Shown here: positions 1-64,000 of the stretch, in pieces
How positions within the stretch are numbered: the first letter of the stretch is position 1
Layout of the letters: each line of letters opens with the position of its first letter
NCBI GenBank assembly: GCA_031372005.1
Contig: JANMKK010000023.1
Location: 28,724-92,723, forward strand
Reading direction: 5' to 3'
DNA length: 64,000 nucleotides
Origin: Rubrivivax sp.
GTDB taxonomy: Bacteria; Pseudomonadota; Gammaproteobacteria; Burkholderiales; Burkholderiaceae_C
Made by a program: the position numbers and the translations under genes
Notes under the pieces: model-generated
Told to the model about the DNA's origin: nothing
The model's input: only the letters and a program-made list of their open reading frames with translations
Databases searched by the model: none

Positions 1-1
1 G

Positions 2-745
2 CTGCTGGATGCGGGCTGCGGCAGCGGCGAGAAGGCCCGCGAGCTGGCGCTGGCCTTCCCCGACCATGAGGTCGTGGCCATCGACCAGTCCAACTCGATT
101 GCCCGCACCGCGTGGGAGAACGCTGATTTGCCCAACCTGCATTTCGTCCAGGCGAACGTCTGGTACCCGCCCTTGGCGCGCCAAGGCTTCCACTTCGCCA
201 TGAGCATCGGCGTGCTGCACCACACGCCAGACACCCGCCGCGCCTTCAACGCCGTGTCCGAGCTCGTGGCGCCGGGGGGCGACTTCATGACCTGGATCTA
301 CCCGTTGCCGCACGAAGACACCTTCTGGGCCGGGCTGTACCGTCAGCGCGACCGCCACTTTCTCGGCTTGGCCCACCGTCTGCCGCACGCCGCAACGATG
401 GCGCTGTGCCGGGTCTACGTTGCGGTCTGCTTCCCGTGGGTGCTGCGGTTCCTCAAAGCCCAGTGGCGCGTCAACCGCGACCGCTTCCCGATCTATCCCG
501 ACAGGCCCACGCTGCGCGAATTGTTCCGCAGCTCGGTCTTCCTGTCGTTTGACAACGTGATGCCGCCGCACCAGTTCCGCCATGGGCGTGAGACGGTTTG
601 CGGCTGGTACGCCGAACAGGGCTATGGCGCAGTCGACGAGCGCTACCCCGGCTTCTTCCACGCCCTGCGCCAGCCCGACACGGTTCAGGCGCCAATTCAC
701 TCGGCCGCCGCTGCCGCCCCCACGACCCCAGGAGTGCGTTCATGA
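2..745 (+). CDS. Class I SAM-dependent methyltransferase (5' partial; true start lies before the window)
   Basis: The frame of ORF 74..745 is open from base 2 and reads LLDAGCGSGEKA (SAM-binding motif I). It also has SIGVLHHTPD (motif typical of Methyltransf_11/25 enzymes). The TGA overlaps the next ATG (ATGA 742-745). Confidence 0.88.
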   Translation: MLDAGCGSGEKARELALAFPDHEVVAIDQSNSIARTAWENADLPNLHFVQANVWYPPLARQGFHFAMSIGVLHHTPDTRRAFNAVSELVAPGGDFMTWIYPLPHEDTFWAGLYRQRDRHFLGLAHRLPHAATMALCRVYVAVCFPWVLRFLKAQWRVNRDRFPIYPDRPTLRELFRSSVFLSFDNVMPPHQFRHGRETVCGWYAEQGYGAVDERYPGFFHALRQPDTVQAPIHSAAAAAPTTPGVRS

Positions 746-1080
746 CCCCCGTTGCAGAGACCCTGAACCCCGCGCTTGAGGACAAGCTCAGCGCCTTCCT
801 TGTCAAGCTGCTGAAGCTGGGCCCGGACGTGAGCCTGACGCCCGAGGGCGATCTCATCCAGCAGATCGGGATGGATTCGATCGAGGCCTTCGACGCGGTG
901 GCGACGTTGCATGAGCTGCTGGAGGCGGCCATCCCCGATGACTTCGATCCCCGTGTCGTGAGCACGGTGCGCGGGCTGGCAACCTACGTCAGCAGCAGCT
1001 TCGGCACGGACATGGTCAAGCGCTTCCTGGCCATGGACCTGGACCGGTGCAGCGTCTTCGAACAGCGGGAGGATCTCTGA
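742..1080 (+). CDS. Stand-alone acyl carrier protein (112 aa) with a C-terminal extension
   Basis: GMDSIEAFD phosphopantetheine-attachment motif; ggag RBS upstream; ATGA overlap with the methyltransferase stop. Confidence 0.9.
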   Translation: MTPVAETLNPALEDKLSAFLVKLLKLGPDVSLTPEGDLIQQIGMDSIEAFDAVATLHELLEAAIPDDFDPRVVSTVRGLATYVSSSFGTDMVKRFLAMDLDRCSVFEQREDL

Positions 1081-1586
1081 CACCGCCGCTGCGTTTCGTG
1101 GCAGCCGACATCCAGCGCCTGCTGCCCCACCGGGGCGCCGCCCTGTTCCTGGACGAAGCCGAGGTGTTCGGATCGTCAGCGCGCGGTAGCGCCTGCTGGC
1201 GTGGCGAGCATCCGCATCTGCAGGGCCACTTTCCCGGGCAGCCCGTGGTGCCCGGGGTCTACCTCCTGGAGGCGGCGGCCCAGTTGGCGGGCGTGGCCGC
1301 GCTGGCCGGCGACGAAGCGGCATCGCAAGGCCGCACCGGCGTGCTTGCCGCCGTGCGCAGGAGCCTGTTCCACCGCCTCGTGCGACCGGGTGAGCGCGTG
1401 CACTACACGCTGGACGTTCGCACCGTGTCCCAAGGTGCCATGGTGCAGGCCAGCGGCAGCGCCTCGGTGGCCGAGCACAAGGTGCTGACGGTTGAACTCA
1501 CCGTGGCGCTCGTGGCCGCATCGGCACTGCAGCCCATCAATGGTGCGACGGCGCCGCAGCAGCACGCCATGCAGGGGGTTGCGTGA
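1077..1586 (+). CDS. FabZ/FabA-type 3-hydroxyacyl-ACP dehydratase (hotdog fold); start uncertain (CTG 1077 or nearby; ORF open from 1047)
   Basis: LLPHR and GHFPGQPVVPGVYLLEAAAQ are FabZ signature motifs. CTGA at 1077-1080 overlaps the ACP stop, downstream of a gggagg RBS. Confidence 0.88.
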   Translation: MTPPLRFVAADIQRLLPHRGAALFLDEAEVFGSSARGSACWRGEHPHLQGHFPGQPVVPGVYLLEAAAQLAGVAALAGDEAASQGRTGVLAAVRRSLFHRLVRPGERVHYTLDVRTVSQGAMVQASGSASVAEHKVLTVELTVALVAASALQPINGATAPQQHAMQGVA

Positions 1587-2878
1587 GCCCGCAGGGCCGC
1601 CCCAAGGGCGAACACCGGAGTGCGCAGCACGAAGGTACGCCAGTGAGCAGCGCCACCATCACCGACCGCCAGCGCGTCGTGATCACGGGCGTGGGTGTGG
1701 TGTCGCCTTTTGGCGCCGGCGTGCCCCGCTTCTGGCAGGCCCTGCTGGCAGGTGCATCGGCGATGCGCCCGGTCACGGGCTTTGACGGCACGCGCTATCG
1801 CAGCGCACAAGGAGGCGAGGTGCCTGCCGAAGTCTATGGGGACGCGGCCGCACGGCAGCGCTGCGGCGCCCCGCTGGAGGACGGGACCTACTTCCTCGCG
1901 CTTGCTGCTGAGGAAGCGCTGGGTGCCGCAGGGCTGCGGCTGCCGCTGGTTGACCCTGCGGATGCCGGGGCGGTGCTTGGCACCCTGTGCGCAGGCATGC
2001 GCGCGCTGCAGGTGTTGTGCGGGCGATGCGATGCCGACATGCCAGCCGACATGGACGTGCAGGCCGCTACCGCGTCTTACCAGCTGAACTTTCTCTGCGA
2101 ACGCTATGGGCTGGGAGGACCGAGTTCGCTGGTCTCCACGGCCTGCTCGTCGACCACCGACGCGCTGGGCTACGCCTTCGACCTCGTGCGCAGCGGGCGC
2201 TGCAGCGTCTGCCTGACCGGCGGCGGCGACGTGCTGGCCGAATCCATCCACAGTGCCTTCAACGGGCTGCAGTCCATCACCACCACGCAGGCGCGGCCGT
2301 TCGACCGCGGACGCGACGGTTTTTTCATCGGCGAGGGTGCGGCAGTGCTGGTGCTGGAATCGCTTGACCATGCACGCCAGCGCGGCGCACCGGTGCTGGC
2401 CGAGGTGCTGGGCTATGGCCTGTCGAACACGGCACACCACCTCACCGCCACGTCCGAAGACGGTGCCGGCGAGGCGCTGGCCGTCGAGCGCGCACTGCAG
2501 GATGCAGGGCTGGCACCCGGGCAGGTGGACTACATCAACTGCCACGGCACCGGCACCCGACACAACGATGCGTCGGAGGTCGGCGCCATCAACCGCGTGT
2601 TCGGCGAGGCCGCGCCGCGGGTGCGGCTGGCGTCCAACAAGTCGTCGTTCGGGCACTGCATGGGCGCCGCAGGGGCGCTGGAAGCCGTGTCCACGGTGCT
2701 GTCGCTGGCGCACCAGTGCATCCCGCCGACGCTGAACACGAGGGCCGACGAACCCGCGCTGCGCAGCACCGTCGTCGTTGACGCGCCGCAGAGCCTGCCG
2801 ATACGCCACGCGCTGACGCAGTCCTTCGGCTTCGGCGGCGCCTGCTCGTGTGTCGCGCTGGGGCGGTACGACGGATGA
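1583..2878 (+). CDS. Beta-ketoacyl-ACP synthase (FabF-like KS-alpha), catalytically intact
   Basis: VVITGVGVVSPFG, STACSS (Cys), HGTGT and KSSFGHCMGAAG (His-His); GTGA overlap with the upstream stop. Confidence 0.92.
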   Translation: MSPQGRPKGEHRSAQHEGTPVSSATITDRQRVVITGVGVVSPFGAGVPRFWQALLAGASAMRPVTGFDGTRYRSAQGGEVPAEVYGDAAARQRCGAPLEDGTYFLALAAEEALGAAGLRLPLVDPADAGAVLGTLCAGMRALQVLCGRCDADMPADMDVQAATASYQLNFLCERYGLGGPSSLVSTACSSTTDALGYAFDLVRSGRCSVCLTGGGDVLAESIHSAFNGLQSITTTQARPFDRGRDGFFIGEGAAVLVLESLDHARQRGAPVLAEVLGYGLSNTAHHLTATSEDGAGEALAVERALQDAGLAPGQVDYINCHGTGTRHNDASEVGAINRVFGEAAPRVRLASNKSSFGHCMGAAGALEAVSTVLSLAHQCIPPTLNTRADEPALRSTVVVDAPQSLPIRHALTQSFGFGGACSCVALGRYDG

Positions 2879-2912
2879 ACGCCAGGCCAGCGCGCACCAG
2901 AGGAAGCAGTCC

Positions 2913-4109
2913 ATGCAGGATGTCGTGATCACGGGGATCGGGGTGCTCGGTCCCCACGGCGTGGGCGTCGAGCGCATCGCCGCTGCCGCGCGGGCGCGGC
3001 AGCGGCCTTTCGCCGCCTGGCCCGCTGCGGCCCATCCGCCGCACGCCGAAGCGCTGATCGCGCAGGTCGGTGACTACCCCAAGGCGCGCTACTTCAACGA
3101 TCGCCAGCTGCGCATGATGGACAAGGCGATGTGCCTGTCGGCCTTCGCGGCCGGCACCGCGCTGGAATCTGCGGGTTGGGCCGACGGACAGGCGCCTGGC
3201 GAGACGGCCACCTTGCTGGGCACGATGCGCGCCGAGCAGCCCTCGGTGCACAAGTTCCTGCAGCCGCTGCTGCAGGGCAGGCCAGAGCGGATCAACCCCG
3301 CCGAGTTTCCGCAGATCGCGCGCAACATCGCCTGCGGTCAACTGGCCATCCGCTTCGGCTTGCGCGGCCCCAGCACGGTCCTGGCATCGGGGCCGCTGGC
3401 GGGGCTGGAAGCGCTGGCCAGAGCCGCCGACTTCGTCGCCGCCGGGCGTTGCCAGGTGGCGCTGGCCGGTGGCCTGGACGTGCTGTCACGGTTTTCGCTG
3501 TACGTCGGCAGGCACCTCTACGGCGACTGCATGCAAGCCGCCTGCCCCCGGTTCTTCGGCACCGAGACTGGCTACCTCGTTCCGTCCGAAGGGGCCTGCC
3601 TGCTGGTCGTGGAATCTGCCGCACATGCTGCGCAGCGCGGTGCCCGCCCGCTGGCCCGGCTGCGCGGCTGGTCCGCAGGCCGCGCAGCCGGCCAGGCACT
3701 GGAGCCCGCGCTCGCGCGGGGGTGGCAGCGGCTGCTGTCAGCGGCGCAGCGGGAGCCAGCCGACGTCGGCGTGGTCGCCGCCGGGGCGGGCGGCGGCAAC
3801 CGCCCGCACGAACAGGCCGAAACCAACGCGCTGGCCGCCTGGTTGGCCGGCTCCGACACACCAGCGCGCGTCTCGGCACCTTGCGCGTGGGTCGGCGAAG
3901 GCGAGGCGTGGACCGGTGCGCTGTTGGCCGCGATGGCTGTGCAGGCCCTCACCAGCGGCGACGTGCCACCCACTGCCGGCGTCTGTGCCGAAGCGCCGGC
4001 CCCGCTGGCAGAACGCGCCGCCGGCGGCGCCGTGGCGGCGCCCTGTGCACTGGTCACCGCCACGGAGAGCCACGGCGCGTGGATCAGCCTCTTGCTGGAG
4101 CAGCCATGA
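2913..4109 (+). CDS. Cys-less ketosynthase-like protein (chain length factor / KS-beta partner)
   Basis: The thiolase-fold N-terminus MQDVVITGIGVLGP is present, but the active-site position reads TVLASGPLAG (no Cys), and the HGTGT and GH motifs are absent. The gene lies directly after an intact KS. Confidence 0.8.
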   Translation: MQDVVITGIGVLGPHGVGVERIAAAARARQRPFAAWPAAAHPPHAEALIAQVGDYPKARYFNDRQLRMMDKAMCLSAFAAGTALESAGWADGQAPGETATLLGTMRAEQPSVHKFLQPLLQGRPERINPAEFPQIARNIACGQLAIRFGLRGPSTVLASGPLAGLEALARAADFVAAGRCQVALAGGLDVLSRFSLYVGRHLYGDCMQAACPRFFGTETGYLVPSEGACLLVVESAAHAAQRGARPLARLRGWSAGRAAGQALEPALARGWQRLLSAAQREPADVGVVAAGAGGGNRPHEQAETNALAAWLAGSDTPARVSAPCAWVGEGEAWTGALLAAMAVQALTSGDVPPTAGVCAEAPAPLAERAAGGAVAAPCALVTATESHGAWISLLLEQP

Positions 4110-4927
4110 CTGCTCCGGCGACCGTGATCATGCCCGCGGACGTGCCGCAGCCCGGCCCGCGCAGCGCCAGCGGGCCCCGCCGCGCGACGCTGGTCACCGG
4201 CGCCAGCCGCGGCATCGGGCGCGCCATCGCGATGGCCCTGGCCGACCCGGCGCGCCCGGTGTTCGTCAACGCCCGCATCGACGCGCAGGCGGCCGAAGCC
4301 ACCTGTGCGGCCATCCGCGATGCCGGTGGCGTGGCCCACGCGATCCTGGCCGACGTGAGCGACGCGCAGGCCGTGCAGTCGCTGTTCGCGCAGGTGCGCG
4401 ACCACGGCTGCTGGGTCCACACGTTGGTCAACAACGCCGGCATCGTGCGCGACGGCATCACCGCCACGATGCCGCTGGCGGCCTGGCGCGACGTGCTGGC
4501 CACCAACCTGGACGGCAGCTTCCTGTGTGCCAAGGCGGCGATCCCGTCGATGATCACGCGCCGCAGCGGGCAGATCCTGAACGTCGCATCGGTGGCCGGG
4601 CTGCGGCCCCAGGCCGGCCAGGCGAACTACGCCGCCGCCAAGGCAGGCCTGGTGGCACTGACACGCGCACTGGCGCGCGAACTGGGGCGCTACGGCATCC
4701 GTGTCAACGCGGTTGCGCCGGGTTTCATCGACACCGAGATGCTGGCCCCGCTGCGCGCCAGCGACAGGGGCAGCGCGATGCTCGACGGCGTGCGCGACAC
4801 GCAGATCCCGCTGGCGCGTCTGGGTTCGGCCGAGGAGGTGGCCAAGGCGGCCGCCTTCCTGTGCTCCGCGGACGCCGCCTACATCACCGGGCACGTGCTG
4901 GTGGTCGACGGGGGTCTGAGTGCATGA
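4106..4927 (+). CDS. fabG: 3-oxoacyl-ACP reductase (FabG-like SDR)
   Basis: TGASRGIG, NNAG, YAAAK, VNAVAPGFIDT, ITGHVLVVDGG; ATGA overlap at 4106-4109. Confidence 0.92.
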   Translation: MTAPATVIMPADVPQPGPRSASGPRRATLVTGASRGIGRAIAMALADPARPVFVNARIDAQAAEATCAAIRDAGGVAHAILADVSDAQAVQSLFAQVRDHGCWVHTLVNNAGIVRDGITATMPLAAWRDVLATNLDGSFLCAKAAIPSMITRRSGQILNVASVAGLRPQAGQANYAAAKAGLVALTRALARELGRYGIRVNAVAPGFIDTEMLAPLRASDRGSAMLDGVRDTQIPLARLGSAEEVAKAAAFLCSADAAYITGHVLVVDGGLSA

Positions 4928-7031
4928 ATTGAATCCCGTTGTGGCGCTCGCTGGGCAGCGCCCGGTGCAGGCGCAGGTTCAGGTGCCGCTGCTGCGGCGG
5001 CTGTTCAGCCCGGTCACGCTCAACGGGCTGGACCTGCCTAACCGCGTGTTGATGAGTTCGATGCACCTGAACCTCGACACCTGCCCGGACGCCTACGAGC
5101 GCATGGCTCGCTTTTACGCGCTGCGCGCGCGCGAGGGCGTCGGCCTGATCGTCACCGCAGGGTGCAGCCCGGACGAAGCCGGCCGTGCGGCGGCGGGGTC
5201 GTTCTCGCTGGACCATGACGAGCTCATCGACGCGCACCGCGCCATCACCACCGCCGTGCATGCAGAAGGCGGCCGTGTCGCGCTGCAGATCCTGCACTTC
5301 GGGCGCGAAGGGTTCCACGGCGGCATCGTGGCGCCGTCCGCGATCCGCCTCGTGTCGAGCCTGTTCACGCCGCGTGCGCTGACGGAAGAAGGCATCCAGC
5401 GCACGATCGCGGCGCATGCCGACTGCGCCGCGCGTGCCATGGCCGCCGGTTACGACGCCATCGAACTGATCTTTTCGCAGGGCTTCCTGGTCCACGAATT
5501 CCTGGCGCCGGCCTGCAACCGGCGCGAGGACCGGTGGGGCGGAGCGTTCGAGAACCGCGCGCGGCTGGCCGTGGCCATCGCGCAGGCCGTGCGCGCGCGT
5601 GTGGGGCCGGCGTGCCCCCTGATCTTCCGCGTGCCCTGCATGGACCTGCTGGAAGGCGGGCTGCCGGCACACGAATCGCTGGCACTGGTGGCCGCGCTGC
5701 GCCCTTTCGGCATCGACCTGCTGAACGTGAGCATCGGCTGGCACGAATCGCAGACGCCCACCATCGCCATGGTCGTGCCGCGCGCGGCCTTCGTCGCTGC
5801 GTCGCGCCTGGTGCGCCAGCACCATCCCGATCTGAAGACCGCCATCAGCAACCGCATCAACGACCCGCGGGACGCCGAAGCGCTGCTGCTGGAAGGTGAT
5901 GCCGATGTGATCGCGCTGGCGCGACCCTTCTTGGCCGACCCGGCCTGGGTGCGCAAGGCGCGCAGCAACGACTTCGACGGCATCAACACCTGCATCGCCT
6001 GCAACCAGAGTTGCCTGGACTACGTGCTCACCGGCCGCCCTGTGGGCTGCAGCGTGAACCCCGACTGCAACCTGCCAGGCGAAGGCCACTACCCGCCGCT
6101 TGTGCGGCCGCTCACGCGGCCGCTGACCGTGGCGGTGGCCGGTGGCGGCATCGCGGGCATGGGCGCGGCGTTGTACCTGGCCCGACGGGGCGCCCGCGTG
6201 GTGCTGTTCGAGGCCGCTACCGAACTTGGCGGCCAGCTCCGGCTGGCCGCGCGCATTCCCGACAAGGCCGAGTTCCGCGAGACCATCCGCTTCCATGCCC
6301 AGGCTTTGCTGCGGGCCGGTGTCGCCGTGCGGCTGTCCAGCCCCTTCGACGGGGCCGCGTGCACCGCAGGGCACGAGGGCCACCCCTGGGACCATGTGGT
6401 GCTGGCCCACGGCAGCGTGTCGCACCGGCCCGGCATCGAGGGCGAGCAACTGCCGCACGTGCTGGACTACCGCGACGTGCTCGACCGCGGCGTTCCGGTG
6501 CTCGGGCCTGTCGTCATCGTCGGCGGCGGCGGCGTGGCCTGCGACGTGGCCAAGTTCATCAGCGCCGGCGCCAAGGCGCGCGCATTTCGCGGCGACGACC
6601 ACCTGCTCCACCACGCACAGGGCTGGGACCTGAAGCCTTACCTCGCGCTGCCGGCAGCAGCCGGCGGGCCGTTGCAGATCACGCTGCTGCAGCGGTCCAG
6701 CCGCAAGATCGCGCACCGGGTGGGGCGCACGACGCGGTGGATCGTGCTGCGCGGTCTGCAGGAAGCGGGCGCGACGTGGCGCAACGGCGTCGACGTGGTC
6801 CGTATCGAAGACGACGGCGTGCTGGTGCGCACGCGGGCCAGCGGCCGCGAAAGCCGGCTGCCGGCGCGCACCGTCATCCTGGCTGCGGGGCAGGACCCGG
6901 CACCGGTTCCGCTGGCCGGGCCGCTGCTGGCGGCGGTGTCGCACTCCGTGATCGGCGCCGCAGAGAGCGCCGGGATGAACATCACCGGCGCCTTGCGCGC
7001 GGCCTACCAACTGGCACTGCAACTGCGATGA
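4920..7031 (+). CDS. fadH: FadH-type NADPH-dependent 2,4-dienoyl-thioester reductase (FMN TIM barrel, 4Fe-4S, FAD domains), with Phe at the catalytic Tyr position
   Basis: SMHLNL, GWHES, LARPFLADP, CIACNQSCLD...CSVNP (4Fe-4S), GGGIAG and GGGGVACD Rossmann motifs; about 700 aa. Confidence 0.85.
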   Translation: MHELNPVVALAGQRPVQAQVQVPLLRRLFSPVTLNGLDLPNRVLMSSMHLNLDTCPDAYERMARFYALRAREGVGLIVTAGCSPDEAGRAAAGSFSLDHDELIDAHRAITTAVHAEGGRVALQILHFGREGFHGGIVAPSAIRLVSSLFTPRALTEEGIQRTIAAHADCAARAMAAGYDAIELIFSQGFLVHEFLAPACNRREDRWGGAFENRARLAVAIAQAVRARVGPACPLIFRVPCMDLLEGGLPAHESLALVAALRPFGIDLLNVSIGWHESQTPTIAMVVPRAAFVAASRLVRQHHPDLKTAISNRINDPRDAEALLLEGDADVIALARPFLADPAWVRKARSNDFDGINTCIACNQSCLDYVLTGRPVGCSVNPDCNLPGEGHYPPLVRPLTRPLTVAVAGGGIAGMGAALYLARRGARVVLFEAATELGGQLRLAARIPDKAEFRETIRFHAQALLRAGVAVRLSSPFDGAACTAGHEGHPWDHVVLAHGSVSHRPGIEGEQLPHVLDYRDVLDRGVPVLGPVVIVGGGGVACDVAKFISAGAKARAFRGDDHLLHHAQGWDLKPYLALPAAAGGPLQITLLQRSSRKIAHRVGRTTRWIVLRGLQEAGATWRNGVDVVRIEDDGVLVRTRASGRESRLPARTVILAAGQDPAPVPLAGPLLAAVSHSVIGAAESAGMNITGALRAAYQLALQLR

Positions 7032-7068
7032 CGTGGTCCGGGCCATTCTGCAAGAGGAGTTTTGGCAC

Positions 7069-7947
7069 ATGCAAACCGTAGCGGTCCTGGGCGCAGGGGT
7101 CCTGGGCAGCGCCGTCGTGCGCCGCCTTGTCGAACTGGGGGTGCATGTGCGCCTCTACAACCGCGATCGCAACAAGGCGCAGGCGCTGCAGGGCCCGCAG
7201 GTCGTCGTCTGCGACTCGCCCGCCGGCGCCGTCGACGGCGCCGATCTGAGCCTGGCCGTGCTGACGGACACCGAGGCGTTGCGCCAGGTGGTCGAATCGC
7301 CCCAGGGCGTTCTGGCCGGCCCGCGCCTGCCCTGCTTCACGCTCATCGACCTCAGCACGCATGGACCCGCCACGTTGATGCCGCTGGTCGAGCGCTGGTC
7401 CGGCCAGGGATTGGCTTATGTCGAGGCGCCGGTCACCGGCAGCGTCCACGACGCGCTGCACGGACGCTTGAACTTCCTCGTCGGCGGTGCGGTGGCACAC
7501 GTCGAAGCCACCCGGCCCTTCCTCGAACGCCTGGGGCACCGCGCCTACCACCTGGGTCCGATCGGCAGCGGCAGCACCGCCAAACTGGCACTCAACCTGC
7601 TGGTGGGCACCATGGCCTGGGGGCTGGCCGAAGCCACGGCCATGCTCGAGGCGGCCCATCTCGATGTCGAGGCGTTCCATGATGCGCTGGCCTCCAGCGG
7701 GCTGGCGTCGCCGCTGTACCAGCGTCTGGGGCAGCGCTACATGAGCCGCGACTTCCAACCCCGCTTCTCGCTGGCCAACCTGGAGAAGGACGTCGTGTTG
7801 ATCAATGCCGAAGCGCATCGGCTGGGCCTGCCGGGAAGGCAGGCCCGGCTGCTGGGCAAGGTGCTGGCCGAACTGAGTCCCGAGACCAAGGCACACGACT
7901 ACTCGATCCTGGTCACATGCTCCCTTCCCGAGCCGCCGCCACAGTAG
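7069..7947 (+). CDS. NAD(P)-dependent beta-hydroxyacid dehydrogenase family protein (3-hydroxyisobutyrate/6-phosphogluconate DH-like)
   Basis: VAVLGAGVLG, YNR, EAPVTGS, and AKLALN with the catalytic Lys; gaggag RBS at about 7054. Confidence 0.85.
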   Translation: MQTVAVLGAGVLGSAVVRRLVELGVHVRLYNRDRNKAQALQGPQVVVCDSPAGAVDGADLSLAVLTDTEALRQVVESPQGVLAGPRLPCFTLIDLSTHGPATLMPLVERWSGQGLAYVEAPVTGSVHDALHGRLNFLVGGAVAHVEATRPFLERLGHRAYHLGPIGSGSTAKLALNLLVGTMAWGLAEATAMLEAAHLDVEAFHDALASSGLASPLYQRLGQRYMSRDFQPRFSLANLEKDVVLINAEAHRLGLPGRQARLLGKVLAELSPETKAHDYSILVTCSLPEPPPQ

Positions 7948-9125
7948 CGGCCCTCTGCCTGGCCTGCGCGGCGCACGCACAGTCCAGCGGCGGCGGCTAC
8001 CTGGCGCTGGCGCACGCCGCAGCCATCGAGGGCGGTGGCACGGTGCTCAACCGCGCCGAGGCCGGCCTGCATGGGCGAGCCGCCTTCGGGGCCTGCCAGG
8101 CCAGGTTCGACGTGCGGATCCGGCACGACGAGGCGCTGTCCACCCCACCCGGCACCGAAGGCGAACTGCGCGAAGCCGCCGTGCTTTGCCGGCTGGACCG
8201 CTGGTTGCTTCAGGCCGGTCGCCAATCGGTGGTCTGGGGCAAAGCAGACGGACTGGCCGTGCTGGACGCCGTGCATCCGTTCGACCGCCGCGAATTCCCG
8301 TTTGCCGATCGCGAGCAGGCGCGGTTGGCGCTGACGATATTGCGCGCCGAGGTCCGCGTCACCGACAACGACACGGTGCAGGGACTGTGGATTCCGGAAC
8401 GTCGCGAAGAACTTCTGCCCGCCCCGGGTGGTCGCTTCGCCGCCGGCTGGGGTGCTCAGGCAGCGTTGGCCAACACGGCGGCTGCCGCCAGCGGCCGGTG
8501 GCGGCAGCCGCAATGGGGCGGCCAATGGGAACACGGCGACCCGGGCCTGAGCTGGACCCTGAACGCCCTGCAGCGCTGGGCACCGCAGCCCGGCTGGGAT
8601 GTCGACCTGTCCACCGGCCGTGTCCAGCGCCGTGCATACCGGCAGACCATCATCGGCGGCAGCTTTGAATTCGAGGCGGGTGCGGGTTGGGTGCTGCGCG
8701 GCGAGGGGGCCACGACAGACCGCCAGGCGCTGCCTGTGGTGCCGGGTGCCGGGGTACCGCGCTTCAGCCGGCAGCGGAGCACCATCGTCGGCGCGGACCA
8801 CCTGTGGGACGACACGCTGCTGGCTGCCCAGTGGATGCGAACGGCGTGGCGGGGGCCCCTGCCCGAAGGCACCCGTCCTGCGCAGGACTGGCTGACACTG
8901 GCCGCCAGCCGCAGCGCCTGGCAGGACCGGCTGCACCTCAAGGCCTCGAGCGCATGGGACCTGACGCGCCGTGCGCGGTGGCTGCGTGCAGAGGCCAGGC
9001 TGCAGCGGTCCGCCACGTGGTCCGCAGCGTTCACCGTCGACGCCGTGCGCGGCCGCCCGGATTCCGTGCTCGGCGCCTTCCAGCCCGCGAGCCGGGTGGG
9101 GCTGAGCGTGCGGGCGGATTGGTAG
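7917..9125 (+). CDS. Secreted outer-membrane beta-barrel-like protein (DUF1302-like)
   Basis: Signal peptide (AALCLACAAHA/QS), GRQSVVWGKADG motif, alternating beta-strand pattern and C-terminal Trp. Confidence 0.6.
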   Translation: MLPSRAAATVAALCLACAAHAQSSGGGYLALAHAAAIEGGGTVLNRAEAGLHGRAAFGACQARFDVRIRHDEALSTPPGTEGELREAAVLCRLDRWLLQAGRQSVVWGKADGLAVLDAVHPFDRREFPFADREQARLALTILRAEVRVTDNDTVQGLWIPERREELLPAPGGRFAAGWGAQAALANTAAAASGRWRQPQWGGQWEHGDPGLSWTLNALQRWAPQPGWDVDLSTGRVQRRAYRQTIIGGSFEFEAGAGWVLRGEGATTDRQALPVVPGAGVPRFSRQRSTIVGADHLWDDTLLAAQWMRTAWRGPLPEGTRPAQDWLTLAASRSAWQDRLHLKASSAWDLTRRARWLRAEARLQRSATWSAAFTVDAVRGRPDSVLGAFQPASRVGLSVRADW

Positions 9126-9171
9126 ACCCCTGAACCTTGGTAGTTGTGCAGTTGGCGCCCCGCACATGAAA

Positions 9172-9185
9172 TGCCTGATCAGGCA
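9172..9185. promoter_or_regulatory. Perfect 14-bp palindrome TGCCTGATCAGGCA in the intergenic region upstream of the NusG paralogue; possible operator
   Basis: Self-reverse-complementary sequence read directly. It lies in the 141-bp non-coding gap 9126-9266, the largest on the plus arm. Confidence 0.35.
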
Positions 9186-9266
9186 CTTGCGGGCCATGGG
9201 CCACAGCCGGCGACGGGGGTGAGGTGTCGGGGTTGAAGAACTTCGTCGCAATTCAGGAGAGTTGAA

Positions 9267-9788
9267 GTGGGAGTTCTGCAAAATTCATGGAGCAATGCCT
9301 GGTTGGTGTTGCGCACGAAGAGCCGGCGCGAAAAACTGGTGGAGGGCTTCCTCCACCGGCATGGCATCACCAGCTTCCTGCCGCGGCGAAGCGAGCTCCG
9401 GAAGTGGCATGACCGGACCAAGGCGCTGGAGACCGTGCTTTTTCCGGGTTATGTTTTCGTGCAGCCGAACGCCTGCCAGTTTGCCACGCTGCGCCACGCG
9501 CACGGCTCGCTGGGCCTGCTGTTCAGCGGCGGCGCGCCGGCCCGCGTCTCCGACCGTGAGATCGAGGCGATCCGCATCGTGGTCGGCAGCGGAGAGCCGC
9601 TGTTGGTGAACGTGGACTTTGCGCCCGGCCAGTACGTGGAGGTTATCGGTGGCCCGTTCGCGGGCGCGCACGGCGAATTCGTGCGGATGAAGAACGGGCG
9701 GCGGCTGATCATCAAAGCCGACGTGATCGGCCAGAGCGTTTGCGTCGAGATCGACGCTTCGCAGATCCGCGCCGTCGAACCCGCTTAA
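9267..9788 (+). CDS. NusG-paralogue transcription antiterminator (UpxY/RfaH/TaA/LoaP class)
   Basis: NGN domain (WLVLRTKSRREK...LFPGYVFV) plus KOW motif (GQYVEVIGGPFAG); caggag RBS with GTG start. Confidence 0.9.
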   Translation: MGVLQNSWSNAWLVLRTKSRREKLVEGFLHRHGITSFLPRRSELRKWHDRTKALETVLFPGYVFVQPNACQFATLRHAHGSLGLLFSGGAPARVSDREIEAIRIVVGSGEPLLVNVDFAPGQYVEVIGGPFAGAHGEFVRMKNGRRLIIKADVIGQSVCVEIDASQIRAVEPA

Positions 9789-9831
9789 CCGTCATGAGGT
9801 CCACCTTCATACGCCGTTGCGTCGGAGTGGC

Positions 9832-11073
9832 ATGCCCATGACCACCACCGAGATCTTCCTGATCGCGATGCTGTTGATCTTCACGGCACCGTACCTGATC
9901 TGGCGCCTGGGCAACACCGACAGCTTCGCGCCGCTCGTCGTCGTGCAGATCCTGACCGGCATCCTGCTCGGGCCCGGCGTCCTTGGCGCAGCGCTGCCCG
10001 AATACCACGCCTTTGTCTTCACGCCGCAGGTGGTTGGCGCGCTGAACGGCATTGCCTGGTGGGCGGTGATGCTGTTCGTCTGGACCGCCGGCATTGAACT
10101 CAACCTGCAAGAGGCCTGGAAGCACCGCAAGGAGACGGCCACGGTGGCCGGCTTCGCACTGATCACGCCGCTGCTGTTCGGCTGCTTCGCCGCGGTGGCA
10201 CTGCTGGCGTGGAAGCAGTCGTGGATCGGGCCGAAGGGCATGCCCTGGCAGTTCATCGCGGGCGTGGGCATGGGTTGCGCCGTCACGGCCTTGCCGATCC
10301 TGGTGCTGTTCCTGGAAAAGCTGCACCTGCTGCGGCGCCCGCTCGGGCAGCGCGCATTGCGGTACGCCAGCTGCGACGACGTGGCGATCTGGGGCGTGCT
10401 GGCGCTGATCCTGCTGGATTGGGAGCGCATTGGCCGCCAGTCGATGTTTCTGGTCGGCTTCGGTTTCGCGGCGTGGGGCTTGCGCGCGCTCATGCGGCGC
10501 CTGCCGGAGTCTGACCGCTGGTACCTGGGCCTGATCTGGCTGGCGACCTGCGCGCTGGCCGCAGACTGGGCGGGCCTGCATTACATGGTCGGCGCCTTCC
10601 TGTCCGGCATGGTGCTGGACGCCGCCTGGTTCGACCACAAGCGCATGGACGCCATGCGCGACCATTTGCTGCTGGTGGCGATGCCGGTGTTCTTCCTCAG
10701 CACCGGCCTGCGCACGAACTGGAGCATCGGCGCGGACACCGTGTTCGTCGCGGCGGGCCTGCTGCTGATCGTCAGCATCGGGGGCAAGCTGCTGGGGGTG
10801 TCGATCGCCGCCAAGCTGCTCCGCTGGCCGCCGGGCGAGGCGCGCATGGTGGGCTGGCTGCTGCAGACCAAGGGTCTGATCGAGATCATCTTCGCCAACG
10901 TGCTGCTCGACAAGGGAATCATCTCCAGCGACGCCTTCACCGCGCTGCTGCTGATGGCGCTGGGCAGCACGGCGTTGGCGATCCCGATGCTCCGCAGCAG
11001 CCGGGCGCCTAGGTCATCGGTTCCGCAGGCGGGGCTGGCCGAGTTGCCTGTGGCAGGCAAGCCCGCCGACTGA
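9832..11073 (+). CDS. Cation:proton antiporter (CPA2 / Na+/H+ exchanger family)
   Basis: About 12 hydrophobic segments; GILLGP, GIEL, TALPIL, GAFLSG and KLLG...KGLIEIIF motifs. Confidence 0.88.
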   Translation: MPMTTTEIFLIAMLLIFTAPYLIWRLGNTDSFAPLVVVQILTGILLGPGVLGAALPEYHAFVFTPQVVGALNGIAWWAVMLFVWTAGIELNLQEAWKHRKETATVAGFALITPLLFGCFAAVALLAWKQSWIGPKGMPWQFIAGVGMGCAVTALPILVLFLEKLHLLRRPLGQRALRYASCDDVAIWGVLALILLDWERIGRQSMFLVGFGFAAWGLRALMRRLPESDRWYLGLIWLATCALAADWAGLHYMVGAFLSGMVLDAAWFDHKRMDAMRDHLLLVAMPVFFLSTGLRTNWSIGADTVFVAAGLLLIVSIGGKLLGVSIAAKLLRWPPGEARMVGWLLQTKGLIEIIFANVLLDKGIISSDAFTALLLMALGSTALAIPMLRSSRAPRSSVPQAGLAELPVAGKPAD

Positions 11074-11899
11074 GGCGTGCCGGGACGGGCGCGGCCGTCC
11101 CGGCGCCGTCGGCCGCCTCAGCGCACCGCGCCCGCGTCGTCCGCAGGGCAGTCAGCGTGCAGTCGCTGCGGTCCACCAGAGGCGTGATGCGGCGCACCCG
11201 CAGCAGCGGGCCTTGGGCGTCTTCGGCCTCCAGGCACAGGGCCAGCAGGTGGTGGGGCGACACCTGCCAGGACCCCAACCACCAGCGGCCCGCAGGCAAG
11301 CCGGCAGGGCTGCTGAAGGCGATGCCATGATCGGCTGAAGCCAGGTCGAAGCCGAAGCTGTCCAGCGCTTGGTGCAGGCCCATGCCGAGTGCCTTGACGT
11401 AGCTCTCCTTCAGCGTCCACAGCTCCCAGAACCGCCGCGGTTGCAGCCGCGCCGGCAGCGCCGCCAGTGCTGCACGTTCATGGGCGCTGAAGAACCGGTG
11501 GGCGACGCCCAGGGGCGCGGTGCGCCGCGTGTCTTCGATATCGAGCCCGACTGGCTGCCCTTCGGTCACCACCAGCGCGACCAAGCCCGTGGTGTGCGAC
11601 ACGTTGAAGGCCAGGCGCGCCGTGGCAGCCGACGCCTGCAGCGCCGGCTTGCCCCAGGCGTTGGTCTTGAACTGCAAGGTCTCCGGCGGCGCACCGGTGT
11701 ATTCGCCCAGCACGCAGCGCACGAGCGCGCGTGTCAGCAGATAGCGGTCACGATCAACTTCGAAAAAAAAGCGTCGATGCTGCACTTGCTCGGGCCCGCT
11801 CAGCAGCGCCTCGTACGCGCGGCGCAGCGGTGCCTGCCGGCAAACTGCCGGGTCGGTCAGCCAGACATCGGCCCGTGTGCCGGCAGGGGCCTGCGTCAT
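11009..11899 (-). CDS. Sfp-type 4'-phosphopantetheinyl transferase
   Basis: FNVSHT, VGLDIE and WTLKESYVKALGMG motifs; ATGA overlap with the upstream AT-like gene. Confidence 0.93.
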   Translation of the reverse strand: MTQAPAGTRADVWLTDPAVCRQAPLRRAYEALLSGPEQVQHRRFFFEVDRDRYLLTRALVRCVLGEYTGAPPETLQFKTNAWGKPALQASAATARLAFNVSHTTGLVALVVTEGQPVGLDIEDTRRTAPLGVAHRFFSAHERAALAALPARLQPRRFWELWTLKESYVKALGMGLHQALDSFGFDLASADHGIAFSSPAGLPAGRWWLGSWQVSPHHLLALCLEAEDAQGPLLRVRRITPLVDRSDCTLTALRTTRARCAEAADGAGTAAPVPARLSRRACLPQATRPAPPAEPMT

Positions 11900-12924
11900 G
11901 ACGCGGCCCTTGGCGCCGACGGGGCCGCTGCGGACAGCAGCGCGTCAAGCGCTGTACGTTCTCCGCCATAGGGGCTCAGGACGCGGTGCACCCGGGATGC
12001 CGAGCCGGCCGGCAGCAGCGGCTTGAGCAGGGCCGCCAGCGTGCCCGAGGGGCCGACGTCGATGTAGCGGCAGTCGGTCCATCCAGCTTCGGTGGCAGCC
12101 ACCGTGCGGTCAAAGTGGATGGGCGCCAGTGCAGCACGCCAGAGCTGGTCTGGCGACAGCGTCTGCACCTGCCCGGCAGCCGCGCAGCACAGCAGCGGCA
12201 GCCGGGCTGCACGTGCCTGTGGCGCGGGCAGTTCCGTTGCTGCACAGGCTGCGTCCTGAAACAACCAAGGCGAGTGGAAGGGGTAGCGCACCGGCAAGGA
12301 CGCAAACGACACACCGTGCGCCTTCAGATCGGCCTCGATCGAAGGCAGGTCCCCCGCGCGCGCGGCCAGCACCCAATGTGCAGGCCCGTTGAAGGCCGCG
12401 ATCACGCTGCGCTGCTGGAGGGCTGGGAGCAGGTGCAGTGCGGGCGCAGAGAGCACACCGATCATGCCGCCGGGCACACCGTGCTCGGCCACGAAAGCGG
12501 CCTGCCGCACCACCCAGCCCAGCGCCTCTTCCATCTCCAGGCAGCCGGCAGTCACCGCCGCCGCCACCGTACCGAGGCTGACGCCCAGCGTGAGGTCGGG
12601 CTCGATTCCCTGCTCCAGCAGGCATTGCGCCAGCGCGTACTCGACCATGAAGATTGCCGGGTGCGAGGCGCGCAGGTCGTCGAAGGGCGCCGCCTTCGAC
12701 CGGTCGCCGTACACCAGGTCCAGCACCGCAGGCCCGCCGAGGTCACGCACCACCGTGTCCATGCGGCGCATCCAGCGCGCGAACGTGCCGCCCTCCTCGT
12801 ACAGCAGGCGGCCCATCTGAAAATACTGCGAGCCCTGGCCCGAGAACATGAAGACATTGCGCGCCGTGGCTTCGCCGGCGCGCTGCCGCTCCGGCCGCCC
12901 AGGCCTGCTCGCGATGCTGTCCAT
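11896..12924 (-). CDS. Stand-alone AT-like protein, probably a proofreading acyl hydrolase (PksD/PedC type)
   Basis: FMFSGQGSQYFQMG, SHPAIFMVEYAL, GVSLG (not GHSLG) and YPFHS. This pattern matches the PksD/BaeD/PedC class rather than malonyl-AT. Confidence 0.75.
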   Translation of the reverse strand: MDSIASRPGRPERQRAGEATARNVFMFSGQGSQYFQMGRLLYEEGGTFARWMRRMDTVVRDLGGPAVLDLVYGDRSKAAPFDDLRASHPAIFMVEYALAQCLLEQGIEPDLTLGVSLGTVAAAVTAGCLEMEEALGWVVRQAAFVAEHGVPGGMIGVLSAPALHLLPALQQRSVIAAFNGPAHWVLAARAGDLPSIEADLKAHGVSFASLPVRYPFHSPWLFQDAACAATELPAPQARAARLPLLCCAAAGQVQTLSPDQLWRAALAPIHFDRTVAATEAGWTDCRYIDVGPSGTLAALLKPLLPAGSASRVHRVLSPYGGERTALDALLSAAAPSAPRAAS

Positions 12925-14138
12925 CAGTTGGCCACGCGCACGGTCGCGGTCACCGACAAGCCGGGCCTGAGCTTGGCGAGTTGCGCACCCTGGTCCGGGT
13001 TGAGCCGGATGCGCACGGGCACCCGCTGCACGATCTTTGTGAAGTTGCCGGTGCCCGGCTCGAACGGCAGCATCGCAAACTCGGAACCGGTGCCCGGCGC
13101 GAAGCTGTCGACCAGGCCGGTCAGCACCACGCCCGGCATGGCATCAACCTTCAGTTCTGCCGGCTGGCCCGCGTTCATGCGCGCGGTTTGCGTTTCCTTG
13201 AAGTACGCCAGCACATACAGCTTGTCCAGCGGCACCAGCGACAGCAGGCGCCTGGCCGGTTGCACGTAGTCGCCAACACGCGCCTGCAGCGCGCCGACGA
13301 CGCCATCCACCGGGGCCCGCACCAGCGTGTGGCCCTGGTCCTGGCGGGCCAGCGCGGCGTTGGCGTCGCTGCGTGCCAGGCCAGCCTCGGCTTGCGCCAG
13401 GCTGGCTTTCAGTGCGGCCCGCCGGGTGCGTGTCAGTGCCGCCTGGTTGCCGCTGACGCGCAGCGCCGCCCGGCTGCGATCAGTCTCGGCCTGCGCGACC
13501 AGTGCGGCCGCCTTGGCCGACTCGGCATCGCGCGCAGCCACCGCGCCCGAGGCCACCAGCGACTCGAAGCGCAGCTGGTCCTGTGTGGCCCGCACCTGCT
13601 GGGCCGTGGCGGCGCGAACGGCCGTTTCGACCGCCTGGATGTTGGACTCCGCCAGCCTCTCTTCGGCATCCAGCGTGGCCAGCGCTGCAGCGGCCGACGC
13701 CACCGCGGCGCGCGCGTTCTGCATCTCAGCCGCCGCCAGCGCGACGCGGACATCAAATTCGTCGGCCTCGATGCGCACCAGCGGCGTGCCCGTCTTCACG
13801 ACCTGGTTGTCGCGCACCAGCACCTCGGCGATGCGGCCCCGCACCTGCGCGGCCACTACCGTGCCGTCGGCACGCAGGTAGGCGCTGTCGGTGGACTCGC
13901 GTTCTTTCGGAATCAGGATCACGGCCGCGCCTGCTGCGGCGAGCAGCAAGGCTGCGCTGACGGCGACCAGACCGCGCCAGCGCTTGGGCTTGGGCTTGGG
14001 CTTCCCCGCCAGTGGCTCGGGCCCGGATGCGGCCTCTGTCACCGGGCCGGGTGCTGCTTCGGCATGCAGTGCATGTGCAGCCGTGCGCGGCACAGCCGCT
14101 GCGGCCGGCCGGGACGCCAGTTCATTCAAGTCGCTCAT
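12924..14138 (-). CDS. HlyD/EmrA family membrane-fusion efflux protein
   Basis: N-terminal TM anchor, lipoyl-like VAAQVRGRI and VRAPVDGVV segments, helical hairpin and GNFTKIVQRVPVRI. Confidence 0.92.
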   Translation of the reverse strand: MSDLNELASRPAAAAVPRTAAHALHAEAAPGPVTEAASGPEPLAGKPKPKPKRWRGLVAVSAALLLAAAGAAVILIPKERESTDSAYLRADGTVVAAQVRGRIAEVLVRDNQVVKTGTPLVRIEADEFDVRVALAAAEMQNARAAVASAAAALATLDAEERLAESNIQAVETAVRAATAQQVRATQDQLRFESLVASGAVAARDAESAKAAALVAQAETDRSRAALRVSGNQAALTRTRRAALKASLAQAEAGLARSDANAALARQDQGHTLVRAPVDGVVGALQARVGDYVQPARRLLSLVPLDKLYVLAYFKETQTARMNAGQPAELKVDAMPGVVLTGLVDSFAPGTGSEFAMLPFEPGTGNFTKIVQRVPVRIRLNPDQGAQLAKLRPGLSVTATVRVAN

Positions 14139-14140
14139 GG

Positions 14141-15649
14141 TCACTCCTGACAATCATTTGTGTGGACGCGCTCGCCCTGCGGCGCCTGCCAGCCGCCACC
14201 GAGCGCACGGAACGAGGCCACCGCAGCGCGCGCGGCGCCAGCCCGGGCCAGCATCTGCTGGTCCGACACCGCAAGCAGTTGCCGGTCCAGGTCCAGCACC
14301 TCCAGCAGGCTGACGGCGCCTTGCGAATACGCGGAAAACGCCAGCCCACGCGCACTGCGCAGGCGCTCGAGCTGCCGGCCCAGAGCCATGGCTCGCGCTT
14401 CTTCGTTGAGCAGCGTCAGCAGTGCGGTCTCGACCTCTGCCGCTGCGGTGAACACCGCCGCGCGGTAGTGGGCCAGCGCCTCGGCCTGGCGGCCGCGGGC
14501 CAGCGCCACCTCGGCGTCGACGCGTCCGAAGTCGAACAAGCGCCAGCGCAGGGCGGCGCCGAACTCGGAGCCCAGCGCATCGCCACTGACAAGGCGCCCC
14601 GAGACCACGCTGTTCAGGCCCACCAGCGCCGACAACGACACCTTGGGGTAGTACTCCGACAGCGCGGCAGCAATGCGTGCCTGGCTGGCAAGCAGCTGCA
14701 CCTCGGCGGCACGCAGGTCCGGCCGGCGGCGCAACAACGCGGCCGGCCCTGCAGCGGCTGCGATGCCGGGCGCGACCGGCAGCGGTGCCGCGCGTTCGAA
14801 CTCGCCCCGGTGCGTGCCCGGCGCGGCACCCATCAGCACATCGAGTTGCACGAGTTCGGTCTCCACCGCAGCGTGCAGGGGCGGCATCGCTGCGCGCACG
14901 CCTTCCAGCACCGCGACGGCGCTGTCGAGCTCGCGACGCGCGCTCAGGCCCTGGTCCACGCGCTGCGACACCAGGTCCGCCAGGCGTTGCGCCAGCGCCT
15001 CCTGCGCCCGTGTCGTCGCCAGGCGCGCCTGCGCCACCCGCAGCCGCAGGTAGGTGTCGGCGACCTCGGCCGCCAGCCCGATCTGCGCCGCACGCGCGGA
15101 TTCCCCCGCCGCAGCCGCCTCGGCGAGGGTGGCGTCGCGCAGTGCACGGCTGCCACCGAACAGGTCGATCTCCCACGAGGCCCTTGCCCCGATGCGCTGG
15201 TGCACGTAGTCGCGGTCGAAACCCGGCAAGGCGCTCGCCAGACGCGTCAGCGGGTCGAGCAGCGACTGGCTGACGGCAGTGCTGGATGCCTGCAGGTCCA
15301 TCCGTGGCATGCGGTCGGCGCCGGTCGCCTGGGCCAGCGCCTGCGCCTGCTCCAGCCGTGCCCGGGCCCGCGCGAGATTCGGGCTGTCGGACACCGCGCG
15401 CTCGACGGCGCGGGTCAGCGCGTCGTCGTGAAAGCCGCGCCACCAGTCGTCCAGCGCCGGGGCATCGCCACCCCGCTGCTGCACCGCGCACGCTTGCCGA
15501 AAAGCGGCAGGCAAGGCGAACGCCACGACCGGCGGCGGCGTGTTGACGGCACAGCCAGTGACTGCCACCAGCGCAGCCAGCGCCAACACCGCCACCAGCG
15601 CCGCCGGCCCTGGTGCCTGCAACAACAACTTGAATGGACGCATGTTCAT
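14141..15649 (-). CDS. NodT/TolC-family outer-membrane efflux lipoprotein
   Basis: Lipobox VTGC, DDWWRGFHD, ASWEIDLFG, LLRRRPDL and WRLFDFGR; start overlaps the MFS stop (ATGA). Confidence 0.92.
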   Translation of the reverse strand: MNMRPFKLLLQAPGPAALVAVLALAALVAVTGCAVNTPPPVVAFALPAAFRQACAVQQRGGDAPALDDWWRGFHDDALTRAVERAVSDSPNLARARARLEQAQALAQATGADRMPRMDLQASSTAVSQSLLDPLTRLASALPGFDRDYVHQRIGARASWEIDLFGGSRALRDATLAEAAAAGESARAAQIGLAAEVADTYLRLRVAQARLATTRAQEALAQRLADLVSQRVDQGLSARRELDSAVAVLEGVRAAMPPLHAAVETELVQLDVLMGAAPGTHRGEFERAAPLPVAPGIAAAAGPAALLRRRPDLRAAEVQLLASQARIAAALSEYYPKVSLSALVGLNSVVSGRLVSGDALGSEFGAALRWRLFDFGRVDAEVALARGRQAEALAHYRAAVFTAAAEVETALLTLLNEEARAMALGRQLERLRSARGLAFSAYSQGAVSLLEVLDLDRQLLAVSDQQMLARAGAARAAVASFRALGGGWQAPQGERVHTNDCQE

Positions 15650-17199
15650 ATCTCCACCGCGGGATCTCGCATTGGGTTGGCGGACAAGCGGCACAGCGGC
15701 AGCAACAAGAACGTTGCCAGCAGCATCCACGCCATCAGTCGGAAAGAGTCGTCGAAGGCCAGCGTCAGCGATTCACGCGTGATCAGCCGCTCGATGGCCC
15801 GCTGGCCCATTTGCAACGCCTGCGCGGCGTCGCCGGACGCCACCTCGAAGCGCATGGCCAGTTCGCTCAAGGCTTCCTGCGCGGCCTGGCCCTGGTTGCC
15901 CAGTGACTCGCCAAACCGGGCCAGGTGCAGCCGCGTGTCGTCCTGCAGCCAAGTGTTGACCACCGCAATGCCGACCGCACCGCCGAGGTTGCGCAACAGG
16001 TTGAACAGTCCGGTGGCATGTTGCAATTCCTCGCCCACCAGGCCCGCCAGCGCGATGTTGGCCGCCGGCACCACGCACAACATCCCCGCGAAGCCGCGCA
16101 GGAAGTGTGGCAAGAACAGTTCCGCGAATCCCCATTCACGCCCGATGTCGGAGAACAGCCACAAGCTGGCGACAAACACGCCGAGGCCCAGCGCCATGAC
16201 CAGCCGGGGATCGATTCGCTGGAGCAAGCGCACCGTGACCGGTGCGCTGACCAGCATGCCCAGGCCGGTGACGCAGACGGTGGTGCCGATCTCTGCACTC
16301 GAGAAGCCGCGCACCCTGCCCAGGAAGAGCGGCACCAGGTACGTGGCCGCAAAGATCGCGGCGCTGACAATGGCCGTGATCAGGCTGGCGAACAGGAACG
16401 ACCGCCGGCCCAGCGGCGTCAGCCGCACCACCGGCACCGCCGCGTGGAACGAGCGCTCCAGGAACAACGCAAAAGCCACCAGTGACACCCAGGACACCAC
16501 GGCGATTCCTGGGTCCAGGAGCCAGCCGTGGCGGGGCCCTTCCTCAAGCACGTACTCCAGGCCGCTCAGGCAGATCGCCATCGAGACCAGGTGCGACCAG
16601 TCGAAGCGCCGCAGCAGCGACGGCTCTGCGCTGTCGACGCGGATCAGCAGCACCGACAGCACGGTGACCACGGCCCCGGGCAGCAGGTTGATGTAGAAAA
16701 TCCAGCGCCAGCCGATCGCGTCGGTGATCCAGCCACCGACCGACGGCCCCAGCGCCGGTGCGAGCATCGTGACCACGCCGAGGATGGTGGACGCCACGGC
16801 CGCGTCCTTGCCGGTGAACAGCATGAAGCCCGTGGCCCAGACGGTGGGCACCATGGCGCCGCCGACGAAGCCCTGCAACGCACGGAAGGCGATCATGGAC
16901 TCGATGTTCCAGGCCATGCCGCACAGCGCGCTGGCCAGCGTGAAGAGGCCTGCAGAAAGCGCGAACAACCACCGTGTCGAAAGCGCCCTGGCGAGGAACC
17001 CGGCAAAGGGGATCATGACCAGTTCAGCCATCAGGTAAGAGGTCTGCACCCAGCTGATCTCGGCCGGGCCGGCGGACAGGCCGGACTGCACCTCGTTCAG
17101 CGAGGCCGCGACGATCTGGATGTCGATCAAGGCCATGAACTGGCCGAACGCCATCATCGAGAAGATGAGCAGCTTCCTGCCTCGACTCATTGTGTGCAT
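15646..17199 (-). CDS. DHA2 (EmrB/QacA) 14-TMS MFS efflux permease
   Basis: FMALIDIQIVAASL, SWVQTSYL, RALQGFVGG, APALGPSVGG and WRWIFYIN motifs. Confidence 0.93.
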   Translation of the reverse strand: MHTMSRGRKLLIFSMMAFGQFMALIDIQIVAASLNEVQSGLSAGPAEISWVQTSYLMAELVMIPFAGFLARALSTRWLFALSAGLFTLASALCGMAWNIESMIAFRALQGFVGGAMVPTVWATGFMLFTGKDAAVASTILGVVTMLAPALGPSVGGWITDAIGWRWIFYINLLPGAVVTVLSVLLIRVDSAEPSLLRRFDWSHLVSMAICLSGLEYVLEEGPRHGWLLDPGIAVVSWVSLVAFALFLERSFHAAVPVVRLTPLGRRSFLFASLITAIVSAAIFAATYLVPLFLGRVRGFSSAEIGTTVCVTGLGMLVSAPVTVRLLQRIDPRLVMALGLGVFVASLWLFSDIGREWGFAELFLPHFLRGFAGMLCVVPAANIALAGLVGEELQHATGLFNLLRNLGGAVGIAVVNTWLQDDTRLHLARFGESLGNQGQAAQEALSELAMRFEVASGDAAQALQMGQRAIERLITRESLTLAFDDSFRLMAWMLLATFLLLPLCRLSANPMRDPAVEI

Positions 17200-17284
17200 G
17201 TGATGTCCCGCGCCTTGCGCCTGAGGAGGGAATGGAATGACGATGGCCCGCTTGCAGCGGGCACCTGGCGGTGATCGACCGGCG

Positions 17285-18811
17285 TTACCCGGGCAGGCGG
17301 CCGTCGTCCAGAAACGCCAGCACGCGCTCGATGACCTGAGCGTCCTTCAGAACCTTGAAGTGACCCAGCCCCTGGGTGAGCAGCAGTTCGGACGAAGGGT
17401 CCCCTGCCACGAACTGTTGCGTGCGGTGCACGGGCGCGTGCTGGTCATCACGGTCGTGTATGAACAGCCGCGCCGGCGCATGGGGCGTGCGGTGCAGCGG
17501 CAGGCAGGCCGCAAAGGACTGTTGCTCCAGCGGGCGGCCACCGATCTCTCCGAACCACTGCCGCAGTGGCGGCGCCAGGCGTTCGGGCATCGAAAAGTAG
17601 TCCATGAAGCTGGACAGGCTTGACTCCAGGTCGGGATACGGCGCCAAGTAGACGCACTTGCGCAGCGTGGCGCCAACCGGAAATTCCAGCAGCGCCATCA
17701 TCGTCACGTAGGTGCCGGCCGAGTGGCTGACCACCGCATGAAGATCGCCGAGTTGGCGCATGACCTCTGCGATCTGCTTCACGGGCGCGTCGCTGATGAT
17801 CGACCCTGCTGGCGAGTTGCCATGGTTGAGCCCGTCAACCGCGACGACGCGATAACCCCGCGCGACCAGCGCCAGGATCATCACGTGAAAGTTTGCCGAG
17901 CTGCCGAGCAGCCCGTGGATCATCAGCACGGTGGGGCCCTGCCCGAACGCATACCCGGCGAGCCCGATGTCGCCGCAGCGGAAGTCGAGCCGTTGCGCGG
18001 TGCCCAGGAAGGCTTGCTCGGCCGGGCGCAGGGGCCGCTTGGGCATGCGTGACAGCAGCCACTTGAACACGCCGATGGACGCGGTGGGCCAGACCCGGGC
18101 GCTGACGCGGAAGAAGGCGCGCAGCGGCGCCAGCACCGCCGGTGGCAGCTGAACCACCGTGCGCGGCCGCGGAAGGTCGCGGTCGCGGTCGAGGCCCAGG
18201 GACTGGTCTTGGCGCTGGTCTTGGCGCTGGTCTTCACGCGGGTGCTCGCGCTGGTGTTCGCGCTGCTTCATGCGCTGCTCGGCCTCTTGTTTGATGAGCC
18301 TGAGGATCTCGCGCCGGATCAGCCCGCTGAAGGGCTTGATCGCCAGCCAATACAGCCAGAACTGAAACGTGGCGGCGCGGCCGATGCACAGCACGCGGGT
18401 CTCGGTGTCGACCAGCACCTTGCGGTCGCCCTGGCGACTGAATCGAAAGCTGAAAACCACCTTCTGCGTCACGTCGGCAGGGTCGGTGGCGGCGCCGTGC
18501 GGATGCAGCAGCGGCTCCAGGCGACCGCGCCGGCGGTAGCCGATCAGAAACTCGTCCGGTGCGGACTCTTCAAGGTCCGTCCAACCCATCGCGGCGGTGA
18601 AGGCCCGTGCATTCAGCCGTGACACCGGCAGGCCGCGCAGCTTGAACAGCAACGGCACCACGGGCGAGCGCGAGAGGTCGAGGTCACGGGCGATCGCATA
18701 CACCTCGTTGACGTCGTCGCTGTTGATCGCGATGTCGTAGCGGTGGCCGAAGGTGAAGTGCGGCAGATAGCGGTCGATCAGACCGGGCGACGGGGTGCGG
18801 GTGGCAAACAT
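17285..18811 (-). CDS. Two-domain protein: N-terminal DUF2867-like domain fused by a repetitive linker to an alpha/beta hydrolase (candidate thioesterase/esterase)
   Basis: N-domain ends TETRV...YWLAIKPFSGLIRREIL. The C-domain has HGLLG, SHSAG (nucleophile Ser), HDRDD and GLGH (triad). The start is taken as ATG 18811 (agga RBS); the ORF is open to 18955. Confidence 0.7.
   Translation of the reverse strand: MFATRTPSPGLIDRYLPHFTFGHRYDIAINSDDVNEVYAIARDLDLSRSPVVPLLFKLRGLPVSRLNARAFTAAMGWTDLEESAPDEFLIGYRRRGRLEPLLHPHGAATDPADVTQKVVFSFRFSRQGDRKVLVDTETRVLCIGRAATFQFWLYWLAIKPFSGLIRREILRLIKQEAEQRMKQREHQREHPREDQRQDQRQDQSLGLDRDRDLPRPRTVVQLPPAVLAPLRAFFRVSARVWPTASIGVFKWLLSRMPKRPLRPAEQAFLGTAQRLDFRCGDIGLAGYAFGQGPTVLMIHGLLGSSANFHVMILALVARGYRVVAVDGLNHGNSPAGSIISDAPVKQIAEVMRQLGDLHAVVSHSAGTYVTMMALLEFPVGATLRKCVYLAPYPDLESSLSSFMDYFSMPERLAPPLRQWFGEIGGRPLEQQSFAACLPLHRTPHAPARLFIHDRDDQHAPVHRTQQFVAGDPSSELLLTQGLGHFKVLKDAQVIERVLAFLDDGRLPG
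18203..18266. repeat. In-frame 12-bp degenerate tandem repeat encoding the REHQ/RQDQ linker
   Basis: ctggtcttggcg x2 plus variants ctggtcttcacg, cgggtgctcgcg and ctggtgttcgcg. Confidence 0.8.
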
Positions 18812-18874
18812 GATCGTCCTCATGCGGTTGGCCTCGGGGGTCCGAGGGCGGGCGGCTCGGTCACGCTTGTCGAA

Positions 18875-18934
18875 GGAGATGCCAATACAGGACATGCCGA
18901 TGCAGGACATGCCGATGCAGGGCATGCCGTCCAG
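18875..18934. repeat. 15-bp tandem repeat (4 degenerate copies of GGACATGCCGATGCA) between the KS(S) gene and the hydrolase-fusion gene
   Basis: ggagatgccaataca, ggacatgccgatgca x2 and gggcatgccgtcca read directly; no spacers. Confidence 0.85.
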
Positions 18935-18968
18935 CTGCGTTTTGATTCTATGCACGGGCCTGTTCCAT

Positions 18969-20261
18969 TCAGGGCTGCTGCAGGCACAGCGCGGAGTTGA
19001 CGCCGCCGAAGCCGAAGCTCAGCGTCAACGCGTTGCGCACGCTGCAGCGCACGGCGCCGTCGCGTACCCAGTTCAGTGACGGGTCGATCGGCGCATGCAG
19101 ATTGCGCGTCGGGTGCAGCAGGCCGGCGCGCATCTGCAACAGCGTTGCGATGATCTCGACGGCACCCGCCGCGCTGAGCCCATGGCCGATGATCGACTTG
19201 GTGGCGTTCAGCCGTGCGCCGCGCAGGCCGCTGCGGCGGATGGCCTCGAGTTCGATCTCGTCGCCCAGTGGCGACGCGGTGCCGTGCGTGTTGACGTAGT
19301 CGATCTCGCCGGCAGCCATGCCGGAGCGCTGGAGCGCGCCGGCGATGGCACGCACTTCGCCTGGCAGCGACGGGTCGGGATTGCGGTGGCCGTCCATCGC
19401 GACAGCCCCGCCTGCGCAGGCCGCATAGGGGGCCACGCCGGCGCGCCGGATGCCGTCGGCGCGTTCGACCACGATCGCACCGCAGGCTTCGCCGAAGATG
19501 AATCCGTCGTGATCGGCGTCGAACGGGCGGCAGGCCGAAGCGGGATCGGCAGCATGGCGCTCGCTGCCCATGGCGCCGATCGAGCGGAAAGCCTGCAGCT
19601 CCCAGTACGACAGGTCCATCAGCGCGCCCATGGCGATGCAGACATCGACCTGGCCGCTGGACACCGCCTGCATGGCGTGCAGCACGGCGACCTGGCCGCT
19701 GGCCGACGCGCTGCCGATCGTGCAGGCGAACCCGCAGATGCCGAACAGTTCGGTCAGCAAACCGCACGCGTCGCTGTCCATGAACGCATGCGCGTAGCCT
19801 GGGCGCAGGTAGTAGGCGCGGTCGCGGTAGGCCTGATGCGTCAGGGTCAGCTCCCGCTGCTGGAAGTTGGAGCCGCCGATGACGAGGCCGATGCGCTCGG
19901 GCTCAACGTCGTGCAACCGCGCCTCGTCCCACGCTTCGGCCAGCGCCGCCAGCGCCACGCGGCTGGACCACGCGATGCCGCTCGGCACGCGCGCGTTCAG
20001 TGGCTCGGGCAGTTGCACCGATCCGATCTCGGCGCCGATGAAGGGCGGTGGCGCTTGCGCACCGCCCACAGCCGGAAGCTGCCGCCCTTCACGCCGCAGC
20101 GGGCCGAACACGTTGCGCGGCTGAAGCATCCCGTCCAGCAAGGCGGCCTTGCCCTGGCCCAAGGCTGTCACGACGCCCAGCCCGGTGACCACCACGCGCG
20201 CGCTGCCCGTGGCAATGCCCGGGAACGGCACCGCACGCACCACCGATGCGAGGTCAGGCAA
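18969..20261 (-). CDS. Decarboxylating stand-alone KS of the beta-branching cassette (PksF-like, Cys-to-Ser); start uncertain (TTG 20261; ORF open to 20330)
   Basis: TIGSASASGQVA (Ser in place of Cys), ALMDLSYWE, HGTAS and KSIIGHGLSAAG. Confidence 0.9.
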   Translation of the reverse strand: MPDLASVVRAVPFPGIATGSARVVVTGLGVVTALGQGKAALLDGMLQPRNVFGPLRREGRQLPAVGGAQAPPPFIGAEIGSVQLPEPLNARVPSGIAWSSRVALAALAEAWDEARLHDVEPERIGLVIGGSNFQQRELTLTHQAYRDRAYYLRPGYAHAFMDSDACGLLTELFGICGFACTIGSASASGQVAVLHAMQAVSSGQVDVCIAMGALMDLSYWELQAFRSIGAMGSERHAADPASACRPFDADHDGFIFGEACGAIVVERADGIRRAGVAPYAACAGGAVAMDGHRNPDPSLPGEVRAIAGALQRSGMAAGEIDYVNTHGTASPLGDEIELEAIRRSGLRGARLNATKSIIGHGLSAAGAVEIIATLLQMRAGLLHPTRNLHAPIDPSLNWVRDGAVRCSVRNALTLSFGFGGVNSALCLQQP

Positions 20262-20520
20262 GCTCGCCTGCCTTGCGCGCGGCCACGAACCCGGCCAACC
20301 GCTCGGCCAGTTCACCGACGTTGCCTGCACCGGCCAGCTCGACCAGCGGCACCTGCAGCGACAGCGTCTCCAGGGTGAGCATCACGATCTCGGCGCGGTC
20401 GATCGAGTTGGCGCCGAGGTCGCGCAACGCATCGTCGAAGCGGAATGTATGAGCCGTGAGGTCGGGGCGGATGTCCCTGGTGTGGCGCACGATGATGTCG
20501 AAAATGGCTTGTGGGTTCAT
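20254..20520 (-). CDS. Beta-branching donor ACP (AcpK-like)
   Basis: LGANSIDRAEIV, the GANS motif typical of donor ACPs; adjacent to the KS(S) gene. Confidence 0.9.
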   Translation of the reverse strand: MNPQAIFDIIVRHTRDIRPDLTAHTFRFDDALRDLGANSIDRAEIVMLTLETLSLQVPLVELAGAGNVGELAERLAGFVAARKAGELA

Positions 20521-20601
20521 GGGGTGATCGAGAGATTGGGGGGTGCGTGGAAGAAGGTGGACACAGGGTCGGGGCGGTGACGGCGCAGCGGCCGGTGCGG
20601 C

Positions 20602-21411
20602 TCAGGCACCGGCCAACGAGGAGGTCTCGCGGGGCAGCGCGGTGTCGGCGGACCCGGCATCCGGTGTGCGCCGGACAACCTCCAGCACACGCAGGCCGCC
20701 GTCCAGCACGACCAGCGGCGTGACGAAACGGCCGAGGCGGAAGAACACCTTGCGCCGCTCCGTCACCAGGTAGCCGTCGAAGTTCTTGTACTCCAGCAGG
20801 AAGTTCGCGGCCCGCGCCACCGGCGAACTGACCTCGGGCCGGTAGTCGTGCCTCATCAGCAGATCCGAGCCGTCGAAGTACATCGTCTCGATCGGGCTGT
20901 GCGTGTGGGAGCCGACCGGGTAGCGGAAGTCGATGCGCGTGCGCCAGTCGCCGCGGCTGCGCGTCTTCATCGCCAGCACCTCCACGCCCTGCAGCGAGAA
21001 CGGCAAAGAGCCGTAGTGGGTCATCGCGTAGCCGAAGAAGTACGTCGCCTCCAGCGTGGACCACGGACGCCCCAGGCGCGACACGCTCATCATGTCGTGG
21101 CGAAAGTTGTCCGACTTGAACACCGGGACTTCACCCGTGGCCACCACGGCCACCCGCCCCTGGTCGTAGACGCAGTCGCGTCCCGCGCCGGCATAGTCGT
21201 GCAGCACCAGCTTGTTGTAGCGTGGCATCACGGTGACGATGTCCGGCATGGGGAACTGGGTCTTCAGGCCGCGGCGCGACATGCCGAAGCCTCCCAGCGC
21301 GTAGACCTTGCAGACGATGCGCTCGATCTGCTCATAGCGGTCACGGCCACCGTGCCGTTCCATCGCGCGTTCGATCACCGCCTGTGCGGCGGCCTGGATG
21401 TCGTTGTTCAT
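20602..21411 (-). CDS. Uncharacterised protein (269 aa), translationally coupled to the last PKS
   Basis: ATGA overlap with the PKS stop (21408-21411). It contains HGG, PWS..E..YF.GYA and THS..ETMYFDG..LL.RHDY, a pattern I recall from a widespread family of unknown function. Confidence 0.8.
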   Translation of the reverse strand: MNNDIQAAAQAVIERAMERHGGRDRYEQIERIVCKVYALGGFGMSRRGLKTQFPMPDIVTVMPRYNKLVLHDYAGAGRDCVYDQGRVAVVATGEVPVFKSDNFRHDMMSVSRLGRPWSTLEATYFFGYAMTHYGSLPFSLQGVEVLAMKTRSRGDWRTRIDFRYPVGSHTHSPIETMYFDGSDLLMRHDYRPEVSSPVARAANFLLEYKNFDGYLVTERRKVFFRLGRFVTPLVVLDGGLRVLEVVRRTPDAGSADTALPRETSSLAGA

Positions 21412-24400
21412 GAGGACTCCTGTGTTGCGTTGAGGGCACCCCCAGGCGGCGGCAATGGGCCGGCGCCGTCCCCTGCGGGTGTGGAGTCGACTCGGGAACG
21501 GCCCTTATTCGACTCGGGAGACGATTCGTGCGCCGCGTCAGTGCCAGCGTCATGGACCGCCGGGGCGGCGCGTCGCGGCCTGCGGGGGGACTTCGCGGCC
21601 TTCAAGGACTTCAAGGACTTCGAGGACTTCGAGGCCGGACCGTGCAGCGCGGTCATTCCGGTGCCGCCCTCCACCCAGTGGCGCACCGCCGCCAGTGGAT
21701 GCCCGGGCAGCGCCACGCGCTGCGCGGGCGCGCCGGTCGGCAGCTGCTGCCAGGGCACCTCGCCGCCGGCGACCCAGTGCCGGGCCAGCGCATCAAGGTC
21801 CGTGGCCTGCAGCCAGCTCTGGACGGTGGCGGTCGGCACGGCCGGTAGCCCGCGCGTTGCCGTGCCACGCCACAGGCGCATGCCCTGCGGGCTGTCCGCG
21901 CCCCCATCGACAACCCGGCGCAGGGCGGCAAACAACTGATCGCGGTCGGCGGCCACGACCGCCAGTCGGTGCTCCATCGCGTCGCGGCCGCGCTGCAGCG
22001 TGTAGGCCACGTCGGCCAGTGCAAGCTCTGCCTGCGCGGTCACCGCATCCAGCAGCCGCCGCGCCGATTCGTGCAGCGCCGCAGCAGTACGCGCCGACAG
22101 CACGATCAGGTCGGCACCACCCGCAGCAGCCTGCGGCAATGCCGCCGCGCCCTGCGCGCGGGCCCCGGGGATGTACTCCTCCAGCACCAGGTGGGCGTTG
22201 ATGCCGCTGAAGCCGTAGCTGTTGATGGCGGCACGGCGCGGCAGCGGCCGCCCTGCGGCGTCGAGGACTGCGGGCCACGGCGCGTTGTCGGCCGTGAAGT
22301 GGAAGGCCCCGGTCTTGCCGGCCAGGTTGTCATGCACCTGCGTGAAGCCGGCGATGCCGGGCAGTACCCGATCCCGTAACGCCATCGTGACGCGGACCAG
22401 TGCTGCCATGCCCGAAGCGACCTCGGTGTAGCCGATGCACGGCTTGGCGCTGCCCACTTGCTGCCGCTCGAGCACGCCCTCGGTGCCCTGGAACGTGGCA
22501 GCCAGGCGCTGGAACTCGCTCTTCAGCGCTGCGAACTCGATCGCGTCGCCCAGCGGTGAAGCGGTGCCGTGGGCCTCGACATAGGCCACGCTGCGGGGGT
22601 CGATGCCGCTGGCCTGGTAGGCGCGGCGGATGGCCTCGCGCATGCCGCTGCCGTTGGGCGTGGTCATCGAGACGGTGTGGCCGCCATGCGCGACGCCGAC
22701 GCCGCGGATGACGGCGTGGATGCGGTTGCAGTCGGCCACGGCGTCGCGCAAGGGCTTGACGATCACCGCGCCCACGCCCTCGGCCCTGACGAAGCCGTCG
22801 GCCTCGGCCTGGAACGCGGCCATGCGGCCGGTCGCACTGAGGTAGCCCATGGCCTCGAAGCCGATGTGCCCGGTGGGCGTCAGCAGCAGGTTGACGGCAC
22901 CCACGATGGCCTGCCGGCATTCCCCGCTGCGGATCGCCTGCACCGCGCGGTGCAACGCCACCAGCGTTGACGAACAGGCGGTGTCGCACAACTCGCTGGG
23001 ACCGTGCAGGTCCAGGCTGTGCGAGATGCGGCTTGCGATCATCGACGTCGACAAACCCGTCACCATCAACGGCACGTCCTGCGGGTCGGAAACGCTGTTC
23101 AGGTATTCGCTGGGCACCGTGGCGACGAACACGCCAGTCGACACCTTGCGCAGTTCGCGCGGCGCAATGGCCGCGTCCTCCAGCGCCTTCCACGCGTGCG
23201 TCAACAGCAGCCGCTGCTGCGGCGACATGCAGCTCGCTTCCTTGGGTGTGATGCCGAAGAACTCGGCGTCGAAGGTGTCGATGCCGTCCAGGAAACCGCC
23301 CCACTTGAAGCAGTTTTGGTTGAAGGACTGTGCGGGGTCGCCCCCGACCTGCTCCCAGTCCCAGCGCTGCGCGGGCACCGCGGTGACGCTGTTCACGCCC
23401 GCGAGCTGGTTGCGCCAGAACGTGTCGGCATCGGGTGCGCCGGCGAAGCTCGCGCTCAGCCCGACGATCGCGATCGCGTCCCCGGGCACGGACTCGACGG
23501 CCGTGGCGGTAGCGGCAGCCACGTTGCGCGGTGCAGACAAGAAGCGGTCGTTGGGCCGTTCTGCGGACGGCACCTGCAACACCTTCGGCGGCGTGCTGTC
23601 CGGCAAGGCAACGCCGGCTGCCCGAGCACACGACCGCGTGATCGCTTCAAGGTGTTCGCCCAGCAGGTGGTCGGCCAGCCGGCGCACCGTGCCGTGGTCG
23701 AAGAACAGCGTCACGTCCAGCTCGATGCCGAAGACCTCGTTCAGCGTCTGGGCCAGGTGCACGCCAGTGATCGAGTCCAGCCCGTAATCCGAGAAGGGTT
23801 CGTCGAGGTCGATCGCGTCGCCGTCGACTTTCAGGGCCTGGGCGAGGATGCGCTTGACCGACGCCACGGCATGCGCCCGGACCGCGTCCGCCTCGGGCGC
23901 CGCCACAGCCACTGTGGGCGCGGCGGCAGCTGCCGGCGGCGAGCTGGACTGGGGCATGGCCTGTGCCGGGGTCGCCAGGAAGGCGGCGTAGGCGCCGCGC
24001 GCCAGTTCGGCCAACGGCCGGGTCACGGCCACCAGCGCGAGCTGGGATGCGGGGTCGGCGAGCAGGATCTCCAGCGCCTGCATCGCCTGTGCAGGCTCGA
24101 TCGAACCGACGCCCAGCCTTGCCATGCGCTGGCGCAGAGCCGGTGTTGCCCCAACACCGACGCTTCCCCAATAGCCCCAGTTCATCACCTTGACGGCGCA
24201 CGGCCAGTCCTGTGCCAGTCGCTGCGCGATGGCGTCGGTGGCGGCGCAGCCGGCCACGTAGCCGCACTGCCCCGGAGGCCGCGCGTGCGCCACCAGCGAC
24301 GAGAAGAACAGCACGAAGTCCAGCGCCTCGGCGCCAAAGACCTGCGCCATGCGCACGCTGACGTCGACCTTGGCCGCCAACACGGCGCGCAGGTCCGCCT

Positions 24401-27400
24401 CGTCCATCGCTGCAAGGCTGCGGTCCTTCAAGACGACCGCCGAGTGCACGATGCCGTGGATGCGCGGGAAGGACTGGCGCACGGCTTCATACGCCGCCTG
24501 CAGCGATTCGCGCCGGGTGGCGTCGGCGCTCAGGTACACCGGCCGCGGCCCCAGGCTGCCCAACCGGTCCCGCGCAGCGCGCAGTGCATCGGTCTCCGCA
24601 CGCCGCCCGATCCACACGATCTGGGCCTGGTAGGTGCGGATCATGTATTCGCTCCACACCTCGCCGATGCCGCTGCCCCCACCGATCACGACGTACACGC
24701 CATGCATTCGGTAGGCCGAGTCGCGTGCATGCGGCTGCGGGTTGTTGCCGATGATCTGCAGCGCTGCGAGCTTGTGCTGCACCCAGTCAGCGCCCCGCCG
24801 GGCCCAGGCGCTGCCGCCCGCATCGCAAGGCAGCGAGAAGGCCTCGCCCAGCAGCGCGGCAGCGGCCGGGGCGCCGCCGTCGCCGGTCCCGGTCCAACCC
24901 GGCGGCAGGTCGATCGACCGCACGCGCCAGGACGGCAGCTCCTTGGCCAGCGAGCCCGCCAGGCCGATGACGCCGGCATGCGTCGGGTCTATCGCCGCGT
25001 CACGCTGCGTGCAGCCGGTGGTGATGACCGTCAGGCCCAGCGGCCGTGTGCCGTGGCCGTGCGCCAGCAGCGCCTTCAGCGTGCGCAACAGCGCAACGAC
25101 GCCGCGCTCCTGGTCGGTGACGATGCTTTCGGACGCCGCCGACTCCGGCGCCGCGCGGGGGGCGACCCACACGCAGTGTTCGATGTCGCGCAGCAGCGCT
25201 TGCGGATCTGCCGGCAACCCGGCGGCGATGGTGGCTGCCGGATATACGCGGTGCAACACGGCTGCCGCATCGGCATCGTCGGCCAGCACCAGCAGACGCC
25301 GGCCGTCTGCCGGCCGCAGCCCGTCGGGCCGGGTGCGCAAGATCTCGGCCACCGGCGCCAGCAGCAGCGTGTGCGGCTGGTCGGCTTCGGGTGGGGCCAG
25401 AGTCGCCGGGGCTGACGGCAGGGTTTGCGCGTCCGGCAGTGCACGCGACAGCAAGCCTTCGATGCGCACGCACACCTGGCCGGTGTCGTCGCAGACGTCG
25501 ATGTCCAACGCCTGGACGGCACGGTCGGCGGCCGCCTGGGCGCGCGCCGGGCGCACCCAGGCCCACATCGACTTGGTGCACGGCGCGACCAATTCCAGCG
25601 CCTTCAAGTGAAAGGGCAGCAGCGGCCGGCCGGTCGGCGGTGCGCCATCGCGCCAGAGCAGTCCGATGCCAGCCTGCAGCGCGGCGTCGAGCAGGCTCGG
25701 GTGCAGCAGGTACCCACCCAGCCCCGGCAGCAGTGGCGCCGGCAGTTGCAGGCGCGCCAGCACCTCGGCCTGTCCAGCGCTGCCGACGAACAACTCGGCC
25801 AGCGCGCGGTGCCCCGGCCCATAGCTCAGGCCCATCGACTCGAATGCTGCGTACACCGCATCGGCCGCCAGCACGCGGCCGCCACAGCGGCTTCGCAGCC
25901 CGGCGAGGTCGAGCGGGGCAGCAGCACGGGCAGCGGCAACGTCAGCGTCAACGTCAACGTCAACGTCAACGGCAACGGCAACGGCATTCGCCCGCGCTGC
26001 CGGAGCATCGACCGTGGCCAGGCCCTGGCAATGAAGGCGCGGCTCGCCGCCCGGCGGCTGCACGCGCACCTGGAAGGCGACTTCGCCGTCACCCTGCAAC
26101 GCCAGCTCGACGCGGACATCGAGCCCGGAGCCCGGCTCGGCCACCATCGGCAGCATCCACACCACGTTTCGCAGGCGGCGCACCGGCTGGCGTGCGGCGT
26201 CGGCCAGTGCGGCGCGGCCCATCTCGAGGTACGCCGCCGCCGGCAGCACGCGCCGGCCGAGTGCAACGTGGTCGCGCAGGAAAAACTCCTCGCCGCCGAA
26301 GCGCGCGCGGTAGCGCTGGCTGGTGAAGTCCGAGATGTTGTCGTGCAGCAAAGGGTGCAACTCGACCGCCGCGCCCGCCGCGCCCGCCGTGGGTGTCGAG
26401 CGGGGCACGTTGGCAGTCGCCGCCGGCACCCAGTAGCGCTCGCGAGCAAACGGGTACGGCGGCAGACTGATGCGCTGCGGCCGCTGCGTGTCCGGGTACA
26501 GACGCGGCCAGTCGACCTTCAGCCCCTTGACCCAGAGCTCGGCCAGCTTGTGCAGTTTGCCCTTGGCCAGCCAGGCGGCCACGGCCTGCTCCATGTCCTC
26601 GTCGTCGTGGAAGATGGACATCGACTCGCGGTGTGGCCGCGTGCTGCCCAGGTACAGGCCGACGCCACGCTCTGCGCCGCCCGTCACCGCCTCCAGGCCG
26701 GCGCGCAGCTCAGCCAACGAGCCGACCACGAGCACCAGCCGTTCGGCCATCGCGTCGCGGCCGACCTGCAAGGTGTACGAGAGATCGCGCAACGTGTGCT
26801 CGCCGATCGGCCGGCCGTGGTGGTGTCCGTCGCGCAGCGCCTGCAACAACCGCTGAGCGGCCTGCAGCACCTGCGGCCGGGTGCGCGCGGACAGCGGCAC
26901 CAGCCAGGTTCCGGCCACGGCGCCGGGCCCGGCAGGCTCGGTGGCATCGGGGTATTCCTCCAGCACCACGTGCGCATTGGAGCCACCGAAGCCAAAGGCG
27001 CTGACGCCGGCGCGGCGCGGCAGCAAGCGGCCATCGGCATCGCGGCACGCATCCCAGCTGCGGGCCTGCTGCACCACGTAAAACGGGCTGCCGTCGAGCA
27101 GCAGGTAGGGGTTGGGCTCATCGCTGTGCAGGCTGCGGGCCAGCGTGCGGTGGCGCAGCTGCATCAGCACCTTCATCACACCGGCCACGCCTGCGGCCAG
27201 TTCCAGGTGGCCGATGTTGCTCTTGACGGAGCCCAGGCCGCAGTGAGGTTCGGCCGGCTCGGCGGCGCCGACCTCGCGGTACAGGCCCGCGAACGCACTT
27301 TTCAGCCCGTTGACCTCAATCGGGTCGCCCAGCTCGGTTCCGGTGCCGTGAGCCTCGATGTAGCCGATGCTGCGCGGGTCGACACCGGCCTGGCGGTGCG

Positions 27401-30400
27401 CGGCCTCGACAAGTGCCGCCTGCGCCTTCGGGTTGGGCGCGGTCAGCGAATTTGCGCGGCCGCCGTGGTTTTCGGCACTGCCTTTGATCACGGCGTAGAC
27501 CGGGTCGCCGTCGCGCTGGGCATCGGCCAGGCGCTTGAGGTACAGCACACCCACGCCTTCTCCGCGCACGTAGCCGTTGGCGTGCCTGGAGAAGGCCTTG
27601 CACCGGCCGTCTTCGCACAGCATGCCGGCGCGCCGGAAGCCGATGTGGCCTTCGGGCGTGATCACGGTGTTGACGCCGCCCACCAGGGCGCTGTCGCAGC
27701 TGCCCGCCTGCATCGCGACGATGGCGTGGTGGATGGCCACCAGCGAAGACGAGCAGGCTGTCTCGACCGGCTCACTCGGTCCGTGCAGGCCCAGGAAGTA
27801 GCTGATGCGGTTCGGTGCCACCGAAGGCACGGTGCCCGTGATGGACGATCCCTCAACGGCGTGGCCGGACTGCGCCATCAGGCCGGTGTAGCCGCTGCTG
27901 GCGGTGGCGAGGAAGACGCCGGTGCTGCTGCCCGACAGGCTGCGCGGGTCGGTCCCGGCGTCCTCGATCGCTTGCCACACGTGCTGCAACAGCAGGCGGT
28001 GCTGCGGGTCCATCAGCTCGGCCTCGCGCGGGGAGATGCCGAAGAACAGCGGATCGAACTCGTCGATGCCGTCGATAAAGCCGCCCCACTTGACGTCGGT
28101 CTTGTTGGGCTCCTTCTGCGGGTGGCCCCAGACCGCACGCCAGTCCCAGCGCTCGGCCGGCACTTCGGTGATGCAGTCGCGCCCGGCTTCAAGGTTGCGC
28201 CAGAAGGCGTCGATGCCATCGGCCATCGGGAAGCGGCCGCTGATGCCGACGATCGCGATGTCCACGCTGCCCCGGCCACCGGTGGCCGGCGGGGCAGCGC
28301 CGCGTTCCCGGTGAACACACGGTGGCGGCGCGGTCACGGTCGCAGCCGGTGCTTCGGCCGCGGGCGCGGCGGTTGGCAGGCCGGTGGCCGACTCGATCGC
28401 TTCACGGTAATGCGCAACCAGGTAGCCGGCGAAGCCGCTCAGGGTCGGGTAGTCGAAAAAGATCGTCGGGTTCAGCGGCCGGTCGGCCGGCAGTGCGTAG
28501 CGATCGTTCAGGCGGTTGCCGAATTGCGTGAGGTTGATCGAATCGAAGCCGTACTGGCTGAGTTCGTCGTGTGGATCAATCTCGTCCGCGCTGACCTGCA
28601 GCACCGCACCCACCTCCTGCCGCAGCTCGGCCAGGACGCGCTTGCGCAGGGCGTCGCTGCGGGGCAGGGCGGCCACCGGCGCGCCGGCGACCGGCTGCTG
28701 CCGCGGCCGCGGTGCAGGCCTTTCACCGCTGCGCAGCGACAGCCGGCCCAGGCGCACGCAGACACGGCCATCGCCGTCGAGCAGGTCGATGTCCAGCTTG
28801 TGCACGGCGCCGCTGCTTTCTTCGTCGGCTTCGGGCCGCTGCTGCGGTTGCGGTGCGTGGCGGATCAGCGCCCACATGCGGGGGTTGCATCGGTGCAGCA
28901 GCTGCAGCGACTCCAGCGCGAAGGGCAGTGGCGGCTGCCGTCCAGGCTGCTGCGGCGGCTGCCCGCCCGTGCCCGCCAGCAGCGCCAGCGCGGCATGCAC
29001 GGCGGCGTCCAACAGTGCAGGCGGCAGCAGGCAGTCGGGCTCCAGCGCCGACGGCGCGCGCAGCTCGGCCAGCACGGCAGGCGCACCCGTTTCATCCTGC
29101 CCCGCCAACAACGCGACCACGGCGCGGTAGCTGGGCCCGTACCCGATGCCGATTGCCTCGTAGGTGGCGTACAGCTGCGGCACGGTCATGGGCGCCGGCT
29201 GGAAGGCGGCCCGCCATGCCGCCAAGTCCAGCACCGGCGGGGCCGATCCGGGCTGCGTTGCGGGCGATGTCGCCGCCGGCCGCGCGGTCGCTGACCCCTG
29301 GCAGTGGAGTCGACGCCCGCCGTCGGCGTCGAAGGTGGTGACCTCGAAACCCAGCATCGGCTCGTCCGCCGCAACGGGTGCCTTGATGGCCCGCAGCTCG
29401 ACGAACACCTCGAGCGGCTGCGGCCCGTCGGCTGCGGTGGCGATCGGCTGCAGCCACACGACGTTGCGGATCTGCACGTCCAGCGGTTCAGCGGCCGCCG
29501 CGCCGGCCGGTGGCAAGGCATCGCTCACCGCCGCACGCACCATCTCCAGCGTGGCCACGCCAGGCAGCATCCTGCGGCCGAGCACGCGGTGGTCGGCGAG
29601 CACGGGCTCGTCGCCGGTGAATCGGGTGCGGTAGCGCTGCTGCCCCAGGTGCGAGATGTTCTCGTGCAACAGCGGGTGCAGACGCGGGTGCGGTCGCGGG
29701 TGCGGACGCGGGTGCGGGTGCGGGTGCGGCCGCACCGCCTCCGGCGCCTGCCGCGCGGTGGCCAGGGTATCGGGCAGCCAGTGGCGCCGGCCCTCGAACC
29801 GGGTGCCGGGCAGGTCGGGCAAAAGCTGCCCGCCGGTGCGCCGCGCGAGCTGCGCCCAGTCGATGGTGCGGCCGGCGCACCACTGCACCGCCAGCGCCGT
29901 CCAGGGCACCGGCTGGCCGGCCGGTGGCAGCGCCGCGGCGCTCGTGTCGCGCGGGCCATCGCCGCCGAGCGTGCTGACGTGCACGTTCGGTGGCAGCGCT
30001 GCACCCGCCAGGACGGCGTCGATCAGCGGCGGCAGCGCGTCGAGCCGGTCGACGACGAAGACCACTCGGTGCTTCAGCACATCGCGGCGCTGGCTCGTGG
30101 CGGCCAGGTCCGCCAGCGCGACCGCAGGCCCTGACTTTTCCAGCCACCGCTGCCAGTCGCGCAGCCGTGCAGCCAAGCCGGCCTGCGAGCCCGCCGACGC
30201 GACGATGGCCTGCGGCCCGGCCGGCGGCGGCGCGGCGGCGCCGATCGGGGCGTACGCCTGGACCACGACGTGTGCGTTGTAGCCGCCGGCGGCAAAGGCG
30301 TTGATGCCCGCGATCAGGGTGGCGGGCTCGCCCGCCCGCGCGGTCTGGGGCGCGGTCCACGGCGCAGTCGTGGTGGCCAGCGCGAAGTGCCGCGGCTCGA

Positions 30401-32519
30401 ACGGCAGTTCCGGATCGGGTTCACCCAGCCCATGCACCGCCAGCACCTGACGGTGGCGCATCTGCAGCAGCACCTTGATCAGCGACACCAGCCCGGACGC
30501 CGCCTCGGCGTGGCCGGTAGCGGCCTTGGCCGTGGCCAGCAGGCACGGCGAACCGCTCGCTTCTTCACGCCGCCCGGCAAAGGCCTGGCGGATTGCGGCA
30601 ACTTCTGCGAAGTCCCCGCCGCGCACGCCCGAGGCATGGCATTCGATCAGCGACACCTGGCCCGCATCGACACCGGCCGCGCGCCAGGCTTCGGTGATCG
30701 CCCTGGCCTGTTGCGGCACGTGGCCGGCCACCAGCGACAGGGTGCGGCCGCTGTTGTTGACCGCCGAGCCCGCCAAGAGGCCATGGATGCGGTCGCCGTC
30801 GGCGACGGCGCGCGGCAGTGCCTTCAGGATGACGGCCACGATGGCCTCGCCGCGCAGCTGGCCGCGGCTGTCCTTGCTGAAGACGCGCGCCTGCGGCTCG
30901 TCCGTCAGAAGCGCGTCGCGCCGCACCGCGAAGCCGTAGGGGTGCAGCAGCAGGTTCGTCGCGCCGACGATGGCCTGGTCGATCTCGCCGGCGCGGATCA
31001 GTGCAGCGGCCTCGTGCAGCGCCACCAGCGAACTGGTGCACTCCGCGTTGATGTAGCGGCACGGCCCCTGGATGTCGAAGTGCCGGGCCAGCTTGGCGGG
31101 GAACATCGCGTTTTCGTTGCCGGCCCAGCTGCGCGGCTCGTCCAGCCGCCCGCACTGCTGCAGCAGTTTTTGGTGGTCCTCGCACAGGGTCGCGACGAAC
31201 AGTCCCGTGCGCGGGCCGGCAAAGGCGGCAGCGGGGTGCCCGCTGTCCTCCATCGCATGCACGATCTCCTGCATCAGCAGGCGCTGCTGGGGGTCGATGT
31301 GGGCGGCCTCTTCGGGCAGGATCCGGAAGTACGGTGCATCGAAGTGATCGACGGCATCGATGAAACCCGCATGGCGGATGTCGGTGCCGCTGTGCAGCCA
31401 GGGGCGCGACTCGGGGAATGCCGAGATCAGCGTTTGCCCCGACTGCAGCGCCTCCCAGAACTCCGCCACCGAGTCGCATTGCGGAAAGCGGCCGGCGATC
31501 CCGACGATGGCCACGCCGGGCGGTGCCAGTCCACCGCCAGCCCTGACCGGCGCCGCTGCCGAGGCCTGCACCACCGGTTTGCACTGGCCCTGGAACAGCG
31601 CCTTCAGCCGCGCGCCATGGCGCGTGAAGTCGGTGTCCAGGAACTGGATGTAGTTCTCGATGCGGGTCTTCAGGGCCTGGATCTTGCCGTCACGCACCGT
31701 CATCTGCATCGACGCGATCAACCCGTCGGCACATTGCAGGTGGTGCGGCGACGGCGCGTCGGGCGTCGCCCGCAGGAACACCTGCAGCCATTCGCCACGC
31801 CGGACATACAGGTCGTCAAAACGCGTGCCGCGCTGCGTGCCCAGGCAGGTGTGCAGCGCGTACGCAAAGGTCTTCCACGACTGCACGCCACTGCCCTGCG
31901 TGCGGCCGGTGTCGTACGTCAGGTCTTCGTTCTGGATGTCGTTCATCTCGCGCAGCGAGGCGCGGTTCATGAAGCAGTCGTTCATGCGCTTGAACAGGCC
32001 GCTCATCTGCAGCGTCAGCTCGTCTGTGGTCGGGTAGATGCCGTCACCGTCGTCCACCAGCAGCGGCTCTTCGACGACGCGCGGGTACTGCATCGGTCCG
32101 GCAAACGGCCGCTTGCCCAGCAGGTACAGGTAGTCCGGCGCCTGTTGCCACAGCTCGGCGATCCGGCCGTCCTGCACCCGCAGCACCAGCTTGCAGTAGT
32201 TCGACACCGTGTCGCCGCCGACGATGTCCGGATGCCAGCGGCGCGCCGTCCAGCGGTGAAACAGCAGCACCAGGTCGCCCTGCGCCAGCACCAGCTCCGG
32301 CTGCAAGTCCAGCGCCTGCGTGGCCTGACGGGCCTGGTCCATCAGGCTGTGCAGGGCTGCCAGGCCGTGCAGTTCATCGTCGTGCAGGTGCAGCACCAAT
32401 TGCGGCGCGAAGAGCTGCGCCGCTTCGACCTGCGCAAGCCCGCCGTTCCAGGCCTGCCGGTAGCGGCGGACGATGTCTTCCGCCCAAGGCTGGCGGTAAT
32501 TCTTGCGACTCTGATTCAT
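21408..32519 (-). CDS. trans-AT PKS C (about 3700 aa): SnoaL-SnoaL-KS8(divergent)-DH-ACP-KS9-DH-KR-ACP-KS10(His-to-Tyr); no AT, no TE
   Basis: NTF2-like repeats at about 32480-32130 and 32020-31660. KS8 AECTSS/HASG/GH (about 31520-30260). DH HRVLGRRMLP, DAAVH. ACP GFDSI. KS9 ETACSSS/HGTGT/GH. DH HVALGRRVLP, DAALQ. KR GGGSGIG, LKD, YVAGC. ACP GLDSI. KS10 DTACSST/HGTAS/GYTE. Confidence 0.92.
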   Translation of the reverse strand: MNQSRKNYRQPWAEDIVRRYRQAWNGGLAQVEAAQLFAPQLVLHLHDDELHGLAALHSLMDQARQATQALDLQPELVLAQGDLVLLFHRWTARRWHPDIVGGDTVSNYCKLVLRVQDGRIAELWQQAPDYLYLLGKRPFAGPMQYPRVVEEPLLVDDGDGIYPTTDELTLQMSGLFKRMNDCFMNRASLREMNDIQNEDLTYDTGRTQGSGVQSWKTFAYALHTCLGTQRGTRFDDLYVRRGEWLQVFLRATPDAPSPHHLQCADGLIASMQMTVRDGKIQALKTRIENYIQFLDTDFTRHGARLKALFQGQCKPVVQASAAAPVRAGGGLAPPGVAIVGIAGRFPQCDSVAEFWEALQSGQTLISAFPESRPWLHSGTDIRHAGFIDAVDHFDAPYFRILPEEAAHIDPQQRLLMQEIVHAMEDSGHPAAAFAGPRTGLFVATLCEDHQKLLQQCGRLDEPRSWAGNENAMFPAKLARHFDIQGPCRYINAECTSSLVALHEAAALIRAGEIDQAIVGATNLLLHPYGFAVRRDALLTDEPQARVFSKDSRGQLRGEAIVAVILKALPRAVADGDRIHGLLAGSAVNNSGRTLSLVAGHVPQQARAITEAWRAAGVDAGQVSLIECHASGVRGGDFAEVAAIRQAFAGRREEASGSPCLLATAKAATGHAEAASGLVSLIKVLLQMRHRQVLAVHGLGEPDPELPFEPRHFALATTTAPWTAPQTARAGEPATLIAGINAFAAGGYNAHVVVQAYAPIGAAAPPPAGPQAIVASAGSQAGLAARLRDWQRWLEKSGPAVALADLAATSQRRDVLKHRVVFVVDRLDALPPLIDAVLAGAALPPNVHVSTLGGDGPRDTSAAALPPAGQPVPWTALAVQWCAGRTIDWAQLARRTGGQLLPDLPGTRFEGRRHWLPDTLATARQAPEAVRPHPHPHPRPHPRPHPRLHPLLHENISHLGQQRYRTRFTGDEPVLADHRVLGRRMLPGVATLEMVRAAVSDALPPAGAAAAEPLDVQIRNVVWLQPIATAADGPQPLEVFVELRAIKAPVAADEPMLGFEVTTFDADGGRRLHCQGSATARPAATSPATQPGSAPPVLDLAAWRAAFQPAPMTVPQLYATYEAIGIGYGPSYRAVVALLAGQDETGAPAVLAELRAPSALEPDCLLPPALLDAAVHAALALLAGTGGQPPQQPGRQPPLPFALESLQLLHRCNPRMWALIRHAPQPQQRPEADEESSGAVHKLDIDLLDGDGRVCVRLGRLSLRSGERPAPRPRQQPVAGAPVAALPRSDALRKRVLAELRQEVGAVLQVSADEIDPHDELSQYGFDSINLTQFGNRLNDRYALPADRPLNPTIFFDYPTLSGFAGYLVAHYREAIESATGLPTAAPAAEAPAATVTAPPPCVHRERGAAPPATGGRGSVDIAIVGISGRFPMADGIDAFWRNLEAGRDCITEVPAERWDWRAVWGHPQKEPNKTDVKWGGFIDGIDEFDPLFFGISPREAELMDPQHRLLLQHVWQAIEDAGTDPRSLSGSSTGVFLATASSGYTGLMAQSGHAVEGSSITGTVPSVAPNRISYFLGLHGPSEPVETACSSSLVAIHHAIVAMQAGSCDSALVGGVNTVITPEGHIGFRRAGMLCEDGRCKAFSRHANGYVRGEGVGVLYLKRLADAQRDGDPVYAVIKGSAENHGGRANSLTAPNPKAQAALVEAAHRQAGVDPRSIGYIEAHGTGTELGDPIEVNGLKSAFAGLYREVGAAEPAEPHCGLGSVKSNIGHLELAAGVAGVMKVLMQLRHRTLARSLHSDEPNPYLLLDGSPFYVVQQARSWDACRDADGRLLPRRAGVSAFGFGGSNAHVVLEEYPDATEPAGPGAVAGTWLVPLSARTRPQVLQAAQRLLQALRDGHHHGRPIGEHTLRDLSYTLQVGRDAMAERLVLVVGSLAELRAGLEAVTGGAERGVGLYLGSTRPHRESMSIFHDDEDMEQAVAAWLAKGKLHKLAELWVKGLKVDWPRLYPDTQRPQRISLPPYPFARERYWVPAATANVPRSTPTAGAAGAAVELHPLLHDNISDFTSQRYRARFGGEEFFLRDHVALGRRVLPAAAYLEMGRAALADAARQPVRRLRNVVWMLPMVAEPGSGLDVRVELALQGDGEVAFQVRVQPPGGEPRLHCQGLATVDAPAARANAVAVAVDVDVDVDADVAAARAAAPLDLAGLRSRCGGRVLAADAVYAAFESMGLSYGPGHRALAELFVGSAGQAEVLARLQLPAPLLPGLGGYLLHPSLLDAALQAGIGLLWRDGAPPTGRPLLPFHLKALELVAPCTKSMWAWVRPARAQAAADRAVQALDIDVCDDTGQVCVRIEGLLSRALPDAQTLPSAPATLAPPEADQPHTLLLAPVAEILRTRPDGLRPADGRRLLVLADDADAAAVLHRVYPAATIAAGLPADPQALLRDIEHCVWVAPRAAPESAASESIVTDQERGVVALLRTLKALLAHGHGTRPLGLTVITTGCTQRDAAIDPTHAGVIGLAGSLAKELPSWRVRSIDLPPGWTGTGDGGAPAAAALLGEAFSLPCDAGGSAWARRGADWVQHKLAALQIIGNNPQPHARDSAYRMHGVYVVIGGGSGIGEVWSEYMIRTYQAQIVWIGRRAETDALRAARDRLGSLGPRPVYLSADATRRESLQAAYEAVRQSFPRIHGIVHSAVVLKDRSLAAMDEADLRAVLAAKVDVSVRMAQVFGAEALDFVLFFSSLVAHARPPGQCGYVAGCAATDAIAQRLAQDWPCAVKVMNWGYWGSVGVGATPALRQRMARLGVGSIEPAQAMQALEILLADPASQLALVAVTRPLAELARGAYAAFLATPAQAMPQSSSPPAAAAAPTVAVAAPEADAVRAHAVASVKRILAQALKVDGDAIDLDEPFSDYGLDSITGVHLAQTLNEVFGIELDVTLFFDHGTVRRLADHLLGEHLEAITRSCARAAGVALPDSTPPKVLQVPSAERPNDRFLSAPRNVAAATATAVESVPGDAIAIVGLSASFAGAPDADTFWRNQLAGVNSVTAVPAQRWDWEQVGGDPAQSFNQNCFKWGGFLDGIDTFDAEFFGITPKEASCMSPQQRLLLTHAWKALEDAAIAPRELRKVSTGVFVATVPSEYLNSVSDPQDVPLMVTGLSTSMIASRISHSLDLHGPSELCDTACSSTLVALHRAVQAIRSGECRQAIVGAVNLLLTPTGHIGFEAMGYLSATGRMAAFQAEADGFVRAEGVGAVIVKPLRDAVADCNRIHAVIRGVGVAHGGHTVSMTTPNGSGMREAIRRAYQASGIDPRSVAYVEAHGTASPLGDAIEFAALKSEFQRLAATFQGTEGVLERQQVGSAKPCIGYTEVASGMAALVRVTMALRDRVLPGIAGFTQVHDNLAGKTGAFHFTADNAPWPAVLDAAGRPLPRRAAINSYGFSGINAHLVLEEYIPGARAQGAAALPQAAAGGADLIVLSARTAAALHESARRLLDAVTAQAELALADVAYTLQRGRDAMEHRLAVVAADRDQLFAALRRVVDGGADSPQGMRLWRGTATRGLPAVPTATVQSWLQATDLDALARHWVAGGEVPWQQLPTGAPAQRVALPGHPLAAVRHWVEGGTGMTALHGPASKSSKSLKSLKAAKSPRRPRRAAPAVHDAGTDAAHESSPESNKGRSRVDSTPAGDGAGPLPPPGGALNATQESS

Positions 32520-32609
32520 CTTCTTCTCCACTGGAGCCAGTCCGTCTTCACTCAGGCAGGACTGGGGCGCCGGCCGCGTCCGGCGCAGTTCTGCAAACCC
32601 GTCGGATGG

Positions 32610-34427
32610 CTACAGAAAGAGGTCGGCCTTCTCGCGCCGGGCGTTGCTGCCGCGCAGGTAGGGGATGCGCACGCGCTGCGCGTGCTCCTTCATCGCGGCA
32701 AGTTTCTCGAAGATGGCCGCGGCCTGGTCCTTGCGCTGTGCGGGCTGCACGTGCGTGGCGATCTGGCGCAGGAACTCGAAGTACTGCTTGTCGACCACCA
32801 CCTGCTCCTCCCACAGCTCGCGCGCGATATGTGCCGCAGGCGACTCCAGCCCCTTGCGGAACATGTAGTACGACGAGATGCGCCGGCGCGCCTGATCGAC
32901 GATGCCGGAGAGGAATTTCATCGCGTCCAGCGGGCCGATGTTGGAGCTCAGCAGGGTGTCGTACACGGTCTGCGTGCGCGCGAAACCGCGCACGTGGCGG
33001 CTGTAGTGCTCGCCGTAGACCTTTGGCTGCTCGATGATCTTGTCCGCCATCGAGGCCATGCACGCCAGCATGCTGATCTGCGAGCCGGAGGTAAACCACG
33101 TGCTGGCTGCGCTGCCGCCGACCATGGACCAGTTGCTGCCGAAGCAGCGCTCGTACATGAAGTGCTGCGACGGCACGCTGACGATCTCCTTGCGGCGCGA
33201 GAAGTCCTTCGTGTAGTCCAGGCCGCGAATCTGGTAGGCCTTGGTCAACGCGGTGATGATCTCTTCCGGGTTGCGGTCACCGATGTCCTGGGGCAGCACG
33301 CTGATCCCGACCGACACGTAGCTGCCCAGCGGAATGAACCAGGACACGCCCTCCAGCCCGTCGACGGCCTGGTGCGCGCGCAGCAGCGTGGTCGCGTGCA
33401 TCCAGGGCAGGTCTTCGCGGTGGCACAGGTCCTTGCGGTCCTTCTGGCAGTAGTGCGTGAAGATCACCTGGCGCGGCGCGTCGAAGTCCTGATACGGGAT
33501 CGCAAGCTTGCGACCGAGCAGGCGGATGTGGTTCGTGCAGTCCCAGACATAGGTCGGCGAGATCGTCTCGCCGGACTTCAGCCGCAACGCAGTGATCTTG
33601 TCGCTGGCGGCGTCGTGTTCGACGTCGGTGACCACGCTGTCGATCCAGTGGCATTCGGGACGGACGCTCACTTCGTCGAACAGGGCCTGGTCGAAGCCGA
33701 TGCGGTCGACGTGGATGAAGGTGCGCGGCACGTCGTTCTCGAACAGCGAAGCCATGGTGCCGAAGAAGTCGAAGCGCAGCCCGGCGACGATGTCGCCCAT
33801 GAAGAACGGTGTCATGTCCTTCTTGAACAGGTACTTCTCGTAGCCTTTGAAGTCTTGCGTGAACTCGATCGTGCAGGCCTCGGTCATCGACTCGCCCAGC
33901 TTCGGGGTGTCGCCGAGCTGGCTGGAGCCGACCAGCACATGGTGAATGTTCTTCTTGCACAGCGCGCGGCTGATCAGCATGCCGCCGATGCCGCCGCCGA
34001 CGATGACCGGGACGTTCTGCGGCAGTGGCTTCTTCGCAGTCTGGGCCAAGTGCCGCAGCGAGACCGCATCGGCCGCATCGGCCGTCATCCGTGCTTCGAG
34101 CGTCTGCCACATCGCGTCGTCACCGCCGGTCTGTGGCGCCTTCACGGCAGCCGTCGCGGGCTTGGACAGGGCGCGCTCGACGGCACCGTGCTTGTGCTCG
34201 AGCAGGTAGCCTACGAAGGCGTTCAGCGTCGAGTGTTCAAAGAACACACCGGGGTGGACGTCATCGCCCAACCAGGCCGACATTTTCTCGACGAAGCTGA
34301 CGAGCGTCACCGAGCCGAAGCCCAGCTCCTGGATGTTGACGTCGGCCGCGATGTCGCGCGGGGACAGGTCGAGCGTTTCCGAAACCAGCGTGAGGACCTT
34401 GTCCAGCAGTGCCTGCTTGTGTTCCAT
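32610..34427 (-). CDS. ACP fused to a flavin-dependent oxygenase/halogenase-fold enzyme
   Basis: N-terminal ACP with LGFGSVTL. Then GGGIGG, GESM, HVDRIGFDQAL, SWFIPLG..SVG and WSMVGGSAA; agga RBS before ATG 34427. Confidence 0.8.
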   Translation of the reverse strand: MEHKQALLDKVLTLVSETLDLSPRDIAADVNIQELGFGSVTLVSFVEKMSAWLGDDVHPGVFFEHSTLNAFVGYLLEHKHGAVERALSKPATAAVKAPQTGGDDAMWQTLEARMTADAADAVSLRHLAQTAKKPLPQNVPVIVGGGIGGMLISRALCKKNIHHVLVGSSQLGDTPKLGESMTEACTIEFTQDFKGYEKYLFKKDMTPFFMGDIVAGLRFDFFGTMASLFENDVPRTFIHVDRIGFDQALFDEVSVRPECHWIDSVVTDVEHDAASDKITALRLKSGETISPTYVWDCTNHIRLLGRKLAIPYQDFDAPRQVIFTHYCQKDRKDLCHREDLPWMHATTLLRAHQAVDGLEGVSWFIPLGSYVSVGISVLPQDIGDRNPEEIITALTKAYQIRGLDYTKDFSRRKEIVSVPSQHFMYERCFGSNWSMVGGSAASTWFTSGSQISMLACMASMADKIIEQPKVYGEHYSRHVRGFARTQTVYDTLLSSNIGPLDAMKFLSGIVDQARRRISSYYMFRKGLESPAAHIARELWEEQVVVDKQYFEFLRQIATHVQPAQRKDQAAAIFEKLAAMKEHAQRVRIPYLRGSNARREKADLFL

Positions 34428-34517
34428 GATGGGATTCCTGGCAGTTGGGGGGTGAGTGGGTGACTGAGTGAACAAAGCCGGTGCGGCGCCGGGGTGGTTG
34501 CGCGACTGCGCCGGGGC

Positions 34518-37500
34518 CTACGGCGTGCCGACCTGCGGCGCCGTGCGCCGCTCGGCGGGTTGCACGAAGGTCTCGTAGAACAGCGCGTCGAAGGGGTCGG
34601 CGGGTTGCTTCGCAGCCCCTTCTGCGCGGGCTGGCAAACCAGGCGGCTCCCACCAGACCCGCCGTTCCTGGAAGGGGTAGGTCGGAATCGCCACCCGGCG
34701 TGGCGCTGCGTCGCTGCCCCATGAGGCGTCGATCGCCCCGCCCGCCAGCCAGGCCCGGGCCCGTGCCGCCATGCCACCCGCACCCGCACCCGCACCCGCA
34801 CCCGTGCCTGCGCCTGCGCCTGCGCCCGAGGCTGGCCCGGCAGCTGGGGCGGCGTGCGTCGCTGCCTTTGGCTTGCGTGCGGCGTGGCCCACTGCGGCGA
34901 AGAGGCCGGGCGACTCGACAGGCCCTGTGGCCAGTGCATCGGCGCCTCGCGCCAGCAGGTCCATCAGCACCGGGATGCTGTCGGCCACGAAAGCTGCCCG
35001 GTAGGGCATCGCGTCGCGGCCGGTGCGGGACGCAGCAGCCAGCTCATCCAGAGTCGCTCTTTCGTCCGCCACACACGCGGCCAGGTGCGCGTGCCAGCGC
35101 TTGAAGTGCGCGTCCAGCGCGGCACGCGACCGCGCCGACAACAGCACCAGCTGGGGGCCGCCGGCGCCTGCAGGCGCGGCCAGTCGCGGTGCGGTTGGAT
35201 GCTCTTCGAGCAGCACGTGCGCGTTGACGCCGCCGATGCCGATTGAATGCAGGCCCACGCGCCGTGGCGGTGGCGGCGCGCCGCCTGCGGTCGGCAGGCG
35301 TTCCCAGGGCGTGGCCTCGGTCGGGAAGTGGAATGGTGAGCCGGCCAGCAGGATCGACGGGTGCAGCTTCGACCAGGTTGCGATCGGTGCGATCGTGCCC
35401 TCGCGCAGCGCCAGCACTGCCTTGATCAGCGAAGCCATGCCGGACGCGCCTTCGAGGTGACCGATGTTGGCCTTGACGGTGCTGACCGCGCAGCGGTGCT
35501 GGCGGTAGTGCTCGGCGCTCATCGATTCCTTGAAGTGCAGCTTGAACGCGGCCAGTTCCGACGCGTCGCTGAAGCTGTTGGCGGTGCCGTGCGCCTCGAT
35601 GTAGTTCACCGCCTCCGGTCCGAAGCCGGCACAGCGGTAGGCCTCGCGCATCGCCTGGCGCTGGCCTTCGACACTGGGCGCCACCTGCGACAGGGCGCGG
35701 CGGCCGTTGTGCGTGATGCCGATGCCGGCGATCACCGCGTGCACCGTGTCGCCGTCGCGCTCGGCCTGGTCGAGTGCCTTGAGCAGCACGCAACCCACGC
35801 CCTCGCCGCGCACGTAACCTTCAGCCTGTGCGTCGAACGGGAACATGCGCGGCGTGCGGGTCAGGATCTCTCCCGCGTCGCGGTCGGCAAAGCCGGCGGG
35901 GTCGAGCAGGATCTTCGCGCCGCCAACGATCGCGGTTTCGCATTCACCGCTGGCAATGGCCTGCGCGGCGCGGCGCAGCGCAACGAAGGTGCTTGCGCAG
36001 GCGGTGTCGACCGCCTCGCTGGGCCCCTTGAAGTCGCAGTGGTACGAGATGCGGTTGGCAATCATGCCGGCGCTGGTCAGGATGGGCGCGCCGGCCGCCG
36101 CGTCGCCGTGCTGCCGCGGCAGCGTCGCATAGTCCACCGCGTCCAGCGCCAGGAACAGGCCGACACGGCGCTGGGTCAGCGTCTGCATCGACACGCCGGC
36201 CTGCTCGACACAGTGCCAGATGCTGCGCAACAGCAGCCGCTCTTGCGGGTCCATCGCCCGCGCATCGCCGTCGGCAATGTCCCAGAAGTCGGCATCGAAC
36301 TGGTCGATGCCCTGCAGCAGGGCGGCATGGCGCATGGCCGGGAAACTGGCGTCGCGCCCGCAGGCCACGCCGCGCGCGTGCCACTCCGAGGGTGGCACGT
36401 CTTCGGTGGCGATTTCCTTGGACAGCAGCTTGCGCCAGTAGGTCGGCACGTCGGGCGCGCCCGGCAGCCGGGCGTCGTAGCCGATGATCGCGACCCGCTG
36501 CGTTGGCGATGGCGTTGGCGTTGGCGATAGAGATGGCGATAGAGATGGCGATGGCGATGGCGATGGCGATGGCGTTGGCGTTGGTGTCGGTGTCGGTGTC
36601 GGCTCGGCGGCCGGTGGCTCCGTGGGCGCAAGCGCTTGCAGGTGCTCGATCAACTTGCCGGCGGTGTTGAGTTCCAGGAAAACCGCGCCGGTGTATTCGA
36701 GCCCGAGCCGCTGGTTGATCGCGTTGGCCACCTTGGTGGCGCCGATCGAGTCCATGCCGTAGTCGGCGAAATCCACCTGCAGGTCCACCGTCTCCGGCGC
36801 CATTCCCAGCGCTTCGGCCACGGCCGCGCGCGCCACCGACTCGACCGCGTCGCGCTGCTCGGCGCGCAGCGCGGAAGACGCGGTTGACGCGCCCGTGCGG
36901 GTTGACGCGGCACGCGCAGCCGCCGGCCGTGCAGGGCGCGCCAGCAGCCGGGCCACTTTCTGGCGGTCGCCTTCGAACACACCGAACTGGTGTTCCGGCG
37001 ATGCCAGTGCCGCCGCGAAGGCCTGGACGCCGGTGGCTTCGCCGAGCGGCACGATGCCCAAGGTCTCACGCATGAACTGCTCGTAGGCCGGCTGCACCGA
37101 CATGCCACCGTCGCGCCACAACGGCCAGTCGATGGCCAGGCTGCGGCCCTGTCGCTTCCCGCGCGCAACCTGCTCAGCACGCCAGCCCGCGAAGGCGCCG
37201 AGGAAGGCGTTGGCAGTGGCGTAGTCGAACTGCCCCGGGTTGCCCAGCGCCGCCACCGACGAGAACGCGACGAAGAAGTCCAGTGCCTGGTCGCGCGTGG
37301 CCTCGTCCAGGTGCACGATGGCCTGCGCCTTGGCCGTTATCACTGCGGCCACTTCGGACTCGGTTTTCCTCGAGATGAAGTTGTCGGCCAGCACGCCTGC
37401 GCTGTGCACCACACCGTGCAGAGCACCGTGTTCGACCACGATGTGGGCGACCAGGCGCCGCACATCCTTCCAGTCGCTGGTGTCGCAAGGCAGGTACTCG

Positions 37501-40500
37501 GCGTTCACGCCATCGGCCACCAGCGCGGCCAGTTGCGCGCGGCGTCGCCCATCGAGCAGTGAACGCCCGGTCAGCACAAAACGTGCGCTGGTGCCCCGGC
37601 CCAGGTGCCTGGTGAACAGCTGCCCCAGGCCGCCCAGGCCGCCGGTGATCAGGTACACGCCGCGTTCGCGCACGAGCCCTGCGAGCGGGCGTTGCGCAGC
37701 AGGGTTCGCAGCCGTCGGTGCATCCAGCACCACCTGCGCCAACACCTGCCGCGGGCCTTGCGGCGGATAAGTCACCTCGGTGCACCCGTCCTGGGCCTGC
37801 CGTTCGGCCGCCAGGTGCTGCAGCAGCACCGCGGTGTCGCCGGACGCCAGCGCGGCATCCAGGACCAGCCGCGTCTCGATGAACGGCAGTTCAAGCGAGA
37901 TCGTGCGCAGCGCCCCCATCAGCCCGCGGTGGGGGTAGTCGCTGCCGCGATAGGGCGCGACGACGAGCAGCCGCTCCGGCGTGCCGCGCCGCACACGTTC
38001 GGGGTCCTTGCAGTGGCGCAGCAGTTGCAGCGCGTGTTGCACCAGGTCGCCGGCCGCATCGTCCGTGACCGGCCACGCGGCTGCATGGTCGGCAACCTGA
38101 TCCTGCAGCAGACGCGCGGCCAGCGCGTGATCGGCACCGATCAGGAAGACCGTGGTCTTCGCTGCCGGGGCGGCAGGTCCTTCGTTCATCGCGCTGTCCA
38201 GCGGCTGTGGCTGCCAGCGGGGCGTGAAGTAGATCGGCGCGCGTGCTTCGGGCGGGGCCACCCACGCAGGGGAGGTGCCGGTCCCCGGCTTGCGGGCCGG
38301 TGGCTGCGGCGTCGGCAGGTCCAGCCAGTGGCGCTCTTTCGCGAACGGATACGTCGGCAGGCTGACGCGCCACAGCGGCCGGCCCGCAAACGTGGCCTGG
38401 TGCAGCGCGTCCCAATCGATCAGCGCGCCTTGGACCCAGGCTTCGGCCAGCGGCCGGGCGGCACCTTCGGCGGTCCAGCGGCGCACGGCGGCATCGGCCT
38501 CGGCCACGGTGGCGGCCTTCTTGCCGGGCTTCAGGCTGCCGCGGTAGCAGGCGGCACCGGCGGCAAGGTCTCCGTCCAGGAAGGACTGCAGGGCCGCAGC
38601 CAGTTCGGCAGCGTCGCTGGCCACCAGGGCCAGACGCTCGTTCATCGCCTCGCGTCCACGCTGCAGCGTGCCCGCCAGATCGGGCAGCGCCGGCAGCGCG
38701 GTCCCTGCGCGCAGGTGGTCGAGCAGGCGCTTGGCATACGCGGCCAGGCGGTCGGGGTTCTTCGCCGACAGCGGCACCACCACGGCGCGGCGCGGGGCAT
38801 CCGGCACGGCCGGCTGCGCCGACAGGTACTCTTCCACGATCACATGGGCGTTCGAGCCCGAGGCGCCGAACGAACTCAGTGCCGCGCGGCGCGGCTGCTG
38901 TTGCCCTTGGCCGTGCTCCGGCACCAGCGGTTGCGGCCACGGCGCCTTCACCTGCTGCACGTAGAACGGCGTGTTCGCAAAATCGAGGTGGGTGTTCAGC
39001 TCGCGCGAGTGCAGTGACGGCACGAGCGTCTTGTGGCGCAGTTGCAGCGCCACCTTGGTCAGCCCGCTGATGCCGGCCGCCGACTCGGCATGCCCGATGT
39101 TGGACTTCACCGAACCGATGGCGCAGTACTGCTTGTCCGCGGTCTGGTGGCCGAAGGCGCGCACCAGACCCTGGATCTCGATCGGGTCTCCGAGCGATGT
39201 GCCGGTGCCGTGCGCCTCGACGTAGCTGATGGTGCGCGGGTGGATGCCGGTCTGGTCGAGGCACTGCTCGATCATGTCCGCCTGCGCCACCGGGCTGGGC
39301 ACGGTCAGGCCGCTGACCGTGCCGACGTGGTTGGTCGTGCTGCCCTTGATGACCGCATAGACCTGGTCGCCGTCGCGGACCGCTGCCGACAGCGGTTTGA
39401 GCAGCACTGCGCCAATGCCCTCCGCAGAGACGTAGCCGTCGCCGCCGTTGCCGAAGGTGCGGCAGCGGCCGTCGCTGGCATGCATGTCCATCAGCCCGTA
39501 CGTCAGGTACTTGAGCGGGTGGATCGACAGGTTCACGCCGCCGGCCAGTGCCACTTCGCATTCGCCGCTGCGCACGCTCTGCAGCGCCAGGTGAACGGCG
39601 ATCAGCGATGACGAGCACACGGTGTCGATGGCCATGCTCGGGCCGTGGAAGTTGCAGAAGTACGAGACGCGGTTGGCGATTTGCGCGTAGTTCAGCGACA
39701 CCGGCGTCGGTGTGCCGCGGGCAATCGCCTCTGCGGTGAGGATGGCGTAGTCGTTGTGCATGACGCCCACGTAGACCCCCACGTCGCGGCGCTGGTTGCG
39801 GCCCCGCGGGGTGGCCAGCGTCTTCGGCGTGTAGCCCGCGTCCTCGATCGTCTCCCAGCACACCTCCAGGAACTGGCGCTGCTGTGGGTCGAGCAGCTTG
39901 GCCTCGAACGGCGAGATGCGGAAGAACTGCGCGTCGAAACAGTCGGGGTCGTCGATGAAGCCGCCCCATCGGGACATCGACTTGCCCGAAGGCGACTTCA
40001 CGCCCTGCAACCGATCGGCTGCCCAGCGCGAGGCGGGCACTTCGGTGATGCAGTCCTTGCCGTCCTGCAGGTTGCGCCAGAACTCGTCGAGCGTGCGCGC
40101 ACCGGGGTAGCGGCCGGCCATGCCGATGATCGCGATGTCGGTCGACACGGCGCGGTGGGCCGACATCTGCAACGGGACGCCTGTGTCGGGCCGTGTCGGA
40201 GCCTGTTCGGCGGGCGCGGCGGCAACCGCTGGCGCCACCGGGGCTGCGGTGGCAGCCGCAGCGGCAGCGGCGGCGGTCTGTTGCGGCCAGGCCGCCGGGT
40301 AGGTCTGCGTCAGGTAGGCGGCCAGCTCGGCGATGGTCGTGTACTCGAACAGCAGCGTCGGCGCCAGGGGACTGCCGACCTGTTTCTCCAGCGCGCCGAC
40401 CAGGTCGAGCAGCCGCGCCGAATCGAGGCCGAGCTCGTAGTAGCCCAGGCCGATGTCGATCTGATCGGCCGGTGTGCCGATGCGCTTGGCAATCAGCTCG

Positions 40501-43500
40501 GCCAGGAAGTTTTCGGCGCCTGAACAGTCGCCTTCGGCCGCCGGCGCCGCACCTGCGGCAGCCGCGGCAGGCAGCGCAGACGTCGCCACCGTTGCGGCTG
40601 CAAGCGGTACTGCCGCTGACGCCGCACGCGGCACCGCCGCGCCGTCACTGCTGCCGTTGATGGCGCTGGCATCGCGCACCAGCTTGCAGGCGTAGTTCCG
40701 CAGCTCGGCCACCTGGCGGCCGGTGGTGGCGTCGAAGAACTCGAGGTTCATGTACAGCAGCTCGTTGCGGCGCCGTACCGATGCTGCGGGAATGCGCGTG
40801 ATGCAGCGTTCGCGCAGCGCTGCGCTGGCGCGGAAGGATTCGTAGAACAGCGGCAGGATCAGCCGCGATTCGCCCTCGAAGAAGGCCGCGAACAACCGCT
40901 GCGCGCCGACGCTGCTGCCGTCGATCAGCGTCGGGTGGAACAGGTGGCTGCCGGCGCCGGGCAGCGCCTGCGCGCCCAGCGCGATCTCGATGCAGGTTGC
41001 ATCCTCGGCTTCGTGCACCTGCCCCTCGGCCTTGATGACCCCCGCATGGTCCAGGCGCTGCAGCCGGCACTGCCCGTACAGCGTGTCGAGATCCAGGCTG
41101 CGCTGCGCCTGGTGGCGGACGGCTGCGACGTCGATCGTGGCGCCGAAGGCCACCGGCCCAGCCTGCCGCATCTCGGCCACGGCGTAGCGCTTGGGCTCGG
41201 ACAGTGCTGGGCCGCGCTGCTCGCGGCCCAGCAGCTCGATCTGCCACACGGGGCCCGCGCTCTCCGTGCAGCGGATGTCGAGCAGCACCGACTGGTCGGC
41301 GTCCACCGTCAGCGGCTGGTAGATGGAGAGGTTGCGCAGCTCGAGTTGGCCGTGGTCGAAACCCAGGCCCTGGAAGTGCTGGAACAGCAGGTCGATGTAG
41401 GCCAGCCCTGGCAGGAGGCGCTGCCCATAGGCCTTGTGGTCGCGCAGCACCGGGTGCTCGGCGCTCAGGAGATAAGGAGCGGACGCCGCCGACGACACAC
41501 GCGGCCAGGCCGCCGGCAGCGGGCCCGACACCACGGCCGCAGCCACTTCGGCTGCGGCTTGCAGCGCGCCTTGCGCTGCAGCTCCCGCACCGATGTGCCG
41601 CCGCTTCAGCGCCGGCAGGGCCAGCGGGCGGCGGCGTGGCGCGTCCTGCGCTGCGCTCTGCCAGGCCTCCAGGATCACGTGCACGTTTGTGCCGCCATCG
41701 GCAAAGCAGTTGACGGCGGCCAGCGCACGCCCTTCAGCCCAGGGCGAGGCCTCGCGTGTGAAACTGAAGGGAGACGCACCGATGTCGAAGTGCTGCATGG
41801 GCTCCTGGCCCGACAGGAACGGCACGCTCATGCGGTGCGACAGCATCGACGCCGCCTGGATGAACGCTGCCATGCCCTTGGCCGCGAGCGGATGCCCGAT
41901 GTTGGGCTCGGTGGAGCCCAGTTCGCAGGGCACGGGCGCAGCGTCTGCGGGCCGGTAGACCGCCTGCAGCGCCTTCAACTCCAGCAGGTCGGTCACTTCG
42001 CTGCCGGAGCCGTTGACGTGGATGTAGCGCACCTGCTCGGGCGTCGCGCCGCTGTCGTGCAGCGCGCGCTGCATCACCGCCTTCTGGGCCTGCAGGTTCG
42101 GCGTCGCCGGGCCGGCGGTGCGGCCGTCGTTGTTGACGGCCAGGCCCCGGATCACGGCATGGATGCGGTCGCCGTCGCGCAGCGCCTGCTGCACGGTCTT
42201 CAGCAGCACCATGCCCACGCCTTCGCCCAGCACCACACCGCCAGCGCGGCGGTCGAAGATGTGGAATTCGCCGGCGCGGGCCAGCAGCTTGCGTCGCTCG
42301 AACAGGCGGTGCACCTCGTCCGAACGCAGCAGGCTGATGCCACCCACCAGCGCGGCACCGATTTGGCCGGCACGCAGCGCGTGCACCGCCATCTGCATCG
42401 CCACCAGCGCCGACGAGCAGGCGGTGTCGACCACCAGGCTCGGTCCGCGCAGGTCAAAGCACTGCGACAGGTTGGCGGCAAGGTAGTTCTGCCCCACCGC
42501 GACGATCGGATTGCGCGCTTGCGCCAGCGTGCTGTCGTCCGGCCGGTGGTTGCTGCGTGCACCGATGAAGACCCCGGTCTCGCTGCCCTTCATCTCCCGG
42601 GCCTCGTAGCCGGCGTGGTGGAACACGCGCAAGCCTTCCTCCAGCAGCATCAGGGCCTGCGGGTCCATGGCTGCGGCATCGCTGTCCGGGATCAGGAAGT
42701 GGCCGGGGTCGAAATGCGCCACGTCGTCGAGCAGGCCGGCGTGGAATGCCGTGGCGCGCCCCCACCGTTCGGCAGGCACGGCCTGGATGCCGGAGCGCCC
42801 TTCGGACAACAGCTGCCAGAACGCGTCGAGGTCGGGCGCGCCCGCGAAGCGGCACGACAAGCCCACCACCGCGATGTCCAGCCCCGCGCCGGGCAGGGTG
42901 GCGGCACCGGCTTCGCCCGCTGCAGCCTGCGGCGTGAGCGGAGCAGGCGGCATAGGGGGCAGGATGGATGGCGGGGTGGATGGCGGCGCAGTGGCCGCTG
43001 CCACCGCCGGCACCCCAGACCCCACGGCCACCACGGCCTGCGCCGGCGCCAGCGCCCGGCCCAGGGCCTGGGCGTGCGTGCCGCCGAGCCAGTCCGCGAA
43101 CGAATTCAGCGTCGGGTGCTCGTAGAACACCGAAGGATCGAGCGCCTCGGCCTTGCCGGCCGCGTTCAGGGCGTCGTCGACGCGGCGCAGGATCTGCGCC
43201 AGCATGATCGAATCGACGCCATAGTCGGTGAACGGCACCTCCGGGTCCAGGGAACCTGGCGCCAGCATCAGTTCCATGGAAAACAGGCGGGTCAGCCAGG
43301 CCACGACTTCGCTGCGGCCGGCAGGGGCCGGCACCGTCGTGGCTGTGGTGGCTGTGGTGGCTGTCGTGGCTGTCGGGGCGGCCGGCGCCGCAGCGCGCAG
43401 CATCAATCGCTGCGGCTGCCAGGCGGCGTCCGCGACCAGCGCCGGCAACACCACCGGCCCTGGCCGCTGGCCGATCACCTGGTCGAGCAGGCGCAGCCCC

Positions 43501-46500
43501 TCGGCATCGGTCAGGCTCAGCAGCCCCGTCTGCCGGTAGGCCCGCGTCGTGGCCTCGCCCATCCCGGTGTCCTTCCACGAAGGCCACTGGATGCTCACGA
43601 TTGGCATCTGCCCGGCACGTGCCTGCGCGACGCTGTCCATGTAGGCGTTGGCCGCCACATAGTCGCTCTGGCCCGCGCCCAGCGCAGGCACGATCGCCGA
43701 CACCGAAGAGAACAGCACCACAAACTGCAGCGGCTCGCCCTGCATCGCGGCCAGCAGCGCGTCAAGGCCACCGACCTTGGGTGCCAGCACCTTCTCGATC
43801 TCGGCCAGCGGCTTGCGCACGAAGGCCGGGTTGTTCCAGTCGTTGCTGCCGGCGCAATGCAGCAGGCCGCCGATGCGGCCCAGCGCGGCGCCGATGCGCT
43901 GCACCTGCACGCGCACCGCGTCGGCGTTCTCCAGCGGCAGCGCCAGTGTCTCGACCTGCACGCCCAGGCCTTCGAGCCGCTGCACGGCTTCAATCTTGCG
44001 CACCAGTGCGCGGTCACCTGCGGCGCCTGCGGACAGCAGCGCCGGCCAGCCGGCGCGGGGTGGCAGCGCGTCGCGGCCGCACAGCACCAGCTTGCGCACG
44101 CTGTGGCGAGCCACGAAGTGCTCGGCGCAGAGCAGGCCGATGCCGCGTGTGCCGCCGGTGATCCAGAGCACCCGGTCGGGTGCGAAGGCCAGCGGTGCCG
44201 GCTCTGCCAGCGGCGGCTGAAGCTGCAGCACGGCCACGTGGCGCCGGTTGTCGCGGTAGCAGGTCTCGGCGTCGTCACCGGGAACCTGCCACTCGGCGGC
44301 AATGTGCTGCAGCGCAGCTTCGTCGCCAGCGGCCGGATCCAGGTCCAGGTGGCGTGATCGCAATTTGGGGTACTCGCTCTGCAGCATGCGGTACACGCCG
44401 GCACGCTCGGCGCCAGCCGTGTTGACCGCGCCGCCGTGCACCGACTCCAGCCCGCGGGTGACGCCCAGGAGCATGGGCGTTCCCGCCGCTGCCATCCAGC
44501 GCGCGACCAGCCGCTGCAGCAGCGGCAGCCACGAAGCCGCCGACGGTCGCACCGTGCCGCAACCCACGAGGTCGATGCAACCCGACCAGGGCAGCGCGGC
44601 ACCGGGCGCCGTGTCGAGCTCGCGCCACAGCGCGGCGGTGGCCGTCTCATCGTCCAGCGCGACGATGCGGCCGCGGGGGCAGCGGTCCAGCAAACGGCGC
44701 GCCAGCGGCAGCGTTGCCGTGTCGGCCAGCAACAGCAGGGCATCCGGCAAATCACCCGAATGCCCGGGCGGGGTGGTGGCGGTGGTGGTGGAGGGGGCGG
44801 GGGCGGCTGCTGTCCAGCCCTTTATCAGCAGCACAGGCGTCCGGGTGCCTGGCGCAGTGGCCGCAGTGGCCGCAGTGCCCGCAGTGCCCGCATTGCCCGC
44901 GGTGCCCGCCGATGTGGCGCCTCCCGCACCGTGCCCGACAGGGCCCGGCGCGGCCACCAGTTCAGGCCAGTGGCGATCGCGGGCAAACGGGTAGCCGGGC
45001 AGGCTGATGCGGCGCGGCAGGGGCCGGCCGGCGTGCAGCAGGCGCCAGTCGACATCGGCGCCCTTGACCCACAACGCCAGCACTTTGGCCAGCTGGCCGC
45101 GCTCAATCCAGCGGCCCACGGTCTCGTGCAGTTCGCGGGCGTCGAACAGCGCCAGCGTCTCGTCCTTGCGCGCCGTGCGGCCGCGCAGCACCTCGGGCGA
45201 AGACTGGTCCGCCAGGAACTGTGCGAGCCGTTCGGCCAGCACCTGCAGCGAGCCGGCCCGGATCGCGAGCCGTTCGTCCCACGCGTCGCGCCCGATTTGC
45301 AAGGTGTAGGCCATGCGGGGCAGGTCCGCGTCGCTCAGGCGCGGCACGCTGCCACCGGCGCTGTGGCGGCGGCCTTCGCGCACGGCGTTCAACAGCTGCA
45401 GTGCAGCGTCTTTCAGGCGCGCGTCGTTCTTGGCCGACAGCACGAACACGTGCTCGGTGCCGGTGGCTGCGGCCTCGCGGGTGGCATCGCCGGTGGCATC
45501 AGCCGCCGCTGCGCGGTACTCCTCGAACGCGACGTGCGCATTGGCGCCGCCGAAACCGAAAGAGCTGACACCCGCCCGTCGCGGCAGCGCCTGGCCTTCG
45601 GCATCGCCGATCGCCGGCCAGGGCTGCGTCTGGTTGACGACGTAGAACGGCGACCCCTGCAGCTGGATGAATGGGTTGAGTTCCTCGCTGTGCAGGTTTT
45701 TGGCCAGCGTCTGGTGCTTGAGCTGCAGCAGCACCTTGATGGCGCCGGCCACACCAGCGGCCAGCTCCAGGTGCCCCATGTTGCTCTTGGCCGAGCCGAT
45801 GCCGCAGTGCGGCGCGGCAACGCTTTCGTCGCCGCTGGCGCGGTACAGCGCCTTGAACGCCATCTTGAGGCCGTTGACCTCGACCGGGTCACCAAGCGCC
45901 GTGCCGGTGCCGTGGGCCTCGATGTAGCCGATGCTGCGCGGGTCAATCCCGGCCTCGGTGTACACCGTGTGTATCAGTTCGGCCTGGGCTTTCGGGTTCG
46001 GCGCCGTCAGCGAATTGGCGCGGCCGCCGTGGTTTTCGCCGCTGCCGCGCACCAGGCCGTAAATGTGGTCGCCATCGCGCTCGGCATCGGCGAGCTTCTT
46101 CAGGAAGAGGATGCCCACGCCCTCGCCTCGCGCGTAGCCGTCGGCGTGTGCCGAGAAGGTCTTGCAGCGGCCGTCGACGCTGAGCATGCCGGCCTTGCGG
46201 AAACTGACGTGGCCGTCCGGCCCGATCAGCGTATTGACGCCGCCGACGAGCGCCATGTCGCAGTGCCCGCTGCGCATCGCCTGGATGGCGCGGTGGATCG
46301 CCACCAGTGACGACGAGCAGGCGGTATCGACCGTCTCGCTGGGGCCGCTGATGTCGAGCAGGTAGCTCATGCGGTTGGGCCCGAGCGACGAACTGCGGCC
46401 GGTGGGCAGGAACGCATCGCACGGGATGTTGGCCTGGGTGAGCAGCGTGCCGTACTCGCTGACCGACGTGCCGACGAAGATGCCGGTGCGCGTGCCGGCA

Positions 46501-49500
46501 AGCGAACGGGCGCTGTAGCCCGCGTCCTCGACCGCGTGCCAGATGCCCTGCATCAGCAGACGCTGCATCGGGTCCATGTACAGCGTCTCGCGCGGCGAGA
46601 TGCCGAAGAACAGCGGGTCGAATTCCGCCACGCTGTCGATGAAGCCGCCCCACTTGACGTCGGTCTTGTTGCCCGGATCGGCCGGGCTGCCGAAGATCGC
46701 GCGCCAGTCCCAGCGGTCGGCCGGGATTTCCGAGATGCAGTCGCGGCCGTCCACCAGATTGGCCCAGTACTCGTGGATGTCACGGGCCATCGGCAGCCGC
46801 GCGCTCATGCCGACCACGGCAATCGGTTCCCGCAGGTCGGCCGGGGCGGTGGGTGCAGCGGGCCTCGCGGCGGCTGCAGCGGGCAGGCGGGATGCGGCTG
46901 CGGGCAGCGCGCGCGCGGCGGGCTTGGGCAGCGCGACCGGTGCGGCTGGTGCGGCTGGTGGCGGCACCGGCGCACCGATCTCGCTGAACTCTTCGGCCAG
47001 CAGCCCGGCAAAGCTGCGCAGCGTCGGGTGCTCGAAAAACACCGTCGGGTTCAGCGCCCGGCTCGAAGGAATGCGGTGTTGCTTGTTCAGCACGTTGGTC
47101 AACTCGGTCAACGTGATCGAGTCGAAGCCGTAACTGCTGAGTTCCTTGTCGATGTCGATCTCGTCGAGCGAGAGCTTGAGGATCCCGGCGACCACCGGCT
47201 TCAGCGTGTCGAGCACGGAACGCAAGCGTTCGGCGGGATCGGCGTCGCTCTTCAGGATCTGCGGCATGTCGGTGGTTTCCAGGATCGGGGGGAGGGGAAG
47301 CGTCAGCGCACCGCCGTCCGCCTGCGGGCGGCGGACGGTGCCCGTGTCGGCGAGCCAGTGCCGCACGGCGCCGGCGTCACCTTCGAGCACCATCAGCTGC
47401 GGCAGCTGCAGCACCAACGCGCGGTACAAGGCCTGCAGGCCGGTCTGGGTGCGCAGCGGCACCAGGCCGGTCTGATCGCGCATGCGGCGGGCGGTTGCCG
47501 CGTCGATGGCCATGCCGCCGTCCTGCCACAGTGGCCAGTTGATCGACAGCGGCCGTATGCCGTCGGCATCCGCGCATGCATCCGCGCATGCATCTGCGCA
47601 GGCGTCCATGTAGGCGTTGGCCATCGCGTAGTCGGCCTGCCCGGCGTTGCCGATGCCCGAGGCGATGGACGAGAACAGCACCAGGAAGTCGAGGTCCAGG
47701 CCTTGCGTCGCTGCGATCAGGTTGGCAACGCCACTGACTTTAGGGGGTAGCACTTCGGCCAGCTCGGTCACCGATTTGCGCCGCAGGTAGTTGTCGCGCA
47801 CGACGCCTGCACAGTGCAGAACGCCGTCCAGGCGGCCGTGCTGGCGCCGGATGTCCTGCAGCAGCGACTCCACCTCGCCCGCAAGGGTCACGTCCAAGGC
47901 GTGGTAGTCGACTCGCACGCTGGCAGGCTGGCGTGCCGCGGCCTGCAGACCGCGCTGGCTCGCAGCGATGCGCTCGTTCAGCGGCGAGCGCCCGGTCAGC
48001 ACCAACGTCACAGCGCCCACGCGCTGCAGGATCTCCCGCGAGAGCAGCAGGCCCAGCGCGCCGGCACCCCCTGTGATCAGGTAGACGCCGCGCTCCTTCC
48101 AGGGCAACGGCGCCGGCGACGGGTCGGGCTCGATTTCCTCCCAGCCCGCCACTTCGCGGCGCCCGGCCCGGTAGCGCACGTGCACGTCATCTGGTACGGC
48201 ACTGCACTGCTCGATCTGGCGCGCAAGCGCGTCGGCCGGCTCGTGCGGATCGACCTCGATCACCTGCCCACGCATCTTGGGATGTTCGGCATGCAGTGTC
48301 TTGACCAGGCCGGACAGCGCCGACCAGCTGCCGCGCGGCACCACGAACTGCAGCAGCGTGCGGCCCCGTGCGCCAGCGGCCGCTCGTTCGTCGAGCAGGC
48401 GGCGCACCAGACCGAAAGCCTCGGCCGCCAGCGCTTCAAACGCTGCCGGCGCGGGGCCGTACGCCGCAGCCGGCGCCAGGCCGACGAGCTGCACCGACGG
48501 CAGCAGCCCGGCGAGCGCCTTCACCGACCCGGCGCCGCACAGCGCAACGACACGCTGCGCGAAGGACTCGGGCGCCGCGTCGCCGACCGGGCGTTCGCGC
48601 CAGCTGGCCCGCAGCAGCAGCGACTCCAGGGCCAGCGTGGGCGCCGGCTCTTCTACCGGCAGTGGCAGCGGCTGTGCCCGCGCGGCACCGTCGACTGTCA
48701 GCGCCTTGTCGGCCACGCGGAACGCGAAGCCCTTGAAGCGCACGCAGATCATCCCGGCTTCGTCGCACAGGTCGATGTCGTACTTTGGCGCGCTGCTGCT
48801 GTTGCTGCTGCGGCGGCCGGACGCCCCCTGCGCGGGCCGGGCCAGGGCCCACATCGCTTCCTGGCAACTCCCGAGCACCTCCAACTCGTCCAGAACGAAC
48901 GGCAGGACCAGCGGCGCGCGCTCGACCTGCTGCCAGTCGGCCATCAGCGGCGGTGCCGTGTGCACCGCGGCATCCATCGGTGTCGGGTGGAGCACGAACC
49001 TGTCGGGCATGTCGGACAGCCCTTCCGGGATCGTGATGTGCGTCAGCACCTGCGGCACGCCGGCTGCGTCGGCGCCAAGGTGGTAACGGTCGATGCCTCG
49101 GAAGCCGCGGCCAAGGTCTGCGCCGCGGTCCTTCATCGCCGCGAAGTACCGGTGCGCGTCGAGCCCGCCGTTGGGGCATTCGCGCAGCAGGGCGGCAAGG
49201 TCCAGCGTCGGGATCGAAGCCGGCGCGTGCAGCAGCACCAGGCCCTGGCTGTGCACGACCATGCCGTGCTCGCCCTGCTCGCCGCCGCTGTAGATCTTGA
49301 ACGCGATCTCGTTGTCGTCCTCAATCGTCAGGCTGATGTGCACCGTTGCCGCATCGCCGTTGTCGGGGCAGGCGATCGGCCGCATCCACACCACGTTGCG
49401 GATCAGCAGCGAGCTGGTGTCGGCATGCGTGCCGCAGGCTTCCTTGACTGCGGCACGAACCATCTCGAGGTGGCCCACGCCAGGCAGCACCTTGTGGCCC

Positions 49501-52500
49501 TTGATCACGTGCTGTGCAAAGAAGAACTCTTCGCCGTCGAATCGGGAGCTGTAGCGGTGGCCGGAGAACAGCGTGGAGGTGTTCCGGTGCAGGAGCGGAT
49601 GCAAGCGCGGATGCAACAGCGGGGGCAGAACCGGCGGCACACGCTCGCCAGCGACCGCGACCGCGACCGCGACCGCGGCCGCGTCCGCGTCCGCAGCACG
49701 GAGCGCTGCGGGCTTGTCGGCCTCTGCGGGCAGCCAGTACGATTTCAGCTCGAAGGGATAGCCTGGCAGGCTGACGCGACGTGGCCGCGCGGCCACGTCT
49801 TGCGCGTACAGGCGCCGCCAATCGAAAGCCAGTCCACGCACCCACAGCCCGAGCAGGTCGTCGAAGTGCCCCAAGGTGGCTGATCGCGCCAGCGCCTGCT
49901 GGCGCTCTTCGCTGCCGGCGGCCGTCGCGACTGTCTCGTCGCCGCGCTGCACGCGGCCATGGAAGACGGGGACTGCCGGTCCGGGCGCAGCGGCCGCAGC
50001 GCCCTGGGCTTCGGGCAACGGGCCCTGCAGGGCCGTGCGCAACGCGTCGAGCGACGAGACAACAAGCGCGAGCCGCTGTTCCATGGGCTCGCGGCCGGTC
50101 TGCAGCGTGTATGCCAGGTCTGCCAGCGCCAGCCCGGCCTGTTCGGGCTGCGCCAGGAAGTCGCGCAGGCGCTGCACGCAAGCCTCCAGCCGCGGCGCGC
50201 TGCGCGCTGACAGCAAGATCGCCACCGGGCCGTCGCTCTGCGGGCGCGCTGAGCGGTGCTCGAGATGGTCCTCGATCACCACGTGCGCATTGGTGCCGCT
50301 GAAGCCGAAGGAGTTGATCGCCGCACGCCGCTGCTGGCCTTGCGGGACGGTCCAGGGCCGGCAGGCATCGAGCACGTAGAACGGCGAGCGTGCGAGTGCG
50401 ATGTGCTCGTTGATCTGCTCGAAGTGGATTGTCGGCGGCAGCACGCGGTGCTTCAGCGCCAGCAGCAGCTTGATGACGCCGGCGATGCCGGCGGCTGCAA
50501 GCAGGTGGCCGATGTTGCTCTTGACCGAGCCGATCGCGCAGTAGCCGGTCTCGGAAGTGAACTTGCCGAAGGCGGTCGTGAGCCCCTCGATCTCGATCGG
50601 GTCGCCGAGCCGCGTGCCAGTGCCATGCGCCTCGATCAGCTGGATCTGGCGCGGGTCGATGCCGAAACTGCAGTAGGTGTGCTGCTGCAACCGTGCCTGC
50701 GAAAGCGGGTTGGGGGCGGTGATGCCGTTGGTCTTGCCGTCCTGGTTGACGCCCCAGCCGCTGATGACGCCGATGACCGCGTCACCATCGCGTTCTGCGT
50801 CCTCCAGACGCTTGAGCAGCACGGCGCCGACGCCTTCACCCGGCACGAAGCCGTTGGCGCGCTGGTCGAAGGTGTAGCAGCGGCCGTCCGGCGACAGCAT
50901 GCCCGCCTTGCTGGTCATGATGTGCATGTCCGGTCCGGCGAGCACATTGACGCCGCCGGCCAGCGCCATGTCGCTGCTCCGCAGCACCAGGCTGTCGCAG
51001 GCCGCCGCCAACGCCACCAGCGATGAAGAGCAGGCAGTGTCAATGGACAGGCACGGCCCCTGCAAGTCAAGCAGGTAAGCGATCTTGGCGGCCAGAATCG
51101 AACTCGCGCGGCCCATGAAGTTCTGCGGGTTCAGGTCCTCGCGCCTGATTGACTGGCCGTAGTCGCCCGCGGTGCAGCCGACGAACACGCCGCAGCGACT
51201 GCCCGCGAGCGCCGCGGCGTTGTAGCCAGCGTCTTCGAAGCAATGCCATGCCGTCTGCAGGAACAGACGCTGCTGCGGGTCGGTCCACTCGGCCTCGCGC
51301 GGGGAGATGTTGAAGAACAGCGGGTCGAACTGCGCCACGCCTTCCAGCACGCCCATCCACTTTGAGTAGCTCTTGCCAGGCACGTCCGGATCGGCGTCGT
51401 AGTGGCGCTTGAGGTCCCAGCGTTCGGGACCGATTTCGCTGATGCAGTCGCGCCCCTGGGCCAGGTTGCGCCAGAACTCGTCGACGTCGCGCGCCTTCGG
51501 AAACTGGCCCGCCATGCCGATCACCGCGATCCGCGCCAGGCCCGGGCCCTGCGGGGCAGCGGGCGCGGCAGCGGACGGGGCAGCGGGCGGGGCAGCGGAC
51601 TCTTGCAGCGGCCGGATGACGCACACGGTCCTTGGCGCTGCAGGCTCAGGCCGCGCCGGTTCGGGGGCGGGGGCGGGGGCGCGAGGCAGCGCCTTTTCGG
51701 CCAGCCGCTGCCCGTCATCGAACACCCCCGCCTGCAGTCCCGCCTGCAACACGTGCTGCGCAAACGCCTCCAGCGTCGGGTGCCCGTAGACCGTGGTGGC
51801 ACCCATCGTCAGGCCGTAGCGCTCGTTGATCCTGCGCACCCAGTTGACGCCGGTGATCGAATCCAGCCCGAGGTCCACGAACTTCTGGTCGTCGTCGATC
51901 GCCGAGGGGTCCAGGTACAGCTCCTCGGCCAGCAGCGCACGCAGCGCGCCCCGCACTTCGTCGGCCAGGCCGGCGCTGCCGTGCTGAACCGCTGCGGTCG
52001 CGGTGGCAACCGGCGCGACGGTGACGGCAGCGGCCGCGCCGTCGCCGAAGCCTTCGTTGAAGTGGCGCTGGATCCGCGCCAGCACCTCCGGGTTGCCGAC
52101 GAAGCAGGCCTCGTGCATGGCCCGCTCGCGCGCCAGGGTCTGCTGCAGGCGGCTTCGGATGCGCGCCATGCCGGCACGCTTCATCGCTTCAAGCTCTTCG
52201 CGGGGCAGCGCCGCAAGACGGCTGGCCAGGCGCAATGCCAGCGGCTGCACCTCGGCAGCGGGTACCACCGCCAGCCGCGGGTCGCGCCGCTTCAGGTCCA
52301 GGCCGGTGAGGTCCTGCGCGCCGCAGAGGATCTCGCGCGCGAGATCGGGGCCCAGGTGCTCTTGAAAGGCCAGCGTCGACCCCGCGCCCGGGGTGAAGCC
52401 GTACTTCATGTATGGGCTGGTGTAGGTGTGCTTTTCGCTGAAGATCACCAGGTCGCAGAACATCCCGAGCGACCAGCCCGCGCCGATGCCGTGCCCCTGC

Positions 52501-53954
52501 ATGGCCGCGATCACCGGCACGGCCGCTTCTGCGGCCAGGCTGTAGATGCCGATGTCGGTGAAGCGTGCGCGCCCGTCCTGGATCGCCAGCAGGCTGTCCT
52601 TGGTGCCGCCGCAGGAGAAGTAGTGCTCATAGCCGGTCAGCACCACGGCCTTGCAGTGCGGGCGGCGGGCAATCTCGGCGAAGGCCCGGGCGATGCCGTC
52701 GACCAACTCCGGCGTGAAGGTGTTCTTGCCGCGGCGGTCGCGCAGCGTGACAACGGCCACGCCGTTTGCATGCTCGTCCAGCCCAACCGCCTCGCAGCCC
52801 AGATCCACTGCCCGGGCCGCACCGGATCGAGCGCCAGCGCCTTCGCCTTCGCCGGCGAGCACCGCGTCCAGGTGGCGCTGCCAGGGCGCGGAGGGCCGCA
52901 TCGGCTGCACCGGTGGCACCGGCGCGGGCCCTGCGACCGCCATGCCGTCACGCCCGTCTACCACCAGGCGCATGGCCTGCGCCGCCATGTCTTGCGCCAG
53001 GTGCTGCTTGAGCAAGGCCAGCGCCTGTCGAGGCGCCTGGGCCAGCAGGCGGGCCCATTGCAGGGCGTGGGTTTCGACCTCCACCGCCGGCACGACCGCA
53101 ACGCCGATCCCGGCGTCGCGCAGCCGACGGCCTTGCACCGGCCGCCCCGATTTCCACAGCGCGGCAACGTCGGCGTGCGGCCAGCGGGCTCCGAGCAGCG
53201 GCTGCCAGCCACTCGGGTCCTGCGCCAGACCCTGCGCCAGACCTTGCGCCAGGCCGCCATAGCTGCCGGATTCGCTGCACACCACAAAGTCACAGCAGGC
53301 CGCAAAAAGCCAGGCCAGTCCTTCCGCCTGCGGCGCAGCGGCCACCACCGGCAACGTGCAGTCCGTTGCCAGCCGGCAGGCCGCGCCCTCGAAGAATGCA
53401 AGCTGCTCGGCCGGCGTCTGTCCGGCAGGCAACAGGCCGTGCACGCCTGCATCCGCAGCCCGCAGCAGAACCACCCGGGCCAGCGGCTGCTCGGTGATGC
53501 GCTGCAACGCGTCGCCCAGGCCCTGCACCAGCGCCGGCGTCCAGCGACGTGCGCCGGACAGGATGAGTTCAAACACGCCGTCGCCACGGTCGTCGATGCG
53601 CAACTCGCACGACTCGGCCTGCGCTGCCGCAGCGCCTTGTGGCGCCGGCGCGGCTGCCTGCGGGTGGTCCGGCACCGCCAGCACGAACTGCGGTCGCGGC
53701 AAGGTGGGTGCCGGCTGCAGCGGACGCAGCGCCGCCGGATCGACGAGCCGGATGTCCGACGGCTTCGCTTCTGCGCGCCCGGGCGCGTGCGGCGTCTCGT
53801 TACCTGCGGCGTCACCTGCGGCGTTACCGGCCGCGTCACCTGCCGCATTGCGCTGCCGTAGCAACAGCAGCAGCACCCGCACCTGCTCGCGCGTGAGTTT
53901 GTCCGCGCGGTAGTCGGCAATGATGGCTTCGAGCCCTTCGAGTCTGGTACTCAC
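34518..53954 (-). CDS. trans-AT PKS B (about 6480 aa): ECH*-ECH-ACP(beta)-KS3-DH-KR-ACP-KS4-KR-ACP-KS5(KS0)-DH-ACP-KS6-KR-ACP-KS7
   Basis: GTG 53954 follows an aagggag RBS. Degenerate ECH (about 53610-52980) and PksI-like ECH (SCGGTK, YMKYGFTPG). ACP GLDSITGVNW. KS3, KS4 and KS6 have intact C/H/H. KS5 has NGSGS instead of HGTGT. The DH reads HKAYGQRLLPGLAY. KS7 reads DTACAST/HGTAN/GH. KRs have catalytic Tyr. Confidence 0.93.
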   Translation of the reverse strand: MSTRLEGLEAIIADYRADKLTREQVRVLLLLLRQRNAAGDAAGNAAGDAAGNETPHAPGRAEAKPSDIRLVDPAALRPLQPAPTLPRPQFVLAVPDHPQAAAPAPQGAAAAQAESCELRIDDRGDGVFELILSGARRWTPALVQGLGDALQRITEQPLARVVLLRAADAGVHGLLPAGQTPAEQLAFFEGAACRLATDCTLPVVAAAPQAEGLAWLFAACCDFVVCSESGSYGGLAQGLAQGLAQDPSGWQPLLGARWPHADVAALWKSGRPVQGRRLRDAGIGVAVVPAVEVETHALQWARLLAQAPRQALALLKQHLAQDMAAQAMRLVVDGRDGMAVAGPAPVPPVQPMRPSAPWQRHLDAVLAGEGEGAGARSGAARAVDLGCEAVGLDEHANGVAVVTLRDRRGKNTFTPELVDGIARAFAEIARRPHCKAVVLTGYEHYFSCGGTKDSLLAIQDGRARFTDIGIYSLAAEAAVPVIAAMQGHGIGAGWSLGMFCDLVIFSEKHTYTSPYMKYGFTPGAGSTLAFQEHLGPDLAREILCGAQDLTGLDLKRRDPRLAVVPAAEVQPLALRLASRLAALPREELEAMKRAGMARIRSRLQQTLARERAMHEACFVGNPEVLARIQRHFNEGFGDGAAAAVTVAPVATATAAVQHGSAGLADEVRGALRALLAEELYLDPSAIDDDQKFVDLGLDSITGVNWVRRINERYGLTMGATTVYGHPTLEAFAQHVLQAGLQAGVFDDGQRLAEKALPRAPAPAPEPARPEPAAPRTVCVIRPLQESAAPPAAPSAAAPAAPQGPGLARIAVIGMAGQFPKARDVDEFWRNLAQGRDCISEIGPERWDLKRHYDADPDVPGKSYSKWMGVLEGVAQFDPLFFNISPREAEWTDPQQRLFLQTAWHCFEDAGYNAAALAGSRCGVFVGCTAGDYGQSIRREDLNPQNFMGRASSILAAKIAYLLDLQGPCLSIDTACSSSLVALAAACDSLVLRSSDMALAGGVNVLAGPDMHIMTSKAGMLSPDGRCYTFDQRANGFVPGEGVGAVLLKRLEDAERDGDAVIGVISGWGVNQDGKTNGITAPNPLSQARLQQHTYCSFGIDPRQIQLIEAHGTGTRLGDPIEIEGLTTAFGKFTSETGYCAIGSVKSNIGHLLAAAGIAGVIKLLLALKHRVLPPTIHFEQINEHIALARSPFYVLDACRPWTVPQGQQRRAAINSFGFSGTNAHVVIEDHLEHRSARPQSDGPVAILLSARSAPRLEACVQRLRDFLAQPEQAGLALADLAYTLQTGREPMEQRLALVVSSLDALRTALQGPLPEAQGAAAAAPGPAVPVFHGRVQRGDETVATAAGSEERQQALARSATLGHFDDLLGLWVRGLAFDWRRLYAQDVAARPRRVSLPGYPFELKSYWLPAEADKPAALRAADADAAAVAVAVAVAGERVPPVLPPLLHPRLHPLLHRNTSTLFSGHRYSSRFDGEEFFFAQHVIKGHKVLPGVGHLEMVRAAVKEACGTHADTSSLLIRNVVWMRPIACPDNGDAATVHISLTIEDDNEIAFKIYSGGEQGEHGMVVHSQGLVLLHAPASIPTLDLAALLRECPNGGLDAHRYFAAMKDRGADLGRGFRGIDRYHLGADAAGVPQVLTHITIPEGLSDMPDRFVLHPTPMDAAVHTAPPLMADWQQVERAPLVLPFVLDELEVLGSCQEAMWALARPAQGASGRRSSNSSSAPKYDIDLCDEAGMICVRFKGFAFRVADKALTVDGAARAQPLPLPVEEPAPTLALESLLLRASWRERPVGDAAPESFAQRVVALCGAGSVKALAGLLPSVQLVGLAPAAAYGPAPAAFEALAAEAFGLVRRLLDERAAAGARGRTLLQFVVPRGSWSALSGLVKTLHAEHPKMRGQVIEVDPHEPADALARQIEQCSAVPDDVHVRYRAGRREVAGWEEIEPDPSPAPLPWKERGVYLITGGAGALGLLLSREILQRVGAVTLVLTGRSPLNERIAASQRGLQAAARQPASVRVDYHALDVTLAGEVESLLQDIRRQHGRLDGVLHCAGVVRDNYLRRKSVTELAEVLPPKVSGVANLIAATQGLDLDFLVLFSSIASGIGNAGQADYAMANAYMDACADACADACADADGIRPLSINWPLWQDGGMAIDAATARRMRDQTGLVPLRTQTGLQALYRALVLQLPQLMVLEGDAGAVRHWLADTGTVRRPQADGGALTLPLPPILETTDMPQILKSDADPAERLRSVLDTLKPVVAGILKLSLDEIDIDKELSSYGFDSITLTELTNVLNKQHRIPSSRALNPTVFFEHPTLRSFAGLLAEEFSEIGAPVPPPAAPAAPVALPKPAARALPAAASRLPAAAAARPAAPTAPADLREPIAVVGMSARLPMARDIHEYWANLVDGRDCISEIPADRWDWRAIFGSPADPGNKTDVKWGGFIDSVAEFDPLFFGISPRETLYMDPMQRLLMQGIWHAVEDAGYSARSLAGTRTGIFVGTSVSEYGTLLTQANIPCDAFLPTGRSSSLGPNRMSYLLDISGPSETVDTACSSSLVAIHRAIQAMRSGHCDMALVGGVNTLIGPDGHVSFRKAGMLSVDGRCKTFSAHADGYARGEGVGILFLKKLADAERDGDHIYGLVRGSGENHGGRANSLTAPNPKAQAELIHTVYTEAGIDPRSIGYIEAHGTGTALGDPVEVNGLKMAFKALYRASGDESVAAPHCGIGSAKSNMGHLELAAGVAGAIKVLLQLKHQTLAKNLHSEELNPFIQLQGSPFYVVNQTQPWPAIGDAEGQALPRRAGVSSFGFGGANAHVAFEEYRAAAADATGDATREAAATGTEHVFVLSAKNDARLKDAALQLLNAVREGRRHSAGGSVPRLSDADLPRMAYTLQIGRDAWDERLAIRAGSLQVLAERLAQFLADQSSPEVLRGRTARKDETLALFDARELHETVGRWIERGQLAKVLALWVKGADVDWRLLHAGRPLPRRISLPGYPFARDRHWPELVAAPGPVGHGAGGATSAGTAGNAGTAGTAATAATAPGTRTPVLLIKGWTAAAPAPSTTTATTPPGHSGDLPDALLLLADTATLPLARRLLDRCPRGRIVALDDETATAALWRELDTAPGAALPWSGCIDLVGCGTVRPSAASWLPLLQRLVARWMAAAGTPMLLGVTRGLESVHGGAVNTAGAERAGVYRMLQSEYPKLRSRHLDLDPAAGDEAALQHIAAEWQVPGDDAETCYRDNRRHVAVLQLQPPLAEPAPLAFAPDRVLWITGGTRGIGLLCAEHFVARHSVRKLVLCGRDALPPRAGWPALLSAGAAGDRALVRKIEAVQRLEGLGVQVETLALPLENADAVRVQVQRIGAALGRIGGLLHCAGSNDWNNPAFVRKPLAEIEKVLAPKVGGLDALLAAMQGEPLQFVVLFSSVSAIVPALGAGQSDYVAANAYMDSVAQARAGQMPIVSIQWPSWKDTGMGEATTRAYRQTGLLSLTDAEGLRLLDQVIGQRPGPVVLPALVADAAWQPQRLMLRAAAPAAPTATTATTATTATTVPAPAGRSEVVAWLTRLFSMELMLAPGSLDPEVPFTDYGVDSIMLAQILRRVDDALNAAGKAEALDPSVFYEHPTLNSFADWLGGTHAQALGRALAPAQAVVAVGSGVPAVAAATAPPSTPPSILPPMPPAPLTPQAAAGEAGAATLPGAGLDIAVVGLSCRFAGAPDLDAFWQLLSEGRSGIQAVPAERWGRATAFHAGLLDDVAHFDPGHFLIPDSDAAAMDPQALMLLEEGLRVFHHAGYEAREMKGSETGVFIGARSNHRPDDSTLAQARNPIVAVGQNYLAANLSQCFDLRGPSLVVDTACSSALVAMQMAVHALRAGQIGAALVGGISLLRSDEVHRLFERRKLLARAGEFHIFDRRAGGVVLGEGVGMVLLKTVQQALRDGDRIHAVIRGLAVNNDGRTAGPATPNLQAQKAVMQRALHDSGATPEQVRYIHVNGSGSEVTDLLELKALQAVYRPADAAPVPCELGSTEPNIGHPLAAKGMAAFIQAASMLSHRMSVPFLSGQEPMQHFDIGASPFSFTREASPWAEGRALAAVNCFADGGTNVHVILEAWQSAAQDAPRRRPLALPALKRRHIGAGAAAQGALQAAAEVAAAVVSGPLPAAWPRVSSAASAPYLLSAEHPVLRDHKAYGQRLLPGLAYIDLLFQHFQGLGFDHGQLELRNLSIYQPLTVDADQSVLLDIRCTESAGPVWQIELLGREQRGPALSEPKRYAVAEMRQAGPVAFGATIDVAAVRHQAQRSLDLDTLYGQCRLQRLDHAGVIKAEGQVHEAEDATCIEIALGAQALPGAGSHLFHPTLIDGSSVGAQRLFAAFFEGESRLILPLFYESFRASAALRERCITRIPAASVRRRNELLYMNLEFFDATTGRQVAELRNYACKLVRDASAINGSSDGAAVPRAASAAVPLAAATVATSALPAAAAAGAAPAAEGDCSGAENFLAELIAKRIGTPADQIDIGLGYYELGLDSARLLDLVGALEKQVGSPLAPTLLFEYTTIAELAAYLTQTYPAAWPQQTAAAAAAAATAAPVAPAVAAAPAEQAPTRPDTGVPLQMSAHRAVSTDIAIIGMAGRYPGARTLDEFWRNLQDGKDCITEVPASRWAADRLQGVKSPSGKSMSRWGGFIDDPDCFDAQFFRISPFEAKLLDPQQRQFLEVCWETIEDAGYTPKTLATPRGRNQRRDVGVYVGVMHNDYAILTAEAIARGTPTPVSLNYAQIANRVSYFCNFHGPSMAIDTVCSSSLIAVHLALQSVRSGECEVALAGGVNLSIHPLKYLTYGLMDMHASDGRCRTFGNGGDGYVSAEGIGAVLLKPLSAAVRDGDQVYAVIKGSTTNHVGTVSGLTVPSPVAQADMIEQCLDQTGIHPRTISYVEAHGTGTSLGDPIEIQGLVRAFGHQTADKQYCAIGSVKSNIGHAESAAGISGLTKVALQLRHKTLVPSLHSRELNTHLDFANTPFYVQQVKAPWPQPLVPEHGQGQQQPRRAALSSFGASGSNAHVIVEEYLSAQPAVPDAPRRAVVVPLSAKNPDRLAAYAKRLLDHLRAGTALPALPDLAGTLQRGREAMNERLALVASDAAELAAALQSFLDGDLAAGAACYRGSLKPGKKAATVAEADAAVRRWTAEGAARPLAEAWVQGALIDWDALHQATFAGRPLWRVSLPTYPFAKERHWLDLPTPQPPARKPGTGTSPAWVAPPEARAPIYFTPRWQPQPLDSAMNEGPAAPAAKTTVFLIGADHALAARLLQDQVADHAAAWPVTDDAAGDLVQHALQLLRHCKDPERVRRGTPERLLVVAPYRGSDYPHRGLMGALRTISLELPFIETRLVLDAALASGDTAVLLQHLAAERQAQDGCTEVTYPPQGPRQVLAQVVLDAPTAANPAAQRPLAGLVRERGVYLITGGLGGLGQLFTRHLGRGTSARFVLTGRSLLDGRRRAQLAALVADGVNAEYLPCDTSDWKDVRRLVAHIVVEHGALHGVVHSAGVLADNFISRKTESEVAAVITAKAQAIVHLDEATRDQALDFFVAFSSVAALGNPGQFDYATANAFLGAFAGWRAEQVARGKRQGRSLAIDWPLWRDGGMSVQPAYEQFMRETLGIVPLGEATGVQAFAAALASPEHQFGVFEGDRQKVARLLARPARPAAARAASTRTGASTASSALRAEQRDAVESVARAAVAEALGMAPETVDLQVDFADYGMDSIGATKVANAINQRLGLEYTGAVFLELNTAGKLIEHLQALAPTEPPAAEPTPTPTPTPTPSPSPSPSPSLSPSLSPTPTPSPTQRVAIIGYDARLPGAPDVPTYWRKLLSKEIATEDVPPSEWHARGVACGRDASFPAMRHAALLQGIDQFDADFWDIADGDARAMDPQERLLLRSIWHCVEQAGVSMQTLTQRRVGLFLALDAVDYATLPRQHGDAAAGAPILTSAGMIANRISYHCDFKGPSEAVDTACASTFVALRRAAQAIASGECETAIVGGAKILLDPAGFADRDAGEILTRTPRMFPFDAQAEGYVRGEGVGCVLLKALDQAERDGDTVHAVIAGIGITHNGRRALSQVAPSVEGQRQAMREAYRCAGFGPEAVNYIEAHGTANSFSDASELAAFKLHFKESMSAEHYRQHRCAVSTVKANIGHLEGASGMASLIKAVLALREGTIAPIATWSKLHPSILLAGSPFHFPTEATPWERLPTAGGAPPPPRRVGLHSIGIGGVNAHVLLEEHPTAPRLAAPAGAGGPQLVLLSARSRAALDAHFKRWHAHLAACVADERATLDELAAASRTGRDAMPYRAAFVADSIPVLMDLLARGADALATGPVESPGLFAAVGHAARKPKAATHAAPAAGPASGAGAGAGTGAGAGAGAGGMAARARAWLAGGAIDASWGSDAAPRRVAIPTYPFQERRVWWEPPGLPARAEGAAKQPADPFDALFYETFVQPAERRTAPQVGTP
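36502..36600. repeat. 6-bp tandem repeats encoding a Pro-Thr/Pro-Ser linker between ACP and KS7
   Basis: ggcgat, ggcgtt and ggtgtc arrays; protein EPTPTPTPTPSPSPSPSPSLSPSLSPTPTPSPT. Confidence 0.85.
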
Positions 53955-54006
53955 CCGTACTCCCTTGTGATTCGGCGGCTGGCCTTGATGCGCTGGCGGC
54001 CGCGCG

Positions 54007-60846
<6,840 letters not shown>

Positions 60847-60855
60847 TCGAACTCC

Positions 60856-60914
60856 ACGCCGCTGCGGCGGCGTGCGCGGCAGCAAGGCAAGATCAGGATG
60901 TGGGGAACCCCACA
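60856..60914. promoter_or_regulatory. Two GC-rich stem-loops in the AT-to-PKS A intergenic region (ACGCCGC-tgcg-GCGGCGT 60856-60873; TGTGGGG-aa-CCCCACA 60899-60914)
   Basis: Two 7-bp perfect inverted repeats read directly; no U-tract; function unproven. Confidence 0.35.
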
Positions 60915-60941
60915 CGCAGCCCTCGGGCCGCGTGCGGCGCG

Positions 60942-62054
60942 TCAGGCGGGCGCCAGTTCCTCAAGGTCGAAATAGCCGTTGTAGCCATCGAGATACACCG
61001 CCGCGCGGTGCTGGAACAGCAGCACTGCGGGCGTGCGCGTCGCGACCTGCTCACCCGGCATCAGCGCTGATTTCACGCGCGTGCCCACCGGGTGCTGACG
61101 GTTCCATTGCTGGACGCGCTCGCGCGCACTTTGGGCCGGCGCGACAGCAGCGGGGGCACCGGCTGCACCCGCAGTCGGGGCGGTGCTGCGCAAGGCCGCG
61201 TGGCCGGCTCGGATGGCGGGCAGCATCTTGCTCAGCACGTCGCCATGGCCCGCCTCGACAAAGTCCATCGCCGCGCCGGCCTGCTCGGCGGCGTCGAGCA
61301 GGTAGCCGATGCTTTCGGCCCAGCGCACCGAGGACGTGATCTGCAGCGACAGGTTGGTCGCCACCTCACCTGGCGCATAGGGCCTGGCGCCGACGTTGGA
61401 AAGGACCGGGATTGCCGGCTCGGAGAATTTGAAACCCTGCATGAAGGCTTCGAATTGCTCGCGCGCCGGTGCCATGAAGCGCGAATGGAAGGCGCCGCTG
61501 GTGTTCAACGGGATGTACTGGCTCGGCGGACCGAAGTGCTTCTGCGCTTCTGCGATCTGGTGGCGGGCCCCCGAGATCACGATCTGCTTGGGTGTATTGA
61601 AGTTTGCGATGTCGATCTGGTCCAGGCCGTTGTCGTCGAGCACCGCGCGCAGGGTGTCTGCCGGTGTGTTCAGCAGCGCGGCCATACCGCCTTCTGCTGC
61701 CTGCCCCATCAGTTCGGCACGGCGCCGCACCAGTTGCAGGCCGGTCTCGAAGTCGAAGCAGCCGGCCAGCAGCAGCGCGTTGAATTCGCCCAGGCTGTGG
61801 CCTGCGACGAAATCAGGCCGGCCGTGCTGCGCGATGCGGTCCAGGCCGGACAGCGCGTTGACGACGAAGATCGCCGGCTGCGTGAACTGGGTGCGGTGCA
61901 GTTCGCGTCGGGGATCGTCGAGGCACAGCTCCGCAATCGAGTAGCCGAGGATGCGATCGGCGCCCGCCACCCACTCCGGGTACTTGTCGAAGAGTGGCCG
62001 GCCGCCCATGCCCTTGGCCTGGGAACCCTGGCCCGGAAAGAGAAACGTCTTCAT
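60942..62054 (-). CDS. trans-acting malonyl-CoA:ACP acyltransferase with a small C-terminal extra domain
   Basis: MKTFLFPGQGSQ, TQFTQPA, GHSLGE, RR and GAFHS. The C-terminal tail WNRQHPVG...HRAAVYLDGYNGYFDL follows an Ala/Pro linker. Confidence 0.93.
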   Translation of the reverse strand: MKTFLFPGQGSQAKGMGGRPLFDKYPEWVAGADRILGYSIAELCLDDPRRELHRTQFTQPAIFVVNALSGLDRIAQHGRPDFVAGHSLGEFNALLLAGCFDFETGLQLVRRRAELMGQAAEGGMAALLNTPADTLRAVLDDNGLDQIDIANFNTPKQIVISGARHQIAEAQKHFGPPSQYIPLNTSGAFHSRFMAPAREQFEAFMQGFKFSEPAIPVLSNVGARPYAPGEVATNLSLQITSSVRWAESIGYLLDAAEQAGAAMDFVEAGHGDVLSKMLPAIRAGHAALRSTAPTAGAAGAPAAVAPAQSARERVQQWNRQHPVGTRVKSALMPGEQVATRTPAVLLFQHRAAVYLDGYNGYFDLEELAPA

Positions 62055-62338
62055 GTGGACTCCGGATCGGTATCGAGTGGCTGCAAGCCCGGCAGGCTGA
62101 AAGTGGCCCGCTCTTCGCACAGCACCAGGTCGCGGGCAGCGGCGAAGCCGACGCCACCGGCGTTGGCCTTGCCGCGCACGATCTTTGCCCACGACTCGCA
62201 GGCGCGCAGCACGGCCGTGCAATCTTCGAGCAGCCGCCGGTTGATGGTGTTGCACGCATCCGGCCGGTGGGTCTGCAAGCAGCCGATCACGCGGTCCTGC
62301 CGGACACGGACGGTCTCGCAAGCGCTCAGCTGGCCCAC
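62051..62338 (-). pseudogene. In-frame, internally deleted remnant of the stand-alone enoyl-CoA hydratase ECH1 (PksH-like), about 92-95 aa
   Basis: Retains ETVRVR...HRPDACNTINRRLLEDC and VRGKANAGGVGF...D...ATFSL. It lacks the VVLEG...FCxGADF oxyanion segment, the catalytic Glu after FSL, and the whole C-terminal half. Confidence 0.82.
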
Positions 62339-63585
62339 TCGTACTCCCGGTGGAATTCCTTGATCTGTTTCAGGAACAGCGTCTGCGTCGGGTGCGCCCG
62401 CCGCGCAGGCTCGCAGATGGCGGGATCGGGCCGGGCGTTGCGCGTGCCGAACCTGACGCTGCCGCTGCCGCGCAGCACGTCTTCGTATTCCTGCACCGAC
62501 ATCCGGTGCCGGCGGTCCAGCGCATCCTTGAGGTGCATGCTGCGCACCTTCGCCTGCCCCTGGCGTGTGACGACGCCGCTGAAGAATTCCGAGCAGCAGC
62601 CCGAGCCGTACGAGAAGCAACCCACCCGTGCGGGTTCATCAAAGTTGCCGTTGTCGATCGTGCTGAGCAGCGACAGCAGTGCCGCGGCACCCATGGTGTT
62701 GCCCACGCGCATGCAGTACGCCAGGCCGGGCGCCACGCGCCGCTGGAAGTCGGCCTCGATCGCGTCGGTGCCGGCGCGCGCGAGCTTGCGCATCAAGCTG
62801 CGGTGCGCGCCCTTGATCATGCCGCCGAAAGGCGTGTGGAACGCCAGGAAGCCGAACGAGCGCGCGTAGTCGGCCTCGGGAACCCGCTTCTTGTATTCAA
62901 GGAATGACTTCTCGCTGCAATCCAGGTAGGACAGCAGCGAAAGATCGGCGTCCCCCGCTTCGCTGTCGGCGACCGGCCGGCAGGTGTCCATCACCTCGTA
63001 GCCGTAGTAGCCACTGGCGCCAACGTCGATGCGGAACACCTCCGGCTTCTCGCTGATCAGCATCGCAACCGCACCGGCACCGCCGCTGGGCTCAGCGAAC
63101 GACCACTCCTGCTGGCGGGCATCGCCGTTCTCGTCCATCAGGAAGCGGCTGATGTCGGTGGCCACGACCAGCGCCTTTGCACCCGGCGAAGTCTGAGAAA
63201 GGATGAAGTTGACCGCCATCTGAAGGCCCGCAGTGCCGGAGTAGCAGGCGTTCTTCAGCTCGAACAGCCGGCAGTTGCGATTCAGGCCCAGCACCTGGTG
63301 CACGTAAGTGCTCATCGACTTGCCGAAGTCGAAGGACGACTCCGTGCAGGTGATCACCATCTCGATGCGATCCTTCTCGTCGGCGCTCAGGGCGTCAATC
63401 AGCGGCCTGGCGGCGTTGACGGCGAAGGTCACCGGGTCTTCGAACGGCAGGGCGACGGTCTTCTCGCGCATCAGCAAGTTGTCGAAGCGGGTCAGGTCGA
63501 GCTGGCGGTGCCGCGCCAGCTCTCGCACGTCAAGGCACGCGGTACCCGCAAAGGCATTCATGGACTCGATACCGACCTGGATCAT
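62326..63585 (-). CDS. HMG-CoA synthase-like beta-branching enzyme (HMGS/HCS, PksG-like)
   Basis: EDPVTFAVNAA, ESSFDFGK, ELKNACYSGT (Cys), AFHTPFGGM and FSYGSGCCSEFFSG; ATGA overlap with the upstream stop. Confidence 0.95.
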   Translation of the reverse strand: MIQVGIESMNAFAGTACLDVRELARHRQLDLTRFDNLLMREKTVALPFEDPVTFAVNAARPLIDALSADEKDRIEMVITCTESSFDFGKSMSTYVHQVLGLNRNCRLFELKNACYSGTAGLQMAVNFILSQTSPGAKALVVATDISRFLMDENGDARQQEWSFAEPSGGAGAVAMLISEKPEVFRIDVGASGYYGYEVMDTCRPVADSEAGDADLSLLSYLDCSEKSFLEYKKRVPEADYARSFGFLAFHTPFGGMIKGAHRSLMRKLARAGTDAIEADFQRRVAPGLAYCMRVGNTMGAAALLSLLSTIDNGNFDEPARVGCFSYGSGCCSEFFSGVVTRQGQAKVRSMHLKDALDRRHRMSVQEYEDVLRGSGSVRFGTRNARPDPAICEPARRAHPTQTLFLKQIKEFHREYEWAS

Positions 63586-64000
63586 CGGCACTCGCCCTGT
63601 GTCGCACTGTTTGAACTGCGCGTGCCGGAAATGCCCAGGGCCTCCAACTGGTGCGAGATCACCTTGCCCGCGTCGATCATGAGACGCTCGCCGATCTGGT
63701 CGACGTGGCGGGCTCTCCAGTTCTCCCAGGGCGTGCCCTGCACCCAGCGGTTGAAGGCGCCCAACGCCGGCCCGGTGTGGATCTGGTAGTCGACGCGATG
63801 CATCTGGTCGCCTGCGAAGGCCACACGCATCGAGTGCCCGAAGTACCAGCGGAACACCAGCGCCATCTTGTGCTTTCCGTTGCGTTCGGCTTTCTCGATC
63901 TCGCCGGGCTGGCCGCTGCTTTCGAAGTAGGTGCGGGTCTCAAGCCAGATCGACTCCAGCGACCTCTTGAAGTACTTCTCCTCGAGTTGCTCGCGCACGG
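63582..64000 (-). CDS. PfaD/PksE-type FMN-dependent trans-enoylreductase, C-terminal part (5' partial; may be an AT-ER fusion)
   Basis: KHKMALVFRWYFG, DYQIHTGPALGAFNRWVQGT and WRARHVDQIGERLM are characteristic of the PfaD-family C-terminus. Confidence 0.88.
   Translation of the reverse strand, partial: VREQLEEKYFKRSLESIWLETRTYFESSGQPGEIEKAERNGKHKMALVFRWYFGHSMRVAFAGDQMHRVDYQIHTGPALGAFNRWVQGTPWENWRARHVDQIGERLMIDAGKVISHQLEALGISGTRSSNSATQGECR

What the first reader, a model, noticed from the sequence alone, without database searches (positions are those of the whole stretch)
5463..5744. FadH homologue with natural Tyr-to-Phe (and Glu-to-Gln) at the active site: predicted 3-enoyl (beta,gamma) product
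Seen: the motif reads ELIFSQGFLVHEFL (Phe codon 5484-5486), where E. coli FadH has EVMGSEGYLINEFL (Glu164, catalytic Tyr166). The second proton donor His is retained (GWHES, 5742-5744). Established: the engineered Y166F E. coli enzyme stays active but gives 3-enoyl-CoA through His252 instead of 2-enoyl-CoA. Inference: this enzyme is a biosynthetic, probably ACP-directed, dienoyl reductase that shifts the double bond to the beta,gamma position and breaks polyene conjugation. It is probably not a beta-oxidation enzyme.
Basis: partly seen in the sequence, partly recalled or inferred. Interest (0 to 1): 0.72.

Follow-up and report, generated by a model that had tools for sequence, protein, structure and literature searches.

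The report
Dienoyl reductase variant in a polyketide cassette
A relative of the fatty-acid-degrading enzyme FadH has lost its usual proton-donating tyrosine, and it belongs to a rare, conserved enzyme branch that always sits in a six-gene lipid/polyketide-building cassette, so it is almost certainly a biosynthetic double-bond reductase whose product is still unknown.

Summary
ORF 4920-7031 (+) is a full-length FadH homologue. It aligns without gaps to E. coli FadH (1PS9), with Gln187 at Glu164, Phe189 at Tyr166 and His275 at His252.

This is a branch signature. About 70 sequence clusters share S-Q-G-F-L-[VI]-H, and canonical FadHs all read S-E-G-Y-L-I-N. One tree branch with 100% support separates the two groups. 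The branch also has invariant Cys82, Glu130 (canonical Tyr), His192, Pro239 and Arg606, so the active site is remodelled at several places.

In 21 of 21 informative loci (window included) the gene ends the same cassette: ACP, FabZ/ApeI-like dehydratase, KS, Cys-less KS (CLF), FabG-like KR, FadH-like. None of 109 canonical FadH loci has KS/CLF neighbours. "Biosynthetic, probably ACP-directed, not beta-oxidation" is therefore well supported.

The predicted 3-enoyl product remains untested. The multi-site remodelling and one cassette member that keeps Tyr weaken the analogy with the single Y166F mutant.

The cassette lies in a conserved locus (UbiA, polyprenyl synthase, exporter, thioester reductase, methyltransferase). 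That locus also occurs in Chromobacterium violaceum without the neighbouring trans-AT PKS. I found no paper describing the branch.

The parts
2..745 (+). Methyltransferase, with its 5' end about 370 bases before the window. It has a weak BioC-like match. Its stop overlaps the ACP start (ATGA).
   Evidence: Pfam methyltransferase domains. NCBIfam BioC match at E = 4e-8, below the cut-off. 76-79% identical to the methyltransferase at the same position in L003 and L120. Junction checked.
742..1080 (+). Discrete acyl carrier protein (112 aa) with a GMDS serine motif.
   Evidence: Translation. 45-56% identical by tblastn to the PP-binding genes at the same position in all branch loci (Pfam PP-binding).
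1047..1586 (+). FabZ/ApeI-like 3-hydroxyacyl-ACP dehydratase. The start codon is uncertain. The stop overlaps the KS start (GTGA).
   Evidence: NCBIfam FabZ match at E = 8e-22, below the cut-off. Its counterparts are FabA/ApeI-like.
1583..2878 (+). Ketosynthase with Cys (STACSST) and both His motifs.
   Evidence: Pfam ketoacyl-synt N-terminal and C-terminal domains. FabF-like in NCBIfam, below the cut-off. Motifs seen in the alignment.
2850..4109 (+). Cys-less ketosynthase homologue (chain-length-factor-like partner).
   Evidence: Only the Pfam N-terminal KS domain matches. Aligned to the KS, the Cys position reads ASGPLAG and both His motifs are missing.
4106..4927 (+). FabG-like 3-oxoacyl-ACP reductase. 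Its start overlaps the CLF stop (ATGA), and its stop overlaps the FadH-like start by 8 bases.
   Evidence: Translation. NCBIfam FabG subfamily NF009466 scores 237 bits against a cut-off of 222. Junctions checked.
4920..7031 (+). FadH-like FMN/[4Fe-4S]/FAD/NADPH reductase of the Gln/Phe branch (703 aa).
   Evidence: Pfam Oxidored_FMN and Pyr_redox_2. 1PS9 at E = 3e-137. AF2 and Foldseek TM 0.87/0.91 to 1PS9.
5463..5504 (+). Active-site motif ELIFSQGFLVHEFL. Gln187 is at 5478-5480, Phe189 at 5484-5486 and His192 at 5493-5495.
5742..5744 (+). His275 codon, equivalent to E. coli FadH His252 (retained).
5163..5165 (+). Cys82 codon. Cys is conserved in the branch (97% of clusters, 9 of 9 representatives), while canonical FadH has Ile/Phe/Val. 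It sits at the C-terminal end of barrel strand 2.
5307..5309 (+). Glu130 codon. Glu is conserved in the branch, while canonical FadH has Tyr (E. coli Tyr107). It sits just after barrel strand 3.
5991..6050 (+). Four cysteines of the [4Fe-4S] motif (Cys358, 361, 365, 377), all retained.
   Evidence: Invariant in alignment A1. Aligned to the E. coli cysteine motif. Codons checked.
7033..7947 (+). 3-hydroxyisobutyrate-dehydrogenase-like NAD(P) oxidoreductase, starting 1 base after the FadH-like stop.
   Evidence: Pfam NAD_binding_2 and NAD_binding_11. 50% identical to the gene at the same relative position in L003 and L120.
7917..9125 (+). DUF1302-like putative outer-membrane protein.
   Evidence: Pfam DUF1302 at E = 3.7e-7. 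42% identical to the DUF1302 gene at the same position in L120.

Best explanation
The gene encodes the dedicated carbon-carbon double-bond reductase of a conserved, self-contained six-gene type II synthase cassette. The cassette order is ACP, FabZ/ApeI-like dehydratase, KS, Cys-less KS partner, FabG-like ketoreductase, FadH-like reductase.

The KS pair, KR and DH build a conjugated 2,4-dienoyl (polyenoyl) thioester on the ACP, because the cassette has no FabI-type enoyl reductase. The FadH-like enzyme keeps all its cofactor sites (FMN barrel, [4Fe-4S], FAD, NADPH). It passes electrons from NADPH to FMN and delivers a hydride to the delta carbon of that dienoyl-ACP, as FadH does with dienoyl-CoA.

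The site that receives the proton decides whether a 3-enoyl or a 2-enoyl chain results. That is not settled. The canonical donor Tyr is replaced by Phe and His275 is kept, which favours a 3-enoyl product by analogy with E. coli Y166F. However, the branch also carries an invariant Cys82 and Glu130 at the flavin face that could protonate C4. My odds are 3-enoyl about 40%, 2-enoyl about 40% and something else about 20%.

Shown: the homology, the motif, its conservation and the gene context. Inferred: the ACP-bound dienoyl substrate and the mechanism.
For: - Full-length homology to E. coli FadH, with cofactor motifs and the Fe-S cysteines intact.
- The Gln/Phe/His motif is fixed in 69 of 70 related clusters, against Glu/Tyr/Asn in 51 of 51 canonical FadHs. 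One branch with SH-aLRT 100 separates the two groups.
- The same cassette, in the same order and on the same strand, is found in 10 independent loci from the look-up of encoding contigs. It is also found in 10 further metagenome loci, as far as each contig reaches, and in the window.
- Identities of the cassette proteins rise and fall together with the FadH-like identity.
- Stop and start codons overlap from the methyltransferase to the FadH-like gene.
- None of 109 canonical FadH loci has a KS or CLF hit.
- One homologue is fused to a thioesterase domain.
- NCBIfam has no model that claims this protein, and NCBI names its relatives only 'FAD-dependent oxidoreductase'.
Against: - There is no biochemical data on any branch member.
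- The ACP-bound substrate is inferred from gene order alone.
- A CoA-level role is not excluded.
- The own genome, a 92.6%-complete MAG, has no other FadH homologue. A housekeeping role therefore cannot be ruled out from copy number alone.
- One singleton branch member keeps Tyr in the same cassette, so Phe is not strictly required for cassette function.
- The details of the Y166F result come from my memory of Tu et al. 2008. Only the paper's title could be confirmed, through reference lists.
Confidence: 0.7

Rival explanations
1. With Tyr replaced by Phe, His275 protonates C2, so the enzyme is a 1,4-(alpha,delta) reductase that makes 3-enoyl (beta,gamma) thioesters. Used iteratively, it would give non-conjugated double bonds. 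This is a sub-case of the best explanation.
For: Phe at the Tyr166 position with His252 retained. The title of Tu et al. 2008, confirmed, states that two proton donors give different products. The BilR paper states that Tyr166 is thought to protonate a carbon of the double bond.
Against: The natural enzyme also has Glu164 changed to Gln, canonical Tyr107 changed to Glu130 and an invariant Cys82 at the flavin face, so a single-mutant analogy is weak. A Tyr-bearing member sits in the same cassette. No product data exist.
Confidence: 0.4
2. The enzyme keeps FadH's gamma,delta reduction and gives a 2-enoyl product, but uses another proton donor (Cys82, Glu130 or water). It then acts as a 'lagging' enoyl reductase, saturating each double bond one cycle late. 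The cassette would make a mostly saturated chain ending in a 2-enoyl or 2,4-dienoyl group. This is also a sub-case of the best explanation.
For: Cys82 and Glu130 are conserved in the branch, absent from canonical FadH, and lie at the C-terminal ends of barrel strands 2 and 3. Tyr and Phe are interchangeable within the branch (P0125), which fits a donor role that has moved elsewhere. The cassette has no other enoyl reductase.
Against: No coordinates were available, so the distances from Cys82 and Glu130 to the substrate carbons could not be measured. No precedent for a Cys donor in this family was checked here.
Confidence: 0.4
3. The reductase and its cassette serve the adjacent trans-AT PKS. 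They would build a partly reduced starter acyl-ACP or act in trans on the assembly line.
For: The first PKS protein (60915-54007, minus strand) begins directly with a KS and has no loading module. Nothing PKS-like lies beyond the AT-ER gene upstream. Both gene sets are neighbours and converge near 11000. In Massilia-type loci the cassette directly precedes NRPS genes, so feeding an assembly line has precedents.
Against: The whole locus is syntenic with Chromobacterium violaceum and L120, where no trans-AT PKS lies in the flanks read. That locus comprises HAD, UbiA, polyprenyl synthase, ABC/MacB, LolA-like protein, thioester reductase, methyltransferase, the cassette, the HIBADH-like gene and DUF1302. 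It has its own release enzyme and exporter. The PKS has its own AT-ER.
Confidence: 0.2
4. It is an ordinary catabolic 2,4-dienoyl-CoA reductase, or a CoA-level enzyme that supplies a primer or tailors the product, and is merely located next to synthase genes.
For: It is the only FadH homologue found in this genome. The overall fold and cofactor set match FadH.
Against: Absolute linkage to the cassette in 21 of 21 informative loci, against 0 of 109 for canonical FadH. Translational coupling with the KR gene. The catalytic Tyr and Glu of FadH are lost. The branch was not found in 400 sampled genomes of the same phylum, 95 of which have a canonical FadH.
Confidence: 0.08

Closest known systems
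[quoted passage not shown]
   Same: Same three-domain architecture and cofactor motifs (FMN TIM barrel, [4Fe-4S] cysteines, FAD and NADPH folds). About 38% identity. TM-score 0.87/0.91. His252 is retained.
   Different: Tyr166 is replaced by Phe, Glu164 by Gln, Asn169 by His and Tyr107 by Glu. New conserved residues are Cys82, Pro239 and Arg606. It forms a separate, fully supported branch. Its context is a biosynthetic cassette instead of fatty-acid degradation.
Engineered E. coli FadH Y166F (Tu, Hubbard, Kim and Schulz 2008, Biochemistry 47:1167)
   Same: Phe at the Tyr166 position with His252 present. From my memory of the abstract, the mutant stays active and releases 3-enoyl-CoA.
   Different: The mutant differs from the wild type at one residue. 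The natural branch differs at about 20 conserved positions, several of them at the active-site face. The paper could not be read here; only its title was confirmed.
Polyene-forming ('highly reducing') type II PKS and aryl-polyene systems (KS-CLF such as ApeO-ApeC or Iga11-Iga12, with FabG-like KR and FabZ/ApeI-like DH)
   Same: A discrete ACP, a KS plus a Cys-less partner, KR, an ApeI-like DH, no cyclase or aromatase in the regions read, and frequent LolA-like/MMPL/ABC export genes nearby.
   Different: Those systems, as I know them, have no C=C reductase and make fully conjugated polyenes. This cassette always ends with a FadH-like reductase. No paper linking the two was found.
2-naphthoyl-CoA reductase NCR (PDB 6QKG) and other FadH-like Fe-S flavoenzymes (BaiCD, bilirubin reductase BilR)
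   Same: Same fold and electron-transfer chain. These enzymes show that the family has been recruited repeatedly to new substrates by active-site changes.
   Different: Much lower identity (25%). All NCBIfam scores are far below the cut-offs. The substrates and gene contexts are unrelated.

Membership tests
FadH (2,4-dienoyl-CoA reductase, EC 1.3.1.34) orthologue | Three-domain architecture: OYE-type FMN barrel plus FAD and NADPH dinucleotide folds | tested here: met
   Pfam PF00724 and PF07992. Full-length alignment and TM 0.87/0.91 to 1PS9.
FadH (2,4-dienoyl-CoA reductase, EC 1.3.1.34) orthologue | Four-cysteine [4Fe-4S] motif between the domains | tested here: met
   Cys358, 361, 365 and 377 are invariant and align to the E. 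coli motif.
FadH (2,4-dienoyl-CoA reductase, EC 1.3.1.34) orthologue | Proton-donor Tyr166 and neighbouring Glu164 (S-E-G-Y motif) | tested here: not met
   Phe189 and Gln187. 51 of 51 canonical FadHs have Glu and Tyr.
FadH (2,4-dienoyl-CoA reductase, EC 1.3.1.34) orthologue | His252 | tested here: met
   His275 in GWHES.
FadH (2,4-dienoyl-CoA reductase, EC 1.3.1.34) orthologue | Groups with canonical FadH in a tree | tested here: not met
   The Gln/Phe group and the canonical group lie on opposite sides of one branch with SH-aLRT 100. The tree is unrooted.
FadH (2,4-dienoyl-CoA reductase, EC 1.3.1.34) orthologue | Activity on 2,4-dienoyl-CoA giving 2-trans-enoyl-CoA | not testable with these tools
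   Needs an enzyme assay.
Polyene-type (highly reducing) type II PKS / aryl-polyene-like cassette | KS with Cys-His-His paired with an adjacent Cys-less KS homologue | tested here: met
Polyene-type (highly reducing) type II PKS / aryl-polyene-like cassette | Discrete ACP, FabG-like KR and FabZ/ApeI-like DH in the same operon | tested here: met
   The counterparts are annotated PP-binding, KR and ApeI-like.
Polyene-type (highly reducing) type II PKS / aryl-polyene-like cassette | No enoyl reductase; the product is a fully conjugated polyene | tested here: not met
   A FadH-like reductase is the invariant sixth gene (21 of 21 loci). The product is unknown.
Polyene-type (highly reducing) type II PKS / aryl-polyene-like cassette | Membership of curated aryl-polyene, flexirubin or cispentacin KS/KR families | tested here: not met
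   NCBIfam AmcF scores 237 bits against a cut-off of 325, FlxB scores 230 against 340, and AmcE scores 37 against 140.

The most novel reading that the evidence does not exclude
The Gln/Phe branch is a new enzyme class: a dienoyl-ACP reductase that adds hydrogen across C2 and C5. Working iteratively with a KS-CLF/KR/DH set, it would write a regular pattern of isolated (non-conjugated) double bonds into a fatty chain. That would be a route to such lipids independent of FabA/FabB, desaturases and PUFA synthases. The products would go to outer-membrane lipids, lipopeptides or wax esters, depending on the partner genes.
Probability: 0.3. Interest if true: 0.78.

Novelty: new variant of a known kind. 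Interest (0 to 1): 0.62.

Why it matters
Type II polyene synthases are thought to lack enoyl reduction. A FadH-type reductase that needs a conjugated diene would give such a cassette a new way to control where double bonds remain, either delayed saturation or a shift out of conjugation.

The branch offers a natural experiment on how the proton-donor constellation of FadH sets product regiochemistry: Tyr/Glu/His against Phe/Gln/His plus Cys and Glu. It also gives genome miners a short sequence signature, S-Q-G-F-L-[VI]-H together with G-R-E and A-G-C. That signature marks an uncharacterised six-gene cassette family that feeds varied downstream chemistry (NRPS, desaturase plus wax-ester synthase, UbiA/prenyl loci, lipid exporters).

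It also corrects annotation. JGI annotations label several of these proteins '2,4-dienoyl-CoA reductase', and they should not be counted as beta-oxidation genes.

Tried and rejected
- **Genome-collection scan wasted.** All 80 loci were canonical. I used them as the negative control instead.
- **Phylum sample.** 400 genomes of the same phylum yielded no further branch member, so it gave no contexts.
- **Metagenome pattern scan.** It returned mostly chance hits. Only 11 of the 80 loci shown were true homologues.
- **Primary papers not held.** Tu et al. 2008 and Hubbard et al. 2003 could not be read, so the Y166F details and the 1PS9 contact residues could not be checked.
- **No model coordinates.** Distances from Cys82, Glu130 and His275 to the substrate carbons could not be measured. 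Only secondary-structure positions were used.
- **Other genomes not searchable.** I could not check whether the Chromobacterium and Massilia genomes also have a canonical FadH, because they are not held.
- **Plasmid collection.** No hit.
- **His192 as a new proton donor: considered and rejected.** From memory of OYE sequences, His or Asn at this helix position is common in ordinary family members, and the position is variable in the representatives.
- **Asp266 as an active-site residue: rejected.** It lies at the N-terminal start of strand 6, on the far side of the barrel.
- **Five literature searches.** No paper was found that links a FadH-like enzyme to a KS-CLF cassette.
Full report
**1. 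The observation**

ORF 4920-7031 (+) encodes a 703-aa protein (P0001). It carries Pfam Oxidored_FMN at residues 28-350 and Pyr_redox_2 at residues 403-662.

[quoted passage not shown] The next match is 2-naphthoyl-CoA reductase. The alignment has no gaps across the motif:
- ELIFSQGFLVHEFL lies on EVMGSEGYLINEFL.
- Counting along the 1PS9 chain gives Glu164 to Gln187, Tyr166 to Phe189, Asn169 to His192 and His252 to His275.

An AlphaFold2 model built on a 28-sequence alignment is confident (pLDDT 88.8, pTM 0.87). Its best structural match is 1PS9 (TM 0.87/0.91). The four Fe-S cysteines and the FAD and NADPH glycine motifs are invariant. This looks like a working enzyme.

**2. The substitution is a branch signature**

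A search of 5.8 billion proteins listed the 120 best clusters. Aligning them splits them cleanly:

| Group | Identity to P0001 | Motifs |
|---|---|---|
| Branch, 69 clusters | 42-64% | S-Q-G-F-L-[VIL]-H and G-W-H-[ED]-S (one has Thr for Gln) |
| Canonical FadH, 51 clusters | about 40-45% | S-E-G-Y-[LF]-[IL]-N and G-W-H-E-A |

- A maximum-likelihood tree puts the two groups on opposite sides of one branch with SH-aLRT 100.
- At 50% identity, in a library of 1.84 billion representatives, the branch collapses to about nine clusters. It is rare.
- A sample of 400 genomes from the same phylum contained 95 with a FadH homologue, all at 44% identity or less. No branch member was found.
- The window's own genome, a 92.6%-complete MAG, has no second FadH homologue.

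**3. More than Tyr has changed**

Twenty positions are conserved within each group but differ between the groups. In the barrel domain the branch has:
- Cys82, where canonical FadH has Ile/Phe/Val
- Phe95
- Glu130, where canonical FadH has Tyr (E. coli Tyr107)
- Arg172
- Gln187, Phe189 and His192
- Pro239
- Ser277

Arg606 lies in the C-terminal part.

Across the nine representative clusters, Cys82, Glu130, Gln187, His192, Pro239, His275 and Arg606 are all present. Phe189 is present in eight. The ninth, P0125, reads S-Q-G-Y-L-L-H. It is a singleton from one assembled contig, so an assembly error cannot be excluded.

In the model, Cys82 ends barrel strand 2. Glu130 follows strand 3. Gln187 and Phe189 follow strand 4. 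His275 follows strand 6. All of these lie on the face of the barrel that holds FMN and substrate in this family. The active site has therefore been remodelled as a set: Tyr107/Glu164/Tyr166 became Glu130/Gln187/Phe189, with a new Cys.

**4. Gene context**

In the window the gene is the sixth member of a translationally coupled row:

| Coordinates | Gene |
|---|---|
| to 745 | methyltransferase |
| 742-1080 | ACP |
| 1047-1586 | FabZ/ApeI-like dehydratase |
| 1583-2878 | KS with Cys-His-His |
| 2850-4109 | Cys-less KS partner |
| 4106-4927 | FabG-like KR |
| 4920-7031 | FadH-like reductase |
| 7033-7947 | HIBADH-like oxidoreductase |
| 7917-9125 | DUF1302-like protein |

I looked up ten further branch members spanning the whole branch, including the Tyr-bearing one. 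All ten show ACP, DH, KS, CLF, KR and FadH-like genes in that order on one strand.

A motif scan of metagenome contigs added eleven true homologues. Ten have upstream DNA, and all ten carry the cassette genes as far as the contig reaches.

As a control, 109 canonical FadH loci gave no KS or CLF hit. Eighty of them have flanks of up to 10 kb. Identities of the cassette proteins track the FadH-like identity, as expected for a unit that is inherited together.

Downstream partners differ:
- NRPS genes in Massilia-type loci
- fatty-acid desaturases plus a wax-ester synthase
- MacB/FtsX or MMPL exporters with LolA-like proteins
- only a PPTase

One homologue carries a fused thioesterase domain.

**5. 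Relation to the trans-AT PKS**

Upstream on the same contig lie a HAD hydrolase, UbiA, a polyprenyl synthase, an ABC ATPase, a MacB/FtsX permease, a LolA-like protein and an NAD_binding_4 thioester reductase. The methyltransferase and the cassette follow.

The same gene set surrounds the cassette in Chromobacterium violaceum, and most of it does so in L120. No trans-AT PKS lies in the flanks read there. The cassette therefore belongs to a conserved locus of its own.

The neighbouring trans-AT PKS has its own AT-ER. Its first protein starts directly with a KS and has no loading module, so supply of a starter from the cassette cannot be excluded. I give that reading about 20%.

**6. Mechanism**

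Shown:
- the fold
- the cofactor sites
- the motif and its conservation
- the obligatory cassette context

Inferred: the substrate is the ACP-bound conjugated dienoyl intermediate. A KS-CLF/KR/DH set without a FabI-type reductase necessarily produces such an intermediate. Hydride goes to the delta carbon, as in FadH.

For the proton there are two readings.
- **3-enoyl product.** The title of Tu et al. 2008 says that two proton donors give different products. From my memory of that paper, Y166F yields 3-enoyl-CoA through His252.
- **2-enoyl product.** The loss of Glu164, the new Glu130 and Cys82, and the tolerance of Tyr in P0125 together suggest that the donor role may have moved. A 2-enoyl product then remains equally possible.

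If the enzyme acts iteratively, the 2-enoyl route gives a saturated chain that ends in an enoyl or dienoyl group (a reductase lagging one cycle behind). The 3-enoyl route gives isolated double bonds spaced along the chain. I cannot decide between the two with these tools.

**7. Comparison and novelty**

The protein works like FadH but fails two defining tests of FadH orthology, the Tyr/Glu motif and the tree position. The cassette resembles aryl-polyene and other polyene-type type II synthases, but it fails their 'no reductase' feature and scores below the curated family cut-offs. Five full-text searches found no paper that links a FadH-like enzyme to a KS-CLF cassette. The library lacks most subscription journals, so prior description cannot be excluded.

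I rate this a new variant of a known kind:
- The 'biosynthetic, not catabolic' inference is strongly supported.
- The 3-enoyl claim is plausible but open.
- The implied tie to the modular PKS is unsupported.

The scan's earlier notes on this window include a KS/Cys-less-KS note (e1-5280797). It agrees with what I found.

Noticed in passing
L121:9273-18387 (own contig, upstream of the window) plus window 2-9125: A conserved locus of about 17 genes: HAD hydrolase, UbiA prenyltransferase, polyprenyl synthase, ABC ATPase, MacB/FtsX permease, LolA-like/DUF1329 protein, NAD_binding_4 thioester reductase, methyltransferase, the six-gene cassette, an HIBADH-like gene and a DUF1302-like gene. It is syntenic with Chromobacterium violaceum (L003) and with L120. 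The product is unknown. The exporter and LolA-like genes suggest an outer-membrane lipid.
   Followed up: partly
window 2-745: The methyltransferase directly upstream of the ACP gives a weak BioC-like match (malonyl-ACP O-methyltransferase; E = 4e-8, below the cut-off). Together with the thioester reductase and the HIBADH-like 'semialdehyde' reductase, this could mean priming with a methyl-esterified malonyl unit, as in biotin synthesis. This is pure speculation.
   Followed up: no
window 54007-60915 (-) and L124:306-2084 (-): The first trans-AT PKS protein starts directly with a KS (no loading module). The operon's upstream end is an AT-ER (FabD insert plus NMO domain), and nothing PKS-like lies beyond it. 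The source of the starter unit is therefore unclear.
   Followed up: partly
P0065 (967 aa, metagenome): A branch member with a C-terminal thioesterase (PF00975) domain fused to the FadH-like reductase.
   Followed up: no
P0125 / L122:6461-8506: A single branch member keeps Tyr at the Phe189 position (S-Q-G-Y-L-L-H). It has Cys82, Glu130, Gln187 and His192, and it sits in the same cassette, followed by MMPL and LolA-like genes. It is a singleton contig, so an assembly error is possible.
   Followed up: partly
P0156, P0157 (representative library): A different FadH-like group has Phe at the Tyr166 position and Asn at the His252 position (E-G-F-L and G-W-N-E-S), so both proposed proton donors are missing. 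Its context could not be looked up under the tool rules.
   Followed up: no
G000 (whole genome): The MAG (4.17 Mb, 92.6% complete) has no canonical FadH. The only other hit is a 66-residue dinucleotide-fold match.
   Followed up: partly
L117:11078-18156: In one metagenome locus the cassette is followed by two fatty-acid desaturases, two Metal_hydrol (PF10118) proteins, a PPTase and a WS/DGAT wax-ester synthase. This points to a neutral-lipid product in that organism.
   Followed up: no

Follow-up and report, generated by a model that had tools for sequence, protein, structure and literature searches.

We found that, in a trans-AT PKS encoded in the Rubrivivax sp. window (the whole stretch of 64,000 nucleotides that was analysed), two NTF2/SnoaL-like domains, hereafter D1 and D2, form the N-terminus of the protein and directly precede KS8, the eighth KS of the assembly line, and that the adjacent upstream gene encodes an ACP fused to a flavoprotein that, by profile and fold, is a homologue of flavin-dependent halogenases. 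The resulting cassette, which reads KS-KR-ACP-KS / ACP-halogenase-like / NTF2(-NTF2)-KS, has the appearance of an in-line tailoring module not described before, and the searchable literature turned up no account of it. Translation of the window places the PKS gene (3703 aa) on the minus strand at 21408-32519, with an ATG start codon at 32519 preceded by GGAG. The peptides quoted in an earlier note on this DNA are present in the translation, and the Pfam domain order bears out the position that it gave to the didomain, directly ahead of KS8; the span that it proposed, 31660-32500, is too short, as the final strand and helix of D2 fall outside it and the didomain ends at approximately 31587. The features of the region are as follows.

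32115..32498, minus strand: NTF2/SnoaL-like domain D1, residues 8-135 (Pfam SnoaL_2, AlphaFold2, conservation)
32028..32114, minus strand: structured inter-domain linker, residues 136-164 (AlphaFold2, conservation)
31587..32027, minus strand: NTF2-like domain D2, residues 165-311 (hhalign, AlphaFold2, Foldseek, conservation)
31515..31586, minus strand: Ala/Pro-rich variable linker between the didomain and KS8, residues 312-335 (identity, pLDDT)
30339..31514, minus strand: KS8, divergent, residues 336-727 (Pfam, motif alignments)
28419..29672, minus strand: DH and ACP behind KS8, completing a probably non-elongating module (Pfam, motifs)
32610..34427, minus strand: partner gene, ACP fused to a flavin-dependent-halogenase-like flavoprotein (Pfam, profiles, AlphaFold2, Foldseek)
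35253..36494, minus strand: KS7, C-terminus of the upstream PKS (Pfam, motifs)

Several lines of evidence identify the two domains. D1 matches Pfam SnoaL_2 (PF12680) with an E-value of 3.3e-12 and 47.3 bits (cut-off 27) and, just above the threshold, Pfam SnoaL (29.4 bits; cut-off 28.4). D2 has no Pfam match, and its relationship to D1 emerges from the comparison of the two profiles, which align over 127 columns (hhalign probability 93%, E 2.5e-7). In the AlphaFold2 model of the didomain, built on 12 homologues (pLDDT 82, pTM 0.84), D1 and D2 are alpha+beta cones with an identical order of helices and strands; the linker between them contains a short beta-hairpin (strands 153-156 and 161-163, pLDDT 75-96), and residues 320-330 of the linker to the KS have a pLDDT below 50. 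A Foldseek search of this model against the PDB returned 303 matches at E<=0.001, the best 50 of which are all NTF2-like: the tandem NTF2 enzymes Lsd19 (E 1.3e-11) and MonBI-MonBII come first, followed by single-domain SnoaL-like proteins, among which the hydroxylases AclR, KstA15 and SnoaL2, and IdmH, are the best. The fold and the tandem arrangement that had been read from the sequence thus both hold, as does the rarity of such domains in PKS proteins, with 34 matches among 1.84 billion representative proteins; no paper on an NTF2 didomain in a PKS was found in the searchable literature. The known single-domain neighbours SnoaL, AknH, SnoaL2, AclR and IdmH are free-standing proteins of type II or cis-AT pathways, and the RW-x4-WH-P-DI...SN motif that is the hallmark of D1 sets the didomain family apart from SnoaL and SnoaL_2.

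Conservation was scored across 20 homologues as mean pairwise identity, which amounts to 41% for D1, 46% for D2 and 20% for the linker to the KS; D1 and D2 are under equal constraint. The hallmarks of D2 are G-x-G-[VI]-x2-WK-TF-x-Y and EN-Y-I-x-FL-D-TDF. W24, W90, W95, H96, S106 and W124 are invariant in D1, P146 in the inter-domain linker, and W215, K216, N289 and R304 in D2, and the polar residues D98, N107, Y220, R240 and R250 are nearly invariant.

The partner flavoenzyme has Mpy16 and PltA as its profile matches in the PDB. The best 50 Foldseek matches of its AlphaFold2 model (pLDDT 86) are nearly all halogenases, led by RadH, BrvH, Bmp2, PltA, CtcP and PrnA, and none of these 50 is annotated as an epoxidase. 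It carries the motifs VIVGGGIGG, GES and SWFIP (VSWFIP), and its K203 (codon 33819-33821) is invariant in 28 diverse family members and aligns with the Lys-Lys of FPKKFG in Mpy16, where we take the catalytic Lys of that enzyme to lie. However, GGSAASTWF replaces GDAARFVDP throughout the family (GDAA to GGSA), so that the GD and DP flavin-contact motifs are missing, as is the first Trp of WxWxIP; halogenase activity is therefore not assured. PltA, Mpy16 and Bmp2, the nearest solved relatives, share the Lys and likewise use carrier-bound substrates, chlorinating or brominating pyrrolyl-S-carrier proteins, but their carrier is not fused, they have the canonical WxWxIP and GDAA motifs, and they have no NTF2 partner.

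The nature of this partner bears directly on the chemistry first proposed for the didomain, namely that the flavoenzyme epoxidises an ACP-bound alkene and that the NTF2 pair, acting like Lsd19 or MonBI/MonBII (PDB 3RGA, 4RZM, 9KW6), opens the epoxide by attack of a hydroxyl or enol oxygen, closing a tetrahydrofuran or pyran ring on-line. These enzymes lead the Foldseek matches and also pair two NTF2-like domains in polyketide tailoring, and collinearity with the upstream KS0-DH-ACP and KS-KR-ACP modules found by Pfam predicts an intermediate that probably has a 5-hydroxyl and a 6,7-alkene. Nevertheless, we consider this reading improbable. The flavoenzyme is a homologue of the halogenases Mpy16 and PltA, its neighbours in sequence and fold are halogenases whose Lys it retains, and it is not an epoxidase of the Lsd18/MonCI type; because the partner is not of the polyether type, an Lsd19-style opening would have no visible epoxide source. 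Moreover, Lsd19 and MonBI/MonBII are free-standing, act post-PKS and have PHBH-type epoxidase partners, whereas the didomain is fused to a KS and has a halogenase-fold partner. The didomain does not reproduce the mutual domain arrangement of the Lsd19/MonB cyclases (TM 0.31-0.39, rmsd ~17 Å over 300-330 columns, sequence identity 10-18%). For Lsd19 itself the TM is 0.31-0.37 and the rmsd 17 Å; with a TM of 0.31, which indicates a different domain orientation, the match reflects two consecutive NTF2 domains rather than a shared assembly. The Asp/Glu acid-base pair of Lsd19/MonB presumably lies in the N-terminal half of the domain; judged by conservation across the 20 homologues, no acidic residue is invariant in residues 1-97 of D1, and D166 and D199 of D2 are kept in 18 of them. 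Finally, the PKS has no Pfam LEH match.

In its degenerate WxWxIP and its lack of GD/DP the flavoenzyme deviates from typical halogenases, which would favour an oxygenating role, in which the halogenase-like protein is a monooxygenase acting on a beta-keto thioester and the NTF2 pair is its hydroxylase partner of the SnoaL2/AclR type, a ketol isomerase or an aldolase of the SnoaL type. This view is supported by the hydroxylases among the best single-domain fold matches, and by the precedent of alpha-hydroxylation at such junctions (PMC10952193). Given that the Lys is invariant across the 28 diverse family members and that the nearest solved relatives by fold and sequence are almost all halogenases, we regard it as rather unlikely.

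The functional link between the didomain and the upstream ACP-flavoenzyme, which had been suspected before, is borne out by gene order: at all 11 loci examined (L001-L008 from DNA, two ENA contigs from their gene tables, and Sulfidibacter L010), the next gene upstream of the NTF2-bearing PKS encodes an ACP-flavoprotein. These loci fall into three cluster families, the Rubrivivax window type, Photorhabdus and Sulfidibacter, in all of which the upstream module is KS-KR-ACP-KS, and the hosts of the cassette include Lysobacter-like and Duganella MAGs, Aliikangiella, Photorhabdus, Xenorhabdus and Sulfidibacter. The Sulfidibacter locus encodes a single NTF2 domain that combines the hallmark motifs of D1 with those of D2, and the KS behind it is vestigial, which indicates that the NTF2 domain persists where KS0 has decayed. 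In addition, three distant relatives of the flavoenzyme without an ACP (P0117-P0119) apparently carry at their C-terminus, as a fusion, an NTF2-like domain of the didomain family (hmmsearch E 6e-7; hhalign E 9e-5, probability 59%), and the one whose neighbourhood was checked lies in a non-PKS context. None of the invariant residues of the didomain is common to these distant fused forms.

It should be noted that the flavoenzyme also has a C-terminal tail, PYL-x-S-x2-R-x2-K-x-LF, that is kept in all 17 aligned ACP-flavoenzymes of the didomain clade (the partner gene was verified for 10 loci); it is absent from the stand-alone relatives and differs in Sulfidibacter. The didomain may be a non-catalytic pseudo-dimer that binds this tail and holds the flavoenzyme at the entrance of the next subunit. 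The didomain lies exactly at the subunit junction, and proteins of the NTF2 fold are known to bind peptides. Furthermore, the KS0 of OocN is needed for the turnover of OocM, and known docking motifs are absent from such bimodules (PMC10952193). However, at 330 aa the didomain is about tenfold as large as the docking elements known from trans-AT systems, and a two-domain fold of ~300 aa is not the helical element of ~30-40 aa at a subunit terminus that typifies PKS docking domains. Its His, Ser and Lys are invariant and its other polar residues nearly so, and the NTF2 domain persists in Sulfidibacter despite the different tail. The docking unit, raised from the start as an alternative, keeps a minor share of the probability and is weakened by the apparent halogenase-NTF2 fusions outside PKS clusters; we deem it unlikely, although less so than the oxygenating role.

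As for the KS that follows, KS8 has the signature ECxASGVR[GE]GDF and is KS0-like. It keeps C/H/H in Rubrivivax, but in motif alignments the first His is H, Q, N, Y or S across the class; since the decarboxylation His is not conserved in this class, KS8 is probably a non-elongating, transacylating KS0. The DH behind it has the motifs H977 and D1171xxxH. KS7, which follows KS-KR-ACP, retains C/H/H with an HGTAN motif and would feed the ACP of the flavoenzyme.

The reading that we favour, at somewhat under an even chance, is an in-line tailoring bimodule, KS-KR-ACP-KS / ACP-flavoenzyme / NTF2-NTF2-KS0-DH-ACP, that carries out an alpha-functionalisation, probably a halogenation, to which the NTF2 pair would contribute as acid/base or cyclisation partner; the substrate, the halogenation and the NTF2 catalysis are what we infer. 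D1 and D2 would form a pseudo-dimer fused to the non-elongating KS. KS7 would extend the chain onto the flavoenzyme's own ACP, giving by collinearity a putative 5-hydroxy-3-oxo-acyl thioester, and the flavoenzyme would place an electrophilic halogen or, less likely, oxygen on the activated alpha-carbon. The NTF2 pair may then supply the acid/base chemistry typical of the fold, either by enolising the thioester for the attack or by exploiting the leaving group just installed in an intramolecular displacement or cyclisation (ring closure or elimination of the cryptic-halogenation type), after which KS0 would pass the product on to DH-ACP. The invariant polar residues H96, S106, K216, N289 and R304 are consistent with this bimodule. 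Against it, elongation by KS7 without the action of a KR would leave the DH behind KS0 with no obvious beta-hydroxy substrate, and the conserved tail of the flavoenzyme would fit a docking role equally well.

It is also conceivable, but improbable, that the NTF2 pair has a protective role only, keeping a labile alpha-substituted beta-keto thioester from being hydrolysed or decarboxylated before KS0 takes over. A precedent is ActVI-ORFA, an NTF2-like protein reported to prevent degradation of an intermediate (PMC11315284), and stabilisation of a labile product by the bimodule has been raised for mupirocin (PMC10952193). His, Ser and Lys are strongly conserved, as is more typical of catalytic domains; otherwise, there is no specific evidence against such a chaperone.

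Comparison with known systems helps to place the favoured bimodule. A likeness in logic is seen in the Hal-ECH1-ECH2(-ER) cassette of curacin and jamaicamide, in which in-line halogenation of an ACP-bound intermediate is also followed by domains that exploit the halide. That cryptic halogenation takes place in a cis-AT PKS, uses an Fe/2-oxoglutarate halogenase that acts on an HMG-type beta-branch, and involves no NTF2 domain. Class C flavin monooxygenases are luciferase-like. MupA, and OocM as its homologue, belong to this class and serve alpha-hydroxylation bimodules, in which a beta-keto thioester is modified at the junction of two subunits with the involvement of a KS0; MupA performs the oxygen version of the alpha-carbon attack (PMC10952193). 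The oocydin family had been suggested as the first place to look, and the architectural parallel does exist, since in MupA/MmpD-MmpA and OocM/OocL-OocN a flavoenzyme step at the junction is followed by a non-elongating KS0. Nothing beyond this parallel was found: MupA and OocM work in trans, their substrate being held by an ACP that belongs to the PKS, their upstream module has its own KR and no NTF2 domain is described, whereas here the ACP is fused to the halogenase-fold enzyme and KS0 carries the NTF2 pair. The oocydin paper searched mentions neither NTF2 nor SnoaL nor a cyclase.

A more far-reaching proposal, possible but doubtful at present, is that the cassette represents a new type of trans-AT module, in which the ACP-fused flavin halogenase and the NTF2 pseudo-dimer-KS0 halogenate a beta-keto thioester and the halide is then used or removed, so that cryptic halogenation leads to ring closure or elimination. 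The halogenase-NTF2 pair would in this case be an older two-part enzyme, fused outside PKSs and later recruited into assembly lines.

Trans-AT polyketides owe their unusual chemistry to in-line tailoring modules, which are also the parts reused in evolution-guided PKS engineering. A compact and portable ACP-halogenase-like plus NTF2-KS0 cassette, recurring as it does across unrelated assembly lines, would add a new part of this kind. If it is true that an aliphatic beta-keto thioester is halogenated and the halide used, the cassette would be, to our knowledge, a flavin counterpart of the Fe/2-oxoglutarate cryptic-halogenation cassettes, and the NTF2 fold would have a new job. The analysis also flags a family of orphan clusters, some of whose hosts, such as Photorhabdus luminescens and Xenorhabdus budapestensis, are cultivable and genetically tractable.

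The two NTF2-like domains D1 and D2 (together, the didomain) head gene A, which lies directly behind the gene for an ACP-fused flavoprotein (the flavoenzyme):

21408-32519, minus strand: gene A, a 3703-aa trans-AT PKS with the didomain at its start
32610-34427, minus strand: ACP fused to a flavoprotein (Pfam), the gene preceding gene A

Gene A starts with an ATG at 32519 that has GGAG six bases ahead of it, in a window with a G+C content of 70%. According to Pfam, its domain order is SnoaL_2 (residues 17-122), KS, DH, ACP, KS, DH, KR, ACP, KS, and gene B (6631 aa), the PKS gene before the flavoenzyme, ends in KS-DH-ACP-KS-KR-ACP-KS. The didomain is followed by KS8, the eighth KS when counted from the first PKS gene. 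A His-Pro repeat linker (RPHPHPHPRPHPRPHPRLHP; window 29670-29735, residues about 930-950) lies just ahead of the first DH of gene A, and in the last KS of this protein (window 21408-23480) Tyr replaces the second catalytic His (GYTE); neither an ACP nor a TE comes after it. An unannotated protein of ~250-270 aa (window 20602-21411) comes directly after gene A, as it does in all orthologous clusters (L004-L007). In gene B, KS5 (residues 3844-4227, window 41400-42900) reads HVNGSGS; its first His is lost and a DH-like domain and an ACP come next, which suggests a non-elongating dehydrating module of the standard kind.

The proposal of the earlier note that two NTF2-like domains stand in tandem is borne out by four lines of evidence. 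D1 (residues 8-135) matches Pfam SnoaL_2 with 47.3 bits against a threshold of 27 (E 3.3e-12). D2 (residues 165-311) has no Pfam match, and its profile aligns with that of D1 (20 homologues) over 127 columns (probability 93%, E 2.5e-7). In the AlphaFold2 model of the didomain (12-sequence alignment; pLDDT 82, pTM 0.84), the order helix-helix-strand-strand-helix-four-strands occurs twice. Finally, Foldseek with this model returned first Lsd19 (E 1.3e-11) and the MonBI-MonBII complex, and next AclR, IdmH, KstA15, ChaU, SnoaL2, ketosteroid isomerases and an LEH-like hydrolase. It should be noted that the two-domain matches have TM values of 0.31-0.39 and an rmsd of about 17 A, and hence show two successive NTF2 domains rather than the Lsd19 assembly. 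No NCBIfam model covers the region, and searches of the PDB by sequence (single sequence, whole profile and D1 profile) gave only marginal NTF2 matches and no alignment good enough to locate the catalytic residues of SnoaL, Lsd19, LEH or LinA in the didomain. D1 and D2 are under equal constraint (mean pairwise identity 41% and 46%, respectively), whereas the stretch linking D2 to the KS varies freely (20%). Invariant in 20 of 20 sequences are W24, L70, W90, W95, H96, S106, V112, W124, L133 and G135 in D1, and G205, G211, W215, K216, L261, G266, T285, N289, F293, L294, R304, L308, F309 and G311 in D2. The called start of the homologue P0006 seems to be too far downstream, as didomain homology extends 33 bases upstream of it in frame (L005:9968-10000).

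The didomain is rare: 1.84 billion representative proteins yielded 34 matches, about 19 of which contain the whole unit, every time at the N-terminus of a long PKS. P0026 and P0031 were rejected as spurious because they are Ig-repeat/RTX adhesins with many repeated stretches. Among the carriers identified by name are a Lysobacter MAG, a Duganella MAG, a gammaproteobacterial MAG, Aliikangiella and Photorhabdus luminescens. The genome of the window (4.17 Mb, 465 contigs, 93% complete) contains the didomain once, and its absence from the other genomes searched, 24 congeneric and 16 of the same order, indicates that it is part of an accessory cluster. In a Lysobacter MAG (L001:9011-10990, L007:7048-9030) the whole 330-aa unit is doubled, giving four NTF2-like domains before the KS, and the first unit is the more diverged (48% versus 60% identity to the window).

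In each of the loci examined, the NTF2-bearing PKS is immediately preceded by a gene for an ACP-flavoprotein of the flavoenzyme family. The loci are L001-L008 (n = 8, DNA), two ENA contigs (gene tables alone) and the Sulfidibacter corallicola locus L010. They do not represent copies of a single cluster. The window, Aliikangiella and the metagenomic L005/L006 have downstream genes in common; the P0010/P0016 clusters run on into more giant PKSs; in Photorhabdus (22-kb locus) the PKSs of the cluster end with an NTF2-NTF2-KS-half-DH protein; and in Sulfidibacter the next domains are KS-MT-ACP. The module ahead of the flavoenzyme is KS-KR-ACP-KS in all three cluster types dissected. According to the gene tables, the first PKS of the P0010/P0016 clusters has 2-oxoacid dehydrogenase acyltransferase and biotin/lipoyl domains, which is unusual for a PKS.

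The mechanism put forward in the earlier note, on-line cyclisation, epoxide opening or isomerisation after the flavoenzyme step, rests on what the upstream flavoenzyme does. Its profile (28 sequences) matches the pyrrolyl-carrier halogenases Mpy16 (E 2.5e-6) and PltA, and nearly all of the top 50 PDB fold matches of its AlphaFold model (pLDDT 86) are flavin-dependent halogenases, including RadH, BrvH, Bmp2, PltA, CtcP, PyrH, PrnA and Thal; no epoxidase is annotated among the 50. A partner of the Lsd18/MonCI type is thus unsupported, and epoxide opening of the Lsd19 kind by the NTF2 pair, whose epoxidase is missing, is very unlikely. The flavoenzyme carries GGGIGG and GES motifs and a Lys, aligned with the Lys-Lys of Mpy16, that is invariant in 28 of 28 sequences. 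It deviates from textbook halogenases in having VSWFIP for WxWxIP and GGSAASTWF for the GDAA...DP flavin contacts, and we therefore rate its being a true halogenase, judged by these motifs, only a little better than even; oxygenation instead of halogenation by this enzyme seems quite improbable. The opposite arm of the cluster encodes a FadH-like protein (Oxidored_FMN + Pyr_redox_2; window 4920-7031, plus strand) that might supply the halogenase-like enzyme with reduced flavin; none was seen in the examined flanks of homologous clusters.

The flavoenzyme ends in a tail, [VI]-x-[IL]-PYL-[RK]-x-S-x2-R-x2-K-x-LF (window 32613-32690), that all 17 aligned members of the didomain clade share (the partner gene was verified in 10 loci) and that stand-alone relatives lack. 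This tail could be a docking peptide. The stand-alone relatives (441 aa) have non-PKS neighbourhoods with no obvious NTF2 gene. The tail would suit a didomain that is purely a docking or scaffold unit, but this is unlikely for so large a unit with invariant polar residues, and in view of the apparent NTF2 fusions in a non-PKS setting.

The didomain-fused KS belongs to a separate class with the signature ECxASGVR[GE]GDF. In this class the position of the decarboxylation His is occupied by H, Q, N, Y or S, according to lineage, and Cys and the second His are retained; the copy in the window still has the decarboxylation His. In view of this variability, KS8 is most likely a transacylating, non-elongating KS (KS0). 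KS7, at the end of gene B, and its orthologues retain C/H/H.

In mupirocin and oocydin biosynthesis, alpha-hydroxylation bimodules use a flavoenzyme at a subunit junction to modify a beta-keto thioester at its alpha-carbon; the product then passes to a KS0, which OocM requires for turnover (PMC10952193). The cassette KS-KR-ACP-KS / ACP-flavoenzyme / NTF2(-NTF2)-KS has the same layout, but is made of different parts. Laboratory strains with this cassette are Photorhabdus luminescens ATCC 29999, Xenorhabdus budapestensis and Aliikangiella sp. IMCC44359. The lead to oocydin in the earlier note holds as a parallel in layout only; in the oocydin paper searched, three flavin enzymes are mentioned and no NTF2, SnoaL or cyclase. 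Based on this layout, we tentatively read the cassette as an alpha-functionalisation bimodule, possible at somewhat less than even chances. KS7 would extend the chain onto the ACP of the flavoenzyme, giving by collinearity a 5-hydroxy-3-oxo, probably 6-ene, thioester; the halogenase-like enzyme would deliver an electrophile; the NTF2 pair, because this fold usually acts so beside a carbonyl, would make or stabilise the enolate or use the new leaving group for displacement, cyclisation or elimination; and the KS0 would pass the product to DH-ACP. A weakness of this scheme is that the DH behind KS8 (H977, D1171) has no obvious substrate in it. That the didomain is instead a chaperone of the intermediate, a role reported for ActVI-ORFA (PMC11315284), is improbable.

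In the literature searched, which covers subscription papers only in part, neither an NTF2 domain within a trans-AT PKS module nor an ACP-fused halogenase-like enzyme partnered with an NTF2 domain is described. Provisionally, we regard the cassette as a new combination of known parts that follows a known general logic. Neither the lagriamide NTF2 protein LgaL, which is free-standing, nor the largimycin halogenase, which is a non-haem iron enzyme, is a precedent.

The PKS of Sulfidibacter corallicola (L010:12076-13330) opens with a single NTF2 domain that joins the hallmark of D2 (GIxEWKTW) to that of D1 (RW-x4-WHP-x-I...SNF), has the shared C-terminal motif NY-I-F-x-FG, and looks like the state before duplication. 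It is followed by a KS remnant of ~260 aa (C-terminal half, no active-site Cys) and then by a normal KS-MT-ACP, so that the NTF2 domain has been retained where the KS behind it has decayed. P0117-P0119 are distantly related to the flavoenzyme and have no ACP. Their last ~150 aa match the D2 profile (hmmsearch E 6e-7 for P0117; hhalign E 9e-5, probability 59%), which is moderate evidence for an NTF2-like domain fused to a halogenase-like protein. In the one neighbourhood checked, that of P0117 (L011:10001-11818), there are no PKS genes and the next gene encodes a DUF1702 protein. If this fusion is right, NTF2 domains and halogenase-like proteins cooperate independently of any PKS.

Follow-up and report, generated by a model that had tools for sequence, protein, structure and literature searches.

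In myxovirescin biosynthesis, a single ECH1/ECH2 pair serves two HMG-ACP synthases (HMGSs), and in bacterial operons overlapping stop and start codons (ATGA) give translational coupling of neighbouring genes. In the case of bongkrekic acid, one β-branching cassette serves two modules (PMC12560621). A truncated and inactive ECHa domain has been described upstream of ECH2, the dehydration being carried out by a discrete ECH1 (PMC9600693), and this ECHa-ECH2 architecture is commonly tied to exomethylene branches (PMC9600693; see also PMC6855096). Pseudogenised tailoring genes, the ECHa-ECH2 architecture and the sharing of β-branch enzymes are known already, and the locus described here is a new instance. 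Here, the ECH1 that follows HMGS is a dead relic fixed in its population, and dehydration would most likely be supplied in trans by a linked spare ECH1, a reading that we hold with somewhat better than even confidence.

Organisation of the locus

The window, i.e., the whole stretch of 64,000 nucleotides that was analysed, corresponds to G000:C105:28724-92723 and is a portion of a 104-kb contig. The genome assembly (G000) is fragmented, with 465 contigs for 4.17 Mb, and is 92.6% complete. A single long operon on the minus strand holds HMGS, the ECH1 relic, a trans-acting acyltransferase (trans-AT) and the PKS genes, together with the following members.

Start just beyond the window, minus strand: trans-acting enoyl reductase (trans-ER), member of the operon
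62326..63591, minus strand: HMG-ACP synthase (HMGS, PksG type), intact, with both Pfam HMGS domains and 86% identity to that of L131
62051..62338, minus strand: ECH1 relic, PksH/CurE-type, 95 aa, recognised from a partial Pfam ECH_1 match and from alignment to L131
60942..62054, minus strand: trans-AT, 370 aa, intact
Minus strand: three PKS genes, listed as ORFs of 2302, 6631 and 3707 codons
Also in the operon: ACP-flavoenzyme, hydrolase, transporters, second AT and PPTase
20254..20520, minus strand: donor ACP of the HMGS cassette, free-standing, 88 aa, ACP-like (LGANSIDR)
18969..20330, minus strand: KS0, a free-standing, decarboxylating KS with its active-site Cys changed to Ser

The cluster encodes four of the five functions of an HMGS cassette, namely donor ACP, KS0 (Cys to Ser), HMGS and ECH2, and the fifth, ECH1, is found as the relic only. 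The donor ACP resembles the small ACPs adjoining HMGS in L087 and L092. The HMGS-AT gaps of these two loci were considered as candidates for further ECH1 remnants and were rejected, a small ACP being found there instead.

Structure and origin of the ECH1 relic

The ORF lying between HMGS and AT (62338..62051, minus strand) has a GTG start and a TGA stop and encodes 95 aa. Its match to Pfam ECH_1 is partial (E=1e-8), with the best stretch at profile positions 95-126 of 251, and its nearest full-length homologue is the ECH1 of L131, which is 284 aa long. The relic is made up of the following segments.

62177..62338, minus strand: N-terminal segment, residues 1-54, the first 13 nt of which overlap the HMGS C-terminus
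62093..62176, minus strand: middle segment, residues 55-82 (RGKANAGG...ATFSL), the second oxyanion-loop region
62081..62092, minus strand: PGLQ, the ambiguous junction of deletion 2, where the catalytic Glu of FSLSE is gone
62051..62080, minus strand: C-terminal tail PLDTDPEST and stop, containing the AT Shine-Dalgarno GGAG

Compared to L131, about 53 codons are gone after codon 54 (deletion 1, junction at 62177-62179) and about 134 codons are gone after FSL (deletion 2, junction inside 62081-62092, with a breakpoint that is ambiguous over ~12 nt). Beyond this second gap, the 9-aa tail PLDTDPEST can again be aligned, with PLDTDWEKR of L131. In relatives, a short GTG/CGTG direct repeat is found on the flanks of the deletion 1 junction. 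These gaps concern residues that matter for the crotonase fold: the first oxyanion-hole segment (VFCFGAD) is deleted, the second (NAGGxGF) being kept, the catalytic Glu is lost, with FSLPGLQ in place of FSLSELLFGL (across 63 homologues, conservation of this Glu column reaches 90% or more), and the C-terminal half is missing in its entirety. The relic falls short of a full-length crotonase fold (~250 aa, covering the ECH_1 profile end to end) and cannot work as a crotonase.

The HMGS relatives at 85–87% identity are three metagenome contigs (the P0006 context, L131 and L132), all with the order ER-HMGS-ECH1-AT and an ECH1 of 284-285 aa; the order HMGS-ECH1-AT was also observed in L029, L031, L036, L042, L131 and the P0006 contig. 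The relic corresponds to the ECH1 of these syntenic clusters both by its gene slot and by homology. Since the closest relatives possess a 284-285-aa ECH1 with the same two overlaps with its neighbours, the 95-aa ORF must derive from such a gene through two in-frame internal deletions. This agrees with the initial annotation, which had described an ECH1 gutted by in-frame deletions: two in-frame gaps appear in the alignment to full-length L131, the junction at 62177-62179 had been placed exactly right (codon 54 of the relic), and the loss of the Glu after FSL is confirmed, the relic reading FSLPG where its homologue reads FSLSE. In a search for proteins of similar length, no mini-ECH1 was found outside the cluster of its own population.

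The relic is not an assembly error, because the same gene recurs in independent assemblies. At least 23 contigs, taken from ENA and Logan assemblies that are independent of one another, encode the identical 95-aa product, and the relic is indexed in 34 collection blocks that cover various samples and assemblers. Starting from the identical HMGS, the 95-aa relic came next in all of the contexts shown (10/10), and a full-length ECH1 allele at the relic locus was not seen among these contigs. Moreover, ten relic loci and the window together exhibited 27 differing sites over 6.3 kb, none of them within the relic. The division of G000 into 465 contigs could have suggested that the gene looks short because of faulty assembly or binning in a fragmented MAG; an identical gene in at least 23 contigs, from differing samples and assemblers and with no alternative allele, leaves practically no probability to that explanation.

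We also compared the retained parts of the relic with the neighbouring genes. At sites on which four outgroups agree, lineage-specific replacements amounted to 7/75 in the relic versus 12/537 in HMGS and AT taken together (Fisher p=0.005), and the same sites in the sister lineage gave 4/75 versus 25/537, i.e., no such excess. The conserved residues replaced in the relic include N to C (ANNTI), C to R (AACD) and C to G, the Cys to Arg change being carried by the middle segment. Identity to L131 reaches 72% for the relic, 86% for HMGS and 83.5% for AT, and the pairwise omega values are 0.39 (75 codons, too few to decide), 0.17 and 0.075, respectively. Together, these values are suggestive of relaxed constraint on the retained relic parts, albeit on a small sample.

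Overlaps with HMGS and AT

From its GTG onwards, the relic shares its first 13 nt with the end of HMGS (stop codon at 62328..62326), while its TGA (62053..62051) and the ATG of AT (62054..62052) overlap as ATGA. Both overlaps, of 13 nt and 4 nt, are identical in the relatives with a full-length ECH1 and are therefore ancestral. The ECH1 start codon is ATG in every syntenic relative and GTG in the relic, a change that occurred via GAA to GAG, which is synonymous in the HMGS frame. The relic has its own Shine-Dalgarno (GGGAG).

It could be proposed that the relic ORF is held open and in frame by selection since it couples HMGS translation to AT translation. Several features fit with such a role: both deletions are in frame, the overlaps at start and stop are the same as the ancestral ones, and the GGGAG as well as the ATGA junction are retained. 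However, the probability that two deletions are both in frame by chance is ~1/9 (0.11), and open frames of this length are common in every frame of DNA with 65–70% GC. Moreover, the relic start has been weakened from ATG to GTG, AT has an independent and well-spaced Shine-Dalgarno of its own (GGAG), and RNA folding around the AT start revealed no unusual structure (z=+0.88). It should be noted that the ends of the relic are constrained anyway, by the HMGS coding sequence on one side and by the AT initiation region on the other. Thus, we consider upkeep as a coupler to be rather unlikely. The earlier proposal that the gene was kept as a translational coupler holds for the overlaps themselves, but its second part, maintenance by selection, is weakened by the GTG start, the GGAG of AT, the ~1/9 chance and the unremarkable z value.

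The embedded ECHa-ECH2 module

PKS2 starts with a docking region, followed by a degenerate ECHa, an intact ECH2 and a Trp-flagged ACP, the latter being the only ACP of the assembly line with the β-branching flag. The corresponding features are listed below.

52989..53609, minus strand: ECHa, an embedded degenerate ECH-like domain at the PKS2 N-terminus, considered non-catalytic
52050..52760, minus strand: embedded ECH2 (decarboxylase) domain, intact, with KNTF Lys and ERAMH His
51831..51881, minus strand: Ser motif of the β-branching ACP with its Trp flag (DSITGVNW)

ECHa is ECH1-derived, as its AACCDFVVC aligns with AAACDLVLC, and it differs at 60/85 of the family-conserved ECH1 positions, among them the Glu and the GG loop; the remark that the first embedded ECH looks degenerate is therefore borne out. 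The domain also carries an insertion in which GLAQ is repeated three times (53220-53255). An equally degenerate ECHa is found in the relatives L109 and L110, the genomes of which keep a free-standing ECH1. The Duganella MAG genomes G042 and G044 possess a collinear module with an equally degenerate ECHa, and a full-length free-standing ECH1 beside HMGS; in a third genome, G043, the ECH2 part is on a cut contig.

The ECH2 domain shares the subfamily signature of its relatives and has kept the Lys of KNTF and the His of ERAMH. It exhibits 28 departures from the homologue consensus (drawn mostly from free-standing ECH2s) versus 28-35 in the relatives, a comparison that leaves room for a recent relaxation because this ECH2 is without a close sister sequence. 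In the KS located downstream, the N-terminus aligns collinearly with that of the relatives and closely resembles it.

The module has the composition of an inactive ECHa + ECH2 didomain, i.e., a degenerate ECH, an intact ECH2 and a Trp-flagged ACP. When 400 genomes of the order were searched for this didomain, matches were obtained in three only (G000 included); in the other two, the match was ~48% identical and involved the ECH2 part alone.

Given that ECHa is ECH1-derived and adjoins ECH2, it might be supposed that ECHa, or another cis domain (e.g., a PKS DH), performs the dehydration and that a free-standing ECH1 is dispensable. We judge this very improbable: ECHa has lost the Glu, the GG loop and 60/85 conserved positions, bears the repeat insertion, shows the same degree of degeneration in relatives with a full-length free-standing ECH1, and belongs to a type of domain treated as inactive (PMC9600693). 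Since the same degeneracy occurs in relatives with ECH1 and the architecture is known from the literature, ECHa is no substitute for the lost ECH1.

A spare ECH1 in a second HMGS cassette

Outside PKS2, a profile search of contig C105 gave no further ECH_1 match. Upstream of the window on the same contig, where trans-ER is followed by a sulfatase, an AMP-ligase and an IclR regulator, no intact ECH1 was found. The genome contains a second HMGS (HMGS2), located on contig C159 and 64% identical to the first, and this gene is followed by an intact PksH-type ECH1 (C159:9796-10566, 256-259 aa). The C159 ECH1 scores 171 bits over the ECH_1 profile, possesses the FSLSELLFGL motif and retains 91/100 conserved positions; it is ~47–57% identical to the ECH1s of the syntenic type. 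On C159, the ECH2 that comes after the spare ECH1 is cut off at about residue 141.

The two cassettes are neighbours. The relic and the spare ECH1 share one contig in ERZ27314311 (119,039 bp) and in ERZ27315211 (113,835 bp), C159 abutting the start of C105 with a 164-nt gap, so that ~101 kb separate the relic from the spare ECH1, which follows downstream on the same strand of the same chromosome. The initial annotation had stated that no other intact ECH1 is visible, which is true inside the window but not for the genome, as the search that led to the C159 copy indicates. It had also considered that an intact ECH1 just outside the window would speak against its reading; at ~101 kb downstream, the C159 ECH1 comes close to being such a gene.

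The second cassette varies between samples. In one sample, the ECH2 of the C159 region is full length and is followed by AT and KS; in other samples, it is truncated at C159:10934 and toxin-antitoxin genes follow. HMGS2 carries a 1-nt deletion (frameshift) in two samples. A transposase-like fragment, judged by eye, lies ahead of HMGS2. The spare ECH1 was intact in every context seen and occurs in 34 index blocks, the same as the relic, its intactness being read from an exact-sequence look-up that is blind to broken alleles and carries this ascertainment bias. The samples of the ECH1-keeping sister lineages and those of the second cassette do not overlap.

Maintenance of the pathway

The PKS frames, which represent 37.9 kb and 12,640 codons, are without stop or frameshift. 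From the excess replacements of the relic, ~0.03 neutral changes per site since inactivation are implied. In a simulation, 0.01 neutral changes per site produced a mean of 10 stops (minimum 3) in the PKS frames, and the observed number is 0. Because the stops expected under neutrality are absent from 37.9 kb, the PKS is still under selection. HMGS, donor ACP, KS0, ECH2, the β-branch ACP, both ATs and the PPTase are likewise intact. Thus, as judged from the intact state of HMGS, donor ACP, KS0, ECHa-ECH2, the flagged ACP and the PKS frames, the pathway is not dead.

A search of 40 relatives, drawn from the genus and the order, recovered neither of the two HMGS copies. This restricted distribution, as well as the erosion of the neighbouring second cassette (truncated ECH2, frameshifted HMGS2 in some samples, IS remnant), could indicate that the cluster is silent or starting to decay, the loss of ECH1 being the first visible lesion. 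Nevertheless, the 12,640 PKS codons are clean even though the relic gained a ~4-fold excess of replacements, the omega of HMGS is 0.17, and donor ACP, KS0, both ATs and the PPTase are intact. Decay is for us an improbable explanation, and the option of a decaying or blocked cluster raised in the first reading of this DNA is unlikely in view of the 37.9 kb of intact PKS frames.

Fate of the β-branch

In the best-supported reading, two microhomology-type deletions stripped ECH1 of its first oxyanion-hole motif, its catalytic Glu and the whole C-terminal half. Both were multiples of three, by chance or by selection, so that the ancestral start and stop still stand in one frame, and the ends of the relic would survive mainly as parts of the coding and initiation regions of its neighbours. 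The spare ECH1 of the neighbouring second cassette would dehydrate the HMG-ACP intermediate in trans, after which the embedded ECH2 would decarboxylate it as in the relatives, probably giving an exomethylene-type branch. The redundancy of two ECH1 genes could have let one of them decay; the loss of the cluster's own ECH1 would be tolerated because of it. Supply in trans is the most likely source of dehydration, judging from the presence, intactness and linkage of the spare gene. Among the three options listed in the initial annotation, the one favoured here is thus that another ECH acts in trans, for which a linked and intact PksH-type ECH1 is now at hand.

Alternatively, no ECH1 may serve the pathway, which would then yield a different product with a β-hydroxy-β-carboxymethyl branch, possibly lactonising. 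The cluster's own ECH1 is dead, ECHa is without catalytic residues, and the PKS is still maintained, so some product would be made. Arguing against such an arrest, the ECH2 is conserved like that of relatives with ECH1 (28 versus 28-35 departures), the N-terminus of the downstream KS aligns collinearly with that of these relatives and resembles it closely, and the same genome offers an intact ECH1. The suggestion that the β-branch may stop at the HMG stage found no positive support, the ECH2 being conserved and the downstream KS collinear, and we give it a low probability. A precedent for such an arrested branch is not known to us and, to our knowledge, HMG-type branches have yet to be reported from HMGS cassettes. 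It is equally doubtful that the relic is selected as a translated spacer setting AT dosage, and/or that the pathway runs without ECH1 towards an HMG-type or lactonised branch.

These observations matter for genome mining. Anyone looking at this cluster or its contig alone would score ECH1 as missing and expect an unusual branch at the HMG stage. Such an expectation probably fails here, since the next cassette, assembled on another contig of the MAG, contains a spare ECH1; products predicted from fragmented assemblies call for caution of this practical kind. In addition, the locus provides a clean natural illustration of tailoring-gene decay in a tightly overlapping operon, in which the only deletions to survive would be those sparing the coding and initiation sequences of the neighbours. 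It suggests that two neighbouring β-branching cassettes are eroding toward a shared minimal enzyme set. Should supply in trans be disproved, new β-branch chemistry could be sought in this cluster, which would then be a candidate for it.

Comparison with known systems

The relic shares with the PksH/CurE-type ECH1s of the crotonase superfamily its ECH_1 ancestry, the NAGGVGF loop and the FSL motif, and it sits like them directly after the HMGS gene; it differs in having kept 95 of ~284 residues. With regard to translation, it resembles ATGA-coupled operons in that the 13-nt overlap with HMGS and the ATGA are preserved as in its full-length ancestors, whereas AT has a Shine-Dalgarno of its own and the relic start is a weaker GTG. 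As in myxovirescin and bongkrekic acid biosynthesis, one ECH1 is proposed to act in more than one HMGS or ACP context, but the proposed donor belongs here to a separate cassette ~101 kb away, and the sharing is deduced. Finally, PKS2, with its degenerate ECHa, intact ECH2 and Trp-flagged ACP, resembles the trans-AT PKS modules in which a truncated inactive ECH precedes ECH2 (lasonolide LasH/LasO, PedI/OnnB family; PMC9600693, PMC6855096). Relatives combine this module with a discrete ECH1, whereas the discrete ECH1 that is the usual partner of the didomain has been destroyed here.

A second biosynthetic locus adjoins the PKS cluster

We observed that the PKS cluster is adjoined by a second biosynthetic locus (L020), which lies on C159, the contig abutting the window's own contig, C105, in the Rubrivivax sp. 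genome, and which has counterparts (L133 and L134) in other assemblies. The genes concerned are as follows:

C159 1002-10984: fatty-acyl-AMP ligase, C-like protein, ACP, true (Cys) KS, metal hydrolase, haem-oxygenase-like protein, cupin, HMGS2, ECH1 and ECH2
C105 1-9000: PABA-type genes (PabB-like, class IV aminotransferase), MMPL transporter and aminotransferase/AMP-ligase fusion

The ECH2 of this second HMGS cassette differs among strains (C159 about 10934; L134 10770-12854). It is complete in ERZ27315211, with 249 aa, and is followed there by AT and KS; in the Rubrivivax sp. genome and ERZ27314311 it ends at about residue 141, and its 3' side carries DUF4062, a DUF6036 nucleotidyltransferase, a Phd antitoxin and a CoA-transferase fragment. 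The cut point, at about 10934 of C159, is also the exact end of many contigs.

HMGS2 itself is broken by a 1-nt deletion into ORFs of 124 and 295 aa in two further counterparts (L138 and L139, about 9117), which come from two independent samples, ERZ27315212 and ERZ28573531, and the adjacent ECH1 is intact in both.

PKS2 start and trans-AT extension

If the listed ATG (54413) is taken as its start, PKS2 overlaps PKS1 by about 400 nt (window 53960-54413). Translation more probably begins at a GTG near 53960, immediately 5' of the docking-like segment. The degenerate ECH-like domain at the N-terminus of PKS2, ECHa, carries an inserted tandem GLAQ-GLAQ-GLAQ repeat (53220-53255), which is missing in the relatives L109 and L110.

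The trans-AT runs about 80 aa past the Pfam AT domain at its C-terminus (60942-61200). Related HMGS-ECH1-AT loci have kept this extension in their AT, with tblastn matches that span residues 1-370.

Possible traces of mobile elements

One further ORF lies between the cupin gene and HMGS2:

L133 8404-8634 (C159 about 8190-8420): 76-aa ORF, noted from resemblance by eye

By eye, this ORF resembles the C-terminal part of an IS4/IS5-type transposase, and the putative fragment hints that a mobile element joined HMGS2-ECH1-ECH2 to the genes upstream.

For the HMGS of the window's cluster, a search of 40 relatives from the genus and order gave no match. On the contig of the closest relative (P0006), an integrase/transposase gene (rve, HTH_28; 241-1074) lies immediately upstream of the ER-HMGS-ECH1-AT operon, a position consistent with the cluster being mobile.
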